Assembly (NCBI GenBank): GCA_965223905.1 | Contig: CBDCXV010000010.1 | Span: forward strand, 1,888,001-1,952,000 | Source: Candidatus Latescibacterota bacterium | GTDB taxonomy: Bacteria; Latescibacterota; UBA2968; UBA8231 | Direction: 5' to 3' | DNA: 64,000 bases | In this document: positions 1 through 64,000 of the stretch, piece by piece | Numbering within the stretch: the first letter of the stretch is position 1 | How the letters are laid out: every line of letters starts with the position of its first letter | Translations under genes and position numbers: made by a program | Notes under the pieces: generated by a model | Database searches by the model: none | The model's input: the letters and a program-made list of their open reading frames with translations, nothing else | What the model was told of the DNA's origin: nothing

Positions 1-1452
1 CACACGCAGGTAGGTCCGTCTCCAGACATCGAACCAGGGATTGAAACACCCGAAGCTGAGGCCGAAACGGCGCGCATGCCGGACCCAGCGGGCCGCTTGG
101 TACATGAGATCGAGAAGGACGCTGCGGAGACGACGACGGCCGGCCTTTTTACGAAAAGCCACGTGCTTTTCGGGGGGCAGATTGCCGGACTCGCGCAGAC
201 CGATTTGGCCGCACAGGCGCAGAGCGTTGTAGGCCATCATGGCCAGCAGCAGCAGGAGCGCGTTGGTGGCGAACTTGCCCGACGGCAGGCGTTCCAGATC
301 CAGGTCCGTTTTCAACTCGGAGTGGAATTGCTCGCAGGTGCTGTGCTCGCGGTAGAGCCGGATCACGTGCGCCGGCGGCGCCATCAGGTTGGTCCACCAG
401 GTCTGCACCTCGATTTCGGGGATCAGCAGCGCCTGACCGTCGACGCTGATCGTGCGCCGCACGACCTCGTAAACGACGCGTTCGAAGGTGTCCTTGCGCT
501 CGCACACCAGCGAGCCGGTGAAGATCTCCTTGCCGGGCCGCGGACAGGTGCGCTCGCCCAGGGCTTCGGCGTCCTCCAGCCAGGTCTGTTTCGATTCGCT
601 GCGCAGGTTGCGTTTGACGATGAAGTCGGTCTTGGGAGTGCGGCGCAACTGCTGTACGGTGGCGATGTCGTCATGGGCGCTGTCCATGCGCACCAGCAGC
701 TTTTCCTTGGTGATGCGGCGCGCCAGCCGCAGCGTCTCTCGAATAAAGTCCGGGGCTCCTTCCTGGGAGTGCTGACTGCCTTCGCGCAGCTGGCAGTTGA
801 GCAGATACCCTTCCTCGCCCAGGTAGGCGAAGATCGGGGCAAAGCCGTCGACCTTCTTGTAGGTCCACGACACCCCTTGTTTTTTGGTGTGGGAGTTGTC
901 GAACACCGACACGTCGATATCCAGCGCGATCCAGGGACCGTAGCGCCCGTCGGCGACTTCGTAACAGGGGGTGAGCGGCGGCGCGTGACGGGCCACCATG
1001 TCGGCCGACTCCTCTCGAATGGCGGTCTCCCCCTGTGCGCCCAAGCCATCGAGCCGCTGCCGCAGCGTGGCCGCCGACGGCACCGCATCCAGGCCCAGGG
1101 CCTGGGCGAAGAAGGGATCGGTGCGAAACGCTTCCACCGCCTCGAAATCCGGCTTGCCCAGCGCCAGCAAGCCGATCATCGACGTCATCACGTCGCCGTG
1201 AGAAACCTCGGGGCAGGGTCGCTCCGGCAAGAGGATTTCATCCACCCGCGCGGCCAAGCGCGTGCGTCCCATCAAGGCCCCGATCAAGGCCAAGCCCGAA
1301 TGCGAGGTCAGCGCTTCTTCGCCCTGCGTAACTTCATACGAAACCAGTCGCAATTCTTCACCTCCAAGGTGAGTGGATATCCTCCTCTAAGATAGCCCAC
1401 ATTCCCCTCGGAAAACCACCGAAAATCAAGCTCTGGACTTCACGGATTCAGG
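1..1452 (-). mobile_element. IS1380-family insertion sequence; transposase CDS from 1353 running off the left window edge
   Basis: Minus frame from TTG 1353 (GGAGG RBS) reads MRLVSYEVTQGEEALTSHSGLALIG...LDIDVSVFDNSHTKKQGVSWTYKKVDGFAP...EQFHSELKTDLDLERLPSGKFATN and stays open to base 1. Terminus TCACGGATTCAGG ends at 1452, inside repeat A. Confidence 0.9.
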
Positions 1453-1712
1453 CTGCAAGACCAAGAGGCATTATCGGACGACTGCACCTGCCGAGACCGC
1501 AGCTGAGAGCAGGAGATCCTCGGTCGAACCGTACGCCGAACACCACACTCGCGACGAGCAGGGCCTTGAAACGAAATCAGCAACAGACCGGCCGATTACG
1601 CAATACGCCGATTACGCAATACAGTGTAACCAATCCTACCCACTGTCGTTTTCAAGCCCGACCTGCCACATACCTCCGTCAGGAAAAAAGGGCCCTTGTA
1701 CGTCCTATACGT
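1453..1712 (+). mobile_element. Non-autonomous IS91/ISCR-like element A, copy 1 (left part cut by IS1380)
   Basis: Near-identical to the corresponding part of 5405-5735 and 7540-7891; ends GAAAAAAGGGCCCTTGTACGTCCTATACGT. Confidence 0.8.
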
Positions 1713-1765
1713 TGGTTGCAGGTCATCGGTGATCCGTCTTCGCCAAGGCTTCGCCGGACAGGTCA

Positions 1766-2185
1766 GTGATCTGGTCAGACGGCACCACCCACCTCCTGCT
1801 CTCACCCGTGGAATTGCTCGAGAAACTGGCCGCCCTCGTACCGCCGCCGCGACTCAACCTGATACGGTACCACGGCGTTCTGGCCCCCAGCGCTCGCGAC
1901 CGCGCCAGTATCGTGCCCGGCCGCGAAAATGACCCTGCATCCGAGTCCGAATCGGCCCACGGGCCCTGTTCGCATCGTCTGTCCTGGTGCCAATTGCTGA
2001 CGCGCGTGTTTTCGATTGACGTTACCGAGTGCCCCGACTGCGGAGGGCACATGAAAATAGTGGCTGCTCTTACCGATCCCGCCTCGATTCGGTCATACCT
2101 CGAGGGGGTGGGCCTGCCTGCAAGGCCTCCGCCCATTGCTCCAGCAAGGCGCGATCAGCAGTCTGAGTTCGAATACGCCGCCTGA
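1766..2185 (+). pseudogene. IS91-family (Y2) transposase, C-terminal fragment
   Basis: WSDGTTHLLLSPVELLEKLAALVPPPRLNLIRYHGVLAP...CPDCGGHMKIVAALTDP...PARPPPIAPAR; N-terminal Zn/HUH region absent. Confidence 0.88.
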
Positions 2186-2396
2186 TAGGAGCGCGCTTGG
2201 ATTGATGCGCCCCAAATGATCATCCAGGTCGCAAAAACGGGAAAAACCGATCTCAGCCCTGGATTCCTCGCCCCCGGCACGCAGCCGATTGTCCCAACCC
2301 CGCATTCCGCCGTTTAAAAAAGATCCCGGAGCCCCTCGACACCACGCCACGCAACGATCTAAACTCACCATAACGCCACTTATCCATCCTATACTC
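2184..2396 (+). mobile_element. IS91-type oriIS end, family B copy 1
   Basis: Directly downstream of the tnp stop; ends CATAACGCCACTTATCCATCCTATACTC; 213 bp matching 4350-4562. Confidence 0.8.
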
Positions 2397-2717
2397 CGGG
2401 CGAAACGACCGCAGAGCAACGGTATCTGCGAGCGATTTCACAAGACCATGCAGGACGAATTCTACTCCATTGCGTTTCGCAAGAAGCTGTACTACACTCT
2501 GGACCAACTGCAGGACGATCTGGATGCGTGGCTCGAGGATTACAACACCGTCCGCACCCATTCCGGAAGGTACTGCTACGGCAAGACGCCGATGCAGACC
2601 ATGCAAGATGCGAAGCATTTGAGCCAGGAAAAGATCCTGGACAACCAGGCAGAGGACACCTTACAACCCGCTGCCGCCTGATGAGCCGATCTGTCAGATC
2701 AAGTTCTGGCTATCACA
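2397..2717 (+). mobile_element. IS481-family remnant (transposase C-terminus, stop 2681, plus right end)
   Basis: PQSNGICERFHKTMQDEFYSIAFRKKLY...YNTVRTHSGRYCYGKTPMQT; end TGTCAGATCAAGTTCTGGCTATCACA; 5' side cut exactly at ori B1. Confidence 0.85.
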
Positions 2718-4354
2718 CGGAAGACGACCGCGCCCCCACGCGCTCCGCTCTCAGGCTGCCCTTCCTCCTGACCCTGTTTCTGATCCTCCTGTCGTTCGAT
2801 GCGGACGTCTACGCGAACATCCGCCTGCGCTGGAGCTTCTGGGGGGTCGCTCTGGCGCTGCTCGCATGGCAGCTGATTCTGTGGTACCGCGCCGCTGCCG
2901 CTGGTCGCTCCATGGAAATCCAGCTCCGCATCACCCGGGCGCATTGGGTCCAGGCCATCGTGCAGCTGTGTATTTACCTGTACTGGGGATGGCATTGGCG
3001 CAACACCTACGATCAGGCGACGCTGATCCTTGCCCAACTGGTGTTCGCTTACGTATTCGATATTCTGCTCGTCTGGTCCAAAAGGAATCACTACTTCCTG
3101 GGTTTCGGGCAGTTTCCCATCGTCTTGAGTACGAACCTGTTCCTGTGGTTCAAGGACGACTGGTTTGTCTGGCAGTTCGCGATGATCGCGGTCGGGCAGA
3201 TGGGCAAGGAGCTCATCAGCTGGAACAAGGAGGGCCGGCGCACCCACATCTTCAACCCCTCCGGCTTTTCACTCACGGTCTTCTCCATCGCCCTGCTGGC
3301 GACGGGCAACACCGGCCTGACCTGGGGTGAAGAGATCGCCAGGACTTTGGTGAGGCCGGAGTTCATCTACGTCGAGATCTTCCTGCTGGGCCTGGTCGTT
3401 CAGTATTTCTTTTCCGTCACCCTGGTCACCCTGTCTGCCGTAGCCGCCCTTTACGTGCTGAACTCCATCTACAGCGGAGTGACCGGCGGCTACTGGTTCA
3501 TAGGTACCAACGTCCCCGTCGCCATCTTCCTCGGTCTTCATCTGCTGGTGACGGATCCTTCGACGTCACCGCGGTCCGGGTGGGGCCGAGTGATGTTCGG
3601 GGCCCTGTACGGAGCCGCCGTCTTGGCCCTGTACGGTCTGCTGGAGTCGCTGCAGATGCCGTCGCATTACGACAAGCTCCTTTGCGTGCCCTTTCTCAAT
3701 CTGTCGATTCAGCTACTCGATCGATGGGGCGGATCGTTCGAGAGGGGGTTTCGACGGTTCACCCGGTTAGACGGCTTTCGCAGCATTCTGCGGACCAATA
3801 TCGCCCACATGAGCATCTGGGTAGCGTTTTTTGCGTTCGTCCATTTGACGGGATTCATCGGCAAGCAGCACGAGGGGAAGAGCACTTCATTCTGGCGTCA
3901 AGCGTGCAAGGATGGAACGCGCAATGGTTGCCGCAATCTGATGACCACGCTCGCGGGTTGGTGCCATCAGGGCAAGGGCGGGGCTTGCAACGAGGTGGCC
4001 GTGAAGTTCGATGAAGGGAAAATCATCGCGAGGTCACCATCAGGTGCGGTAAGGTATTTTCAGAAGGCCTGCGAGCTCGGCCTCCACGTGGGCTGCACGA
4101 ATGCCGTCATCGCCTATCTGTTTCGCCCTGAAGACCAGCTACAAAAAAGGGACGTAGCCGATGCATACAAGAAGATCGAAGAGCTGTGCGACGGGGAAGA
4201 AGACGGGTTGAGTTGCCTTCTCATCGGCTACTCCCACGCGAGTGGGCGCGGCGCCCGGCAAGATGTCACTCGTGCCGTCGAGTACTACGAGCGCGCCTGT
4301 CATCTGGGAACCACCGCTGGCTGCAAGGAGCTGGCCAAGATACTCAATCGATAG
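2718..4354 (+). pseudogene. RnfD/NqrB-like (UnbU-like) membrane protein with C-terminal Cys-rich Sel1-like repeats; start lost to IS481
   Basis: Multiple hydrophobic helices, HIFNPS and TDPSTSP motifs, AVRYFQKACELG/AVEYYERACHLG repeats; the stop TAG lies inside repeat B2. Confidence 0.65.
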
Positions 4355-4562
4355 GAGCGCGCTTGGATTGATGCGCCCCAAATGATCATCCAGGTCGCAA
4401 AAACGGGAAAAACCGATCTCAGCCCTGGATTCCTCGCCCCCGGCACGCAGCCGATTGTCCCAACCCCGCATTCCGCCGTTTAAAAAAGATCCCGGAGCCC
4501 CTCGACACCACGCCACGCAACGATCTAAACTCACCATAACGCCACTTATCCATCCTATACTC
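4350..4562 (+). mobile_element. IS91-type oriIS end, family B copy 2 (no transposase)
   Basis: Direct 213-bp copy of 2184-2396. Confidence 0.85.
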
Positions 4563-5404
4563 TTCAAGCGGAAAGGCACCCCTGACGCTGGAGTCGAGTG
4601 CTACGCTGTCTTGCCGGACAAATCGGAGTGGGGGTGGCAAGCTAAGTTTTTTGATTCCCTCGGCGCATCGCAGTGGTCTCAAATTGATGACTCCGTCAAC
4701 ACCGCCCTGAAAAAGCACCCAAACCTTGTCCGGTACTTCGTATGTGTTCCATACGATCGGCCCGACGCTCGAGTTCAGGGGAAACAGTCCGCGATGGAGC
4801 GGTGGGACGAGCATGTTTCTGAGTGGACGAGATGGGCCAACGAGGGAACGACGGAGGTGGAATTTGTCTATTGGGGTAGCCACGAATTGCTCGATTTGCT
4901 GGTGCAACCGAGGCATGCTGGACGAGTCCGTTTCTGGTTTGAAACGAGCAGCTTCAACGATGCTTGGTTTGATGCCCGAATGGAAGAGGCCAGGAAGACC
5001 GTGGGACCACGTTACACGCCAGAAATACACGTCGACTTGCCTATCGCCGAGGATTTCGACGCGTTCGGCCGGACGGGGCAGTTGTTTGACAGCGTCAAGA
5101 AGCAAGCACGGACGATCCGTAGCGGGCTTCGGACTTTCGGATACCGCGACAACTCTACGTCCGGCGAGACAGCAGATGAAGCTACGGCGTCTCTGATCGC
5201 AAAAGTAAACGTGATTCTCGAAGAGTTGGCTTGCCTCGAGTACCAGCCTGTTGGTCCTCTCCCATTTTCAAGAATCGCAGAGCAAGTCGCCGACGCGGAG
5301 GATGCAGCAGAGGCAGTCGAACAACTGGTGTTTGATCAAGAAACGGCGCATGATGAAGAGGAAACCCCAGCGGGTGACACGTCAGGTAAGTGTCCAACAT
5401 CATC
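4563..5404 (+). pseudogene. Internal N-terminal fragment of a nuclease-STAND ATPase (AVAST/Avs2-like) gene
   Basis: GTPDAGVECY...EWGWQAKFF (PD-(D/E)xK-like) ...EFVYWGSHELLDLL...RFWF...GPRYTPEIHVDLPI; bounded by ori B2 and element A2; no start, no P-loop. Confidence 0.55.
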
Positions 5405-5735
5405 GCTGAGAATCTGCACAGGTGCATACGTCCTTGGCCGCACGCAGGGCACACGCTTGGATCCACGCCCGTCACCTGCAAGACCAAGAGGCATTATCGG
5501 ACGACTGCACCTGCCGAGACCGCAGCTGAGAGCAGGAGATCCTCGGTCGAACCGTACGCCGAACACCACACTCGCGACGAGCAGGGCCTTGAAACGAAAT
5601 CAGCAACAGACCGGCCGATTACGCAATACGCCGATTACGCAATACAGTGTAACCAATCCTACACACTGTCGTTTTCAAGCCCGACCTGCCACATACCTCC
5701 GTCAGGAAAAAAGGGCCCTTGTACGTCCTATACGT
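5405..5735 (+). mobile_element. Element A copy 2
   Basis: Repeat of copies 1 and 3; ends TCCTATACGT; minus strand carries degenerate IS91 tnp tail VTGVDPSVCPACGQGRMH. Confidence 0.85.
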
Positions 5736-5748
5736 TTAGGAGTTTATA

Positions 5749-6360
5749 TTGGAAGATATTCGTATCTACTTTGTCGGTGATTCGTTCATCAATGGCACCG
5801 GTGATCCCCAATATCTCGGCTGGCCAGGTCGCGTCTGCGCAGCATCGAGATCGGCGCAGGTGGGGATTACCTGCTATAACCTCGGCATCCGCGCGGACAC
5901 GAGTGCCGATATTTTGCGCCGCTGGGAGCGCGAGGTGGAAGCCCGGCTTCTGCGTCCCCACGATGCCCGCATCGTGTTCGGCTTTGGTGCCAACGACTGT
6001 TGGATCGAAGAGGGACGCACCCGCGTGACCCGTACGGATTCTGAGACAAATACCTATGACATCCTATCGCGTGCCAGCGCACGTTACCCCACTTTGATGA
6101 TCGGTCCGCCACCGGCACTCGATCCGGATGAAGACGCGCGTCGGCAAGATATGTCATCCCTATTGCAAGATATTGCGACGCGTGCCGGCGTGGCCTATCT
6201 GGAAGTCATTCATGCACTCCGCGAAGGCAGGATTTGGCAAGAGGAACAGGCTTTGGGTGATACCATCCATCCCGCAGCGGGCGGCTATGCGGCCTTGGCG
6301 CAACTGGTGCTCGAATGGCCGCAATGGTGGTTCCATTCGAGTGGTGACAGCACGGCTTAA
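5749..6360 (+). CDS. SGNH/GDSL-family lipase/esterase
   Basis: FVGDSF, NLGIRAD, GANDC, DTIHP blocks; AGGAG RBS, TTG start. Confidence 0.9.
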   Translation: MEDIRIYFVGDSFINGTGDPQYLGWPGRVCAASRSAQVGITCYNLGIRADTSADILRRWEREVEARLLRPHDARIVFGFGANDCWIEEGRTRVTRTDSETNTYDILSRASARYPTLMIGPPPALDPDEDARRQDMSSLLQDIATRAGVAYLEVIHALREGRIWQEEQALGDTIHPAAGGYAALAQLVLEWPQWWFHSSGDSTA

Positions 6361-6380
6361 GCAGATAAGGAGCAGGAGAG

Positions 6381-7133
6381 ATGGACCGTGAAGTATTCCG
6401 TTTTGCCTTTATCACGGATACGCAGATCGGCATGAATAGCCCATTCGGGTTACATGGGCCCGGATCCGATAAGGCGCGCTTGGATGCCGCCATCGCCTAC
6501 ATAAACGCGCAGGCGATCGACTTCGTCATCTTGGGTGGCGATCAGATCCATCAAATCGACGGTCCGGATACCGATGCGCAACTCGACATCCTGGAGACAT
6601 CGTTATCGGCGCTTACGATGCCCTACTATGGGGTTACGGGCAATCATGATCAGGGTGACCCGAGCAAAAGCTGGAAGTATATAGCGCGCGGCTTACCGGT
6701 TCGTTTTTCGTTTGTCCATAAAAACAGCTTCCTGGTAGGTGTCAACGCGGCGTGGCTCAGGGGTGACTTTGGCGATGCCTATCAGCAAGAGGCGTGGCAA
6801 AATCTGGTGAGCGCACTCACCGATAGTCCGGCCACTTGCAAACACCGCTTTGTCGTGATGCACTGGCCGCTTTTCACCGCTTACCCAGAGGAACCGGATG
6901 ATGGTTTTAATATGCCCAATAGGAGCCAGCTGATCGATCTATTGGCGCAACACAGCGTCTCCTGCGTGCTTGCCGGCCATTGGCATCAGGATATCGAGGC
7001 CCGTTGGCGTGGCGTCAGTCTGATCACCAGTGCCGGAACCTCGCGGGCGGTTCAATATCCGGAACAGCGCGCCTTCAAGGTGATCACCGTTTTTGATGAT
7101 GGTTGGTCGGTTCGGCGCGTATCCGTTGAGTAG
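6381..7133 (+). CDS. Calcineurin-like metallophosphoesterase
   Basis: DTQ, GGDQI, GNHD, MHWP, AGHWH motifs. Confidence 0.9.
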   Translation: MDREVFRFAFITDTQIGMNSPFGLHGPGSDKARLDAAIAYINAQAIDFVILGGDQIHQIDGPDTDAQLDILETSLSALTMPYYGVTGNHDQGDPSKSWKYIARGLPVRFSFVHKNSFLVGVNAAWLRGDFGDAYQQEAWQNLVSALTDSPATCKHRFVVMHWPLFTAYPEEPDDGFNMPNRSQLIDLLAQHSVSCVLAGHWHQDIEARWRGVSLITSAGTSRAVQYPEQRAFKVITVFDDGWSVRRVSVE

Positions 7134-7197
7134 TCTGAGAAGCGGTTTCGGACCACAACATAGGTTTTGAAACCACTTCTAATCATCTGAGGTCATT

Positions 7198-7495
7198 ATG
7201 GAACGGCATACCATTCACTATGAGGTGATGAACAGCCAGCAGCAGGCTGAAAGTGGCCGACATTGGGCCATCGATGTGCAGGCGACACCCAAGGAGCTAC
7301 AGACGTTCGCCGAAACGGGTTACCTGATTCGCGAAGGGTTGTTTGCCGGGGCGCTGCTGCAACAGCTGCGTGATGCGCTAGATCGACTGGAGGCGCGCGA
7401 ATCAGAAAAGCGCGATAGCGCCGTGCAAGGCGAGCGATCCTGGGGTTTTATCCCGCGCCATCTGATGGATAAGGACGAAGTATTTCTGGGGCTTC
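7198..7495 (+). pseudogene. Phytanoyl-CoA dioxygenase (PhyH)-family gene, 3'-truncated by element A3
   Basis: ELQTFAETGYLIREGLF...LRDALDRL...RHLMDKDEVFL, then breaks into the repeat. Confidence 0.65.
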
Positions 7496-7891
7496 GAAAC
7501 CCCAGCGGGTGACACGTCAGGTAAGTGTCCAACATCATCGCTGAGAATCTGCACAGGTGCATACGTCCTTGGCCGCACGCAGGGCACACGCTTGGATCCA
7601 CGCCCGTCACCTGCAAGACCAAGAGGCATTATCGGACGACTGCACCTGCCGAGACCGCAGCTGAGAGCAGGAGATCCTCGGTCGAACCGTACGCCGAACA
7701 CCACACTCGCGACGAGCAGGGCCTTGAAACGAAATCAGCAACAGACCGGCCGATTACGCAATACGCCGATTACGCAATACAGTGTAACCAATCCTACCCA
7801 CTGTCGTTTTCAAGCCCGACCTGCCACATACCTCCGTCAGGAAAAAAGGGCCCTTGTACGTCCTAAAAGGGCCCTTGTACGTCCTATACGT
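7496..7891 (+). mobile_element. Element A copy 3 with 44-bp left extension and 21-bp terminal tandem duplication
   Basis: 7496-7539 = 5361-5404; AAAAGGGCCCTTGTACGTCCT twice at 7844-7885; ends TCCTATACGT. Confidence 0.85.
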
Positions 7892-8128
7892 CGACCCGCT
7901 CAAGGGCGACCAGATCGCAAAGCTCGTCACCTGGAAGAGTGATGGGCAGGGTCCGTTTCCCGGAAGGCCAGTGCGGGTGCGGTTTGAGGTCAAAGACGCG
8001 GAGGTGTATTCGTTTCGGTTCAAGAATTGAGCGACGTATTACTACGCTATGCCGAAGACAGCCATTGACACGGCCTGCCGACCGCATAGAATGCACATCG
8101 AACGGCACGCCGTCTCGGTAACGGCGGC
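7892..8128 (+). repeat. 237-bp near-identical copy of 47861-48097 (3' end of propeller GH gene plus intergenic)
   Basis: CGACCCGCTCAAGGGCGACC...GTAACGGCGGC at both sites; starts immediately after ori A3. Confidence 0.92.
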
Positions 8129-8159
8129 CCTACGGGAACCCCGGGAGAAGGAGAGGACC

Positions 8160-9719
8160 ATGGCACACGCAACTCAGGTATGGCCTGTCGGGACACGCAA
8201 ACAGCTTCTGTTTGACCGTCGCTTCGTCGAGTCTTCCGAGGGCCTGCAGTTCACGGTCAATCTCCCCCTTCAGCGTACACCAGTCAATCTGCCGTCCCTC
8301 CGCGGTCTGCAGCACGCCGGCGGTTTGACGGTACTCGACGTCGACGGACGTCTGTGGCTGTACTACCTCATGATGCCGATCGAGATGATGCCGAACGAGG
8401 CGTCTGATCAGCTAAATTGCATGTGCTGCCTGGCGTACTCGGGCGACGGCATCGACTGGGAACTGGCGCAGGTGGACCGGTTCGAGGTGGCGGGATTGGC
8501 TCAGAACAACGTGGTCATGCCCGGTGCGGTCGGCACGCCGTTCCTCGATCCCCGGGAGACATGCGGCTGCCGATTCTGGTTCGCGGGATCGCTGGGCGAG
8601 CGCACCGAGCCGCCCATCTGGGACGAAGCCCGGGAAACGTACTACGGCTATTTCGACGACGGCCGGAAAGTCCACGTCCACGGCGCGGTGTACCTGCTCC
8701 ATTCGGAGGATGGCATATCGTGGCGCCGACTGCGCAGCGGCGTCGTGGTTCCCTTCCGCTGCGACACGCAGAACCAGGTCCTCTACGATGCCGGCGCCGG
8801 CGCCTACGTTGCATATCTGCGCGGCGCGGCGGCCGCGGGTACGTGGGGCCCGGGCTGGGGGAGAAGGCGGACGGTCGCCCGCCTGACTTCGCCCGAGCTC
8901 ACGCAGTTGCCGTTCGACTTCCATGAGGACACGACGCTTCCCAGGAGCCCGGTCGGGCTTTACGACCGGCTGCCGCCGCAGTGCGCGCCGGTGGTCATGG
9001 CGGGTGACGAGCGTGATCCGCCGGCCACGGACGTCTACACGCCCTGCGTCAACCCGTACGTATGGGCGGACGACGCCATCTTTGCCTTCCCATCCATGTT
9101 CCGCCAATACGGCGAGCAGGACAGCCATGGGCGGGACCATCGAGGGCAGAACCCGAAAGACGGCCCAGTGGAGGTGCAGCTCGCCGTGAGCCGCGACGGC
9201 GTCACATTCGAACGGTTCCGCACGCCCTACGTTGGTCTTGGTCTGATAGACGAGTCGCACCTCGGAGGATCAGTCTACATGGGGGTGGGCCTGATCCGGC
9301 GAGGCAACTTCGTCTACCAGTACTACACCGAGGCAGCGACCACCCACGGAACCCCTGACACGGACGTGCGCATCTGGCAGGCCAAACAGCGTCTGGACGG
9401 TTTCGTCTCGGTAGATGCAGGGCCGGAGGACGGTTGGTTTGTGACGCCGCCGATCGAGTTCGCTGGGAGCCGTCTGCAGCTGAACATCGACTGCGGCGCG
9501 ACGGGCGAAGCGTGGGTCGAACTCCAGGACGAAACCGGGAAGCCGTTGCCCGGGTACACGTTCCAGGACGCCGTGTCGGTCGACCGGAACGGTGTCGCAC
9601 AGGAGGTCTGGTGGCGGGGCGGCCCGGACGTCGGCTCACTGAGTGGCCGGCCTGTCCGGATGCGCGTCACGATGCGCTCAGCGAAGCTCTACGCGTTCCA
9701 GTTTGTGGAGGCCGGCTGA
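8160..9719 (+). CDS. Uncharacterised beta-propeller + beta-sandwich glycoside-hydrolase-like protein (GH32/43/130-like fold), paralogue 1
   Basis: RKQLLFD start, SxDGIxW repeats, CDTQNQVLYD, RLDGFVS, AKLYAFQF end; GGAGAGG RBS before ATG 8160. Confidence 0.7.
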   Translation: MAHATQVWPVGTRKQLLFDRRFVESSEGLQFTVNLPLQRTPVNLPSLRGLQHAGGLTVLDVDGRLWLYYLMMPIEMMPNEASDQLNCMCCLAYSGDGIDWELAQVDRFEVAGLAQNNVVMPGAVGTPFLDPRETCGCRFWFAGSLGERTEPPIWDEARETYYGYFDDGRKVHVHGAVYLLHSEDGISWRRLRSGVVVPFRCDTQNQVLYDAGAGAYVAYLRGAAAAGTWGPGWGRRRTVARLTSPELTQLPFDFHEDTTLPRSPVGLYDRLPPQCAPVVMAGDERDPPATDVYTPCVNPYVWADDAIFAFPSMFRQYGEQDSHGRDHRGQNPKDGPVEVQLAVSRDGVTFERFRTPYVGLGLIDESHLGGSVYMGVGLIRRGNFVYQYYTEAATTHGTPDTDVRIWQAKQRLDGFVSVDAGPEDGWFVTPPIEFAGSRLQLNIDCGATGEAWVELQDETGKPLPGYTFQDAVSVDRNGVAQEVWWRGGPDVGSLSGRPVRMRVTMRSAKLYAFQFVEAG

Positions 9720-9927
9720 AGGGGGCGCGCCGAGCGGCGATCGAGGGCGCACCCGCTATCTTCGATCCATCAGGCGACCACGCCGGACGACCCTGAACAT
9801 CGGTGTCAAACCCATCGGCACTCGGGTGGCGGGTCAGATTCGTTGCGTCCTCCTTGTGGAATCATAGGCGATGTAATGAAGCGATTTCTGCCTATCGGAG
9901 GATTTGCGTCGCGTCAGTTTGGCAAAA

Positions 9928-10326
9928 TCACATAGAGCTGAGAATTCGTCCGCGCTCGCCCACGAGCCAGAAGATGACCCCCCAGACGCCGTTGAGCGTC
10001 ACCTCGCCGATGATGAGCCCGAGGAAGAAGGGCTTGAATGTCTGAAACAGCGAGCCGCCCCCGTAGCGTATGATGGTCAGCTTGAGCACCCAGGCGACCA
10101 GCGCGGGGAACCAAATGTGGCCGGCCAGCCAGCCGACGCTGATGGCGAAACCCAGCGGATGCAGAGGCCACCAGAACCAGCGGTGCTGCGCCAGCGATAG
10201 CAGACCCGAGCCCAACGCGCCGATCCCCTTGAACAACCAGCCGCGCATGTTGGCGTCGGGCGGATCGAGCACCAGGGGCGCGATATTGGGCCAGCCGTGC
10301 GCACCGACCCAGCTGATGTCGCCGAG
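9928..10326 (-). pseudogene. C-terminal fragment of a membrane protein (DUF6784-like)
   Basis: WFWWPLHPLGF...WVLKLTIIRYGG...PFFLGLIIGE; fused in frame behind an ECF sigma remnant. Confidence 0.6.
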
Positions 10327-10842
10327 TTTCAGCCGCCGCCTGGCGGCGTGTAGTCCATTGTTGACTGTTGTCTCAGGTACTTCCAAAAACGCAGCAATCT
10401 CCCTTTGCGTGAAACCACTGATGTATGACAGCGTGATGACGGCTCGTGCATGCCTCTGCAATCACCGGATCGCAATCTCCACTGCCTCCTGCTGCGCGGC
10501 TTGCTCCATTTGATCGATCGGCGTGGTCTCCTCAGTCTGCATGTGTTCATCTTGCAGTTCTACCAGCTTGACTCGCCGTTTCCGTCGGATGCGATCGCAG
10601 TGCTTGTAGACGATTTTGCGAAACCACCCCGGGAAAGCTGATGGATCTCTCAGTTGAGCCAGGTCGACGAAAGCCTGGAGAAAACTCTCCTGAGCGGCGT
10701 CTTCTGCCTGGTGAACATCACCCAGCTCCGAAAATGCGTAACCGACAGCCATGTCCTGGAAGTGAGTGATGATTTGGCCAAAGGCCTCGCGATCACCTCC
10801 TCGGACACGATGAGCAGCCGGTATCCTCTCAAACCACATCAT
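10327..10842 (-). pseudogene. ECF sigma factor remnant
   Basis: GDREAFG...AEDAAQESFLQAF...AFPGWFRKIV region 2; internal TGA at 10462-10464; region 4 QREIAAFLEVPETTVNNGLHAARRRLK. Confidence 0.8.
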
Positions 10843-11259
10843 AAACAATCGGTTATGAGATCGACCAGGCGTCAGACGAGTACCGTCCCACACGGCTCCT
10901 CTTCAGATTGCGCTAGAATGGGCCGCGGGTGGCCAAGAGAGCATCGGAGGAATCGCTGACCATCACCGACAGAATCCGATGGGCGGGAGTGTAGGCCAGC
11001 TCTCCTGCAAGCCGTCCAGACCATGGCCAAGAGGACCTCTGACTGTCGCCGCAGTCCGCAGGCCCTTTCCGGCACCAGCACGGGGACGATGGCTGGTTTT
11101 TTGGTAGGAAAGCCCACCTCTGCGACGTGCCGTACACGCTGCCTTACACTGCATTGAAGCCGCGCGTCAGCAGCGCTGAATCTGATGTCGCCTCATGCTC
11201 ATCTTTCTCGCCACCATTAGCACCACGCGTGGCCTGGAACGCTCGCGTGTGCGCCGATG

Positions 11260-12843
11260 TCATTTTTCCATCAATCGGTAACGATCTACCTCACTACCCT
11301 GGGCATGCCAGATTTCGTTCGCTGTTCCGGGGGCAAAATCAAATCCTTCCAAATGCATCACTGGTTCGGCGATGTGCCAAACGCGCCTGGGATGTCGCCG
11401 TTGGTCGGTAAGTTTGTCAGGGATATCAAACTCGAAGAGACCATCCATGCTGCCAAACGTGTGAATCGAGTAGAGCTTTCGCCCAACGATCCGGATCCCC
11501 TGAGAGAAGTGCATTGCCTCTGGATATCGGAACACGCCATCGCGTTCGATCTTGTCGCCATCGATCCGATAACGATGGATGCCCAGATCGCTAAGGTCGC
11601 CGACCCAAACGTTGTCGCCATCGAAGCAAACAGGATCGATCCATGTGACGTCTTGCGTGATGTCCCAGGTGTTGACGACAATCAGATCGCTTGCGCGAAT
11701 CTTGGCGATGATCGAGCGGTTCAGCTTCGGATCGTGCTTGCCGTTCTCTGGGCCCTGCAAAAGCCCCGCCCACAGGAAGCCGTCGTGATAGTCGATCGCG
11801 CCGATGTGGTTCACACCTTCGATGTGAATCTCCTTTTCTTCGAGCAAGTTCCATTTGTTGTCGTAGCGGAAAATCGAGCGCGCGGTGCTGGTGAAATAGT
11901 GCTTGTCGGTAAGAGCCATACCTTGCTGAGCGGCGCCGTTGGCAAGTATGTGTTGCTCGAGCAAGACGGATTCCGGCCTCTCGAGGCCTGGCTGCTTCAA
12001 CCGTGAGCGATAGGTCGGCTTCAATCGCGGAATGCTTTGTTTATCTGCGACCCTCAACATCGCGGCGACTCGATCGACCAGAGGGAACTCGACTCCAACC
12101 TCGAACAGCGTGTTCACTTTGCCGGCTTCGTTCGCGCAACAGTGGTTGATGCGGATTCGATGCTGTTTGAGAACCGTCGAATGAGCCGGGTCGACCGACT
12201 TGGCACCGAGTAGTTGAATGAATTCCGCTTTCATGTCGATTGTTTCGTTGACATATTGCAGCGTGTTTGCCTGCCGTTCCATGTTGCAGATCATGATCCG
12301 GGGCTCAACACGCTTGGCGGCGCGAGCGGCAACGGCTCCGCACGCCAGAAACGCTTGATGCAATCGATCGTTGGCCATGATGCTCTTGGCGACTTCCGCA
12401 GCCAACTTCGCCTCGCCCTTGAGATGCACATTGAGCCACACGTTGTCCGGCATGACCGCGAGCGCTTCATCGAACGTGGGAATGCGCTCACCCTGGAACT
12501 GGTCATCCTTCCACCAACCGGCATCCAGCTCCTTCAGCTCTTCCAAAGTCAATTGCGAGACTGCCCCTTCCCCGTTTGTCGTGCGGTCGACCGTCGCGTC
12601 GTGCATCAGCACCAGCTTGCCGTCTTTGCTCATCGCGACATTAAGCTCGATCATCTGTGCGCCCAGGCGAATTGCCTCATGGAACGCGGCAAGCGTGTTT
12701 TCCGGGTGAGTGTCGCTCGCGCCGCGATGGGCGCAGATACCGCGCGTTGGCATCTCGATCTCACCTGATGCGCTTCGCCCCTGCATTATCGCCGCGGTGA
12801 TTATTGCGAGAAGAATCGCAGGCGTTTGATGTGACTTTTTCAA
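11260..12843 (-). CDS. Secreted glycerophosphodiester phosphodiesterase with C-terminal propeller-like domain
   Basis: CAHRGAS..HPENTLAAF, LMHDATVDRTTNG motifs; signal-like N-terminus from TTG 12843 with GGAGGT RBS. Confidence 0.85.
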   Translation of the reverse strand: MKKSHQTPAILLAIITAAIMQGRSASGEIEMPTRGICAHRGASDTHPENTLAAFHEAIRLGAQMIELNVAMSKDGKLVLMHDATVDRTTNGEGAVSQLTLEELKELDAGWWKDDQFQGERIPTFDEALAVMPDNVWLNVHLKGEAKLAAEVAKSIMANDRLHQAFLACGAVAARAAKRVEPRIMICNMERQANTLQYVNETIDMKAEFIQLLGAKSVDPAHSTVLKQHRIRINHCCANEAGKVNTLFEVGVEFPLVDRVAAMLRVADKQSIPRLKPTYRSRLKQPGLERPESVLLEQHILANGAAQQGMALTDKHYFTSTARSIFRYDNKWNLLEEKEIHIEGVNHIGAIDYHDGFLWAGLLQGPENGKHDPKLNRSIIAKIRASDLIVVNTWDITQDVTWIDPVCFDGDNVWVGDLSDLGIHRYRIDGDKIERDGVFRYPEAMHFSQGIRIVGRKLYSIHTFGSMDGLFEFDIPDKLTDQRRHPRRVWHIAEPVMHLEGFDFAPGTANEIWHAQGSEVDRYRLMEK

Positions 12844-12955
12844 AGCGACCTCCAAGAAGTGCGGGCCCGAAACTGCGGGCACTATCTTAACGTGAAGAGC
12901 GCCCTGCGTGATCCGAGTACACAAGAAGGAAAGTTTAGGAGAAATAAACGGTGTT

Positions 12956-12997
12956 ATGGATAGTTCAGACAGTAGCATGGATAGTTCAGACAGTAGC
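12956..12997. repeat. Perfect 21-bp tandem duplication
   Basis: ATGGATAGTTCAGACAGTAGC x2. Confidence 0.95.
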
Positions 12998-13752
12998 CTT
13001 GCGATTGGTTGGAGTGATTCTTAAGTGGTTTTTTTCGGAGGCTTTGGAGGAAAAGTTCGTTTTTCGATGCGGAGAGCTGCTCTTCGGCATTATTCGAAGT
13101 ACGGATGTGTGCCACTGGGCGCAGTTCACCGCCTCAACCTACCAAATCGAACCCCGTTTGCGGCTGTGGGTGGGCCGGCCCGATTGGGGGTGCGCGGGAA
13201 GGCAGGTCCATTGAATCCAGGCAGCTGATGATCGAACGCCGGTCCGTCAGCGCGGCGCTCTCCCGGATTTGGACTCGGGATCCTCCAGCGCCTGCAGCAG
13301 TGCCGGCAGTGCATCGCGCTTGGCGATCAACAACTCCTGCTTGGCCGAAGTCTCCAGTTAGGTGTTTGCGAGTGTAGTGATCGAGTGTTATTCGTGAAGA
13401 AAGGACCTGTCGCAATCGGTCGGCAAGAGAGAAGGGAGCTACGATCTTCCATCATCTGACAACGATCAGAAACAGCCGTCAGGCTTGCTGTCGCCGTCAG
13501 GACAATGGGCTGACGTCGTAGCGGTCCTACTCGGCCGCCGCCTTCTCCCTCCACTGCTCCCGGTACTCAGCCACGAAACGCTCGAAGAAGGCTCTGGTAT
13601 TACTCGCGAGACCATCGAGATAACCCGGGGTGTCGAACCAGGGCTGGTTCGAGAAGTAATCGAACCGAGGCATTGAGGCCTTGGTGTAGGTGAATAGGAG
13701 AGTGCGGCGCAGCTTGTCCGTGTGATAGCGCCCCCTGTGGAACCGCCTGACC

Positions 13753-16275
13753 TCAGCGCTCAGCCAGCTTCATCAACGCCGCCAACACTCGAATCCGCGC
13801 GCCGTCGGCCAACGTGCGATCCATTGTCTCGTCCAGCCACCACGTCGTCTCGGAGAACGCGGCCTCGCAGACACTCGCCGGCACGCTCTCCAGCAGCTGA
13901 CGCGCCTCCGCCACGTCCGGACCCGTCGCCCCCTGCGCAGACGCCTCCCGGATCGCCCGATCCAACATCACGAAATACTCGTAGTCCTCCACCCCTTCGC
14001 GCTGCGCCTCCAGGTGTTTGCCAGCCGTCACCGAGTCCTCGGCGATAAACAAAGGCGTGTACGCCGTCCCCTTGGCCAGATACTCGTTCCACGATGAGGC
14101 GCCGGCCGCGTCGGTCAGCGACCAGAAATACATCCCCGTGGCCCCATAGCGCCAACACCACCACGCCGTCAGCCGGTAGTAGGCGTACGGATCCAGAAGC
14201 CGCGCCGGGCCATCAGCATTGTAGAACTCCAGCTCGATCCCCTGATCGCGCTTCTTCAGGTAATACTCGCGAAACTCCTGGGCCGCGTCAGGAGACCGGA
14301 TAGGTGTAGAAGCATTCAGGAAGATCTTGAGGTGCGGGCACAACACATGGCACGCATCTATCATCGCCTCCGTCGCCTGGCTCATGTCCCGGTAGGTCGG
14401 ATCCTCCCAGATGCGGACCCCCGTATCCGCCTCCCGGATAGCCTTAGCCCACGCCAGAATGACCTGGTCAGCCTGCCGCACCTCGTTCGGCTCATCCACC
14501 AGCAGCAGCGCCAACTGTTCCGGCTTCAACCCCTTCTCCACTGCATGCCCCGCCCAGAACGTCACCCACGCCTTCACCGCCGTCGCGAATTCCGGTGTGT
14601 CCATGGCCCATGAGTACTTTTCGTCGCCCGCATACGTGAATCGATCGCCCACTCTCACGAACACGAGGTATTGGGCTGCACCCGGCCACAACTCGAGCCA
14701 CGCATCGAACTTGGCTGTGTTGGGTGGCGCCGTCATCGCTCCCTGCGCATCATACGTGCCCTGTACATCCGGGTAGCTCGGATTCAGCAGCCGGGGCGAG
14801 CCCCACGGCGAGTCCACGAAACGTTCGCGCAGGTGCTGAACGATCAGCGATTGGTTCTGCTCCGTCACCAACTTGGTCTTACTGATGGTCTCATGCGTAT
14901 AGTCCCATCCGCCCAGGTGAAGCGACTGCTTCTCCGGGAAATCCAGGGGATACAGGTGCATGCGCAACGGAAACCGCTTGCCCCCGGCCGCAGACTCCAC
15001 GAGGACCTCGCCCTCATACGTACCCGGCTCCACCTCCACCGGATGGAACGTCAGCCACACCTGCCGCGTCATCCCCGAGGGCACGGTCACCGTATACAGA
15101 TTGTCCTCAGCAGAAACCTGCGGCAGCGCCGCCGCCACCGGCACGCCAGATCTGGTATCCGTCCAGCCTACTTCGTGAACCGTTACATATTCCGGATTGT
15201 CGCCCCCGGGAAGCCCCCTCAACCGGAACCTCACCTGCGCCGACTCATCACTGCTGTTGCTCACGTTGAACGCTGCCGCGCGATATTCCTTCCGCATCAG
15301 GTGGACCTCGACGGACAGTTCCGGCGCCGTGTCCGGCATGCCGATGAGCGGAAGCGGATCCCACAGATCCGAACGCCAGAACGTGAGCGGCTCTAAACCC
15401 CTGGCGCGCCACAGCCACGCCTGCGTACGCAACACCCGTTCATGCCACGAATTCAGCGGCAGTACGGCCCGAAAATCTTCCCCGTACGCCCTGCACGCCT
15501 GCCCCAACTCCCCTTCCACGGCCGTCAACTCGTCGTGCACATCTTGCTGTGTCTGGACCGGGACCCCCTCCTCCTCCGTCGCCTTCTTCAGGGCTTGGAT
15601 GTCCTGCACAAACCGCCTCCGAATCGCCACCTGAATGGCGAGCTGGCCCGAATGCGCCTCCACGTCCGTAAAACCCGGGCCCGGCAGCGGCTCATTCACC
15701 CACTCCGGCTCTCCCGCGTAGACCTCGATTTCGTCGACGAACGCGTACCGCCCCACGGGCCACACAACCAGGCTGACATAGCGGCCGTGAGTCCTCAACT
15801 GGTCCGTCCAGTACCGATGCGTCCCATCCGTCCCATACTCCGTCGGTAAGGGGGGGCCGTGTGCGGCGCTCAACCCCACCAGCTCCCCGATCTCATGGAA
15901 TTTCTTGTCTTCACCCGCCGTGAAGACGAAGATCGCCTCCGGCCATTTCACGCTCGAAGCGCCGGCCGCCGTATGGAACGAAATACCCCGTATCGGCCTC
16001 ACCGTACCCAGGTCCAGCGTCAGGATAACGGGCTTCACTCTGACCCAGCCCACTGTCGACAGCTGTGTCCAAAGACTTTCCGCCGTTTGATCGTACACGC
16101 CATCCGTCAGTTGCGTGACATCAGCGGCGTCCGTGCAATGCTCATAATTCGGCGCCGGCTCCATCGTGTAGCTCGCCCCAAAGGCAATGTTCTCGCTCGG
16201 ACGATCCACCGCCGTGTCCTGCGCCCACGCCAGTCCCACTATCAACAACCCTATTGCTGCCAATGTCCGTTTCAT
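13753..16275 (-). CDS. Secreted GH123-like (DUF4091 C-terminus) glycoside hydrolase with N-terminal discoidin-like domain, paralogue P1
   Basis: Signal peptide AWA-Q; LTDG...LDLG...VDEIEVY domain; VDEP acidic pair; EAQREGVEDYEY. Confidence 0.65.
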   Translation of the reverse strand: MKRTLAAIGLLIVGLAWAQDTAVDRPSENIAFGASYTMEPAPNYEHCTDAADVTQLTDGVYDQTAESLWTQLSTVGWVRVKPVILTLDLGTVRPIRGISFHTAAGASSVKWPEAIFVFTAGEDKKFHEIGELVGLSAAHGPPLPTEYGTDGTHRYWTDQLRTHGRYVSLVVWPVGRYAFVDEIEVYAGEPEWVNEPLPGPGFTDVEAHSGQLAIQVAIRRRFVQDIQALKKATEEEGVPVQTQQDVHDELTAVEGELGQACRAYGEDFRAVLPLNSWHERVLRTQAWLWRARGLEPLTFWRSDLWDPLPLIGMPDTAPELSVEVHLMRKEYRAAAFNVSNSSDESAQVRFRLRGLPGGDNPEYVTVHEVGWTDTRSGVPVAAALPQVSAEDNLYTVTVPSGMTRQVWLTFHPVEVEPGTYEGEVLVESAAGGKRFPLRMHLYPLDFPEKQSLHLGGWDYTHETISKTKLVTEQNQSLIVQHLRERFVDSPWGSPRLLNPSYPDVQGTYDAQGAMTAPPNTAKFDAWLELWPGAAQYLVFVRVGDRFTYAGDEKYSWAMDTPEFATAVKAWVTFWAGHAVEKGLKPEQLALLLVDEPNEVRQADQVILAWAKAIREADTGVRIWEDPTYRDMSQATEAMIDACHVLCPHLKIFLNASTPIRSPDAAQEFREYYLKKRDQGIELEFYNADGPARLLDPYAYYRLTAWWCWRYGATGMYFWSLTDAAGASSWNEYLAKGTAYTPLFIAEDSVTAGKHLEAQREGVEDYEYFVMLDRAIREASAQGATGPDVAEARQLLESVPASVCEAAFSETTWWLDETMDRTLADGARIRVLAALMKLAER

Positions 16276-16500
16276 CGCCTGTCTCTCACAGTCTGATTCT
16301 AGTGCCGTGTCCCGGAAGTATCAGCGCCGATCCATCCAGACTCGCGGCGTTGCTCTCACTTGCGATATGCTCCGCTACCCGTACCACAGTAACAAGATCC
16401 CGTAACCTGAGGAGAGCGCTTGCGTGAGGTAGAGGATTTCCAAATGCCAGCACCATCGGATTAGCGTTGAGAGAGGACGCCTGGAGGTCGGCGCCAGACC

Positions 16501-19116
16501 TCACCGCTGAGCCAGCGCCGTCAGAGCCGCCAACACCTGAATCCGGCCCTTGTCCGCCAGGGTGCGGTCTATCTTCTCGTTGAGCCAGTCGTGCCTCCCC
16601 GGGGACCTCGAATCCCCGATCTCGTGGCCCCCGGCCTGCAGGACGCTCAGCGGCAGGGTCGCCAACAAGCGACGCGCCTCCTCCACCTCCGGACCGATCA
16701 CCCCGGACGCCGAAGCTTCCTGAATCGCCCGATCGAGCATCGCCAAGTACTCGTAGTCCTGCACACCTTCCCGCGCCGCCTCGAGGTGTTTTCCGGCCGT
16801 CACCGAGGTCTCGTCGAGGAAGATGGGGGAGTAGGTATTGTTGAGGGAGAGGTATTCGTTCCACGATGAAGCGCCGCCCGTGTCCGTCAGCGACCACGTG
16901 TAGAAGCCATCGGCCCCGAAGCGCCAGCACGACCACGCGTTGAGCCGGCCCGAATACGGATCGGAATCCCGACCGCTACCCCCGTAGAATTCCAGCGCGA
17001 TGCCCTGGTCCCGCTTCGTCAGGAAGTAGTCGCGATACTCCGGGTCGCCCCTCAGGAAAGCCCCGTAATTGGGGGACAGTACGTGAACCAAATCGATCAT
17101 CTCCTGATCGGCCTGGCTCATGTCGCCGTGGGTCACGTCCTCCCAGATGCGGACCCCTGTGGCGGCCTGGCGGATCGGCTTCGACCATTCTAGTATGAGC
17201 TCGTCCTGGAATGGCTCGTCGGGCTCGTCCACCAGCAGCAGGGCCAACTGTTCGGGCTTGAACCCCTTCGACACCATGTACTCCGCCCAGAAGGTCACCC
17301 AGTCCCTGACCGCCGTCTCGAACTCCGGTGTGCCCATCTGCCATGACTGGAACTTGGGTTCCGCTTCGGCGAAGACCATGTACTGGGCCGCGTCCGGCCA
17401 CAACTCGATCCAGGCGTCGAAGATGTCGGTGGAGGGTGGCGCGATCATCGCTCCCCGTTCGTCGTGGGTGCCGCGCGGCAAGGCCAGGCTGAGGCCCCAG
17501 GGCGAGTCGACCCGGTGCTCGCGCAGGTGCTCGACGATCGACCTCCGGTTCTGCTCGGTGATGTAGGGAAAATGACCAATACGATCGGTGTAGTCCCAGC
17601 CGCCCATGTGCAGAGTCTGCTGCTCGGGAAAGTCCAGGGGATACAGGTGCAGGCGCAACGGAAACCGCACGCCACCGGGGGAGGGAACTACGACCTCGCC
17701 CTCGTACACACCCGGGGCCACGTCCACCGGGTGGAAGGTCATCCACACCTGCCGGGTCATTCCAGACGGCACGGTTACCGTGTACAGACCGTTCTCGGGA
17801 GCCACCTCTGGCAGCGCCGCTGCGACAGGCATCCCGTGCCGGGTGTCCGTCCAGAGCACCTCGTGAACGGTGACGTATTCGGGATTGTCGCCGCCCGGTA
17901 GCCCACTCAGGCGGAACGAGACCTCCTTCGGTTCGTCGGCGCTGTTGCTGACGTTGAAGGCGGCGGCGCGGTGTTCCTGCCGCATCAGGTGCACTTCGAC
18001 GGCCAGCTCGGCCTCGGCGGTTAGTACCGCCGCCGTGTCAGGCGCGCCGACGAGGGGGAGTGGATCCCACAGGTTTGAGTGCCAGAACGTGAGCGGTCTA
18101 AGACCGGCGGCGCGCCAGAGCAAGGCCTGGGTGCGCATCACCCGTTCGTGCCACGGATTCAACGGCAGTATGGCCTGGAAGTCATCGCCGGACTCGGTGG
18201 CCGGCCCCAGATTCGCTTCCACGTGTGCCAGCTCGCCGAGCACGTCAATTCGTACCTGAACCGGGACACCCTCTTCTTGGGCCGTCTGCCGTAAGGCCTC
18301 GATGTCCTGCGCGAGGCGCGCCCGAATTCCCTTCTGGATGGCCAGCCGCTTCGCGTACGCCTTCGGATTAGGGACGGCTGGTCCCGTCGGCGGCTCATCC
18401 AACCACGCGGGTTCGCCACCGTAGACCTCGATCTCGTCGACGAACGTGTACGGCTCGTTCCACACCATCAGACTGACGTAGCGTCCGTGCGTTCGAAGAC
18501 GGTCCGTCCAGTAGATGTAGGTCCCGTACCTGGCGGCGCGCTCCTCAATGGCATCGCGAAGCACCTGGGCACGCACTTCGGGGGTGAACTTCGGCCCGAA
18601 GCGGTCCTTGCGGAACGCGTAGTGATGGTGTACTTGAGCGTTGCTGAAACCCTCGTCGATCCAAATGTCAGGGTTCGCCCTCGTCGGAACGAGCGGTCCG
18701 TGCTGTTGTTCGCTCAATCGCACCAGGTCGCCGACCTCGTGGAACTGCTCGTCTTCATCGGCCACGAGGATGCGGATCGTCAGGGGCCACTCCACGTCCG
18801 CGAACCCTCCCGCCGTACTGAACGAGACGCCCCGGATCGGCTGTACCGCACCCAGGTCCAGCGTGAAGATCGAAGGGGCCTTTTCCTGCCAGCCCACCGT
18901 CGACTTGTTGACCCAGAAGTAACCCTCCGTGTAATCCCCGTCCGTCAGCTGCTCGAGATCACCGGGGTCGGAGCAGAGCCCGTAGTTGGGACCCGGGTCT
19001 AACGTGTAGCTCGCCCCGAGCGCGATGTTACCGCTTGGGCGGTCTGCGGACTCCGCGGCCTGTGCCCACGCCAGTGCAACTATCAGCGATGTCGCTGCCG
19101 CCAGCATCGGTCTCAT
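16501..19116 (-). CDS. GH123-like/DUF4091 paralogue P2
   Basis: Same architecture as P1; EAAREGVQDYEY. Confidence 0.65.
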   Translation of the reverse strand: MRPMLAAATSLIVALAWAQAAESADRPSGNIALGASYTLDPGPNYGLCSDPGDLEQLTDGDYTEGYFWVNKSTVGWQEKAPSIFTLDLGAVQPIRGVSFSTAGGFADVEWPLTIRILVADEDEQFHEVGDLVRLSEQQHGPLVPTRANPDIWIDEGFSNAQVHHHYAFRKDRFGPKFTPEVRAQVLRDAIEERAARYGTYIYWTDRLRTHGRYVSLMVWNEPYTFVDEIEVYGGEPAWLDEPPTGPAVPNPKAYAKRLAIQKGIRARLAQDIEALRQTAQEEGVPVQVRIDVLGELAHVEANLGPATESGDDFQAILPLNPWHERVMRTQALLWRAAGLRPLTFWHSNLWDPLPLVGAPDTAAVLTAEAELAVEVHLMRQEHRAAAFNVSNSADEPKEVSFRLSGLPGGDNPEYVTVHEVLWTDTRHGMPVAAALPEVAPENGLYTVTVPSGMTRQVWMTFHPVDVAPGVYEGEVVVPSPGGVRFPLRLHLYPLDFPEQQTLHMGGWDYTDRIGHFPYITEQNRRSIVEHLREHRVDSPWGLSLALPRGTHDERGAMIAPPSTDIFDAWIELWPDAAQYMVFAEAEPKFQSWQMGTPEFETAVRDWVTFWAEYMVSKGFKPEQLALLLVDEPDEPFQDELILEWSKPIRQAATGVRIWEDVTHGDMSQADQEMIDLVHVLSPNYGAFLRGDPEYRDYFLTKRDQGIALEFYGGSGRDSDPYSGRLNAWSCWRFGADGFYTWSLTDTGGASSWNEYLSLNNTYSPIFLDETSVTAGKHLEAAREGVQDYEYLAMLDRAIQEASASGVIGPEVEEARRLLATLPLSVLQAGGHEIGDSRSPGRHDWLNEKIDRTLADKGRIQVLAALTALAQR

Positions 19117-19350
19117 GGCTTGTCCTTGCTATCTGATGAGCGCTTCTTCCTCGTACTCTCAAACTGCAAAAAGGCGGGCTGCAACGCGAACGATGGGTGG
19201 CCGCGTCATGCGCCCTCTCACTGGTTCTGGCTCGCTTTTGACGATGGCGATCGGTATCATCCTGCAGATCGACACCGGCCCCAATCATCAAAAACAGAGG
19301 TCGCCGGGCGAGAACCGATCATGACCTCTCGCGAACAAGGAGAAGACCGA

Positions 19351-20361
19351 ATGTCTGAACCTGCTGAAATCCGGGTGACGAACGTCCGCCGCGTCTTTCA
19401 CAACGGCGAGCACAATGCGTTCACGAGCCTGATACGTTTCCGTGACCGGTACTACCTGTCGTTTCGCAGCTGCCCCGATGGGCATTATGCCTATCCGACG
19501 TCGTCGCTCATCATTCTGGCCAGCGACGACGCCGAAACATGGGAACAGGTGCACAGCTTCAGCGTTCCGAAACGGGACGTGCGGGACGGGCACTTCCTGG
19601 TTTTCGAGGACAAGCTTTTCGTCTACACCGGCACGTGGTACTGCGGCGATTCCTCGCCCGACGCGGACCGGGGGCGCGGACACGCCTGCGAGATGAACCA
19701 GCAGCTCGGATATGGAGTTGTGACGGAGGACGGGCAGACGTGGAGCGACCCGATCATGCTGGAGGGGACCTACGGCCATTTCATCTGGCATGCCACCCAG
19801 CACGACGGCGGCGCCTATATGTGCGGGCGGCGCAAGCGTGAATTCGTCGCCTTGGAGGCGGACGATCGGTCGCTGCATGAATCGGCCATGCTGGAGAGCG
19901 ACGACGGGCTCGTCTGGCGGACGCGGGCCCTGTTTCAGACGACCCACGGCAACGAGACGTCGTTTCTGTTCGAGCCGGACAGCAGCGTGTTGGCGGTCTG
20001 CCGGTCCAGAATGTCCAGCTCACAGCTGTGCCGCTCGCAACCGCCGTACAGGGATTGGACCCGAACGGACATCAACCGCTTCATCGGTGGTCCGATGCTG
20101 GTGAAGTGGGGCGAGCGTTACCTGGTCGGCGGGCGCAAGGGCGATTACGATGAGGCACCGGAGACGGTGCTGTCCTGGCTGATTGACGAGCAACTGCACG
20201 ATGTTGCGGTGTTACCGAGCGCCGGCGACAACTCCTATCCCGGCTTCGTCGAGCTCAGCCCGACGCGCGGCGTGATCTCATGGTATTCGAGCCACGAGCA
20301 GGACGCCGCTGGCAAAGCCATGACCGCGATCTACCTGGCGGAACTGGAGATCTCCGAGTGA
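19351..20361 (+). CDS. Sialidase-like (Asp-box) beta-propeller protein
   Basis: HNAFTSL, SDDAETW/SDDGLVW Asp-boxes, RDVRD, PSAGDNSYPG; AAGGAG RBS before ATG 19351. Confidence 0.7.
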   Translation: MSEPAEIRVTNVRRVFHNGEHNAFTSLIRFRDRYYLSFRSCPDGHYAYPTSSLIILASDDAETWEQVHSFSVPKRDVRDGHFLVFEDKLFVYTGTWYCGDSSPDADRGRGHACEMNQQLGYGVVTEDGQTWSDPIMLEGTYGHFIWHATQHDGGAYMCGRRKREFVALEADDRSLHESAMLESDDGLVWRTRALFQTTHGNETSFLFEPDSSVLAVCRSRMSSSQLCRSQPPYRDWTRTDINRFIGGPMLVKWGERYLVGGRKGDYDEAPETVLSWLIDEQLHDVAVLPSAGDNSYPGFVELSPTRGVISWYSSHEQDAAGKAMTAIYLAELEISE

Positions 20362-20440
20362 GGTCGCACTCTAACGGAGACTCAGGCCAGTCGGCAGCCA
20401 TCGCGGTGACGCGTCCACACACCAGTCGCGGTCGACGGAA

Positions 20441-21250
20441 TCAGCCGTTGAGGACCTTCATCGTCCTCTCGACAGGCTCGCGGAACGCTTGAGGCAACGA
20501 CGCGAGGTACTGGGGATCGGCGTACTCCGGCTCCTGAGCCCAGGCGTTGATCACCGCATCCTTCGCGGAGTCGACATTGCCGTACACGATAAAGAGGGAT
20601 CGACGTTTCACGCCCCTCGGTGTGAGTCCACGGTGGATGCCGCGCGAGTCGAAGGGCACGGCGCTGCCGGCACGGACCTGCAACTGAATTGCCCCGGTGA
20701 ACATCTTGTCACCGGCCGTAGGTCCTTCCCCGAAACGAGCTTCCTCCTCCTCGGTGTTGGCGCGGTTGTGGGAGCCGGGAACGAACCAGAAGCTCGCATC
20801 GTCCTCGAGGGCCAGTAGAATCTGCGTCGCCGGGAGGGTCTCCATCTCCCTTATCTGTCGCTCAAAGGCCGAATCCTTGCCCCAGGCGAAATAGGAATCC
20901 CGATGCCAGGGACCGCGGTAGTCGTACTCCGGGTTTATGGCAAAAGCCGCAATGCCGTGCATGGTCGCATCATCGCCGAACAACGCCTGGACAACATCCA
21001 TGATGGCCGGCGCCGCCAGGGCTTCCATGACCGGATAGCGCGCGATCTCGGGGTGGTGTGGATCCTGGAATCGGTGTTTGCTGAGGAAGCCGGTCTCTTC
21101 ATCGCGTTCGGCCCGTCCCACGTTCATCGCAGCTTCGATGATCTCTTCGTAACTGTCCTGCACCGCTGCCAGACTGTCAGGCGCTACGGCATCCTCCAGA
21201 ACGACGTAGCCGTCGCGGTTGTATTGATCGATTGCCTGTTGTGTGTTCAC
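20441..21250 (-). CDS. PhyH-family Fe(II)/2-oxoglutarate dioxygenase
   Basis: YNRDGYVVL, WHRD, FVPGSH, IHRG. Confidence 0.88.
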   Translation of the reverse strand: MNTQQAIDQYNRDGYVVLEDAVAPDSLAAVQDSYEEIIEAAMNVGRAERDEETGFLSKHRFQDPHHPEIARYPVMEALAAPAIMDVVQALFGDDATMHGIAAFAINPEYDYRGPWHRDSYFAWGKDSAFERQIREMETLPATQILLALEDDASFWFVPGSHNRANTEEEEARFGEGPTAGDKMFTGAIQLQVRAGSAVPFDSRGIHRGLTPRGVKRRSLFIVYGNVDSAKDAVINAWAQEPEYADPQYLASLPQAFREPVERTMKVLNG

Positions 21251-21464
21251 TCTTCGAGCTCCGGCCGGATAGATGATCTCCAGTTCGAGTCACGTTCTCT
21301 GGATAGCCTACGGTACGCCCCTCCCGATGGGCAAGACCACAGCAGGCGACCGAATCGTCGATGATAGTCATTGACCCGGCCTGCCGAACGCCTACGATAC
21401 ACATCGAACGGCACGCCGTGCGGTGGCGGCGGCCCTACGAGAACCCCGGGAGAAGGAGAGGACC

Positions 21465-22991
21465 ATGGCAGACGCAACTCAGGTATGGCCTGTAGGGATA
21501 CGCAAACAGCTGCTGTTTGACCGTCGCTTCGTCGACTCGTCCGCGGGCCTGCAGTTCACGGTCAATCCCCCCCTTCGCACACCCATCAATCTGCCATCGC
21601 TACGCGGTCTGCACGCCCGTCACTTCCTGACCGTGCTCGACGTCGACGATCGTTTCTGGATGTACTACCACCTGAGGCCTGACGAGACGCAAGAACGTGA
21701 TTGCGTGAATGGCATGTTCTGCCTGGCCTACTCGGACGACGGCATCGACTGGGAACTGGCGCCTGTGGACCAGTTCGAGGTGGAGGGATTGTCTCGGAAT
21801 AACGTGGTTATGCCCGGGGTGTTGGGAACGCCGTTCCTCGACCCCCAGGAGACCAGCGGTTGCAGATTCTGGTTTGCGGGAACAATGGGCGAGCGCACCG
21901 AGCCGCCGTTCTGGGACGAGGCCCGGGATACCTACTTCGGCGGTTACGACGCCCCCGACGGGCGCAGAGTCCACGCCGGGCTGTACCTGCTCCAATCCGA
22001 GGATGGCATTTCCTGGCGCCGGCAGCGCAGCGGAGTCATCGTGCCCTTTCGCTGCGACTCGCAGAACCAGGTCCTCTACGATGCCGGCGCCGGCGCCTAC
22101 GTCGCCTATGTGCGCGGCGCGTCCCCCGTGCCAGGAAGAAGGCGGACAGTTGCTCGTTTGACCTCCCCCGCGCTTACGGAGTTACCGTTTGATTTCGTTG
22201 AGGACACCACGTTACCCCGGAGCCCGGTCGGGCTGTACGACCGGTTGCCGCCGCAATGCGCCCCGTTCGTCATGGAGGGTGACGACCGTGATCCGCCGGC
22301 CACGGACGTCTACACGCCCTGCGTCAACCCGTACGCGTGGGCGGACGACGCTGTTTTTGCGTTCCCTACCGTGTTCCGCCATTACGAGGGGCAGGACAGC
22401 CATGGGCGGGACCAACGGGGGGAAAGCGCTAGCGACGGCCCGCTGGACGTGCAGCTTGCCGTGAGTCGCGATGGCGTCACATTCGAGCGGTTCCGTACGC
22501 CCTACGTTGGCCTTGGTCTGATGGAAGAGCCGCAGCTCGGGGGATCCGTGTACATGGGCGTAGGGCTGGTAAGGCGGGGGAACTTCATCTACCAGTACTA
22601 CGCCGAGGGAGCGCGCACCCATGTCCGTGAGGTCGACGTGAGCCTCTGGCAGGCCAAACAGCGCCTGGACGGTTTCGTCTCGGTGGATGCGGGGCCGGAT
22701 GGCGGGTGGTTCGTGACGCCGCCGATCGAGTTCGCAGGGAGCCGTCTGCTGCTGAACATCGACTGCGGCGCCATGGGCGAAGCGTGGGTCGGGCTCCAGG
22801 ACGAAACCGGCAAGCCGTTGCCCGGCTACACGTTCGAGGACGCCGTGTCGATCGACCGCAACGGTGTCGCGCAGGAGGTCTGGTGGCGGAGCGGCCCCGA
22901 TGTCGGCTCGCTGAGTGGTCGGCCTGTCCGGTTGAAGATTAAAATGCGTTCGGCGAAGCTCTACGCGTTCCAGTTCGTGGAGGCCAGCTGA
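21465..22991 (+). CDS. Beta-propeller GH-like paralogue 2
   Basis: Closely similar along its length to 8160-9719. Confidence 0.7.
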   Translation: MADATQVWPVGIRKQLLFDRRFVDSSAGLQFTVNPPLRTPINLPSLRGLHARHFLTVLDVDDRFWMYYHLRPDETQERDCVNGMFCLAYSDDGIDWELAPVDQFEVEGLSRNNVVMPGVLGTPFLDPQETSGCRFWFAGTMGERTEPPFWDEARDTYFGGYDAPDGRRVHAGLYLLQSEDGISWRRQRSGVIVPFRCDSQNQVLYDAGAGAYVAYVRGASPVPGRRRTVARLTSPALTELPFDFVEDTTLPRSPVGLYDRLPPQCAPFVMEGDDRDPPATDVYTPCVNPYAWADDAVFAFPTVFRHYEGQDSHGRDQRGESASDGPLDVQLAVSRDGVTFERFRTPYVGLGLMEEPQLGGSVYMGVGLVRRGNFIYQYYAEGARTHVREVDVSLWQAKQRLDGFVSVDAGPDGGWFVTPPIEFAGSRLLLNIDCGAMGEAWVGLQDETGKPLPGYTFEDAVSIDRNGVAQEVWWRSGPDVGSLSGRPVRLKIKMRSAKLYAFQFVEAS

Positions 22992-23091
22992 TGCCCTTCC
23001 GTACCTGCGCCGGTCACAAGGCGCCCCCTGGCCTTCTCGGGAGAATGAGAATCTCGAGAAGGAGGGATTCATCAGATATGAGGGACAGGCG

Positions 23092-25770
23092 ATGAAGTGG
23101 GCATGGACAGCAGTAGCGTTGTTGATGGCGGGACAGGCGTGGGCGCAGGACTCGGAGCTTTCACCGACGGCACACCGGACGGTTCCGACTGAACGTCCGA
23201 GCGAGAACATCGCCCTCGGGGCGAGCTACACGATAGAGCCGAGTCCGAACTACAGGCTTTGCAGCGACCCCGGCGATTTCGAGCAACTGACCGATGGGGT
23301 CTACACGGAGGGCTATTTCTGGGCGCAGCTGTCGACCGTGGGCTACCAGGAAAGGACGCCCTCCATGGTGACGATTGACCTGGGCGAGGTGAAGCCGATA
23401 CGGGGGGTGTCCTACCACACCGCTGGGGGGTTTGCCGACGTGCTCTGGCCGCTGACGATCCGCATCCTCGTGGCGGGTGAAAATGAGGAGTTTCATGAGA
23501 TTGGCGACCTGGTCCAATTGAGCGAGGCACAGCACGGACCGCTCGCGCCGGTGAGGGCGACCGATGCCATGTGGGCGGTGGACACCGTCGGTTTCAGACA
23601 GGACCAGATCCACCATCACTACAACCTCAACCGGGATCGCTTCCCGGAGAAAATGACTCCCGAGGTTCGTGAGCAGGTCATCAAGGATGCCTACAAAACT
23701 CGAGCCGAGCAGTATGGGACGTACCGCTACTGGACAGACCGGCTGCGGACGCACGGGCGCTACGTCAGCCTGGTCGTGTGGAACGAGCCGTACACCTTCG
23801 TGGACGAGATCGAGGTCTACGCAGGAGAGCCGGGGTGGGTGGATGAGCCGCTGCCGGGACCGGCCTTCCCGGACGTTGAGACGTATGCGGTCAGGCTCGC
23901 CATCGAGAAAGGAATTCGGACCCGCCTGACGCAGGACATCGAGGCCTTGCGGCAGACGGCCGAAGACGGCATCCCGGCGCAGACACAGAGCGCTGTGATG
24001 GGCGAGCTGGCGACGGTGGAGGCGAATATGCGGCAGGCCAGCAGGTCCTTCGGCGATGACTTCGAGGCCGTGCTGCCGCTGAACTCGTGGCACGAACGGG
24101 TCCTGCAAACTCAAGCCCGACTCTGGCGCGCCAGGGGATTGGAGCCGCTCACGTTCTGGCGTTCAAATCTATGGGATCCCCTACCCCTGATCGGCACACC
24201 GGAAACGGCGGCCGAGCTGGCCGTCGAGGTGCACCTGATGCGGAATGAATACCGAGCGGCCGCCTTCAATGTCAGCAACAGTAGTGACGAGCCGATGCAG
24301 GTCGCCTTCCGCTTGAGCGGGCTTCCCGGGGGCGACAATCCGGAGTACGTGACCGTTCACGAGGTGATCTGGACGGACACGCGCAGCGGCGTGCCGGTGG
24401 CGGCGGCCCTGCCCGAGGTTGCCGCCGAGAGCGGTCTGTATGCGGTGACCGTGCCCGCTGGCATGACGCGACAGGTGTGGCTGACCTTCCATCCGGTCGA
24501 CGTAGAACCCGGCAACTACGAAGGTGAGGTGGTCGTAGAATTGACGCCCGGGGGCAAGCGGTTTCCCTTGCGCATGCACCTGTATCCGCTCGACTTCCCC
24601 AAGCAGCAGTCGCTTCACATGGGCGGCTGGGACTATACGGACGCGGTCGGTTGGCACCCCCTCGTGACGGAGCAGAACCGGTCGCTCATCATTCAGCACC
24701 TGCGCGAACGGTTCGTGGACTCGCCGTGGGGCTCGCCTCGGCTGCTGGATCCGAGCTACCCGGATGTGCAGGGCACACATGATGCGCAGGGGGTGATGAC
24801 GGCGCCCCCCAACACGACCAGGTTCGATGCATGGCTCGAGTTGTGGCCGGGTGCAGCCCAGTACCTCGTGTTCTGGCAAGTGGGCGATCGTTTCACTTCG
24901 ATGGGCGACAAGTACAGATGGGCCATGGGCACACCGGAGTTCGAGACGGCGGTCAGGGACTGGGTGACCTTCTGGGCCGAGTACATGGTGTCGAAAGGGT
25001 TGCAGCCCGAACAGCTGGCCCTGTTGCTGGTGGACGAGCCCGACGAGCCCTTCCAGGACGAGCTCATCCTGGCCTGGGCGAAGCCGATCCGCGAAGCGGA
25101 CACGGGAGTCCGCATCTGGGAGGATGTGACCCACGACGACATGGACGAGGCGAACCAGGAGATGATCGACGCGTGCCACGTGTTGTGCCCGAACTACCAG
25201 GCCTTCGTGAGCAAGGGCGAGGACTATCGCAAATACTACCTGACGAAGCGGGATCAGGGGATCGCGCTGGAATTCTACTCGTCATGGCCGAGTCGAATTT
25301 TCGATCCGTACGCGGGCCGGCTGAATGCTTGGTCATGCTGGCGCTACGGGGCCGATGCCTTCTACATGTGGTCGCTGACGGACACGGGCCACGCGTCATC
25401 GTGGAACGAATACCTGACTATCAAGAATGCCTACGCCCCCATCTTCATCGACGAGGAGTCGGTGACGGCCGGCAAACACCTCGAGGCAGCGCGGGAAGGG
25501 GTGGAGGACTACGAGTATTTCGCAATGCTGGACCGGGCGATCCAGGAAGCGTCTGCTCAGGGGATGACGGGTCCGGAGGTGGAGGAGGCGCGTCGGTTGC
25601 TGGAGAGCCTGCCGACCAGTGTCCTGGAGGCCGGGGGCCACGTGGATGGGCTCTACGACGACCAGCCGCTGAACGGCTTTCACTGGCTGAACGAGAAGGT
25701 GGACCGCACGTTGGCGGACGAGGCGCGGATTCAGGTGCTGGCGGCGTTGACGGCGCTGGCTGAGCTCTGA
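23092..25770 (+). CDS. GH123-like/DUF4091 paralogue P3 (mosaic of P1 and P2)
   Basis: Same architecture; blocks alternately match P1 and P2. Confidence 0.65.
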   Translation: MKWAWTAVALLMAGQAWAQDSELSPTAHRTVPTERPSENIALGASYTIEPSPNYRLCSDPGDFEQLTDGVYTEGYFWAQLSTVGYQERTPSMVTIDLGEVKPIRGVSYHTAGGFADVLWPLTIRILVAGENEEFHEIGDLVQLSEAQHGPLAPVRATDAMWAVDTVGFRQDQIHHHYNLNRDRFPEKMTPEVREQVIKDAYKTRAEQYGTYRYWTDRLRTHGRYVSLVVWNEPYTFVDEIEVYAGEPGWVDEPLPGPAFPDVETYAVRLAIEKGIRTRLTQDIEALRQTAEDGIPAQTQSAVMGELATVEANMRQASRSFGDDFEAVLPLNSWHERVLQTQARLWRARGLEPLTFWRSNLWDPLPLIGTPETAAELAVEVHLMRNEYRAAAFNVSNSSDEPMQVAFRLSGLPGGDNPEYVTVHEVIWTDTRSGVPVAAALPEVAAESGLYAVTVPAGMTRQVWLTFHPVDVEPGNYEGEVVVELTPGGKRFPLRMHLYPLDFPKQQSLHMGGWDYTDAVGWHPLVTEQNRSLIIQHLRERFVDSPWGSPRLLDPSYPDVQGTHDAQGVMTAPPNTTRFDAWLELWPGAAQYLVFWQVGDRFTSMGDKYRWAMGTPEFETAVRDWVTFWAEYMVSKGLQPEQLALLLVDEPDEPFQDELILAWAKPIREADTGVRIWEDVTHDDMDEANQEMIDACHVLCPNYQAFVSKGEDYRKYYLTKRDQGIALEFYSSWPSRIFDPYAGRLNAWSCWRYGADAFYMWSLTDTGHASSWNEYLTIKNAYAPIFIDEESVTAGKHLEAAREGVEDYEYFAMLDRAIQEASAQGMTGPEVEEARRLLESLPTSVLEAGGHVDGLYDDQPLNGFHWLNEKVDRTLADEARIQVLAALTALAEL

Positions 25771-25939
25771 GGTCAGGCGGTTCGCCAGGGTGCGCGGTGC
25801 CCGACTGGACAAGACCGCTGATTTGGTCGCCCGGGGCGGGCCACCGATGGTTACAAACCTACCGTCAATTGTCGCTCCGTGACCCGCCAACCGCATCACT
25901 CGACGTGGTTCGACCGCTGAGGCTCGTGTTCGAGTGGGC

Positions 25940-25979
25940 TTGACAGTGTAACCCTGCTTCGTATATCCTAAGTATATAC
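25940..25979 (+). promoter_or_regulatory. Sigma70-like promoter with overlapping palindromic operator for mazEF
   Basis: TTGACA 25940-45, TATCCT 25964-69; inverted repeat GTATAT-N7-ATATAC 25961-79. Confidence 0.6.
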
Positions 25980-25996
25980 ATTCAAGGAGAGCCGAC

Positions 25997-26242
25997 ATGC
26001 CCAAAGTGCAGAAGTGGGGGAACAGTCAGGGACTGAGATTCCCCAAGGATGTTTTGGAACAAGCACGGATCGACGTTGGTGACGAAGTCGAAATCTCGGT
26101 CGAGAATCGTGCCATCGTTGTCCGTGCCAGGGGCCGAGCGGGAAGCAAGCACAACCTCGAGAAGCTTGTCGCCAAAATGCCAAAGCAGTACAAGCCGGTC
26201 GAAGAAGACTGGGGCGATGCGGTGGGAAAGGAAACCTGGTAG
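25997..26242 (+). CDS. mazE: AbrB/MazE antitoxin
   Basis: KVQKWGNSQGLRFPK...DWG..VGKE.W. Confidence 0.92.
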   Translation: MPKVQKWGNSQGLRFPKDVLEQARIDVGDEVEISVENRAIVVRARGRAGSKHNLEKLVAKMPKQYKPVEEDWGDAVGKETW

Positions 26243-26581
26243 GTGGCTGCGTACAAGCCCAAGCAAGGAGACTTTGTCGGACTGAGCTTCGACCCCCAAT
26301 CTGGCAATGAACAGAAGGGCCGCAGACCGGCCCTCGTGGTCAGCCGCGACCTCTTCAATCGACGCACGGGTCTGGCCATCGTCTGCCCCATCACCAAGAC
26401 CGACCGGCGAATGCCGTTTCATGTCGCCATTCCAGATGATCTACCGCTGACAGGCTTTGTGATGGTTGAGCAGGTCAAGTCGGTAGACTACTCCAGCCGG
26501 CGTGCCCACCGAATTGGACATGCGACACCCGACGTGATGGATGAGGTTCTGGCCATACTCGACTCCTGTATCTACGAATGA
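26243..26581 (+). CDS. mazF: PemK/MazF toxin
   Basis: FDPQSGNEQKGRRPALVVS..FN..TGLAIVCPIT...EQVKSVD. Confidence 0.92.
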   Translation: MAAYKPKQGDFVGLSFDPQSGNEQKGRRPALVVSRDLFNRRTGLAIVCPITKTDRRMPFHVAIPDDLPLTGFVMVEQVKSVDYSSRRAHRIGHATPDVMDEVLAILDSCIYE

Positions 26582-26768
26582 AAAGCGCCGCGAAGCCGAT
26601 CGCGACTCGTGGTGATGTGCGGCGAACTGGCTCATCTGCTCATCCGTCAGAATGCGTGATGGTGCACCCTGTTTCATGTAATGCTCCATTTACGCCTGGC
26701 GCGCGCTGATTTGGAGATCCCATGCCCGCCGGTAGTACTTCAGCGGGCCTGAGCTCTGAGGTCAGGCG

Positions 26769-27012
26769 TCCGGATCAGGATTTCATCGCCAGATACGCCG
26801 GTCAGTCTGAAGCGCGTCCCCTCGTCGCACCACCGCATTCCGTCCGGCGAAATCTGGACTCGCGCCTCCGCCGTTTCGACCGGCCCGCCCGACTCCAGTA
26901 CGCGGACGTAGAAGATGGCCTCCGATGCCCACGCCGCCTCGTAGGGCTCGGTCTCGAAGGCCCCGGCCCAGACGACATCGCGCTCCAACACCGTTGTGTG
27001 GCTCTGCCTCAT
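26769..27012 (-). pseudogene. Small conserved protein (DUF6385-like), apparently 3'-truncated at the 20-bp repeat
   Basis: FETEPYEAAWASEAIF...VQISPDGMRWCDEG, then runs into the repeat. Confidence 0.5.
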
Positions 27013-27062
27013 GTCACACCGAAACCTCGCTCAGAAGTCCCCCGACAGCGTCACCGAATCCG

Positions 27063-27403
27063 CGTACAAGGGCCCTTTTTTCCTGACGGAGGTATGTGGC
27101 AGGTCGGGCTTGAAAACGACAGTGGGTAGGATTGGTTACACTGTATCGCGTAATCGGCCGGTCTGTTGCTGATTTCGTTTCAAGGCCCTGCTCGTCGCGA
27201 GTGTGGTGTTCGGCGTACGGTTCGACCGAGGATCTCCTGCTCTCAGCTGCGGTCTCGGCAGGTACAGTCGTCCGATAATGCCTCTTGGTCTTGCAGGTGA
27301 CGGGCGTGGATCCAGGCGTGTGCCCTGCGTGCGGCCAAGGACGTATGCACACTGTGCAGATTCTCAGCCCATCGGAACAGCGCGCACCACCTGAATGGCG
27401 TCA
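27063..27403 (-). mobile_element. Element A copy 4 (subtype 2), ori tip clipped by 10 bp
   Basis: Reverse complement of A lacking TCCTATACGT; single GCCGATTACGCgATAC unit; tnp tail continues MHTVQILSPSEQRAPP. Confidence 0.85.
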
Positions 27404-27479
27404 ATCGGCATGAGCACGCAGAATTCAATGGAACATCTCCACGCGACGGACAGACCGTGCCTTCTTGCCTCTACACGGA

Positions 27480-27676
27480 GCGGTGTCGCTTTCAAAGACG
27501 AATCCCACGGCGAGATCACCTCGTGGTCATGGGACTTCGGCGACGAAACGACTTCGAACGAACAGCACCCGATACATCAGTACAGCGAAGCAGGAGAGTT
27601 TGTGGTGACCTTGCATGTCGAAGGTCCGAAGGGAAAGGCGCGTCGCGTCAAGGTGTATGAAGTGATGGTGAAGTGA
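27480..27676 (+). pseudogene. C-terminal PKD-domain fragment
   Basis: [33 protein letters not shown]...[10 protein letters not shown]; left boundary approximate. Confidence 0.75.
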
Positions 27677-27873
27677 TGCCGGCGAACCGGGAGTGCGTGC
27701 TGACGACGTCCAGACCACCTCGTTGCCACTACGGCAGCCTCGAGCAGACGATTCACGCCATCCGCGCCCACCGGCCGTTCGACCTAAATGCCGAGCGCTG
27801 GCGGGAGGCGCACCCAGGGGCCGACTTCGAGACGTGGCGCCGCCAGGCCCATGCATGTCTGCACGAGGGCCTC
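27676..27873 (+). pseudogene. N-terminal fragment of a probable alpha/beta hydrolase
   Basis: Start overlaps the PKD stop; ...ADFETWRRQAHACLHEGL, then breaks into an ori-like sequence. Confidence 0.4.
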
Positions 27874-27964
27874 GGCCCCTCAGACCAGCCTCAAATTTCT
27901 GACTCGACAGCATCTCCCAGCCGACATACACTACCCATAACGGCCGTCTATAATTCCTATACGT
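27874..27964 (+). mobile_element. IS91-type oriIS-like end, family C
   Basis: CATAACGGCCGTCTATAATTCCTATACGT resembles ends B and D; left boundary approximate. Confidence 0.6.
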
Positions 27965-28060
27965 TCATAGAGCTGCCGGCAGTGATCCCCGTACTTGACG
28001 AAGCCCGGTAATGTTACCACTATCCGTGGCCCGTTCAAGACGGCAACGAGAGTTCTCGAC

Positions 28061-29269
28061 ATGAAACGTTCTAAGGCCGTGGGCTTGACCGTTGCAGTCG
28101 CCTCGGTTCTGGGCACCATAGCGCTGCTGTTTTTCATATACCTGGTCAACAGGGCCGTCGAGTCGCCTCACGCCTTTCAGGCCGCGGCGAGCACCAGTGA
28201 CGCCTGCCGACCCTGTCATCAGTCCCTATACGACAGCTACGTCAAAACGGGACACTACCTCACGTCCACTGTCGCTTCCGAAACGACCGTCATGGGCGAC
28301 TTCGGCGAAGGCCGCAATGTCGCGCGCACGCCGGTGCCCGAGCTGCAGTTCGTGATGGAGCGCAAGAGAGGCGGGTTTTATCAAACTGCCATGTACACCA
28401 AGGACTCGACACAGACATTCACCCGGCCTATGCAGATCGTGGTGGGCTCCGGAGAGCGGGCACAAACCTACACGTTCTGGGAGGGTGACAGACTGTTTCA
28501 ACTGCCCGGGATGTACTTCACGCCGGAAGCGACCTGGACCCTGGGTCCTGGTTATGAAAACTGGATCGCAACCTGGGAGGCTTTGCCGAAAAAGAGTCCG
28601 GGCATGCTGTACCAGCGACCGATCAGCGGACGCTGCATCGAGTGCCACGCCGCAACGGCAGTACCTGTTGGCGGCCCAGCAAGGTTCCGATTTCGGCCCG
28701 CCAGTTTCGAGGTAGGCATCAGCTGCGCGAACTGCCACGGTCCGGGCGCCCGACATATCGCCTTCCACGAGCAGAATTCGGAAGAGCAAGAGGGCCAACA
28801 CATCGTCAACCCGGCCAATCTCAGTCGATCGCAACAGATGTCTTCCTGCGCCCTGTGCCATGCCGGGCAGGGGATTCCAAAAACGCCGCCGCTGTCCTTC
28901 CGCCCGGGCGACGAAATCTCACAGCATCTCTTCTACCTGAAAGCGGAGCAGAAGAAGCTGTCCGTCCACGCCGGGCAGGTGCCATTCCTCCAGGAAAGTC
29001 GCTGTTTTGAAGAGTCGGGCGACATGACGTGTTCCACCTGCCACAATGTGCACGAAGACCAGACGGACCAGACCGCTATGTTTTCGCGCAAGTGCCTGAC
29101 CTGTCACGAACAATCCCACACTGAAGAGCCCGAACTGGCGCAGGGCGACCGCTGCACTCAATGCCACATGCCAGATCAGCAAGCGAGCAATCTGCCGGTG
29201 TTCCACGAGGGGGAGGAGTGGTTCCTGTCGATGGCCAATCACCGCATCGGGATCTTCGAGGACCAATAA
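28061..29269 (+). CDS. Membrane-anchored multiheme c-type cytochrome
   Basis: Seven CxxCH motifs (CRPCH, CIECH, CANCH, CALCH, CSTCH, CLTCH, CTQCH); N-terminal TM helix. Confidence 0.9.
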   Translation: MKRSKAVGLTVAVASVLGTIALLFFIYLVNRAVESPHAFQAAASTSDACRPCHQSLYDSYVKTGHYLTSTVASETTVMGDFGEGRNVARTPVPELQFVMERKRGGFYQTAMYTKDSTQTFTRPMQIVVGSGERAQTYTFWEGDRLFQLPGMYFTPEATWTLGPGYENWIATWEALPKKSPGMLYQRPISGRCIECHAATAVPVGGPARFRFRPASFEVGISCANCHGPGARHIAFHEQNSEEQEGQHIVNPANLSRSQQMSSCALCHAGQGIPKTPPLSFRPGDEISQHLFYLKAEQKKLSVHAGQVPFLQESRCFEESGDMTCSTCHNVHEDQTDQTAMFSRKCLTCHEQSHTEEPELAQGDRCTQCHMPDQQASNLPVFHEGEEWFLSMANHRIGIFEDQ

Positions 29270-29344
29270 CACACCCGAGCTCGTGTCAACGCTGCCGAGT
29301 CGGACTGCTCCCCACATGATCGCGAAATAGAGAGGGAAGCACTT

Positions 29345-29570
29345 GTGATCCACGCATGCGGAATCGCAGTGGCGGTGTTGCTGAGTATCTCACCTTCTCA
29401 TGCTCTGCAGCGGACCGATACGGAATTCAAGATCTTCCAGTTCCCCGCCGACATGATTCCCCGCATCGACGGCCAGACCGACGACTGGGCTATGGTGCCC
29501 GACAGGTACGCATATGGAACGGACCAGCTCTCCGACACAGTCAAGGGAAACTTCACCAACTACGACCCTC
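29345..29570 (+). pseudogene. N-terminal fragment of a secreted CBM9/DOMON-like-PKD protein
   Basis: Signal peptide then EFKIFQFPADMIPRIDGQTDDWAMVP; breaks at about 29570. Confidence 0.6.
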
Positions 29571-29598
29571 CCCGCGGGGCCGCCCTCAAACCCCTGCG

Positions 29599-31923
29599 AT
29601 GATAATTATTGAAAAACGAGTCCCGTTCCCGCGTCCCATTGTTTCGCTCCTGGGTATGTGTCCCCTCCTGCTGCTGCATTGCGGGCCTCCCGACGAACAG
29701 CAGGCGGCCGGTACCCGGCGCATGGCCGAGCGTCTCGAGGAGATCGCCCGGAACGCCGACCCGGCGACGCACGCTTATGTGAACGCCCGGCGGGTGAAGT
29801 ACTATCGCGATCGAGTCGAGCACCTGCGCGAGTCGGTGGCCGCCATGGATCCCCGCGGCAAGGTCCAGATCCTGAATGCCCGCTTCTCGTATGCCAGCGA
29901 ACTCCTGAGGGCCGGTCATTCCGAGGACGCAGTGAAAGAGTACCGGGAGCTTCTGGCAGTGAAAGAGTACCGGGAGCTTCGGACTGAGGCCGATCGCCGG
30001 TTCCGGCCGACTCTGCAGATGCTCGTCGGGGTGTCCTACCTCCGCCTCGGAGAACAGGAGAACTGCATCCTGCAACACACGATCGATTCCTGCCTGCTGC
30101 CGATTCGGGAGACCGGCGTCCACCAGGCCCAGCGCGGATCGCGGGCGGCCCTGAGGGAGTTTCTCGAAGTCCTGAGCGGGAATCCGCGGGACCTGTCGGC
30201 CCGCTGGCTGCTCAATATCGCCTACATGACGTTGGGCGAGTACCCCCGTGAGGTGCCCTCCAACTACCTGATTCCTCCCGAGCTGTTCGAATCCGACTAC
30301 GACATCGGGCATTTCGACGACGTCGCCCTTGCGCTGGGGCTCGACGTGGTGGGGCTTGCAGGTGGCGCCGTCATGGAAGACTTCGACGGTGACGGACACC
30401 TCGACATCATGGCCTCCTCGTCGGGACTGCGAGACCAGCTTCGCTACTTCCGCAACGGTGGAGACGGCACCTTTGCCGACCTCACCGAACAGGCCGGACT
30501 GGCCGGCATCGTCGGGGGGCTGAATGCCCTGCAGGCAGATTACGACAACAACGGTTTCGCCGACGTGCTGATTCTGCGCGGCGCCTGGCTCGGCGCCGAC
30601 GGTCACTATCCCAATTCACTGCTGTCCAATCTCGGGGATGGACGGTTCGTCGATGTTACCGAAGCGGCCGGCCTGCTCGCTGCGCACCCGACCCAAACGG
30701 CCGCCTGGGGCGACTACGACAACGACGGTTGGGTGGATCTGTTCGTGGGCAACGAATCCGTCGGCGAGGATACACTCGCATGCGAACTGTTCCGCAACGG
30801 GGGCGACGCCGATCGAGACCCGGTTCGCTTCAGCGATGTGGCCGAGGAAGCGGGAGTCGCGGTCGTCGGTTATGTAAAGGGGGTCGTTTGGGGCGACTAC
30901 GACAACGACGGACTCGTGGACTTGTACGTGTCGCGTCTATTCGCCGATCCCAACCTCCTCTTGCGCAACGAAGGGGAGGATGCCCATGGCCGGTGGCGTT
31001 TCACCGATGTGACGGCGACGGCAGGAGTTCCCGGACCGACCTACAGTTTTCCGACCTGGTTCTGGGACTACGACAACGATGGCTGGCAGGACATCTTCGT
31101 CGCCGGGTTCAAAGGCGATGTGGCTGACGTCGCCGCCGACTATCTCGGTCTGCCGCACAACGCCGAAGAACCGCGTCTCTACCGCAACAACGGAGACGGC
31201 ACATTTGCCGACGTGACACGCGAGGCCGGACTCGACGAGCCGCTGATAGCCATGGGCAGCAACTTCGGCGACCTCGATAACGACGGATTCCCCGACTGCT
31301 ACATCGGCACGGGCGACCCGTACATGGTGACCATCGTTCCCAACCGCATGTTTCGCAACGCCGCCGGCCGGTTCTTTCAGGACGTCACCACGTCAGGTGG
31401 GTTCGGGCATCTGCAGAAGGGTCACGGCGTCGCCTTCGGCGACATCGATCACGACGGCGATCAGGACGTCTTTGCCGTTATGGGTGGCGCGTACACGGGC
31501 GATGTCTATCAGAACGTCCTCTTCAGAAACCCCGGACACGGCAACCGCTGGATCAAGCTCAGACTCGAAGGCCGTCGCTCAAACCGCGCCGCGATCGGGG
31601 CGCGCGTCGTCGTGCGCGTGAATACGGCGGACGGAGTTCGCGAGATTCACTCGACGGTGAGCAGCGGGGGCAGTTTCGGCGCCTCGACCCTGCAGCGGGA
31701 AATCGGCCTGGGGCAGGCTACCTCCATTCGCGCAATCGAAGTTTTCTGGCCCGCCAGCGGTGACGTGCAGGTCTTTGAGAATGTCGAAATGGGCCAGACC
31801 CTCGTCATTCGCGAGGGGGACCCCCTTCCGACCGCGCTCAGGTTCGAGCCCTTCGAGATTCCTGGCATGGACGGGTCGGGGCAGCACGAGCACGCCCGCC
31901 ATGGGCCTGGCCACCAGGACTAG
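29599..31923 (+). CDS. CRTAC1/ASPIC-UnbV family FG-GAP lipoprotein
   Basis: LLHC lipobox-like signal; DYDNDG repeats; SNRAAIGARV ASPIC domain. Confidence 0.88.
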   Translation: MIIIEKRVPFPRPIVSLLGMCPLLLLHCGPPDEQQAAGTRRMAERLEEIARNADPATHAYVNARRVKYYRDRVEHLRESVAAMDPRGKVQILNARFSYASELLRAGHSEDAVKEYRELLAVKEYRELRTEADRRFRPTLQMLVGVSYLRLGEQENCILQHTIDSCLLPIRETGVHQAQRGSRAALREFLEVLSGNPRDLSARWLLNIAYMTLGEYPREVPSNYLIPPELFESDYDIGHFDDVALALGLDVVGLAGGAVMEDFDGDGHLDIMASSSGLRDQLRYFRNGGDGTFADLTEQAGLAGIVGGLNALQADYDNNGFADVLILRGAWLGADGHYPNSLLSNLGDGRFVDVTEAAGLLAAHPTQTAAWGDYDNDGWVDLFVGNESVGEDTLACELFRNGGDADRDPVRFSDVAEEAGVAVVGYVKGVVWGDYDNDGLVDLYVSRLFADPNLLLRNEGEDAHGRWRFTDVTATAGVPGPTYSFPTWFWDYDNDGWQDIFVAGFKGDVADVAADYLGLPHNAEEPRLYRNNGDGTFADVTREAGLDEPLIAMGSNFGDLDNDGFPDCYIGTGDPYMVTIVPNRMFRNAAGRFFQDVTTSGGFGHLQKGHGVAFGDIDHDGDQDVFAVMGGAYTGDVYQNVLFRNPGHGNRWIKLRLEGRRSNRAAIGARVVVRVNTADGVREIHSTVSSGGSFGASTLQREIGLGQATSIRAIEVFWPASGDVQVFENVEMGQTLVIREGDPLPTALRFEPFEIPGMDGSGQHEHARHGPGHQD

Positions 31924-32027
31924 CCCGTGGCTGGAGCTGAAGTCCATTGCATTGTGAGCGAACCTTCGAGCTGTCCCACGGCCGTATGCACCATGGGCTC
32001 CTGGGGGCGCTGCGGTCGATTTTTTCC

Positions 32028-32055
32028 TTGACCTCCGGGTATTTTTCCATATACT
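32028..32055 (+). promoter_or_regulatory. Possible sigma70 promoter upstream of the 32.3-42.2 kb operon
   Basis: TTGACC-N16-TATACT in an AT-richer intergenic region. Confidence 0.35.
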
Positions 32056-32320
32056 GTTACGATTCAATGGAGAGAGACGAGCGCAGGTCATTCACCCATA
32101 AAGACCGTAAGTTGTTTATTTACAGCGACTAATAAAGAAGCGGTCGGAGTTGGTTCTGCGCAAAATCACCAGTTCCCGTTTTCTCTCGCTCGCTGAGCGA
32201 CTGGTGCGCTGAAAGGAGGTGTCCGACGGAAGCCCGCATTTCAGATATCGGCAGTAGCAATAGTGATCGTTCACGTAGATTTACAGCAGTCATCCTTCCA
32301 CACTCAAAGGAGAAGCGAGA

Positions 32321-33229
32321 ATGAAGAAGATCATTATCATGGGTGCAGTTCTGGGCCTCGTTCTGACCACCTTCACTCCGAGTTCGGCCCACGTGCCATC
32401 GGACAAGAACTTTGCGGCAGTGATGGTGCCCATCGGCGTCGATGGAGTCAGGGACCTCTCAGTGGATGGTGATCTCGGCGAGTGGGACAACGTGCCGTCC
32501 GCGTTCTGGACCACCCATGATGACCTCGTAGAGTCGATCACCGGTACCCAGGGTGACCCGGATGCGGGCAACCTCGCCGAGCGCATCATCGCCGGCTGGA
32601 GCCCAGAGACCAACTTGATTTACGTCATGGAGGAAAAGTTCGACCAACTCTGGTACGGCTCGGTCGAAGAGACCAACGACAACCTCACCATCGCGATCGA
32701 TGCGAACCACAGCGGCGGACAGTACTATGGGGAGGCCATAGAGGAGGTATTTTATTCGCGCGAGGCACAGCACTGGAAGACGGTGTTCAACGCGCCCGAC
32801 AACCCCATTTTTCTGTGGGGCGGCACGAGTGTGTGGTCCACCGCGGAGCCTTACTCCGGTCTCAGTTTTAGGGTCGACGGCGAGGACGGTGGCGCCGCCA
32901 CCCTCTGGGCGGAGAGTTGGTTCACCCCCTTCGACGACCTGCCCAGCGATTCGACCGGTCCCGACGACGAACGCATAATCATCCAAGACCTGACGGAAGG
33001 CAACATCATCGGCCTTGGCTTTGCCGTTCAGGACGATGACAACGGCCCGGGCGAAGGGTACGACGGCTACTGGATCAACACTGGCGACGTCATCATGTAC
33101 TACCACGCCGACGCCCTGGTAGACTACCTGCTACAGGGTTTTAACGAGGACTATTGGGTGGCTGGAGAGAACGTGACAGCGGTCCAGGACGACAGCTGGG
33201 CTCGCATCAAAGCGGGCTTCTCCAACTAA
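32321..33229 (+). CDS. Secreted acidic CBM9/DOMON-like protein with C-terminal TAVQDDSWARIK motif
   Basis: Signal peptide; VDGDLGEW, IDANHSGGQY, IIGLGFAVQDDD; strong RBS. Confidence 0.65.
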   Translation: MKKIIIMGAVLGLVLTTFTPSSAHVPSDKNFAAVMVPIGVDGVRDLSVDGDLGEWDNVPSAFWTTHDDLVESITGTQGDPDAGNLAERIIAGWSPETNLIYVMEEKFDQLWYGSVEETNDNLTIAIDANHSGGQYYGEAIEEVFYSREAQHWKTVFNAPDNPIFLWGGTSVWSTAEPYSGLSFRVDGEDGGAATLWAESWFTPFDDLPSDSTGPDDERIIIQDLTEGNIIGLGFAVQDDDNGPGEGYDGYWINTGDVIMYYHADALVDYLLQGFNEDYWVAGENVTAVQDDSWARIKAGFSN

Positions 33230-33273
33230 AGAGAGAGATCGGCTTGTAAGGAGCCAGATCTGGTGTAGTTGAT

Positions 33274-33311
33274 GGGGGGCGAGATCGACGATCCTCGCCC
33301 CCCTTTTTTTT
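33274..33311 (+). terminator. Rho-independent terminator/attenuator between the first and second operon genes
   Basis: GGGGGGCGAG...CTCGCCCCCC hairpin followed by T8. Confidence 0.85.
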
Positions 33312-33327
33312 CGGCAGGGAGAGAAAA

Positions 33328-35979
33328 GTGCGCTCACCGGCGTTTTTGCTAGCAACCTGCTCGGCGTTGACGTTGTCGGCCACATATCCGTGCTGGGGAC
33401 AGGAGGGGTATTCGCTGGAGCCAGGCAGGGTGATCGTCGATTCCAGAGAGCATTGGGAATTCTGGGACTCCGCCGCCAACACGATCCAGATCAGCGATGA
33501 AGGGGTGAAGCCCGCCTTCATCCGCAAGCACACGAGACTGGAAATAGATGGCGGGGAAGTCGTCGTTCCCGGCATCAACGCCGCCCTCAATGCCGCCGAG
33601 TTCGGCGGCGGAATATTAGCTGCCGGATCCAATCGCCCGAGCGACACCGACGTCATGGATGGCAGGATGGACACCTTCTGGGAACCGGACGCGTCCGACC
33701 TGTTGCAAGACCAGTGGCTGCAGATCGATCTGGGGCGGACGGTATCTGCCACCAGGATCGTCCTCAAGTTTGTCGGTGAAGATCTGGGAGACCCCTTTCT
33801 GCAGTTCAGGGTGACCACTTCACAGGGACAGAAGACCCCTACAGGTGGTCAGCTTATTTTCCGGCCACGCTTCACCACGGACAAACCGAGCAAGAACGAG
33901 CGGATTTTCGAGATCGACCTGACCAAACAGCTACCGTCGAGGTGGCCCGATGCACGGGGCGACTTCACCGGCGACGTCATCCGTTACGTCGGGGTGGGCA
34001 TCACGGACAGCGACTTCGGCAGGGGGAGGCAGGTCTCCCAGTCCGAATACGACAGTCTGCCAGCCGACCAGCAGGGAGAGATAGACTACTTCCGACGAGA
34101 GACGTCAGGGAAGGTCAGGTTGCTGGATGGGAAAGAGGATTGGGACGCCCTGGCGGGCACGGAGAGGCAGGGGCCGGTCGAATATTACCGCCGCGAAATA
34201 CCCCGGCTGGCAGAGATCGAGGTCTGGACCATCGGCGACAACATCGGTACGGGCGTACTGGAGCGGGGCGGAAGGGTGACCGACGACGCCGGGGCGAACA
34301 TCAACATTGCGGGGGCCGTGGTAGATGGAGACCTCTACGGCGAGGTGCTGTACTGGACTGCCCTCGCAAGCATTGATCTTGACAGGTTGCCGATTTCGCA
34401 GCCGCGGGATGCGGAGGGCTCGATGTTCATAGATCTCGGAGGCTCCTACTTTGTCGACCATATCAGAATACTCCACGCCATTTCGAACCCACCTCCGTTC
34501 AGAGCCTACCGCATCCAGCTCTCTGACGGCTCCACCAATGCCGGCGGCGAACTGGCCTGGAGGACGGTAGGGTCGATCAGCGACGTCTCGCGGGAGCAGA
34601 CTTTCCACGGCTTCGAATTCCCGCTCACGAAGACGGAGCATTTGGCCTTCACCTACAGGCTCAACGACAAGTCGACGTACGAGCCGGGGCAAGGGAGCCA
34701 CGGCGTGTCGGAGGTCCAGTTTTTCGGGGAAGGCTTCCTGGCGGAGTCGCAGATCTCGTCTGAGTTCGGAGGGGAGTCCCCGTTCATAGAGCTGGGGCGG
34801 ACCCCTCAGAACCTGGCTTCCATCGAGTGGGAGGCCGACGAGCCGCCGGGGACGGATCTCATCCTGCAGACCCGCACCGGCGACACGGTCGAGAGCGTAA
34901 CCCGCTATTTCAAAAAAAACGGGTCCGAATTCCCGGGCACCGAAGAGCAGGCGCGCGAAGCCTGGGAGGACGAAAAGAGTCTCTTCGGGGCTGGCGCTGT
35001 GGGTCCGGTGATAGCCGAGACGAACCCGGGCAGTGACTGGAGTGGCTGGAGTCAACCGTATTTCGATTCCGGTGAAAGGATCACCTCTCCCAGTCCGAGG
35101 AGATACGTCGCCATCCGGGCAATTTTCCTGACGGAAGATCCCATGGCAGCGGCCGCGCTGCGATCCGTGGCGCTGAACTTCGTGACGCCTGTGGCCGGCA
35201 CGATCCTGGGCGAGGTGCTGCCCTCGCGCCTGGAGGAGATCGGCACGAAACAGCAGTTTTCGTATTTCGTCCGCTCCACCTTCCGGTCGGACAGCAGAGG
35301 GTTAGACGAGATCCTCATCGAGGCGCCCGACGGCGTCGACATGAAGCTGAAACAGGTGAACGTAGACGTGACAGGGCAAGAAACCGTAACGTATACGCCA
35401 CAGAGCGAGGGGTTTGAGGTGGTGATGGAGACGGATTCGCTGTGGGTGCGTCTGCCGGCTGCGATCAAGACGACGCGTGGATCGGCGCTGGTAGAGCTTC
35501 AGTTCGAGGCGACCGTGTTCGTCTACAACACGTTTTTCATCGGCTCCATGGGACACTCGCAGTTCGAAGACTCATGGCAGCGGGTGGATGATGGCGACGC
35601 CAACGGGGTTGTGGACAGCGAGACGACGGTGGTGTTGGCACTACTGGAGCAGGGCGAGTTGCTGGGGGATTTGCAGGTCGACAGCGTGTTCACACCCAAT
35701 GGCGACGGCACCAACGACGAGCTGGAGGTCAGTTTTGCGCTGCTGCGGTTGACGGCTGCGGTGCCGGTAGCGATAGAGATCTACGATCTGAGCGGCCGGC
35801 TGGTGACACGGATAGCTCAGGAGACCACGGCGGGTCACCACACGGTGGCCTGGACGGGGGTGGATCAGTCGGGAGCGATCGTGCCACCTGGAATCTATCT
35901 GATGCGCATCGACGTGGATGTGGATTCGACATCCGAGAGCGACACGTCGGTCCATCGATTGGTACACGTCGTCTACTAG
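33328..35979 (+). CDS. Large secreted protein, discoidin-like domains plus FTPNGDG/FlgD-Ig C-terminal domain
   Basis: WLQIDLG, FIDLGG; FTPNGDGTND...IYDLSGRLV...WTGVD..G.IVPPGIY...VVY. Confidence 0.75.
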   Translation: MRSPAFLLATCSALTLSATYPCWGQEGYSLEPGRVIVDSREHWEFWDSAANTIQISDEGVKPAFIRKHTRLEIDGGEVVVPGINAALNAAEFGGGILAAGSNRPSDTDVMDGRMDTFWEPDASDLLQDQWLQIDLGRTVSATRIVLKFVGEDLGDPFLQFRVTTSQGQKTPTGGQLIFRPRFTTDKPSKNERIFEIDLTKQLPSRWPDARGDFTGDVIRYVGVGITDSDFGRGRQVSQSEYDSLPADQQGEIDYFRRETSGKVRLLDGKEDWDALAGTERQGPVEYYRREIPRLAEIEVWTIGDNIGTGVLERGGRVTDDAGANINIAGAVVDGDLYGEVLYWTALASIDLDRLPISQPRDAEGSMFIDLGGSYFVDHIRILHAISNPPPFRAYRIQLSDGSTNAGGELAWRTVGSISDVSREQTFHGFEFPLTKTEHLAFTYRLNDKSTYEPGQGSHGVSEVQFFGEGFLAESQISSEFGGESPFIELGRTPQNLASIEWEADEPPGTDLILQTRTGDTVESVTRYFKKNGSEFPGTEEQAREAWEDEKSLFGAGAVGPVIAETNPGSDWSGWSQPYFDSGERITSPSPRRYVAIRAIFLTEDPMAAAALRSVALNFVTPVAGTILGEVLPSRLEEIGTKQQFSYFVRSTFRSDSRGLDEILIEAPDGVDMKLKQVNVDVTGQETVTYTPQSEGFEVVMETDSLWVRLPAAIKTTRGSALVELQFEATVFVYNTFFIGSMGHSQFEDSWQRVDDGDANGVVDSETTVVLALLEQGELLGDLQVDSVFTPNGDGTNDELEVSFALLRLTAAVPVAIEIYDLSGRLVTRIAQETTAGHHTVAWTGVDQSGAIVPPGIYLMRIDVDVDSTSESDTSVHRLVHVVY

Positions 35980-35980
35980 A

Positions 35981-37729
35981 ATGATCGGGACATCACCTCG
36001 TAGCGCAGTGGCCCTGCCCGTCTTGTCCGTAGCCCTTCTCGGCCTTGCGACGACGGGCAACGGGGAGACGATCGTCTTCGGAGGCGGCCCAGGCTCTCGC
36101 GCCTGGGATCAGGCTCATTCCGAGGTAACGGCCATCGATTTCGAAGCCACACCCGGTTCCATCCACCCTTTGCTGAACGATCCGGAAGACAATATTGCCC
36201 TGCAGTTGCTTGCACAGGGCGGGCAGATAACATCGCCGAATGCACACATAGAGCTCCAAGTCACCCCGAGTGCGATGGATGGTTTGTTGAACAGGATGGT
36301 GGACGGCAGCGGCAACACCGCCTTCGAGGTCAAGCTCCCGAGGACCACGGGGATCAGATTCAGGGTTGATCTGGGCGAGCGCTTCGGAGTCAACAGGATT
36401 CGATTTGCCCCTCGCGAAGGGTTCGAGGGGTTTTTTCTTAAAGGTTACGAGGTGGCGCTGAACGACGGCAGCGAGGAGCAGACGACCCGTAGCGGATTTC
36501 CCGATTTCCGAGTCTTCAAAAGAACGGAGCGCAATCGAGACCCTGTCGTCGACCTACGCGTGCCGCTGCAGGTCGTCCGTTTCATAGAGGTGAGACAGCT
36601 CGTTCGAGGCGAATGGGAAATCGACGAGTTCCAGGTCTTCGGCGAAGGCTTCGCTCGTGCTGCCGCGTACACCTCGAGCGTGTTCGATGAACGTGGGCCC
36701 GCCGTCTTCGGCGATATCACATGGGCACTCGAGACGATAGGTGAGCCGGTCAAGGTATCTGCTACCGTATCCACCCGGAGCGGCCGCACGCCGGACCCGA
36801 GTGACGGCCAGGAATGGAGTAGATGGTCTTTCCCGTATCCGGCCGGAGCGCCCACACAGATCGAATCGCCTGCTCCCCGTCGCTACTGGCAGTTTCGCGT
36901 TTTGTTTCAGAGCGAGGACATCCGCTCGGCGGCTGTAGTCGATTCGATCGCCGTGGAGGTCTCGCCAGCGCTGGCCGATTCCGTGGTCGGCGAGGTGTGG
37001 CCGCAGAAAGCCGTCGTCGGACCGGCGACCGAGCTGACCTACTGGGTGCGCAGCTACAACAGCGACGGCTTCGACCGGCTCGACATCGAGACGCCGGCGC
37101 GGGTGGAGGTCGTCCGATCGGTGCAGGTCGACGGGTCCGACGTGGCCTGGGACAAGGAGGACATCGGAGACGACCGCGGCGATATCGTCGGCGTCCGCAT
37201 CAGCTTCCCGAGAGTCACTGGCGACGACCGGCTGCTGCGCGTCGTGTTCGAGAGCATCTTGTTGAACTACGACACCGTCTTCGTCGGCAGGGTCTTCGAC
37301 ACCCAGAGACCGCAGCGCCTACCGCTGACGCTGATCCCGGGAGACGTGGCAGCCGACCCGGTGGCCGAGGGCGACGACCTGTCGGTTACCACCCGGGTCG
37401 TCGGCAACCGCATCATCCACGGACTCGATGTCGATCCGACGCCGTTCACGCCCAACGGCGACGGCGTCAACGACGAGACCACGATCACCTACGGCATCGC
37501 CAACCTGACGAGCGTTGCCCCCGTCTCAGTGGTCGTCTACGACCTGGCGGGCCGGCCTCTGAAAGTGGTCTACTCCGGCCACGATGTCAGCCGCAGTTTC
37601 GCAAGACTCTGGGACGGGACCGGCGACGACGGACAGAAGCTGCCACCGGGGCTGTACGTCGTGCGTCTGGAGGTCGATGCGGACACGGGGACGGAGAGCC
37701 GGACGGCGATCGTGCCCATCGTGTACTGA
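35981..37729 (+). CDS. Paralogous secreted protein with FTPNGDG/FlgD-Ig C-terminal domain
   Basis: FTPNGDGVND...VYDLAGR...WDGTGDDG.KLPPGLY...PIVY; ATG 35981. Confidence 0.75.
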   Translation: MIGTSPRSAVALPVLSVALLGLATTGNGETIVFGGGPGSRAWDQAHSEVTAIDFEATPGSIHPLLNDPEDNIALQLLAQGGQITSPNAHIELQVTPSAMDGLLNRMVDGSGNTAFEVKLPRTTGIRFRVDLGERFGVNRIRFAPREGFEGFFLKGYEVALNDGSEEQTTRSGFPDFRVFKRTERNRDPVVDLRVPLQVVRFIEVRQLVRGEWEIDEFQVFGEGFARAAAYTSSVFDERGPAVFGDITWALETIGEPVKVSATVSTRSGRTPDPSDGQEWSRWSFPYPAGAPTQIESPAPRRYWQFRVLFQSEDIRSAAVVDSIAVEVSPALADSVVGEVWPQKAVVGPATELTYWVRSYNSDGFDRLDIETPARVEVVRSVQVDGSDVAWDKEDIGDDRGDIVGVRISFPRVTGDDRLLRVVFESILLNYDTVFVGRVFDTQRPQRLPLTLIPGDVAADPVAEGDDLSVTTRVVGNRIIHGLDVDPTPFTPNGDGVNDETTITYGIANLTSVAPVSVVVYDLAGRPLKVVYSGHDVSRSFARLWDGTGDDGQKLPPGLYVVRLEVDADTGTESRTAIVPIVY

Positions 37730-37770
37730 TCGTTTCCGAATCACTCGAAGAGAGACAGGGGAGGATCGCA

Positions 37771-40479
37771 ATGATGACCGGTCACGCAGTTCGGGTGGCG
37801 GTGCGTGCGTCGCGGCCGCTGGCCATCGCCGCCGCCGTCGTCCTGGTACTGGCGCTGGCCTTCACGCAGGCCGATGCGCAGGGATTCGAGCACGACCGAC
37901 TGACGGGCACGCGACGAGCCGGCGAGCTCACGTTCGAGCCGACCGGGCCCGGTGTCCTGTTCGGCGCTCTGGATCCCGCGGTCAGGAAGTGGTACGTCCC
38001 ACAGGAGCTGTTTCACGAGTTTCGGTGGAAGCAGTGGGAGTACAGCAACTACGCGAGAGATCGCTACCAGCGCTATGTCCGGACCAATCTCCAGGGGGAC
38101 TACTTCTACGACATGTACGGTTCGTACATAACCAGAGGATGGCTGGTCTACGACTGGAGCCAGACCCAGCCCGAGCAGGGGGGAAGCAACCTGTTCAAGA
38201 CCGACATCTTCAGTGGCTTTTTCAGCAAGGTGGTCGTGGCCTCCGACCAGAAGGGACAGCACCATCTGGCTGTCACCGTGGGCGAGAAGATCCGGTCGAC
38301 CCTGACCCCGATGACCTTCTCCAAGCCGGCCTTCGACGGCATTCAGGTGGACTATCAATCCGACAAGTACGAAGTGACGGCGCTCCTCTCGCGCATCAGC
38401 TCGCCGGGTGAAGCCGCCGGAGGGCGAAGCTCCATCAACCAACAGACGAGCTCGACGACCCTTACCGGGGGGCGCGCGACCGCCCAGGTTGGAGACTATC
38501 TCAAACTCGGCGCCAACTACGTGAACGCCCACAACTCCTCTCAGCTCCTCGATGCCTTCGAGGGCAGCCCGCGAAGCGGGTCGATCGTCTCCAGTCAGAA
38601 AGCGGACAACGTCACCCGGGTCTTCGTGCGACTCTCGGACGACTCGCCAGGTGACGGCGAAGGTGCCACGCTGTTCGCCTGGGACTTGATCATAGAGGCC
38701 GACGTCGAGACGATCGATGAAGCGGGGAATGTGAGTTTCGAGAGAGAGGTTGTCCGGGCCAGCGAAGTCGGGCTGATCCCCGCGCCCCAGGGCGGCTTTC
38801 AGAGGCTCGGGTTCTGGGAGGCGAGCGGCTCCGAGCAGATCGAGCTGGTCTACGACTTCTCGGTGGGGACGTACACCGGCCCGGATCCGTCAGAGATAAG
38901 AAGGGTGACCATCGAGCTGGTGGTGGCCAATGACTACAGGATCGAGACGACGTCGGACCGCCAGTTCGACAGGGATTTGGCCAGCGTCTACTTGCTGGCT
39001 GCCAGGGCCGACGACAACGTCAAGGATGGCTCCAACCTGACCGTCCTCAAGATCCCGTATGGTCTGCCGACGGCCACCGAGATATTCGGGCTCACACTGG
39101 AAGCGACCCGCCTCTGGGGATTCGACCTCTACGGAGAATGGGACCGCAGCGTCAGTTACAGGAAGTACCCCAACAGGGCGCACACCAGGCACTTGGGGGG
39201 CTCCGACGAAGCCGACGGCTGGATGGTGAATCTGTCGAGAATCGCCCATCCTTTCTTCCTCTTCGGCGAAGCCTATAGCATGGCCGCCAACTACAACACC
39301 TCCGTTATAATGGCCAGGGGCGAAACCAACATAGACTACTCGGACAAGGGCAGATTCTTCTACGAGCTCGTCGACGACAACGACGATCAGGACAGGTTCC
39401 CCGACTGGCAGAGGCTGTTCCAAGACAAAGACATCGAGGTGTTCCCCGGGTACGACGAGAACCTCGACTTCATATCCGATTTCAACCAGAACGACAGCGT
39501 GGATCTTCCCAATCGCGTCCCGGACTACGACGAACCTTTTCTGCGATACGGAACCGACAAGCCGGAATACCTGTTCGGCATTGACATGAACAACAACCTC
39601 TGGGTGGATCGGTTCGAAAACGACGATGAACCCGATTTCCCCTACCCCAGGGACCACGAGGGATACAACATCTACGGCGGCGTCGACCTGCTTCCCGGCA
39701 TCAGGCTCACCGTCGGACGAACGGATGAGAGATTGATCGCCGGCGGGGGGGAAAACAAGACCCACTACATGCTCTTCGTCCTGGAACAGGACTACCCGGG
39801 TCTCGGAAGGCTGAAGATCTTCGAGAACATCAAAATCGCCAAGGACACCATACCGAACGGTCTTCGCCAGTGGAGCGAGACCGAGCGGCGGAACCTTCCA
39901 ACCGGCGATCCCCTGGCGGCTCGGGACACGTGGATAAACTCCACGTTCATGAGCTTCAAGTCCACGGCGATCGAGGATGTGAATTTCGTGAGTAAACTCA
40001 AATACGATCGCTGGCACCAAAACCAACGACAGCCCGATCTGCGGGAGAACTACACCTTCTTCGGTCTCATCAACAAGGTGGACCTCGAACGCAAGGTGGC
40101 CCGTGTCGATCTCATGCCGAGAATAAAGAACGAGCTCAGGCTCGAGTCTCCGCCGGGCAGATTCGATGCCAAGCGCAGGGAAGACACGGTGCAGCTCTCC
40201 CTGCTGGCGCGATGGCCGCTGTTCGCCTCCTCCTCCGTCCAGGCCGGCGTCGAGTACTCGATCTTCAACCAGCTGCGCAAATCCGAGACCGCGGTCAGGG
40301 AGGGACTGCTCGACGATTTCACCGAAATCGTCGGAGCGCTACAGTTCACGAACAACACCAGCTACCATGGTTACCGCCTGGTGACGAACATGGGCATGAG
40401 ATTGACCAGAAGATCGATAGACGACGAGACCGAGACGGGCAGAGTCGCCTTTGCCACGATGTATGCCGGTCTGGACTAA
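37771..40479 (+). CDS. Large secreted, probably outer-membrane beta-barrel protein with Asp-rich Ca-binding-like loops
   Basis: GGAGG RBS, signal ADA-Q; amphipathic strands; DDNDDQD, DENLDFISDFN, DMNNN motifs; ends FATMYAGLD. Confidence 0.55.
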   Translation: MMTGHAVRVAVRASRPLAIAAAVVLVLALAFTQADAQGFEHDRLTGTRRAGELTFEPTGPGVLFGALDPAVRKWYVPQELFHEFRWKQWEYSNYARDRYQRYVRTNLQGDYFYDMYGSYITRGWLVYDWSQTQPEQGGSNLFKTDIFSGFFSKVVVASDQKGQHHLAVTVGEKIRSTLTPMTFSKPAFDGIQVDYQSDKYEVTALLSRISSPGEAAGGRSSINQQTSSTTLTGGRATAQVGDYLKLGANYVNAHNSSQLLDAFEGSPRSGSIVSSQKADNVTRVFVRLSDDSPGDGEGATLFAWDLIIEADVETIDEAGNVSFEREVVRASEVGLIPAPQGGFQRLGFWEASGSEQIELVYDFSVGTYTGPDPSEIRRVTIELVVANDYRIETTSDRQFDRDLASVYLLAARADDNVKDGSNLTVLKIPYGLPTATEIFGLTLEATRLWGFDLYGEWDRSVSYRKYPNRAHTRHLGGSDEADGWMVNLSRIAHPFFLFGEAYSMAANYNTSVIMARGETNIDYSDKGRFFYELVDDNDDQDRFPDWQRLFQDKDIEVFPGYDENLDFISDFNQNDSVDLPNRVPDYDEPFLRYGTDKPEYLFGIDMNNNLWVDRFENDDEPDFPYPRDHEGYNIYGGVDLLPGIRLTVGRTDERLIAGGGENKTHYMLFVLEQDYPGLGRLKIFENIKIAKDTIPNGLRQWSETERRNLPTGDPLAARDTWINSTFMSFKSTAIEDVNFVSKLKYDRWHQNQRQPDLRENYTFFGLINKVDLERKVARVDLMPRIKNELRLESPPGRFDAKRREDTVQLSLLARWPLFASSSVQAGVEYSIFNQLRKSETAVREGLLDDFTEIVGALQFTNNTSYHGYRLVTNMGMRLTRRSIDDETETGRVAFATMYAGLD

Positions 40480-40511
40480 GGCATAGACGCGAGCTTGAGT
40501 GGAAGTACACG

Positions 40512-42185
40512 ATGCGCGCTTTTTCTCTCTTCTACGGAGCGCTAGTGGCGAAAGCGGGCTGCGTGTCAGTGGCTCTCCTCTTGGCTTTCGCTGGCTGCGG
40601 ACCCCAGGATGAGAATCCCACGGTCGCGGAGGTCGGAGACCGGGCGATCACGGCCCAGGATGTGCAGGCTTTCATCGACAGACTGCCCGAGAACGCCGGT
40701 GGCGAAGGGGCCGGAAAGGAGCAGCTGAGAGACCATCTGCAGACCATCATCGACTTTGAGCTGATGCTGATGGAAGCCCGAAGCCAGGGCATCGAGAGGA
40801 GTTCCGCCTACCTGACCAGGATGGACCGGATCAGGAAGTCGAAGCTCGTCGGCGAGTACGAGCGAAGGTTTATCGACACAACGCTACAAGAGGGCGAAGT
40901 AGAGGAGTACATAGAGCGGGAGAACCTCGCGCGCGCCATCAAACTGGCCGACATCCTGGTGGCCGACCTCGAGACGGCTGAGCAGGCTGTGAGGGAGATC
41001 GAGTCAGGGGCGAGTTTCGCCGACGTCGCCAGGAAGCTGTCGATGAACGAGCAGACGGCTGCCCGGGGCGGGGACACGGGCCGTTTCCGGACCAGGGACC
41101 AGCTGTTTCCCTCCCTCGCCGAGGAGCTGTTCGGGCTCGAGGTGGGCTCGGTGTCAGATCCGGTGCGAATCGGGAACCGTTACGCCGTCTTCAAGATCCT
41201 CGATGACACGACGGCTCAGCTCAATCGGGGGCAGTTGACGAAGATCGCCGAAAACCTTCAGAGAGAGAAATACAGAGTCGCGAAAGCCGAGCTGGTGGCT
41301 GAACTGACCGATCAATACAGCCTCGAGCCGGTCCCGGACGGCATCGCCGCCTGCGTCGAGGCACTGCGCGCCGGCGCGGGGGACCTCGGCCACGACCCGT
41401 CCGCGATCGTCCTCTTCAGGTACGACGGCGGAGAGGTCACAGCTGCCGACCTGATCGTCGCGGCCAGAGGCCGCAAGGGCACCGTCCTGGAGTCACTCCG
41501 AGACCCTGAGCAGGTGGTCTCCTTTGCCGAGGAGAACATCATCCCGGACAAGATGATTCAGGAGGCGGCCGTGCGCCTGGGCATCGATCGGGAAGAGGCT
41601 GTGGTTCAATGGCTCGAACAGCAGGGGAAGCAGACATTGGCTGAAGCTCTCAGATCCTCCGTGTTGAGAGAGAGAGTGAATATCACCGAAGACGACCTGC
41701 GCCAGTATTACGAGGCCAATGCTGAGAGATTCCTGCACCCCGAACAAACAGAGGTACAGGAGATCCTCGTGGGAACAGAGGCAGAAGCACTACGGCTGAA
41801 AGCGATGATCGAAGACGGCGGCTCCTTTGGCGAGCTGGCGAACAAACATTCTATCCGGTCGCTGGAGGTGCGTGATGACGAGGGTCGATTCCACGTGCAC
41901 CGGCACGAATCGCCTCAGTTCGGCGGTTTCGTGGAGGCAGCGGTCGAGGCCGAAATCGGCGCGCTCACGGGACCGGTTGAGGTGCAGGAGGGCTACTCCA
42001 TCTTCAAGGTGCTCTCCAGGGAGCGCAAGCGCGAGACCTTCGACGAAGCTGAGTTCAGGGTCAAATCCCAGCTCAGACGAAAGACACACCGGGACGCGTT
42101 CAACGGGTATATGGAAGAACTGCGCAGCCGGTACGAGTCAGAGGTGGCGATTCACGAGGACAGGCTCGAGGCGGCAGACACCTGA
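40512..42185 (+). CDS. Two-domain parvulin-type peptidyl-prolyl isomerase lipoprotein (SurA/PrsA-like)
   Basis: FAGC lipobox; SFADVARKLS...RGGDTG and SFGELANKHS rotamase domains. Confidence 0.85.
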   Translation: MRAFSLFYGALVAKAGCVSVALLLAFAGCGPQDENPTVAEVGDRAITAQDVQAFIDRLPENAGGEGAGKEQLRDHLQTIIDFELMLMEARSQGIERSSAYLTRMDRIRKSKLVGEYERRFIDTTLQEGEVEEYIERENLARAIKLADILVADLETAEQAVREIESGASFADVARKLSMNEQTAARGGDTGRFRTRDQLFPSLAEELFGLEVGSVSDPVRIGNRYAVFKILDDTTAQLNRGQLTKIAENLQREKYRVAKAELVAELTDQYSLEPVPDGIAACVEALRAGAGDLGHDPSAIVLFRYDGGEVTAADLIVAARGRKGTVLESLRDPEQVVSFAEENIIPDKMIQEAAVRLGIDREEAVVQWLEQQGKQTLAEALRSSVLRERVNITEDDLRQYYEANAERFLHPEQTEVQEILVGTEAEALRLKAMIEDGGSFGELANKHSIRSLEVRDDEGRFHVHRHESPQFGGFVEAAVEAEIGALTGPVEVQEGYSIFKVLSRERKRETFDEAEFRVKSQLRRKTHRDAFNGYMEELRSRYESEVAIHEDRLEAADT

Positions 42186-42191
42186 CCCCAT

Positions 42192-45100
42192 CTACTGTTC
42201 CGCAACGCCCAGCGCGCCGATGGTGGCGCCGTCTTTGCCGGCGCCGATGTTCGGGCTGTCAGGCTTGAGGCGGAAGTCCCAGTTCTCAGGATCGACGTAA
42301 AGCGGGTCCTTGAAGATCGTGTGTCTGTCCTTGCCGGTGGTTTCCTGCCAGGCTTTCAGGCTGTTGAAGCGCTTCCCGTTCAAGCGGATCACCGCTTTTG
42401 AGCTGGCGGTACGAAGGAACGGGTCGGCGGGAACGATTTTGTCACCGGGATCCGGGCTCCCCAGAATCGTGGCGAGGTTGTTGTAGTCGCTGTCAAAACG
42501 TCTCGAGTTCTTTCTCGCTCTGGTAGGCGACAAGGTACTGATCATTGCCGCTGAAGCAGAAGGAGTTGTTGTGGCTCACGGTGCCCTCGGCCGAGTAGAC
42601 GAATTTGACGGCCCCGTACATGTTCCTCAGAATGGTGTTGTGCGTCACGCGCGAGTGAGGGCTCTGGAGCAGGTAGATGCCCTGTTCCATTTGGAAGATC
42701 ACGTTGTGGTCCGCCGTCACTCCCGGCGAGCGGTGGGCGAAGATGCCGGAGCCGACCGGCCAGCCCATCCAGAAATCGTTCCAGATGCGGCAGCCCTCGA
42801 CGGTTACGTGGGGGGAGTCGGCGATGTACACCCCGGCCCGCTTGTACCAGCGCAACTCCAGCCCGCGAATCACCACGTACGGTGCCTTGTCAAGACGCAG
42901 ACAGGCCTCGCTCTCGCGTCGCCCGTCGAGCACGACAGTGCCCGCACGCTCCGCCTCGATGGTGATGGGGGCGTCCTCGAGCCCGCCGTGGCTGAGCGTG
43001 GTCTCGCCAGCATAGAGTCCCGGAAGCAGAACCACCCGATCGCCGGGGAGGGCCCGTTCAACAGCGAACTGAAGCGTGCGCCAGGGCGCCTCTCGCGAGC
43101 CGCGTCCGTCCTCGTCCGTGCCCTCCGGGGAGACCCAGTAGGATGCCGGCGCACCCTGCAACGTGAAGCTGGCGTCGTCGGTCACGGTGCGATTCCCCAC
43201 CTCATCCTCAAGCACGAGGCGATAGTGGTAAGTCTGGCCGGGCGTGACGCGGGGCGGAAGCAGCGCGAGGAAGTTGGTTACGCGCGGTTTCGAGCGGATT
43301 TCGACCCAGTCCCCGCCGTCGGCCGCGATCCAGGAGCGCCGCATGTTCTTGGGTTGTTCGAACACCGAACCGTAGGTGGTATCCGCTCCGAACTCCACCT
43401 TCGCCAGACAGGGGACGTCCGTCTCGAATGAGATGACCACGCCGTTGGCATTCGCGTAGAGCACAGGCCCGGCCTTGAGCCGCGGGGCACTGGTGGCCGT
43501 CCGCAGCATGAGTGAAACCGGTTCACTCCAGTTTCCGGCCGCGTCCGTCACGCTGACGCTGACCGCGGTCGGGCCTGCGGTTCGAGGGAGCTTGACGCTC
43601 TTGCGCACGCCTCCGCGTCCGCGTCCGCCACGGACACGCTGACCGCGCAGGAACGGTTCGGGCTCGCCCCCCGGAGCGTTACCGACACGCACCTTCATGC
43701 GGACCGGCCTGCTCACGGCATCTTGCGCAGTGACTTTGAGAGTGACCTCGTCAGTAGGCGAGACCCATTCGTCCAGGCGCCCTTCGGGCGGCAGCGTGCG
43801 CACCAAGTTCCTCCCGCCCCCTTGCCAGGGGTCGCCCTCAAAGTAGAGTTCGCCGGACCCGCCGACACGAGATGCGGGCGGCTCGACGGCGACCTCCACG
43901 TCGGGGGGGCGCTTGTCCTCGAACTCCGGCCCCACTATTCCAAACGCCCCGGCTGACTCGCCGTTCGGGCCCATGCGGGCGCACGGACTCCCCGGCAGCA
44001 ACCGATAGTCTCCCGCAGCCTGGTTGGCGAACAGTGGGTCGGCGACGATTGTGTGCATGCCCGTGCCGACTCTCCGCGGTTCTTCGAGACACTCGTGCAG
44101 CGCACTCGTTTCGCGACTGTCCCAGAAGCAGTTGTAGTCGACCACGTTGGTCGGGTGGAGTATTTCGGGATGCAAAATCATCCGCGAGAACCCCGTGGCG
44201 ATGTTGTAACGGAACACGGACTTCGGACCCCAGCTTCTGCAGCCGATTCCGTAGGTGATGCCGTCCAGACACGTATTGTGCTCGACAATGAACTCACTGA
44301 CCTTGCACTTCACAAAGATGCCGCTGCCAAACCCCACAACCAGATTGCGGCGCACCTCGCCGCCGGAGGCCGGATAATAGTACTGAATGCCGCAGTCGTC
44401 TTGCGGATAGGCCGGGACCATGAAGCCGTCCGGATCTTGTAGAACCGGCAGTCCTCGACCACAGTCCCCGTGCCCATCGAGTACACCCCGCCCGCACAGT
44501 CGTCGGTCCGGCAGCGGACGAAGCGCGTGCCTGTCAGTCCAATTGCGTCGCTGATCTCGCTGACCATGACCTGGAACCCGCGTACGGAGTTCGAGACAGA
44601 GCAATCTTCAGCCGCGGTGTCCGCACCGCGCAGTTCGACCCCGGCCGAATAGCGCCATGCCAAGAAATTGCGGAATTGCAGTCCGCGGACAGTCACGTTC
44701 GGACGCCAGAGTGTGATGCCGTTCTGGTTCCTACTCATCGCCATGTCGTGGGCCGACGGCGGCCGGTTGTCGGACGTGTGGAAGTACGCTTCGGTGTTCG
44801 TATGCCAGAAACTCGCGGGGAACTGCTCGACCGCGGCCAGGTCGGCGACAAGCATGTAGCGCGTGCGCGTGTCCGCCTCCCACATGTGTGTACGGCGGTG
44901 GTAGCTGAATTGACCTTCGACCTTATAGATGCCGGGCTTGCCCGGTACCGGGTCGGCTTTGGTGATCTTCCGTCCCCCGTCCAACACGACGTCCTCGAAG
45001 CTGCCGTCCGGCTTCTTTGCAGCGCGGATCAGCAGGAGGGGTCGCGCTCCGCCCAGCCGGTCGTTGTGGTTGCCGACTTGCACGTCGCCGGGGTAGATGC

Positions 45101-45296
45101 CCTCGTGAATGATGATCTCGGACGGCTCTTTCTCCGGCAGCACAAGGTCAATCGCCTTCCTGACGGTCCGCACCGGCTTCTCTGCGCTGCCGGGATTCCC
45201 GTCATCGCCGTTGACGGCAACGTGCACGGTCGCCGCCGGCAGCCTCGCGGCCAGACATACGAGCAGACCCGCTGCTATGACCCACTCGTGTCCCAT
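42192..45296 (-). pseudogene. Secreted double right-handed beta-helix protein with two frameshifts
   Basis: VHVAVNGDDGNPGSAEKPVRT and WVSPEGTD..RGSREAPWRTLQ starts, DPLF..DYRL ends; frame breaks near 44430 and 42495. Confidence 0.7.
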
Positions 45297-45382
45297 TGTC
45301 GTCGTCCTCCGGTCCCGTTGTCACTGTACCCGGGATTCCCCATATGGCAGCAGTCACCGCGACGGCGCGCTGAACGATGTGC

Positions 45383-45410
45383 ACTATAGGCGCTCGGCAG
45401 ACAGTGTCAA
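45383..45410 (-). promoter_or_regulatory. Sigma70-like promoter for the beta-helix gene
   Basis: TTGACA-N16-TATAGT on the minus strand. Confidence 0.55.
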
Positions 45411-45865
45411 GCGCCGCCTCCGCCATCTGGAATGTCACGTATCGGGCATGACGCACGACCTTCGCGCCGATCTTGATCAACTTCTCCCGGAGCGTCGTCA
45501 GCGACCAGTGACGGACATTGCCCGGCAAGGCCAATCGCCGGACGAAGTTGGCCAGATTGTACGCCAGGGCGAAGAGCTGGAGTCGCACCTCGTTGTCCCG
45601 GAAGTCGTGGCAGGACAGCCGTGTCCATTTCACCGCGTACTTGCCCTCCTTGATCCACTGCTCAGCCGTGCCTCGCTTGTTGTAGACCCGAACCACCCGG
45701 TCCACACGCCACGGTAGATTCGTGACAATGAAGCCGACGCGTGGAAAGAGTTCCCCCGCGTGCCACTCCACCTTGGCCACCATGCGGCGGGACCTCTCCC
45801 AACTCTTCGCCTGGTACATGAAGCTTGCGTAAAACACCTTGGGCTTCCTTGACGGACGACCCACC
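45411..45865 (-). pseudogene. IS1380-family transposase internal/C-terminal fragment (different subtype from 1-1452)
   Basis: YQAKSW..RRMVAKVEWHAGELFPRVGFIVTNL...YNKRGTAEQWIKEGK...NEVRLQLFALAYNL. Confidence 0.88.
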
Positions 45866-46444
45866 GAAAAGCTGGCTGCCCTCGTACCCCCGCCACGGCT
45901 CAACCTGATTCGGTATCACGGCCTCCTGGCGCCCAACGCGCGAGACCGTGACCGCATCGTGCCGGGCGCCGACGACGAGCCCGAGGCGACTGGCGTATCC
46001 GCCCTACCACCGTGTCCTCACCGCCTGTCCTGGTGCCAGCTGTTGGCGCGCGTGTTCTCGATCGACATCAGCGAATGCCCCGCCTGCGGCGGCCGGATGA
46101 GGATCGTCGCCGCCCTGACCGAGCCGGCCTCGATCCGGTCCTATCTCGAAGGCGTCGGCCTGCCGGCGCGGCCGCCTCCGATCGCGCCGGCACGACCCGA
46201 GCTCGATTTCGCCGCCTGAGCGGACGCGCCTGGCGTGATCCGAACGGATCGATGCGCCCGGAAGGCCCGTTTTCAGGCTGGAAACGGGCTCGCAAGCGTC
46301 CATCGACCGGCTCGCAGGCCCTGATCCACCCCCAATCCACACGCCCATCGCGACCTGCACCCATCCCGCCGCTCACCACCCCTCTCGACACGATTCCGCC
46401 GCCGACCTAGACTAATCATAATTGCGGTTATCGGTCCTATACAT
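45866..46444 (+). mobile_element. IS91-family remnant D: tnp C-terminus (stop 46219) plus oriIS end
   Basis: EKLAALVPPPRLNLIRYHG...CPACGGRM; paralogue of 1766-2185; ends CATAATTGCGGTTATCGGTCCTATACAT. Confidence 0.85.
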
Positions 46445-46469
46445 AAGCATAGCGTCAATCCGCACATCC

Positions 46470-47999
46470 ATGTCCTCACCTTCGATGGAGTCTACAAAGT
46501 CTAGGTTGTTCTTGCGCAGATTTATTACGGCCATTTGTGTGGTTAACTGCGTCTCTCTTGTATCCATTGCCGCCGAGCCGGTGGACATCGGCTCGCACCG
46601 CGAGCTATTCGTCGATGACCATTTTGTCGAGAGGATCGAGGGCGATGCGCGGCTTGAATTGCAGCGGCCGGTGCCGCGGGATGTGGCGTTGGTCGCCGAC
46701 GCGCCGTGGGAGGGAAACACCAGTATGTACTACACGCTGTTTCGTGACAAAGATGCTTTCGGCGAGGACATCTGCCGCATGTACTACCGCGGCGCGAACT
46801 ACGACCTGGAGAAGCGCACCGGGACGCACAACCAGGTGGTCTGCTACGCCGAGAGCAAGGACGCCATCCACTGGACGAAGCCGAATCTGGGGCTAGTCGA
46901 ATTCGAGGGCTCGAAAGAGAACAACATTGTGTGGGACGGCGCCGGCGCCCACTGCTTTACTCCCTTCAAGGACACCAATCCGAACTGCCCACCCGGGTCC
47001 CGCTACAAGGCACTCTCGCAGGTCCACAAGAGCGGCAGGCCCCATCATGCGGTGCAAGGCGAAATGACCGTCTTCGCCTACAAGTCGCCCGACGGCATCC
47101 GGTGGACGATCAGCGACGGCCCGCTGATCACCAAGGGGGACTTCGATTCGCAGAACCTGGCCTTCTGGGATCCGCACGCCGGACTATACCGCGAATACCA
47201 CCGCGTCCGCTTTTTTCAAGATCCAAGTGGAGAGCTTGTCTTGGGCGGCATACGCGCTCGTCCGGGATTCCGGTCCATCATGACCTCCACGTCGAGCGAC
47301 TTTTTGAATTGGGTGACCTGGACCGAGCCGGAGCTGCTGGAATTCGACGATGACATCGGCCCGGAGCACCTGTACACGAACGCGGTGATGTCGTACCCCC
47401 GTGCGCCGCAGATCCTGATCGGCTTCCCCACCCGACTGCTTCCCGAGCAGAACAACCGCGTGGAGCCGATCCTGATGACCAGCCGCGACGGACGCAGGTT
47501 CAAGCGGTGGCCCGACCCGGTGATTCCCGAGGACGCGCCGGAGGAACGGGCCGGCAACCGCAGCAACTACATGGCCTGGGGGCTGGTGCCCACCCCGGGC
47601 AACGACCGCGAGTACTCGGTTTACGCCTCCGAAAACTACCTCTCCACGGCCCCCACCCGGCTACGGCGTTTCACGTACCGCCTCGACGGATTCGTGGCGC
47701 TGCGCGGCGGCGCGGATGGCGGCCAGCTCACCACAAGGCCGCTGTTGGTGGGCGGCGGGAAGCTGGAGATCAACTATGTGACCCGGCCCGGCGGCCACGT
47801 GCGGCTGGGGATCGAGGACGCCGACGGCCAGCCGCTGGCCAACTTTTCAGCCGCAGACTGCGACCCGCTCAAGGGCGACCAGATCGCAAAGCTCGTCACC
47901 TGGAAGGGTGATGGGCAGGGTCCGTTTCCCGGAAGGCCAGTGCGGGTGCGGTTTGAGGTCAAAGACGCGGACGTGTATTCGTTTCGGTTCAAGAATTGA
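46470..47999 (+). CDS. Secreted beta-propeller GH-like protein (distant relative of the 8160 family); start uncertain
   Basis: RELFVDD, PWEG, SxDGIxW, FDSQN, RLDGFV, ADVYSFRF. Confidence 0.7.
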   Translation: MSSPSMESTKSRLFLRRFITAICVVNCVSLVSIAAEPVDIGSHRELFVDDHFVERIEGDARLELQRPVPRDVALVADAPWEGNTSMYYTLFRDKDAFGEDICRMYYRGANYDLEKRTGTHNQVVCYAESKDAIHWTKPNLGLVEFEGSKENNIVWDGAGAHCFTPFKDTNPNCPPGSRYKALSQVHKSGRPHHAVQGEMTVFAYKSPDGIRWTISDGPLITKGDFDSQNLAFWDPHAGLYREYHRVRFFQDPSGELVLGGIRARPGFRSIMTSTSSDFLNWVTWTEPELLEFDDDIGPEHLYTNAVMSYPRAPQILIGFPTRLLPEQNNRVEPILMTSRDGRRFKRWPDPVIPEDAPEERAGNRSNYMAWGLVPTPGNDREYSVYASENYLSTAPTRLRRFTYRLDGFVALRGGADGGQLTTRPLLVGGGKLEINYVTRPGGHVRLGIEDADGQPLANFSAADCDPLKGDQIAKLVTWKGDGQGPFPGRPVRVRFEVKDADVYSFRFKN

Positions 48000-48131
48000 G
48001 CGACGTATTACTACGCTATGCCGAAGACAGCCATTGACACGGCCTGCCGACCGCATAGAATGCACATCGAACGGCACGCCGTCTCGGTAACGGCGGCAAG
48101 ATGGGAAATCCTGGGAGAAGGGGAGAAGAGG

Positions 48132-49614
48132 ATGGCAGACGCAACTGCGGCCCGGCCTGTCGGGACACGCAAACAGCTTCTGTTTGACCGTCGCTTCGTC
48201 GAGTCGTCCGAGGGTCTGCAGTTCACGGTCAATCCCCCCCTTCAGCGTACACCCGTCAATCTGCCGTCCCTCTGCGGCCTGCACCACAGCGGCGGTTTGA
48301 CGGTACTCGACGTCGACGGACGTCTATGGCTGTACTACCTCATGACTCCGAACGAGACGCGTGAGCCTGATGTTCTAGCGCAGATGTACTGCCTGGCCTA
48401 CTCGGACGACGGCATCGACTGGGAGCTGGCGCAGGTGGACCGGTTCGAGGTGGCGGGACTGGCTCGGAACAACGTGGTCATGCCCGGCGCGGCCGGTAAC
48501 GGTGTTCCTCGACCCCCAGGAGACGTGCGGTTGCCGATTCTGGTTCGCGGGATCCCTGGGCGAGCGCACCGAGCCGCCGATCTGGGACGAGGGCCGGGGC
48601 GCGTACTTCGGCTACTTCGACAACCGCCGAGTAGTCCATGGCGCGGTCTATCTGCTCCACTCCGAGGACGGCATATCGTGGCGCCGGCTGCGAAGCGGCG
48701 TCGTGGTTCCCTTCCGCTGCGACACGCAGAACCAGGTCCTCTACGATGCCGGCGCCGGCGCCTACGTCGCATATCTGCGCGGCGCGGCGGCCGCGGGTAC
48801 GTGGGGGGCCCGGGCTGGGGGAGAAGGCGGACGGTCGCCCGCCTGACCTCGCCCGAGCTCACGCAGTTGCCGTTCGACTTCCGTGAGGACACGACGCTGC
48901 CCAGGAGCCCGGTCGGGCTTTAGGACCGGCTGCCGCCGCAGTGCGCGCCGGTGGTCAGGCGGGTGACGAGCGCGATCCGCCGGCCACGGACGTCTACACG
49001 CCCTGCGTCAAACCCGTACGTATGGGCGGACGACGCCATCTTTGCCTTCCCATCCGTGTTCCGGCAGTACGACGGGCAGGACAGCCATGGGCGGGACCAT
49101 CGAGGGCACGCCCTACGTTGGTCCTGGTCTGATAGACGAGCCGCAGCTCGGAGGGATGGTCTACATGGGAGTAGGGCTGGTCCGGCGGGGGAACTTCATC
49201 TACCAGTACTACACCGAGGATGCGCGCACCCACAATCTCCCCCGTCTCCAGCACGGCGGCGTGCGCATCTGGCAGGCCAAACAGCGTCTGGACGGTTTCG
49301 TCTCGGCGGACATCGGGCCGGCTGGCGGACATCTCGTCACGCCACCGATCGTGTTTGCAGGGAACCGTCTGCAGCTGAACATCGACTGTGGTGCGACGGG
49401 CGAAGCGTGGGTCGAACTCCAGGATGAAACCGGCAAGCCGTTAGCCGGGTAGACCTTCGAGGACGCCGTTTCGCTGGACCGGAACGGTGTCGCGCAGGAG
49501 GTCTGGTGGCGGCCCGGCCCGGACGTCGGCTCGCTGAGGGGCCGGCCTGTCAGGTTGCGCGTCACGATGCGTTCGTTGAAGCTCTACGCCTTCCAGTTCG
49601 TGGAGGCCGGCTGA
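48132..49614 (+). pseudogene. Beta-propeller GH-like paralogue 3, degraded
   Basis: Aligns to 8160-9719 with several indels, TAC>TAG at 48921 and 49450, and a 74-bp deletion between GCA microhomologies near 49108. Confidence 0.85.
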
Positions 49615-49718
49615 AGGGGGCGCGCCGAGCGGCGATTCTTGAAAAGGCACCGCGGTCCGGTTGGCCGGTCGCTCATATGGCAGATTCCCGACGCACCGTC
49701 CGAAAGGAGATAGCTCAC

Positions 49719-51746
49719 ATGAAGAAGGCAATGCTTGTCATTGTGGCGGCGCTTGTAGTAGCGCTCGCTCTGCTGTTTTCCTGCGGCCGGGAAGAAAGCC
49801 ACGCACCCACCGGCGAACGGGACGCGGCGGGGGCCGCGGTGTCCACCAACGAGCTCGGAAAGGTCGTGAACAAGAGCTACGAGTCCGTGGATCCCAGGAC
49901 CGGGGATACGGGAACGGTCGAGATTGAGCGGTTTCAGGCCTCTCCCATGTGGAAGGAGATGGTTGAGGCCGGCAAGCTCCCACCCATAGACGAGCGATTG
50001 CCTGAAGAGCCCCTGGTTATCAAGCCGATCGAGAGCATCGGGAAGTACGGCGGCTGGATGGTGAACCTGCGGACCGCCCAGCGCCGTGCCTGGTCAAGAA
50101 ATCTGCAGTACGAGTGGCTGGTCAGCTGGACCTATCCCTACTTCGAGCGCCTGAACCCCAACGTGGCCAAGGGTTGGGAAGTCTCCCCCGACACGCGAAA
50201 GACGACTTTCTTCCTGCGCAAAGGCATGAAGTGGAGCGACGGAACGCCCTTCACCGCCGACGCGATCACCTGGTGGTTCGACCACATCATCCTCAACGAC
50301 GAGCTCTACCCAATCAAACCGGGGGTGTTCATGACCAGGGGGAACCTGCCCACCGTCCGCAGGCTCAACGAAACCACGGTCGAGTTCGCATTCACGGATC
50401 CCCACCCCATGTTCGTGGAGAGCATGGCCCGGTGCCGGCCCATGCCGTACGCACCCGGACACTACCTGGAGCAGTTCCATCCCGACTTTGCCGGGAAGGA
50501 AGACATAGAGAAGATGATGGAGGAAGGCGGCTTCGACATCTGGGCCGACTTCTTCCGCAGCAAGTGGGACTTCTACGGCAATCCCGATATTCCCACCATC
50601 AGCGGCTGGAAGGCGATCAACTACCAGGAAGAAGTGATCTTCAAGGTCGAGCGGAATCCTTACTACTGGAAGGTCGACACCGAAGGCAAGCAGTTGCCCT
50701 ACGCGGACGGCATGGAATACGCTTTGGTGCAAAACGCCGAGACATGGCTCTTGAAAGTAATGGCGGGTGAGCTCACCTGGGCTTTCGGCAGCTCCATTGG
50801 CGGATTGGCCAACCTGCCGCTCGTGCTGCAGAACCAGGACAGGGGAAACTACCGGGTCGTGAACCCATATTGGCCCCCCAACAACGTCTGCACCACGTAC
50901 TTCAATTTCGTCAATTCTAATCCCGCAAAGAGGAAGATCATCAACGACCGGAAGTTCCGTCTTGCCCTGCTCAAGGCCATCGACTGGGAAGAGGTGAACG
51001 AGATCATTTACGACGGCGGCGCCGTGCCGACGTGGCCGCGATCAGTGGCGCCGTACGATCCGGATAGCCCTCTGTTCCAGACCCACATCGGCCGGGACAT
51101 CAGCGAAGCCAATCGGCTTCTGGATGAGATGGGTCTCACGGCCAGGGACAGCGACGGCTTCCGGCTCGGCCCGGACGGGAAGGAGCTCATCTTCGTGACG
51201 GTTACTATGACGAACTCGCCCCCCGAGGCCGCCGAGGTCGCTGAGCTCTATCGCGGGTACTGGCGGGAAGTGGGCATCAGGACCGTGGTCAAGTCGCAGA
51301 GCCCCCAGTTCGTCACGGAGATGATGCTAGCGGGTGAGTACGATCTCCACCTGCGCTGGGGGGCCCCGGGCGGGCGTCCCATGAACGTCTTCACTCGCGG
51401 GCAGTTGCTTCCCATCCATGGGTGGTGGTTGGTTTGCCCCCCGTGGGGCAGGTGGACGTCCAGCGGCGGCGAGGAAGGTGAGGAGCCGCCGGAGTACATC
51501 AAGCGGCTCTACGCGATCTACGAAGAGGGCATGGTCGAGCTGTCGGACGCGAAGCGCAAGGATCTCGTCATGGAGGCATTCAAGATCTACGTTGACCATC
51601 TCCTGATGCTTCCGGGATTCGAAGCGAAGCGAGCCACGTACACCGTGGTGACGAAATCGCTGCGGAACTTCAGTGTGAACGACGAGCCGTATGGAACAAC
51701 GGAGTTCCCCATTATTCCCTCGCAGACTTTCTATTTCGACGACTAG
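49719..51746 (+). CDS. ABC transporter substrate-binding lipoprotein (family 5)
   Basis: LFSC lipobox; GKLPPIDERLPEEP; LRKGMKWSDGTPFTAD. Confidence 0.92.
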   Translation: MKKAMLVIVAALVVALALLFSCGREESHAPTGERDAAGAAVSTNELGKVVNKSYESVDPRTGDTGTVEIERFQASPMWKEMVEAGKLPPIDERLPEEPLVIKPIESIGKYGGWMVNLRTAQRRAWSRNLQYEWLVSWTYPYFERLNPNVAKGWEVSPDTRKTTFFLRKGMKWSDGTPFTADAITWWFDHIILNDELYPIKPGVFMTRGNLPTVRRLNETTVEFAFTDPHPMFVESMARCRPMPYAPGHYLEQFHPDFAGKEDIEKMMEEGGFDIWADFFRSKWDFYGNPDIPTISGWKAINYQEEVIFKVERNPYYWKVDTEGKQLPYADGMEYALVQNAETWLLKVMAGELTWAFGSSIGGLANLPLVLQNQDRGNYRVVNPYWPPNNVCTTYFNFVNSNPAKRKIINDRKFRLALLKAIDWEEVNEIIYDGGAVPTWPRSVAPYDPDSPLFQTHIGRDISEANRLLDEMGLTARDSDGFRLGPDGKELIFVTVTMTNSPPEAAEVAELYRGYWREVGIRTVVKSQSPQFVTEMMLAGEYDLHLRWGAPGGRPMNVFTRGQLLPIHGWWLVCPPWGRWTSSGGEEGEEPPEYIKRLYAIYEEGMVELSDAKRKDLVMEAFKIYVDHLLMLPGFEAKRATYTVVTKSLRNFSVNDEPYGTTEFPIIPSQTFYFDD

Positions 51747-51827
51747 ACTGCCCCTACTGGGGACAACCTTCGGGTTGTCTCTGGTGTTTCGTGTCACTGC
51801 ACAGATCGTCCGGAGACAAGCTTTGTC

Positions 51828-52814
51828 ATGTTGCGTTTCATAGGCCGTCGTTTGCTCCTGATGGTTCCCACGCTCATCGCGATCTCCATGCTCTCGTTCC
51901 TCATCATCCAGCTTCCCCCAGGTGACTTTCTTTCCTTCTACGTGGCCAATCTGACGGAGCAAGCCGGGGAGATAGACGAAGCTGAATTGGAGGCCATCAA
52001 GGCCCGCTATGGCCTCGATCAACCCATGCCGCTGCAGTACCTGAGATGGCTGTGGGGATTCATCCGTGGAGACATGGGCAGGTCGATGCAGTGGGGAGCG
52101 CCAGTGGAGAGCCTCATCGCCGCCCGACTCCCCATGAGCATGGCAATCTCGCTTGCCTCGTTGATATTCGTCTACCTCGTGGCCATACCCATCGGGACGT
52201 ATTCCGCGACTCATCAGTACTCGATTGGTGACTACGTCTTCACGACGGTCGGTTTCATCGGATTGGCCATTCCGAACTTCTTCTTGGCGCTGGTTCTGCT
52301 CTACTATTACTACGTGGCCACTGGAGACGTCCTCGTGGGATTCTTCTCCAGAGCCTACCAGGATGCGCCGTGGAGCTTCGCCAGGCTCTGGGACATGATG
52401 AAGCACCTGTGGCTGCCCACTGTGGTGGTAGGCACCGCCGGTACCTGCGGTCTCATTCGTGTGATGCGGGCCAATCTGCTCGATGAGCTGCAGAAGCCGT
52501 ACGTTATGGTCGCTCGGTCCAAAGGGCTTTCGAGACGACGCGTTCTGTACAAGTATCCCTTCCGGATGGCGATCAATCCCATGATTAGTACCATCGGGTG
52601 GATGCTCCCCACCTTGTTCGGGGGCGAGCTCCTCGTGTCGCTGGTGCTCAACATTCCCACCATTTCTCCGTTGTTCGTGGGCGCGCTTCTGAGCCAGGAT
52701 ATGTTCCTCGCGGGATCAATCGTGATGATCGTCAGCTCGTTGACGGTGATCGGGACGCTCATATCTGATATCGCCCTGGGGTGGGTGGACCCCCGTATCC
52801 GGGAGGCCGTGTAG
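51828..52814 (+). CDS. ABC permease, OppB/DppB-like
   Basis: YGLDQP; ARSKGL EAA region; DPRIR. Confidence 0.93.
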   Translation: MLRFIGRRLLLMVPTLIAISMLSFLIIQLPPGDFLSFYVANLTEQAGEIDEAELEAIKARYGLDQPMPLQYLRWLWGFIRGDMGRSMQWGAPVESLIAARLPMSMAISLASLIFVYLVAIPIGTYSATHQYSIGDYVFTTVGFIGLAIPNFFLALVLLYYYYVATGDVLVGFFSRAYQDAPWSFARLWDMMKHLWLPTVVVGTAGTCGLIRVMRANLLDELQKPYVMVARSKGLSRRRVLYKYPFRMAINPMISTIGWMLPTLFGGELLVSLVLNIPTISPLFVGALLSQDMFLAGSIVMIVSSLTVIGTLISDIALGWVDPRIREAV

Positions 52815-53918
52815 GTGAAGAAGAATACAACTGGGGATCGCCTGCTGGTCGCTTCGCAATGGCAGCTCATTCGCTGGAAGTTCTTCCGGCACAAGCTCGC
52901 CGTGGGAGCGCTGGTTGTTCTTGGTCTCTTGTACTTCGGGGCGATCTTCGCAGAGTTCGTGGCGCCCATGGATCCGACACAGATCAATGCCAGGCGCAAG
53001 CTCTGCCCGCCGACGAAGATCCACTTCAGAGACGAGAATGGCCTACACCTGCGGCCGTTTGTCTATGGTCTCACCCACACCAAGGATCCCGAGACGTTGC
53101 TGAGGACCTACTCCGAGGACAAGAGTGTCACCTATCGGATACGTTTTTTCGTTCGCTCCTCGGAGTACAAGCTGTGGGGCCTGTTCAGGAGCGAGATCCA
53201 TCTCTTCGGGGTCGAAGAAGGTGATTTCTTCCTATTCGGGACGGACCTTTATGGCCGAGACGTCTTTTCCCGCATCATCTACGGTTCTCGAATATCCCTG
53301 TCCATAGGGCTCGTGGGCATCGCACTCGGCTTTGTCTTGGGGGTATTGATTGGCGGCGTCTCCGGGTACGTGGGCGGAACCGTGGACGTGGTGATCCAGC
53401 GCATCATCGAGTTTGTCAAATCCATTCCGACCCTGCCGTTGTGGATGGGGCTGAGTGTAGCTCTCCCGCCACACTGGTCCATGATCAAGGTCTACTTCGG
53501 TATCGTGGTCATTCTTTCTCTCATTGGCTGGACGGATCTTGCCCGGGTGGTGCGCGGCAAGTTCATGGCCCTTCGGGAAGAGGACTTCGTCATGGCGGCT
53601 CGATTGCACGGAGCAGGGCAGCTCAAGATCATCCTGAAGCACATGCTGCCTTCATTCTACAGCCACATCATCGCCTCGTTGACTCTCTCGGTGCCAGGGA
53701 TGATTCTGGGTGAGAGCGCGTTGAGTTTCATAGGCCTGGGGCTGCAGGCGCCGGCCATAAGTTGGGGGGTGCTTCTGCAGCAGGCCCAGGCTATCCGGGT
53801 ATTGGCGAACGCGCCTTGGCTCATGATGCCGGGGTTGTGGATAATCGTAACGATCTTTGCGTTCAATTTCCTTGGTGACGGGTTGCGGGATGCAGCAGAC
53901 CCGTACGCGGCGGTGTGA
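52815..53918 (+). CDS. ABC permease, OppC/DppC-like
   Basis: GTDLYGRDVFSRI; EEDFVMAARLHGA; GDGLRDAADP. Confidence 0.93.
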   Translation: MKKNTTGDRLLVASQWQLIRWKFFRHKLAVGALVVLGLLYFGAIFAEFVAPMDPTQINARRKLCPPTKIHFRDENGLHLRPFVYGLTHTKDPETLLRTYSEDKSVTYRIRFFVRSSEYKLWGLFRSEIHLFGVEEGDFFLFGTDLYGRDVFSRIIYGSRISLSIGLVGIALGFVLGVLIGGVSGYVGGTVDVVIQRIIEFVKSIPTLPLWMGLSVALPPHWSMIKVYFGIVVILSLIGWTDLARVVRGKFMALREEDFVMAARLHGAGQLKIILKHMLPSFYSHIIASLTLSVPGMILGESALSFIGLGLQAPAISWGVLLQQAQAIRVLANAPWLMMPGLWIIVTIFAFNFLGDGLRDAADPYAAV

Positions 53919-54937
53919 GGAATTTCGATATGGGGTCCAAGAGTGATGACTACCTGCTGAAGGTTGTGGACCTGGGGACCCATTTCTTCTCCCGTGAAGG
54001 GACTCTGAGGGCTGTAGATGGCGTGGACTTCGCGGTCAGACGAGGACAGACCCTGGGCATCGTCGGTGAGAGTGGGTGTGGCAAGAGTGTTACGGCGCAG
54101 TCCATTCTGCGGATAGTGCCAAAGAACGGCAAGATCGTCACCGGACAGATACTTCTGAAGACTGCAGACGCGGTCGTGGATCTCGCGCAACTCGATCCCG
54201 AAGGGGATGAGATTCGCGCCATCCAGGGTAAGGAAGTCGCCATGATCTTCCAGGAGCCCATGACATCGTTTTGCCCGGTGTACACCATCGGCAATCAGAT
54301 TACCGAAGTGATCCGGCTTCATCAGGAGGCCACCAAGGGAGAGGCTCACGAGCGGGCTCTGGACATACTACGTCACGTCAGTATGCCCAATCCTGAACAG
54401 GCCATTAATGCCTATCCCTTCAATCTCAGTGGCGGTATGCGCCAGAGAGCCATGATCGCCATGGCGCTATCGTGCCGTCCCAGCCTGCTCATCGCGGACG
54501 AACCCACCACAGCCGTGGATGTCACGATTCAGGCCCAAGTGCTCGATCTGATTTCCAGACTCCAGCGGGAGCTGGGCATGGCTGTGATCCTCATTACCCA
54601 CGATCTGGGAGTCGTTGGTGACCTGGCAGATGACGTGTTGGTCATGTATCTGGGAAGAAACGTGGAGTCGGCCGAGGCTCGCCAGCTCTTCCGCGATCCC
54701 AAGCACCCCTACACCCAGGGGCTCCTCGCATCCATTCCCAAGCTCGGTGAGGCCGGCGGGCGCAAGATAGAGCCTATTTCCGGTTCGGTGCCGAGCATCT
54801 ACGAGATGCCGAAAGGATGCAGATTTCATCCCCGTTGCCCCGAGTTCATCAGTGGTGTGTGCGACGAGCGGGAGCCGCCCTCTGTGGAGACGGCGCCGCA
54901 TCACTTTGTGAGTTGCTGGCTCTACGCGGACAGGTAG
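53915..54937 (+). CDS. ABC ATPase, OppD/DppD-like
   Basis: [31 protein letters not shown]. Confidence 0.94.
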
Positions 54938-54943
54938 GATGAG

Positions 54944-56002
54944 ATGAACAACAGAGTCCTTCTTCAAGTAGAGGATCTAAAGAAGCACTTCGTTCGAACG
55001 CACGGCCTCCGGAGAAAGGTAACGGGGATAGTGAAGGCCGTCGACGGCGTCAGCCTCCACATACGCTCCGGGGAGACCCTCGCTCTGGTGGGGGAGAGCG
55101 GCAGCGGTAAGACCACCCTGGGCCGATCGGTGCTGCGGGCGATAGAGCCGACCTCCGGATCCGTCAGCTATCGCCTGAAAGACGACACGCCCACCAACTT
55201 CCTGGCCTTGGGCAGGACAGGCTTGACGGAGATGCGCCGTCACCTGTCCATGGTATTTCAGGACCCTTACTCCTCCCTCAATCCTCGGATGAGTGTGCTG
55301 GACATCGTGGGGGAACCCCTCGTCAACTACGGCGTCATGAGGCGCCGGCGGCAGGTCCGGGAGCGGGTAGCCGAGCTCCTGCGCATGGTCCTATTGGACC
55401 CGGAGTACATGGGCAGATATCCCCACGCCTTCAGCGGCGGACAACGCCAGAGAATCGCGATTGCTCGTGCCCTGTCGTTGGATCCGCAATTCATTGTGCT
55501 CGACGAGCCGGTTTCGGCCCTCGATGTGTCGGTGCAGGCCCAAGTGCTGAATCTGCTCAAGGAGCTCCAGGACGAGCTCAACCTGACGTATCTGTTCATC
55601 GCGCACAATCTCGCCGTGATCGAGTACGTAAGCAGCCGAGTGGCGGTGATGTATGTCGGCCAGATCGTGGAGATGTCGGCGACCCAGGAAGTCTTCAGAA
55701 GTCCCCGTCACCCCTATACGGAAGCGCTCTTGTCCGCCGTTCCGAAAGGCGATCCGGACAACAGAAGCGAGCGGATCGTCCTGGAAGGTGATGTAGCGGA
55801 CCCTGCCAATCCTCCGTCGGGCTGCTACTTCCATCCCCGTTGCGGTTACGCCAAAGCCATCTGCAGGGAGCGCACGCCCGAGCTGATTGATGTGAGCGCC
55901 TCGCACGAGGCCGAGCATTTGGCGGCGTGTCATTTCGCCGAAGAGCTCAAGCTGGCCGGCGTTGGTGGACAGGGCCGGCAGGGAAAGGTGCCGACCGAAT
56001 GA
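54944..56002 (+). CDS. ABC ATPase, OppF/DppF-like
   Basis: [25 protein letters not shown]. Confidence 0.94.
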
Positions 56003-56075
56003 CCAGGAGAATTGTCGGGGTCGCTCAGACGCATCCGGCTGCAAGGCCGGACGGCGCCCCGGCTCGAGGCGGCGT

Positions 56076-57812
56076 TTACCGTGCAGTAGGGGCGATTCCG
56101 CTTCCCTCGCGAATCACCAGGACCCTGTTGGAAGGCAGATTCTCGAAGCGCTCGACCAGACCGCTCGGCCAGGATACTTCCAGCCGGTCTACCTCGGTAC
56201 ACTCCCCCAGACCGAAGTGGAGCCTCGGATCATTCTGCGATAAATAGCTCGAACCGCTACGCACCTCGTTGACCTGGGTCACGTTGCCGCACGTGAGTTT
56301 CACCCGAGCCCCGATGCCGTCCCTGTTGCTCTCGGTGCCTTCCGTCCGGACCAGCAGATGGTTGTTTCGATTGCCACCATCGTTGCGCAGCAGCGTCGGG
56401 AGATCGTTGAGCTCCAGGACGAATATGTCGAGGTCGCCGTCCTCATCGTAATCTCCGAAGGCGGCGCCCCTGCTTACCTTCTCGATCCGCAGTCCCGCAC
56501 CCGAGGTCTGGGATACCTCCTCGAACTTGCCATCTCCCACATTCTCGAACAGCTGGTTGGTCTGGGCATAGCGGACACCCAGGTTTGCCCTGTCGATCTG
56601 CGGATAGACATGGCCGTTGGCGACGAAAAGATCCTTGTCCCCGTCGTTGTCGTAGTCGAAGAACTCGGTGCCCCAGGCGAGGAACTGAAAGCTCTCCAAC
56701 CCCACCCCCGCATCGAACGTGAGATCCGAGAAAAACTGCCCTCCGTCGTTGTGATACAGGGTATTCGTCTCTTCCCAGAAATTGGTGACTAGTATATCCG
56801 GATATTCGTCGTTGTCGTAGTCTCCGAAAGCGATGCCCATGCACCCCTGTGACTCGCCGCCCTCGCCGTATGCCGCACCCTTCATCCAGGCCACGTCGGT
56901 GAAGGTCCCGTCGCCCGAGTTCTCGTAGAGATAGTTGGGTCCGGTATCGTTGGCCACGTAAACGTCCGCATCGCCGTCGTTGTCGTAGTCTCCCGCCACG
57001 ACGCCGAGTCCGTACAGCAAGTCGCGATCCACCAGACCGGCGGCGGCCGTCGCATCGGAAAAGACGCCGTCACCGTCGTTGCGGTAGAAGACGTCCGCTT
57101 CCCCCAGCATACCCTGCGGTCCGAAGTGGACGGTCAACCCCCGCCATTCGTGCTTCCTGTCGGGAGTCGTCGCCATGAAGTGATCGAAGTCGACGTAGTT
57201 CGCCACGTACAGGTCGAGATCACCATCGCGCTCGTAGTCGAAGAAAGCGCAGCCGGTGCTGAATGTCTCTACTCCGATTACTCCGGCGCGCTGCGCGACA
57301 TCTACGAAGCCCCCATCTGCCCGATTCTCGTACAGCCCGTTGCTGCCGTAGTTGGTCACGTAGACGTCCGCGTCCCCGTCGTTGTCGTAATCGGCGACGG
57401 CGCAACCCATCCCCCAACGGGCGTCGCCAAGGCCCGATGCTGCTGTGGCGTCCGAAAACATCGCGCCGTCGTTGCGGTAGAGGGCGTTGCGCGGACGATC
57501 CGGGCCGGAAAACCCTTCGACCGTCGACCCGTTCAGCACGTACAGGTCCAGGTCTCCGTCCCGATCGTAGTCGAAGAAGGCCGACCCCCCCATGAAGGCA
57601 TCGACCACGTACTGCTGTTCGCCATCACCGGAGACGTTCATTGTGGTGACGCCGACCTCTGCCGCGACATCGACAAACTGCACGCCCGTGCTTGGCACGG
57701 GCGCGTCGTCGGCAGCCTGCAAGTGGCCGGCGGCCAGCAAGTGGCCGCTGAGAACAATCGATATGAGAAGCTGTCTTGAGAATCCTGATCCGCGAGCCCT
57801 CCGCCAGCTCAT
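56076..57812 (-). CDS. CRTAC1/ASPIC-UnbV family protein
   Basis: DYDxDGD repeats; SNRDGIGARV; SYLSQNDPRLHFGLG. Confidence 0.92.
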   Translation of the reverse strand: MSWRRARGSGFSRQLLISIVLSGHLLAAGHLQAADDAPVPSTGVQFVDVAAEVGVTTMNVSGDGEQQYVVDAFMGGSAFFDYDRDGDLDLYVLNGSTVEGFSGPDRPRNALYRNDGAMFSDATAASGLGDARWGMGCAVADYDNDGDADVYVTNYGSNGLYENRADGGFVDVAQRAGVIGVETFSTGCAFFDYERDGDLDLYVANYVDFDHFMATTPDRKHEWRGLTVHFGPQGMLGEADVFYRNDGDGVFSDATAAAGLVDRDLLYGLGVVAGDYDNDGDADVYVANDTGPNYLYENSGDGTFTDVAWMKGAAYGEGGESQGCMGIAFGDYDNDEYPDILVTNFWEETNTLYHNDGGQFFSDLTFDAGVGLESFQFLAWGTEFFDYDNDGDKDLFVANGHVYPQIDRANLGVRYAQTNQLFENVGDGKFEEVSQTSGAGLRIEKVSRGAAFGDYDEDGDLDIFVLELNDLPTLLRNDGGNRNNHLLVRTEGTESNRDGIGARVKLTCGNVTQVNEVRSGSSYLSQNDPRLHFGLGECTEVDRLEVSWPSGLVERFENLPSNRVLVIREGSGIAPTAR

Positions 57813-59338
57813 GGATCCATCTCGTCTGCCGGCTCCAGCCTGCGAACGATCTCGAACTGCTCATCCGCTTCCTGGTACCTGCCCGTCTTCAGGTAGGCGT
57901 CGCCCAGACGACGATGGTATTCGGCATTGGCAGGGTCGAGAGCGATGGCTAGCTTGTACTCGTTGATGGCACTGAGGTCGCGTCCTTGTCTCGAATACTG
58001 CACCGCGAGCTGGAAGTGGAACCGGGGGTTGTCGGGGACCAGGGCGACGCTGCGTTCGAGTTCGGCGATGTTGCCTTCGCGCTGTGTCCGGAATATCTGC
58101 ATTTCCCTCTCGCCCTTCTCGCGATTCCCTTGCTTGAAATTAGCGTTGGCGAGACCGAAGTGCGCTTCTGTGTTGAAGTAGTCGAGTTCGATGGCCTTCT
58201 CATACTCCGCGATGGCCTCTTCGGCTCTTCCGGTCCGGGTATACACAGCGCCCAGGGCGTAGTGGAAGAGCGTGTTGTCCGGCTCGCGCTCGATGGCCTG
58301 CCTGTACTGGTCGACAGCCTCCTCGTAGTTCCTGTTTCTGGAGTAGATAATGCCGAGGCGGTAGCGCGTGTACGCAAGGTCGGGATCCACCGTCAGGGTC
58401 TTCCTGTACTGCGCCGCCGCTTCCTCGTAGTTGCGCTGCCGCTCGTAGGCCATCCCGAGGTTGTGCTGGAACCAGCCGTTGTCGGGAGCCAGCTCGACCG
58501 CCGTGCGGTGTTCCTCCACGGCGGCGGCGAGTTTGTCCTGGTCTGCCATTGCCGCTCCCAAGAGCACGTGTGACTGTTCGGTGTAGACGAGCCCCAGCTT
58601 GTCGTGCACATCTGCACGACGGGGGTCGAGCCGCAGGGTTGCGGCAAATTCGTCTGCCGCTTCGCTCAGCCTGCCGATGGCCATGTACGCTTGGCCAAGG
58701 ACGTAGTGGACCGACGGTTCATTCTCGACCAGCTCAGCAGCCTGCCGCAGCTCTTCTATCGCTTCTGCGTATTTCTGTTGCTGGAGATTGATGGCTCCGA
58801 GTCGATAGCGAGAGGGGCCGTAGTCGGACTTGAGCCGGAGCACAGTCTCGAAGAGCTCCGTCGCCTCCTTGGGTTTTCCCTCCTGCGAGTAGATCATGCC
58901 GAGTCCGTGGTGAGCGGGGAAGTACGTCGGCTCGGATGCGATCACTCGTTCATAGGCATCCTTCGCTCTTTCCCGATCCTGGTGGATCAAGTAGATCTTG
59001 CCCAGCTTGTAGAGGGACGGCGCGTAGTCGGGGTCGAGCTCCAGCACTCTCTCGAATGCTGCCTCTGCCTCCCCGAATCTCTTGTGCAGAGCATGGATGA
59101 AACCGAGGCCGTCGAGAGCGCGGACGTGGGTGGAGTCCAGCTCGACGACCATCCGGTACTTCTCCTCGGCGCATCCGTAGTCGCCGCTCTGGGCACAGCG
59201 CTGTCCGAGCCGGTAGAGCCGTTCACTCTGTCGAGACGCGCCGTCGGACTCCTGGCCGAGGAGCTTCTGGGTACATGCCAGGAAACAGATGGCGAATACC
59301 ACACCGCCTACGACATTGCGAAGCTCAGTGCCGGTCAT
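57809..59338 (-). CDS. Tetratricopeptide-repeat protein
   Basis: Successive TPR units (A...Y..A.ELDP) along its length; N-terminal signal. Confidence 0.92.
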   Translation of the reverse strand: MTGTELRNVVGGVVFAICFLACTQKLLGQESDGASRQSERLYRLGQRCAQSGDYGCAEEKYRMVVELDSTHVRALDGLGFIHALHKRFGEAEAAFERVLELDPDYAPSLYKLGKIYLIHQDRERAKDAYERVIASEPTYFPAHHGLGMIYSQEGKPKEATELFETVLRLKSDYGPSRYRLGAINLQQQKYAEAIEELRQAAELVENEPSVHYVLGQAYMAIGRLSEAADEFAATLRLDPRRADVHDKLGLVYTEQSHVLLGAAMADQDKLAAAVEEHRTAVELAPDNGWFQHNLGMAYERQRNYEEAAAQYRKTLTVDPDLAYTRYRLGIIYSRNRNYEEAVDQYRQAIEREPDNTLFHYALGAVYTRTGRAEEAIAEYEKAIELDYFNTEAHFGLANANFKQGNREKGEREMQIFRTQREGNIAELERSVALVPDNPRFHFQLAVQYSRQGRDLSAINEYKLAIALDPANAEYHRRLGDAYLKTGRYQEADEQFEIVRRLEPADEMDP

Positions 59339-59415
59339 GTTGCGCTGGTCTTACTGATGGTGGGCTGCTCCCTTGACGCGCGCTCCGGGGGTGGAGCTGG
59401 GGAGCTCTGTCTGCC

Positions 59416-61401
59416 TCAATAGGCCACCGCGACGACGCCGGTGTTGGTCTCCTTACCTGACTGCACGTCCACCACGAGCCGGTACAGATACAGCGCGGGC
59501 GGTACGAGCTCGTCCGAGTCGTCCCGGCCGTCCCACGCGTGGCTGTACTCACCCACGGGATCCTCCCCCTCATACACCCGTCTCACCGGCCTGCCCGACA
59601 GATCGTAAATCTCGAGTGAAACCGGCACCGCCGAGGTCAACCGCAGCAGCTTGTAGGATATGTTCGCCGCCTCATTCACCCCGTCAGCCGTTCGGCGTAA
59701 ACGGATTCGGCGAAATCCGAGGCGAAAACACCAGCGATTCGCTCAGAGCTGTTCTAACCGACAAACGATCACCTTCGATCTCATCGGTAGCATTGCCCGG
59801 CACAACCCGCTGCCGCACCTCGTGCGGCCTGGTCGTGTCGAACACTCTGCCTGCAAACTCGGTGCCCACTTCTCTCAGCACCGGAGCGGTGAACACCACC
59901 TCCACCAGCGCACCGGTTTGCGTCGAATCCAGCCGGCTCGGGAGCAGGACCTCGAACCCCAGACTATCTTCGTGGATGATCGACGAGAAATCCTTCTGAT
60001 CGACGCCGGCTATGCGCAGCGAATCGACCGACACCACCCCTGAAGGCGTCGCGATCTCCACCCCGTCAAAGCTTCTCTCGCCGGACCGGATCGTCGGACT
60101 GAGGTAATACGTAAACTGCGTCGCTTCGCCCACCCGGGTCTGGATCGGGTGAATCTCCCCGACCAGGCGGCGGACCAACGGCGGTACCGATGCCTTGAAC
60201 TCTATGTAGTCGAGCTTGCCCGCGTCCGCGACGGTGGTGGAGGCAAAATCCACTCTGATCTGGACGAACTTTCGAGGGCCGGGGGATACGATAGGGACCC
60301 CGGGATTCCCGAACGCATACGGACGCGAATAGAAGCTCCAGTGCTCCGTGTCGGGAGTCGTCCTGTCCAGCTCGTTTTCCGGTTTGTCAAAATCTTCCAC
60401 TCTGTCATACCGGCTCTTGTACTCCGTCATACTCAGGTCGCCGCCCCCCAGCAGAAACCTGACGAAGTCATGCTGTTCGTGGCGGGTCTCCCAGAAAATG
60501 ACCGGGTGCGGGTCGGCGCCTGCCCGGGTGCGGATGGCGACCCGGGCGCGGGGATCCTGCCGTCCAGACCAGCGGACCTCGCCCAGACTGGCGATGTCGT
60601 CCAGCTCGATGACGTCGGATTCATACGAGGCCTGCTTCGCGTACCCTCCTCCGTACAGCTCGAAAGCAGCCAACCGTACAGCTCGAAAGCAGCCAACCCG
60701 ATCTCCTTGGGCGTCTGCCGCAGGATCAACAACTGCACGAAGTTGGTCGTCACCGGAGGATCGAGCTTCAAGCTGACGTCGGGTTCGGTGTTGTCTTCCA
60801 CCTCCACAACAGGTCCGAGATTCCCGGTCCAGTTACAGCAAGGGTACACCCGGTCGCTGACACCGATGACGAATCGCTCCAGGAAGTGGTCCGTCCTGTC
60901 CGGCAGAGTCCGGAATCTCACTTCCCTGATGAAGAATCGCCCGCCTAAATCGAAATTCACTCTCAAGGATGCAAAAGGGTCGTTGCAACAGGAGGCGCGA
61001 TTGTCGAGGTGCCCCTGATCTACGGCCTTCCACGAGTACCCCGTACCCGGATCCTGATCGACCAGTCGATTTGCGGCCGTTTGTTCGAGGATACCTTTGC
61101 CAGCCTCCCGCTGCGCGACCACCCAGCCGCCTCTGCTCAACGACGATGCGGCAATATCGTCGTCTCCCCCGATGAAATGGGGCTGCAGGATACCGACCTG
61201 TAGCGAGTCCGGATCGAGGGCATCCTCCAGCTGCGAGTTCTCCGACCACCCGAGCTCCCTGAGCTCAATGCCGATCCCCTCCAGGCTATCCCTTTCCGCC
61301 TCGGAAAAGGGCTGGCCGATGCGGTAGATGGTCACACCCGAAGCGACGCGCGCATTGAGAGCGAGGGCCATCGAGACAAGCAGGAGAATTCCCGTCGTCA
61401 T
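59416..61401 (-). pseudogene. FTPNGDG/FlgD-Ig C-terminal-domain protein, frameshifted
   Basis: Homologous to 35981-37729; 23-bp tandem duplication 60651-60696 and a +1 insertion in NPFTPNG/DG near 59686. Confidence 0.8.
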
Positions 61402-61599
61402 CTGGCAGAGAGATTTGGAGGAGGCGGATAGCATCGAATATGTCAAGCGCCCTCGGATTGTGAATGTCCGGGCTGCGGCTCGCTGCGCGAGGGCGTCGAT
61501 GCTGGTAACGCACAATGAAAGTATGCAATTGTCTGGAGAGGAACAAGATACGTGCGGGATGCGGTGCGATTAGCGTGGCGGGCTGTGGATCGACACACC

Positions 61600-61975
61600 C
61601 AGTGGCAGGTGAGCTACCTCCTCGTCGCCGGCACCGACACCCGAGGATGGCACTCCTCACACGCCGGGCCACGACTTCATCGAAGCCGGCGACGTCATCG
61701 GAGGCCGGGGCGGACTCATCTACTTCGTCAAGGACATCGAGGTCGGTCCGTGGGACCTGGTCGACATCCACCTCGGCTACGACGGTCCGGTGAAGGTGTG
61801 GTGGAATGGGCAGGAGGTTTTCGAAGGCCCCGGGACGAGTCCTGAGGTGCAGGACGCGACCTCGCTGCGCCTCGAATCCAGACACGGCACCAACCGTCTG
61901 GCCGTTGCCCTCGACACGCGGGGCGGCGAAGCGCGGGGGATATATCCGCGGTGGGAGCGAACCTGGGAGTCGTAA
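61600..61975 (+). pseudogene. Orphan C-terminal gene fragment (beta-sandwich domain)
   Basis: Frame reads GLIYFVKDIEV...LGYDGPVKVWWNGQEVF...GTNRLAVALDT; no start; boundary approximate. Confidence 0.4.
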
Positions 61976-62026
61976 CTGCCAGTGGCTGCGAATGTTACGC
62001 GGGCTACCGCCTAGGTTTTCAGTCGC

Positions 62027-63359
62027 TCACTCACGCCGCGAGCGATTATTTTTCAGCACCAGGACTTGGGGTCCGGAGCGAAGCAACCGCTCAAACAAGG
62101 CCTTTTCCGGTATGCCGCTTGGGATATACCCTCCCCCCAGCACGACATCGGGGTCCCCGTCACCGTCGATGTCGCCTACGTCCATGGTCAGCCAGCGCCC
62201 ACCCATCACCGTCTCGTCAGTGTACGGCAGGAAGTCGAATCCGCCTCGATTCTCGAGATACGCGAACGACTCCCACCTGTCGGACGCGTAGTGAGGGTAG
62301 AAGGCGATCGCCGCGAGATCCAGATCACCGTCGCCGTCGAAGTCGGCCGCCCTGGCGTCATAGGCTCCGTACATCGGATAGAAATACGCTTCCTCGAATC
62401 GGTAGTCGCCGCGGTTCAGGTAGATGCGAATCCCGTGGTAGTTCCTGGGCGCATTGTACAGATCGACGATATCGCCATTGGTCACCAACACGTCGGTCAG
62501 ACCGTCGCCATTGAAGTCTTGCAGCTGGAATCGAGTGTGGCCGTAGGCAGGACCGGTCTCGAACAGCAGGTGGTGCGCGAACTCCCCGCCACCCTCGTTG
62601 ACGAACAGGTGCAGCCCCTCACGGGCATCGGACATCAAGACCATGATGTCGTCTCTTCCGTCCCCGTCAAAGTCGGTCACCTCAACTGCGACCGCACCGG
62701 ACAGCGGCAGCAAGACGTGCTCCGAGAACTCCCCGTTCGGCCCTGCTTCGAACCACGAGAAACTCCCGAACACGACACCGAATCCACACACGGCGAAGTC
62801 CGCCCGCCCATCCTGGTTGAAGTCGGCCACGTCCATGTCCGCCAGTCGGAACAGGTTTTCCAGCACGACCTTCGAGGTCGCTGGTAGGATTCGGTGGTCG
62901 GCGAGTCGCACCGACGAGATGAGCGCAGGCTTCGCCAACGACGGCTTGCTCCCGCCGAAGTCGCCGATCGAGGCGATGTACGCCGTCGTCCCCACGAACT
63001 CGATGTCGACGGGACTGATCTCCGGCTTCAGACGCATCGGTGGCCCCTTGGTCTGTCCGTTGTGGTCGAGCACGGCCAACGTATGGCTCGCCCCATCACC
63101 AATGTAGACCTCCCGGGTGGCCTCCCGGATGCGGACCATCGTGGTGAGCGCGCGACGGACCGAATAGTCGGATTCCACGATGTCGAACTGCGGCAGGCTC
63201 CAGTTCAGTGACGGTTTGCCCTGTTGCGGTAGAGGGACATCCGGCGCATTGGCCACGTAGTAGTGCCACAGCGCCGCCCACTCGTCCGGTGTGAGAGCTG
63301 GACTGTCCGGAATCGCGGATTCGCGCTTCAGAATCTGGTATATGGACTTCACATTCGGC
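62027..63359 (-). pseudogene. FG-GAP/VCBS repeat protein, 5'-truncated by element A5
   Basis: DFNQDGRAD, DFDGDGRDD, DFNGDGLTD, DIDGDGDPD repeats; no signal peptide, abuts the repeat. Confidence 0.75.
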
Positions 63360-63686
63360 TTTTTCCTGACGGAGGTATGTGGCAGGTCGGGCTTGAAAAC
63401 GACAGTGGGTAGGATTGGTTACACTGTATCGCGTAATCGGCCGGTCTGTTGCTGATTTCGTTTCAAGGCCCTGCTCGTCGCGAGTGTGGTGTTCGGCGTA
63501 CGGTTCGACCGAGGATCTCCTGCTCTCAGCTGCGGTCTCGGCAGGTACAGTCGTCCGATAATGCCTCTTGGTCTTGCAGGTGACGGGCGTGGATCCAAGC
63601 GTGTGCCCTGCGTGCGGCCAAGGACGTATGCACACTGTGCAGATTCTCAGCCCATCGGAACAGCGCGCACCACCTGAATGGCGTCA
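63360..63686 (-). mobile_element. Element A copy 5 (subtype 2), ori tip lost
   Basis: Near-identical to copy 4, sharing the end CACCACCTGAATGGCGTCA. Confidence 0.85.
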
Positions 63687-63750
63687 GCGGACTCTGGCGC
63701 TCGGGCCGTCAGCGAATACGGGTACGCGGGCCGCCCTCAGAACGCCTGCG

Positions 63751-64000
63751 ATGATAATGATTGAAAAACGAGTCCCGTTCCCGCGTCCCATTGTTTCGCT
63801 CCTGGGTATGTGTCCCCTCCTGCTGCTGCATTGCGGGCCTCCGAGGGCCCTGGATCGCCGTGTGGGCGACATGGTGCAGGCGCTTGGAGCGAACGACCTG
63901 GTAGACAATACTATCCTCTGGCTTCGTCCCTGGGACCGCCGGGACCGGCCAACCTTCGAGGCCTTCCCCCTTGTCGAAGACGGGCTGCTGATGGTGGTGA
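63751..64000 (+). other. Chimeric ORF: duplicated CRTAC1 lipoprotein signal fused in frame to a sulfatase-like fragment
   Basis: 63726-63842 copies about 29575-29692; continues RALDRRVGDMVQALGANDLVDNTIL; open to the window end. Confidence 0.6.

What the first reader, a model, noticed from the sequence alone, without database searches (positions are those of the whole stretch)
1453..7891. Head-to-tail array of IS91/ISCR oriIS ends, each joined to different passenger DNA: candidate bacterial Helitron-like gene-capture system
Seen: five co-oriented termini ending TCCTATAC+2 nt (1712, 2396, 4562, 5735, 7891) within about 6.4 kb. The DNA after each is unrelated: IS91 tail; IS481 tail plus membrane gene; STAND fragment; lipase operon; duplicated GH locus. 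At 2396, 4562 and 7891 it starts mid-gene exactly at the terminus. Known: IS91/ISCR elements move by HUH rolling-circle transposition from oriIS, make no target duplication, and mobilise flanking DNA by one-ended transposition. Inference: transposase-less ori modules mobilised in trans have built a cassette-like array of captured fragments, as eukaryotic Helitrons do, here with metabolic rather than resistance cargo.
Basis: partly seen in the sequence, partly recalled or inferred. Interest (0 to 1): 0.85.

Follow-up and report, generated by a model that had tools for sequence, protein, structure and literature searches.

The report
Stacked IS91-type transposon end remnants
Five transposase-less right ends of IS91/ISCR-type rolling-circle insertion sequences sit head-to-tail between gene fragments in a marine bacterium, which is a real and unusually dense example of a known kind of element rather than a shown new gene-capture system.

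Summary
TCCTATAC plus 2 nt ends at 1712, 2396, 4562, 5735 and 7891, all on the + strand. The window has 7 such sites against 0.46 expected.

They are not five independent ends. They are copies of two repeat families: A (three copies, 260-396 nt) and B (two copies, 213 nt, 100% identical).

The motif matches published ISCR oriIS sequences. In B, C and the genome's main IS91 family it lies 213-225 nt after a Y2 transposase stop. None of the five has a transposase or a left (terIS) end.

Both flanks of nearly every module are unrelated and mostly mid-gene:
- IS481 integrase tail
- a Sel1 membrane gene lacking about 70 C-terminal residues
- Avs2 residues 37 to about 305
- PhyH residues 1-99
- a glycosidase-like paralogue tail

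Only the lipase and phosphoesterase ORFs are whole. The passengers are single-copy, low in GC and not found in three relatives. Short-read unitigs from three studies run into every internal junction.

My reading: non-autonomous IS91 ori-end derivatives inserted repeatedly into an acquired island, then recombination between co-oriented copies compacted it. Stacking by integration at resident tips remains possible. This is a new member of a known kind.

The parts
1..1452 (-). Right part of a 1672-bp DDE IS (DDE_Tnp_1_4) inserted into module A1. It extends left of the window to C10:1887781 and is flanked by a 3-bp CTG duplication.
   Evidence: Pfam. Five copies are 100% identical over these 1452 nt (this one included). 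The A1 halves are at C10:1887655-1887780 and window 1453-1712.
1453..1712 (+). A1: 3' part of a family-A ori module, ending TCCTATACGT.
1713..2396 (+). B1: last 684 nt of an IS91-family element. It holds the transposase tail (1766-2185, Y2_Tnp profile positions 143-178 of 183) plus a 213-nt ori end ending TCCTATACTC.
2397..2689 (+). Tail of an IS481-like integrase gene (rve_3 from profile position 11 of 67). It starts mid-domain exactly at the B1 tip.
   Evidence: Single copy in the genome.
2690..4351 (+). Membrane/Sel1-repeat gene. Its alignment to a 653-aa homologue stops at residue 580, so about 70 C-terminal residues are missing. The stop codon is supplied by module B2.
4350..4562 (+). B2: 213-nt family-B ori module, 100% identical to 2184-2396. 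Its 5' edge lies just after where the B transposase stop would be.
4563..5360 (+). Internal fragment of an Avs2 (AVAST type 2) defence gene, residues 37 to about 305 of about 1558.
   Evidence: Single copy.
5361..5735 (+). A2: 375-nt mini-element made of 45 nt of unrelated DNA plus the A core (5406-5735).
   Evidence: The same left edge is found in A3.
5736..7197 (+). GDSL lipase (5749-6360) and metallophosphoesterase (6381-7133). Both ORFs are whole, and the A2 tip lies 2 nt before the lipase AGGAG.
   Evidence: Single copy.
7198..7495 (+). N-terminal 99 residues of a roughly 278-aa phytanoyl-CoA dioxygenase family gene, cut by A3.
   Evidence: 59 homologues, most of them 277-283 aa; the best is 71% identical and named Candidatus Poribacteria by its source.
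7496..7891 (+). A3: the same 45 nt plus the A core, with a 21-nt tandem duplication (7844-7864 and 7865-7885) next to the tip.
7892..9719 (+). Partial paralogue of 47861-49559: the last 108 nt of one gene plus the following gene (8160-9719). It begins exactly at the A3 tip.
   Evidence: No second copy of the 5' part exists. The same junction occurs in genome G016.
27063..27484 (-). A4: inverted family-A copy with the longest 5' extension, lacking the last 11 nt of the tip.
63360..63686 (-). A5: inverted family-A copy lacking about 23 nt of the tip.
27872..27964 (+). D: another ori end (ending TCCTATACGT), related to B and C, downstream of a PKD-domain gene fragment.
45866..46444 (+). C: 5'-truncated IS91-family element with a transposase tail (45866-46219) and a 225-nt ori end. 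A DDE IS fragment lies on its left and an intact gene on its right.

Best explanation
The five termini are right (oriIS) ends of IS91/ISCR-family rolling-circle insertion sequences. They belong to two previously unseen sequence families (A and B), and all are non-autonomous.

How I think the structure arose:
1. An HUH Y2 transposase supplied in trans nicks at the tip. Short ori-end derivatives then insert with a precise tip junction and no target duplication. These derivatives are the 213-nt B module, the roughly 330-420-nt A module, and a 375-nt chimera of 45 foreign nt plus the A core.
2. Such modules inserted repeatedly, in one orientation, into a horizontally acquired low-GC island. That island carried an IS481, a Sel1 membrane gene, an Avs2 defence gene, a lipase-phosphoesterase-PhyH operon and a glycosidase-like paralogue.
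3. Homologous recombination between co-oriented copies of the same family then deleted the DNA between them. Each surviving module keeps the left flank of one insertion and the tip junction of another.

The result is a compact head-to-tail pile of ori ends and gene fragments.

Shown: the identity of the ends, their non-autonomy, the precise tip junctions, the fragmentary passengers, the recurrence of the 375-nt chimera in two genes, and recombination among A copies.

Inferred: the order of events and the deletions.
For: Identity of the ends:
- CCTATAC is invariant in an alignment of six ori ends.
- It matches the published ISCR27 oriIS, which lies 236 bp after the transposase stop, and the ISCR1 right end.
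- B, C and the main family have it 213, 225 and 218 nt after a Y2 transposase stop.
- 24 IS91-like tips were found genome-wide.

Non-autonomy:
- Only a 139-aa transposase tail lies in the array.
- Families A and B occur nowhere else in the genome.
- Of the five longest IS91 copies I translated, one has an intact Zn_Tnp_IS91 + Y2_Tnp ORF, at C11:524221-525660.

Mini-element mobility:
- The same left edge of the 45-nt-plus-A unit lies in Avs2 (about residue 305) and in PhyH (residue 99).
- Two main-family fragments share one 5' edge in different flanks.
- IS801 right-end fragments of 229, 360 and 679 nt transpose in vivo (PMC3189936).

Recombination and decay:
- Of 48 main-family copies, 30 lack both ends.
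- A4 and A5 lack their tips.
- The A copy at the A4 locus in G016 is 99% identical to A2/A3, whereas that locus as a whole is 96.9% identical to the G000 A4 locus.
- A tip-to-tip segment is circularly permuted in G002.
- Synteny with G016 breaks at A modules.

Foreign island:
- GC is 54-61% against 64% for the genome.
- The passengers are single-copy and were not found in G001, G002 or G016.

Reality of the junctions: unitigs at 100% identity in 3 runs from 3 studies.
Against: - The model needs about nine module insertions and four deletions in one small region.
- It needs two independent hits in one Avs2 gene, at codons 37 and 305.
- No intermediate state was found. I saw no simple insertion with both halves of a gene, and no empty site. 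For the G016:C1 A copy, no genome among the 31 searched had both flanks together.
- The interleaving of families (A, B, B, A, A) and the precise tip at all five junctions fit transposase-made stacking equally well.
- A 1354-nt pair, 100% identical, consists of a 765-nt gene fragment plus a 589-nt module. One copy starts mid-gene. This looks like a unit copied with its upstream passenger.
- The 5' edges of 15 truncated copies share no ter-like tetranucleotide.
Confidence: 0.45

Rival explanations
1. Transposase-made stacking. Each unit is upstream passenger DNA plus its ori module, released by one-ended rolling-circle transposition that started at the tip and stopped at a random point upstream. 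Each unit then integrated exactly at the tip/flank junction of a resident ori end. That junction is the transposase's own nick site, so units accreted head-to-tail.
For: - All five tips are intact to the nucleotide and abut unrelated DNA.
- Two module families are interleaved, which recombination alone cannot join.
- One-ended transposition occurs in 1-14% of events for IS91 and IS1294 and in 26% of events for IS801.
- A 100%-identical 1354-nt pair consists of a gene fragment plus a module. One copy is in its native gene context and the other starts mid-gene, and the flanks after the two tips differ.
- G016 has the A tip|paralogue-tail junction without units 2-5 beside it.
- The passengers are foreign and single-copy.
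Against: - Integration at a resident ori tip is not documented in the papers I read.
- No donor locus exists in the genome.
- No tip is directly followed by a true left end at any of the 5 copies that keep one.
- The tip junction of the copied 1354-nt unit is shared with G002, where a longer IS91 fragment sits. This also fits copying by recombination repair.
- The G016 A copy is itself truncated and joined to the middle of another gene, so it says little about the ancestral state.
- I do not know whether any transposase recognises both A and B ends.
Confidence: 0.3
2. Assembly or amplification chimera: the junctions do not exist in the cell.
For: The repeats are 213-396 nt long and nearly identical, which can mislead assemblers. 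In the listed pieces (table 8 was cut) no short-read piece spans a whole module.
Against: - Unitigs 1684-2213, 2367-4379, 4533-5390 and 5707-7525 appear at 100% identity in runs X19 and X20. They appear with slightly shorter ends in X23. The three runs come from three studies.
- Each unitig runs 25-30 nt into the repeat on both sides. This is just under the tool's 31-nt bridging rule, as expected from 31-mer unitigs.
- The assembly has contigs of 2 Mb.
- G016, a separate genome, carries the A tip|paralogue-tail junction.
- A seawater metagenome holds 2554-4345 and 4316-4379.
Confidence: 0.03
3. The TCCTATAC ends are sites of some other system (integron attC-like, Xer/dif-like, or an unrelated MITE), and the likeness to IS91 is chance, at least for family A.
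For: - Family A never has a transposase next to it in G000 or in the three G016 copies.
- Folding of the ends is no better than shuffled sequence.
Against: - By my own reading of the two sequences, about 24 of the last 33 nt of A match the main-family end, including the A-run, GG, GCC and CCTATAC.
- The modules are interleaved with B ends that follow a Y2 transposase tail.
- No integrase family hit appeared among the nine ORFs scanned in 1-9716 other than the IS481 tail.
- There was no Rfam match.
Confidence: 0.04

Closest known systems
IS801 right-end 'miniature' fragments and one-ended transposition in Pseudomonas syringae (PMC3189936; passages read)
   Same: - Pieces with no transposase gene that keep an intact right (ori) end and have variable or recurrent left ends.
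- Adjacent upstream DNA can be carried along.
- Fragments are often found next to accessory genes.
- The authors also weighed transposition against reorganisation.
   Different: - The ends belong to different sequence families, and the host is a marine/sponge-associated bacterium of 64% GC.
- The left edges here show no ter-like tetranucleotide.
- Five ends are stacked within 6.4 kb with no intact gene context on either side.
ISCR elements (ISCR1, ISCR2/ISVsa3, ISCR27)
   Same: - The terminal oriIS motif ...TTCCTATAC(C) lies roughly 200-240 bp after a Y2 transposase stop.
- They are associated with foreign DNA.
- The genome's intact transposase is about 41% identical over 93% of its length to annotated IS91-family / ISVsa3 transposases.
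   Different: - No resistance genes and no class 1 integron context.
- The modules are much shorter than an ISCR and lack the gene.
- The one ISVsa3 copy I inspected (L037) had no exact CCTATAC, so the comparison with ISCR ends rests on sequences printed in two papers.
IS91 itself: oriIS/terIS, one-ended transposition, target 5'-CTTG/GTTC (PMC13181058); IS91-mediated capture of catabolic genes with a circular form (PMC5737581)
   Same: - Functionally distinct ends, with the ori end essential.
- No target duplication.
- Mobilisation of DNA beyond terIS.
- Non-resistance cargo is already reported.
   Different: - No terIS and no orf121 here.
- The bases after CCTATAC are family-specific: TT in 14 of 17 main-type tips, GT in A and D, TC in B. 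A clear CTTG/GTTC is not seen.
Eukaryotic Helitrons (PMC4778049; search listing only)
   Same: Rolling-circle HUH transposition, and capture of gene fragments on the terminator side.
   Different: The bacterial transposase has no helicase domain. Pfam finds only Zn_Tnp_IS91 and Y2_Tnp. This is an analogy, not membership.

Membership tests
IS91/ISCR family (element ends) | Conserved right-end oriIS motif ...T(T)CCTATAC(C) | tested here: met
   Present at all 5 ends plus C and D. Invariant in the alignment of six ends. Identical core to the ISCR27 and ISCR1 oriIS sequences printed in PMC8894482 and PMC13023784.
IS91/ISCR family (element ends) | oriIS lies about 170-240 bp downstream of a Y2 HUH transposase gene | tested here: met
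   Met for B1 (213 nt), C (225 nt) and the main family (218 nt). A1-A3, B2 and D have no transposase sequence upstream, so they are derivatives and not whole members.
IS91/ISCR family (autonomous element) | Encodes a Zn_Tnp_IS91 + Y2_Tnp transposase | tested here: not met
   Only a 139-aa C-terminal tail lies in the array. One intact 480-aa ORF exists elsewhere, at C11, but that element lacks the last 16 nt of its tip.
IS91/ISCR family (element ends) | Left terIS end | tested here: not met
   None of the five modules reaches a left end. Genome-wide, 5 of 48 main-family copies keep one.
IS91/ISCR family (element ends) | Target tetranucleotide 5'-CTTG/GTTC next to oriIS, and no target duplication | tested here: inconclusive
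   After CCTATAC the sequences are GTTG, GTTT and GTCG (A), GTTC (D), TCCG and TCTT (B), and TT in 14 of 17 main-type tips. Duplication cannot be judged because the two flanks are unrelated.
IS91/ISCR family (element ends) | Subterminal palindromes at oriIS | tested here: inconclusive
   Small hairpins are predicted, but the z-scores of -0.5 to +1.1 are no better than shuffles.
IS801-type one-ended miniature fragments | Intact right end plus a left end at a ter-like tetranucleotide; the same fragment recurs in different sites | tested here: inconclusive
   Right end intact: yes. Recurrence: the 45-nt-plus-A unit occurs twice, and one main-family edge occurs twice. A ter-like tetranucleotide: no consensus at the 15 edges examined.
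Helitron | Rep-helicase (RepHel) protein | tested here: not met
   Pfam finds only Zn_Tnp_IS91 and Y2_Tnp in the intact transposase.
Integron | IntI integrase plus attC-bounded cassettes | tested here: not met
   No integrase other than the IS481 rve_3 tail appeared among the nine ORFs scanned. I ran no dedicated attC search.

The most novel reading that the evidence does not exclude
IS91-type ori tips act both as start sites and as acceptor or terminator sites for the HUH transposase. Any segment lying between two co-oriented tips would then be a cassette that can be excised as a circle and re-integrated next to another tip. A single transposase supplied in trans would in this way build integron-like arrays of gene fragments and operons. 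This would be a bacterial counterpart of Helitron fragment capture, and it would operate lineage-wide, since co-oriented tips lie 3-6 kb apart in G000 and numerous IS91 3'-end matches occur in relatives G002 and G016.
Probability: 0.2. Interest if true: 0.7.

Novelty: new member of a known kind. Interest (0 to 1): 0.4.

Why it matters
IS91/ISCR elements are mostly studied as carriers of resistance genes in clinical Proteobacteria. In this genome, ori-end remnants of related families mark synteny breakpoints, pieces of a defence gene and an imported operon in a large environmental genome. One of their junctions is shared at about 99% identity with a genome from another genus.

If the junctions at the tips are made by the transposase rather than by later recombination, ori ends would be a general device for stitching foreign DNA together. 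The locus offers a clean test of this, because unit 4563-5735 is bounded by two different module families.

If they are not, the locus is still a well-resolved natural example of how IS91 fragments seed recombination and gene decay.

Tried and rejected
What led nowhere or was inconclusive:
- **Autonomous A element.** I looked for a full-length A element and found none in G000. In the relatives search, 4 of 41 genomes including G000 matched A, and the three full-length G016 matches have no transposase beside them. A also had no match in PLSDB plasmids. Exact-pattern scans of genome contigs and metagenome contigs gave 0 hits each. The tool warns that near relatives may be left out of those scans.
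- **Parents of the passengers.** None were found at DNA level in G000 or in G001, G002 and G016. The closest proteins in the large database are only 60-71% identical.
- **Empty sites.** For the G016:C1 A copy, no genome among the 31 searched had both flanks together. The G002 comparisons of two other arrays showed many indels and one circular permutation but no clean empty site.
- **Ter-like signal at 5' edges.** None was found.
- **Replichore bias.** On C10, the 10 IS91-like tips below 1.37 Mb are on the - strand and the 12 above 1.46 Mb are on the + strand. GC skew is too weak to place an origin or terminus.
- **Mid-gene starts after other tips.** I tested only the 5 of 17 main-type tips whose downstream flank had an open frame of at least 173 codons at the junction. 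One gave a possibly truncated PDDEXK_4 domain, one gave a weak fn3 hit below the cut-off, and three gave nothing. This is inconclusive.
- **Hairpins at the ends.** They are not significant.
- **Rfam.** No match in 1-9000.
- **Circle junctions.** None appear among the loose ends listed. Contigs drop rare forms and the table was cut.
- **A3 tip|7892 junction.** It was not among the short-read pieces listed. Its support is the G016 genome.

- Supplementary files of papers were not opened. The IS91 target-site tables in the supplements of PMC13181058 might bear on the tetranucleotide question.

Full report
**Observation**

The octamer TCCTATAC occurs seven times in the 64-kb window, always on the + strand. 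The expected number is 0.46, and no shuffle among 100 reached seven.

They are not five independent sequences:
- Family A has three direct copies: 1453-1712, 5361-5735 and 7496-7891.
- Family B has two copies that are 100% identical: 2184-2396 and 4350-4562.
- A1 is the right half of a copy split by a 1672-bp DDE insertion sequence with a CTG duplication. Its left half lies just outside the window.
- Two more A copies, at 27063-27484 and 63360-63686, are inverted and have lost 11 and about 23 nt of the tip.
- Single ends of two further families, C and D, lie at 46444 and 27964.

**What the ends are**

The motif is the known right-end origin of IS91/ISCR elements:
- The ISCR27 oriIS is printed as ending ...TTCCTATACC and lies 236 bp after the transposase stop (PMC8894482, passage read).
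- The ISCR1 right end is printed as ...TTCCTATACCC (PMC13023784, passage read).

In this window, B1 follows a Y2_Tnp transposase tail by 213 nt and C by 225 nt. In the genome's main IS91 family the distance is 218 nt.

An alignment of six ends keeps CCTATAC invariant. A motif-with-context scan flagged 27 sites out of 205 CCTATAC occurrences. I accept 24 of them as IS91-type tips: 17 main-type, three A, two B, one C and one D.

Family A never has transposase sequence beside it. Its last 33 nt resemble the main-family end by my own reading. It has no Rfam match.

**Autonomy**

- The array holds only a 139-aa transposase tail.
- Families A and B occur nowhere else in the 7.9-Mb genome.
- Pfam Y2_Tnp gives 25 matches in the genome, most of them C-terminal pieces.
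- Of the five longest copies I translated, one has an intact 480-aa ORF with Zn_Tnp_IS91 and Y2_Tnp. Its element lacks the last 16 nt of the tip.
- That protein is about 41% identical to annotated IS91-family / ISVsa3 transposases on plasmids.

**The flanks**

Nearly every module joins unrelated DNA, mostly in mid-gene:
- After A1 comes the interior of the B transposase gene.
- After B1 comes an IS481-type integrase from rve_3 profile position 11 of 67.
- Before B2 lies a Sel1 membrane gene whose alignment to a 653-aa homologue stops at residue 580.
- After B2 come residues 37 to about 305 of a roughly 1558-aa Avs2 defence protein.
- Before A3 lie the first 99 residues of a roughly 278-aa PhyH-family protein.
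- After A3, homology to an intact paralogue begins exactly at 7892. No second copy of that gene's 5' part exists.
- Only the GDSL lipase and metallophosphoesterase ORFs are whole. The A2 tip sits 2 nt before the lipase ribosome-binding site.

The passenger DNA has 54-61% GC against 64% for the genome. It is single-copy. It was not found in three relatives at DNA level.

**Reality of the junctions**

- Six runs, labelled as three organisms and coming from three studies, hold 96-98% of the sampled words.
- In the three runs that I laid, unitigs at 100% identity cover 1684-2213, 2367-4379, 4533-5390 and 5707-7525. In X23 the ends are slightly shorter and the first interval is in two pieces.
- Each unitig reaches 25-30 nt into the flanking repeat. 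This is what 31-mer unitigs give, but it is below the tool's 31-nt rule for bridging.
- The best holders may include the source of the assembly.
- A separate genome, G016, has the A tip|paralogue-tail junction at 98.8% identity over 2126 nt.

I regard an artefact as very unlikely.

**Genome-wide pattern**

Of 48 main-family copies, 2 keep both ends, 13 keep only the tip, 3 keep only the left end and 30 keep neither (13 against 3 gives binomial p = 0.02). Tips are therefore retained preferentially, but general decay dominates.

The 5' edges of 15 truncated copies show no shared tetranucleotide.

Tips cluster in co-oriented arrays 3-6 kb apart. Relatives G002 and G016 also carry many IS91 3'-end matches.

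**Evidence bearing on mechanism**

- The 375-nt unit (45 unrelated nt plus the A core) has the same left edge in Avs2 and in PhyH, so it moved as a defined mini-element.
- Elsewhere, a 1354-nt pair at 100% identity consists of 765 nt of a gene plus a 589-nt module. One copy continues the gene upstream, and the other starts mid-gene. The flanks after the tips differ. This looks like one-ended transposition carrying upstream DNA.
- However, the tip junction of the new copy is shared with G002, where a longer IS91 fragment sits. Recombination repair is therefore an alternative.
- G002 also has a circular permutation of a G000 tip-to-tip segment. Recombination or rolling-circle excision could each make this.
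- The A copy at the A4 locus in G016 is of the A2/A3 subtype, which shows conversion among copies.
- Tracts of 99-100% identity between G000 and G016 end at A modules, while the neighbouring DNA is 84-92% identical.

**Literature**

- IS91-family elements have distinct oriIS and terIS ends, make no target duplication and use a tetranucleotide next to oriIS. They fail to terminate in 1-14% of events and then carry adjacent DNA (PMC13181058, passages read).
- IS801 right-end fragments of 229, 360 and 679 nt transposed in vivo, and IS801 carried adjacent DNA in 0.7% of insertions. The authors nevertheless judged most genomic fragments to be reorganisations (PMC3189936, abstract and passages read).
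- IS91-mediated capture of catabolic genes, with a circular form, is reported (PMC5737581, passages read).
- The Helitron comparison rests on a search listing only.

**Verdict**

The ends are genuine, non-autonomous IS91/ISCR-type ori ends of new sequence families.

I favour repeated insertion of mini-modules into an acquired island followed by recombination between co-oriented copies (0.45). Transposase-made stacking of passenger-plus-ori units at resident tips comes second (0.30). The data do not separate the two.

Either way the class of element and its behaviour are known. The density of the array and the tidy test case it offers are what is worth noting.

Noticed in passing
G000 contig C10, whole length: IS91-type tips are on the - strand below 1.37 Mb (10 of the 10 that I accept as IS91 tips; one further unverified motif site at 435809 is also on -) and on the + strand above 1.46 Mb (12 of 12). 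This suggests an orientation bias tied to replication direction. GC skew is too weak to place an origin or terminus.
   Followed up: partly
G000 C11:524101-525873 (locus L034): Of the five longest IS91 copies I translated, the only one with an intact transposase ORF (480 aa) sits in an element that has lost the last 16 nt of its ori tip. It may therefore be a stranded source of transposase acting in trans.
   Followed up: partly
window 13358-27484 and 7616-9741, against G016:C2 (locus L009): Tracts of 99-100% identity with a genome labelled as another genus, while adjacent DNA is 84-92% identical. This points to recent exchange. The tract edges coincide with family-A modules.
   Followed up: partly
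window 1-1452 and C10:1887781-1888000: A 1672-bp DDE_Tnp_1_4 insertion sequence. Five copies, this one included, are 100% identical over the 1452 nt tested, so it is probably active. It split module A1 with a CTG duplication.
   Followed up: partly
window 7844-7885: A 21-nt tandem duplication immediately before the A3 tip, absent from the other A copies.
   Followed up: no
window 4563-5360: Remnant of an Avs2 (AVAST type 2) anti-phage gene, residues 37 to about 305 only. No intact copy was found at DNA level in the genome.
   Followed up: partly
G000 C10:371064-372417 and 374212-375565: Two 1354-nt copies, 100% identical, each made of a glyoxalase-like gene fragment plus a 589-nt IS91 ori module. 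They lie 3.1 kb apart with different DNA after each tip.
   Followed up: partly
G002:C1:6010992-6016516 (locus L036), against G000 C10:364897-371652: G002 carries a circular permutation of a G000 segment bounded by two IS91 tips. This is the arrangement expected from a circle junction or a tandem duplication.
   Followed up: partly
window 8150-9664, 21455-22936, 48122-49559, and inverted repeats 13728-19044 against 23191-25795: Three or more paralogous copies of a 519-aa gene with no Pfam family, and large diverged inverted gene duplications (76-89% identity). The region is a paralogue-rich locus.
   Followed up: no
window 56412-57588: A periodic 51-57-nt repeat family on the coding strand of a long gene (8 copies, 150-330 nt apart), consistent with a repeat-domain protein.
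   Followed up: no
G016:C1:739244-741649 (locus L010): The DNA starting about 90 nt after this A tip is 93% identical to a genome of a different family (G035). This is another case of foreign DNA next to an A end.
   Followed up: no
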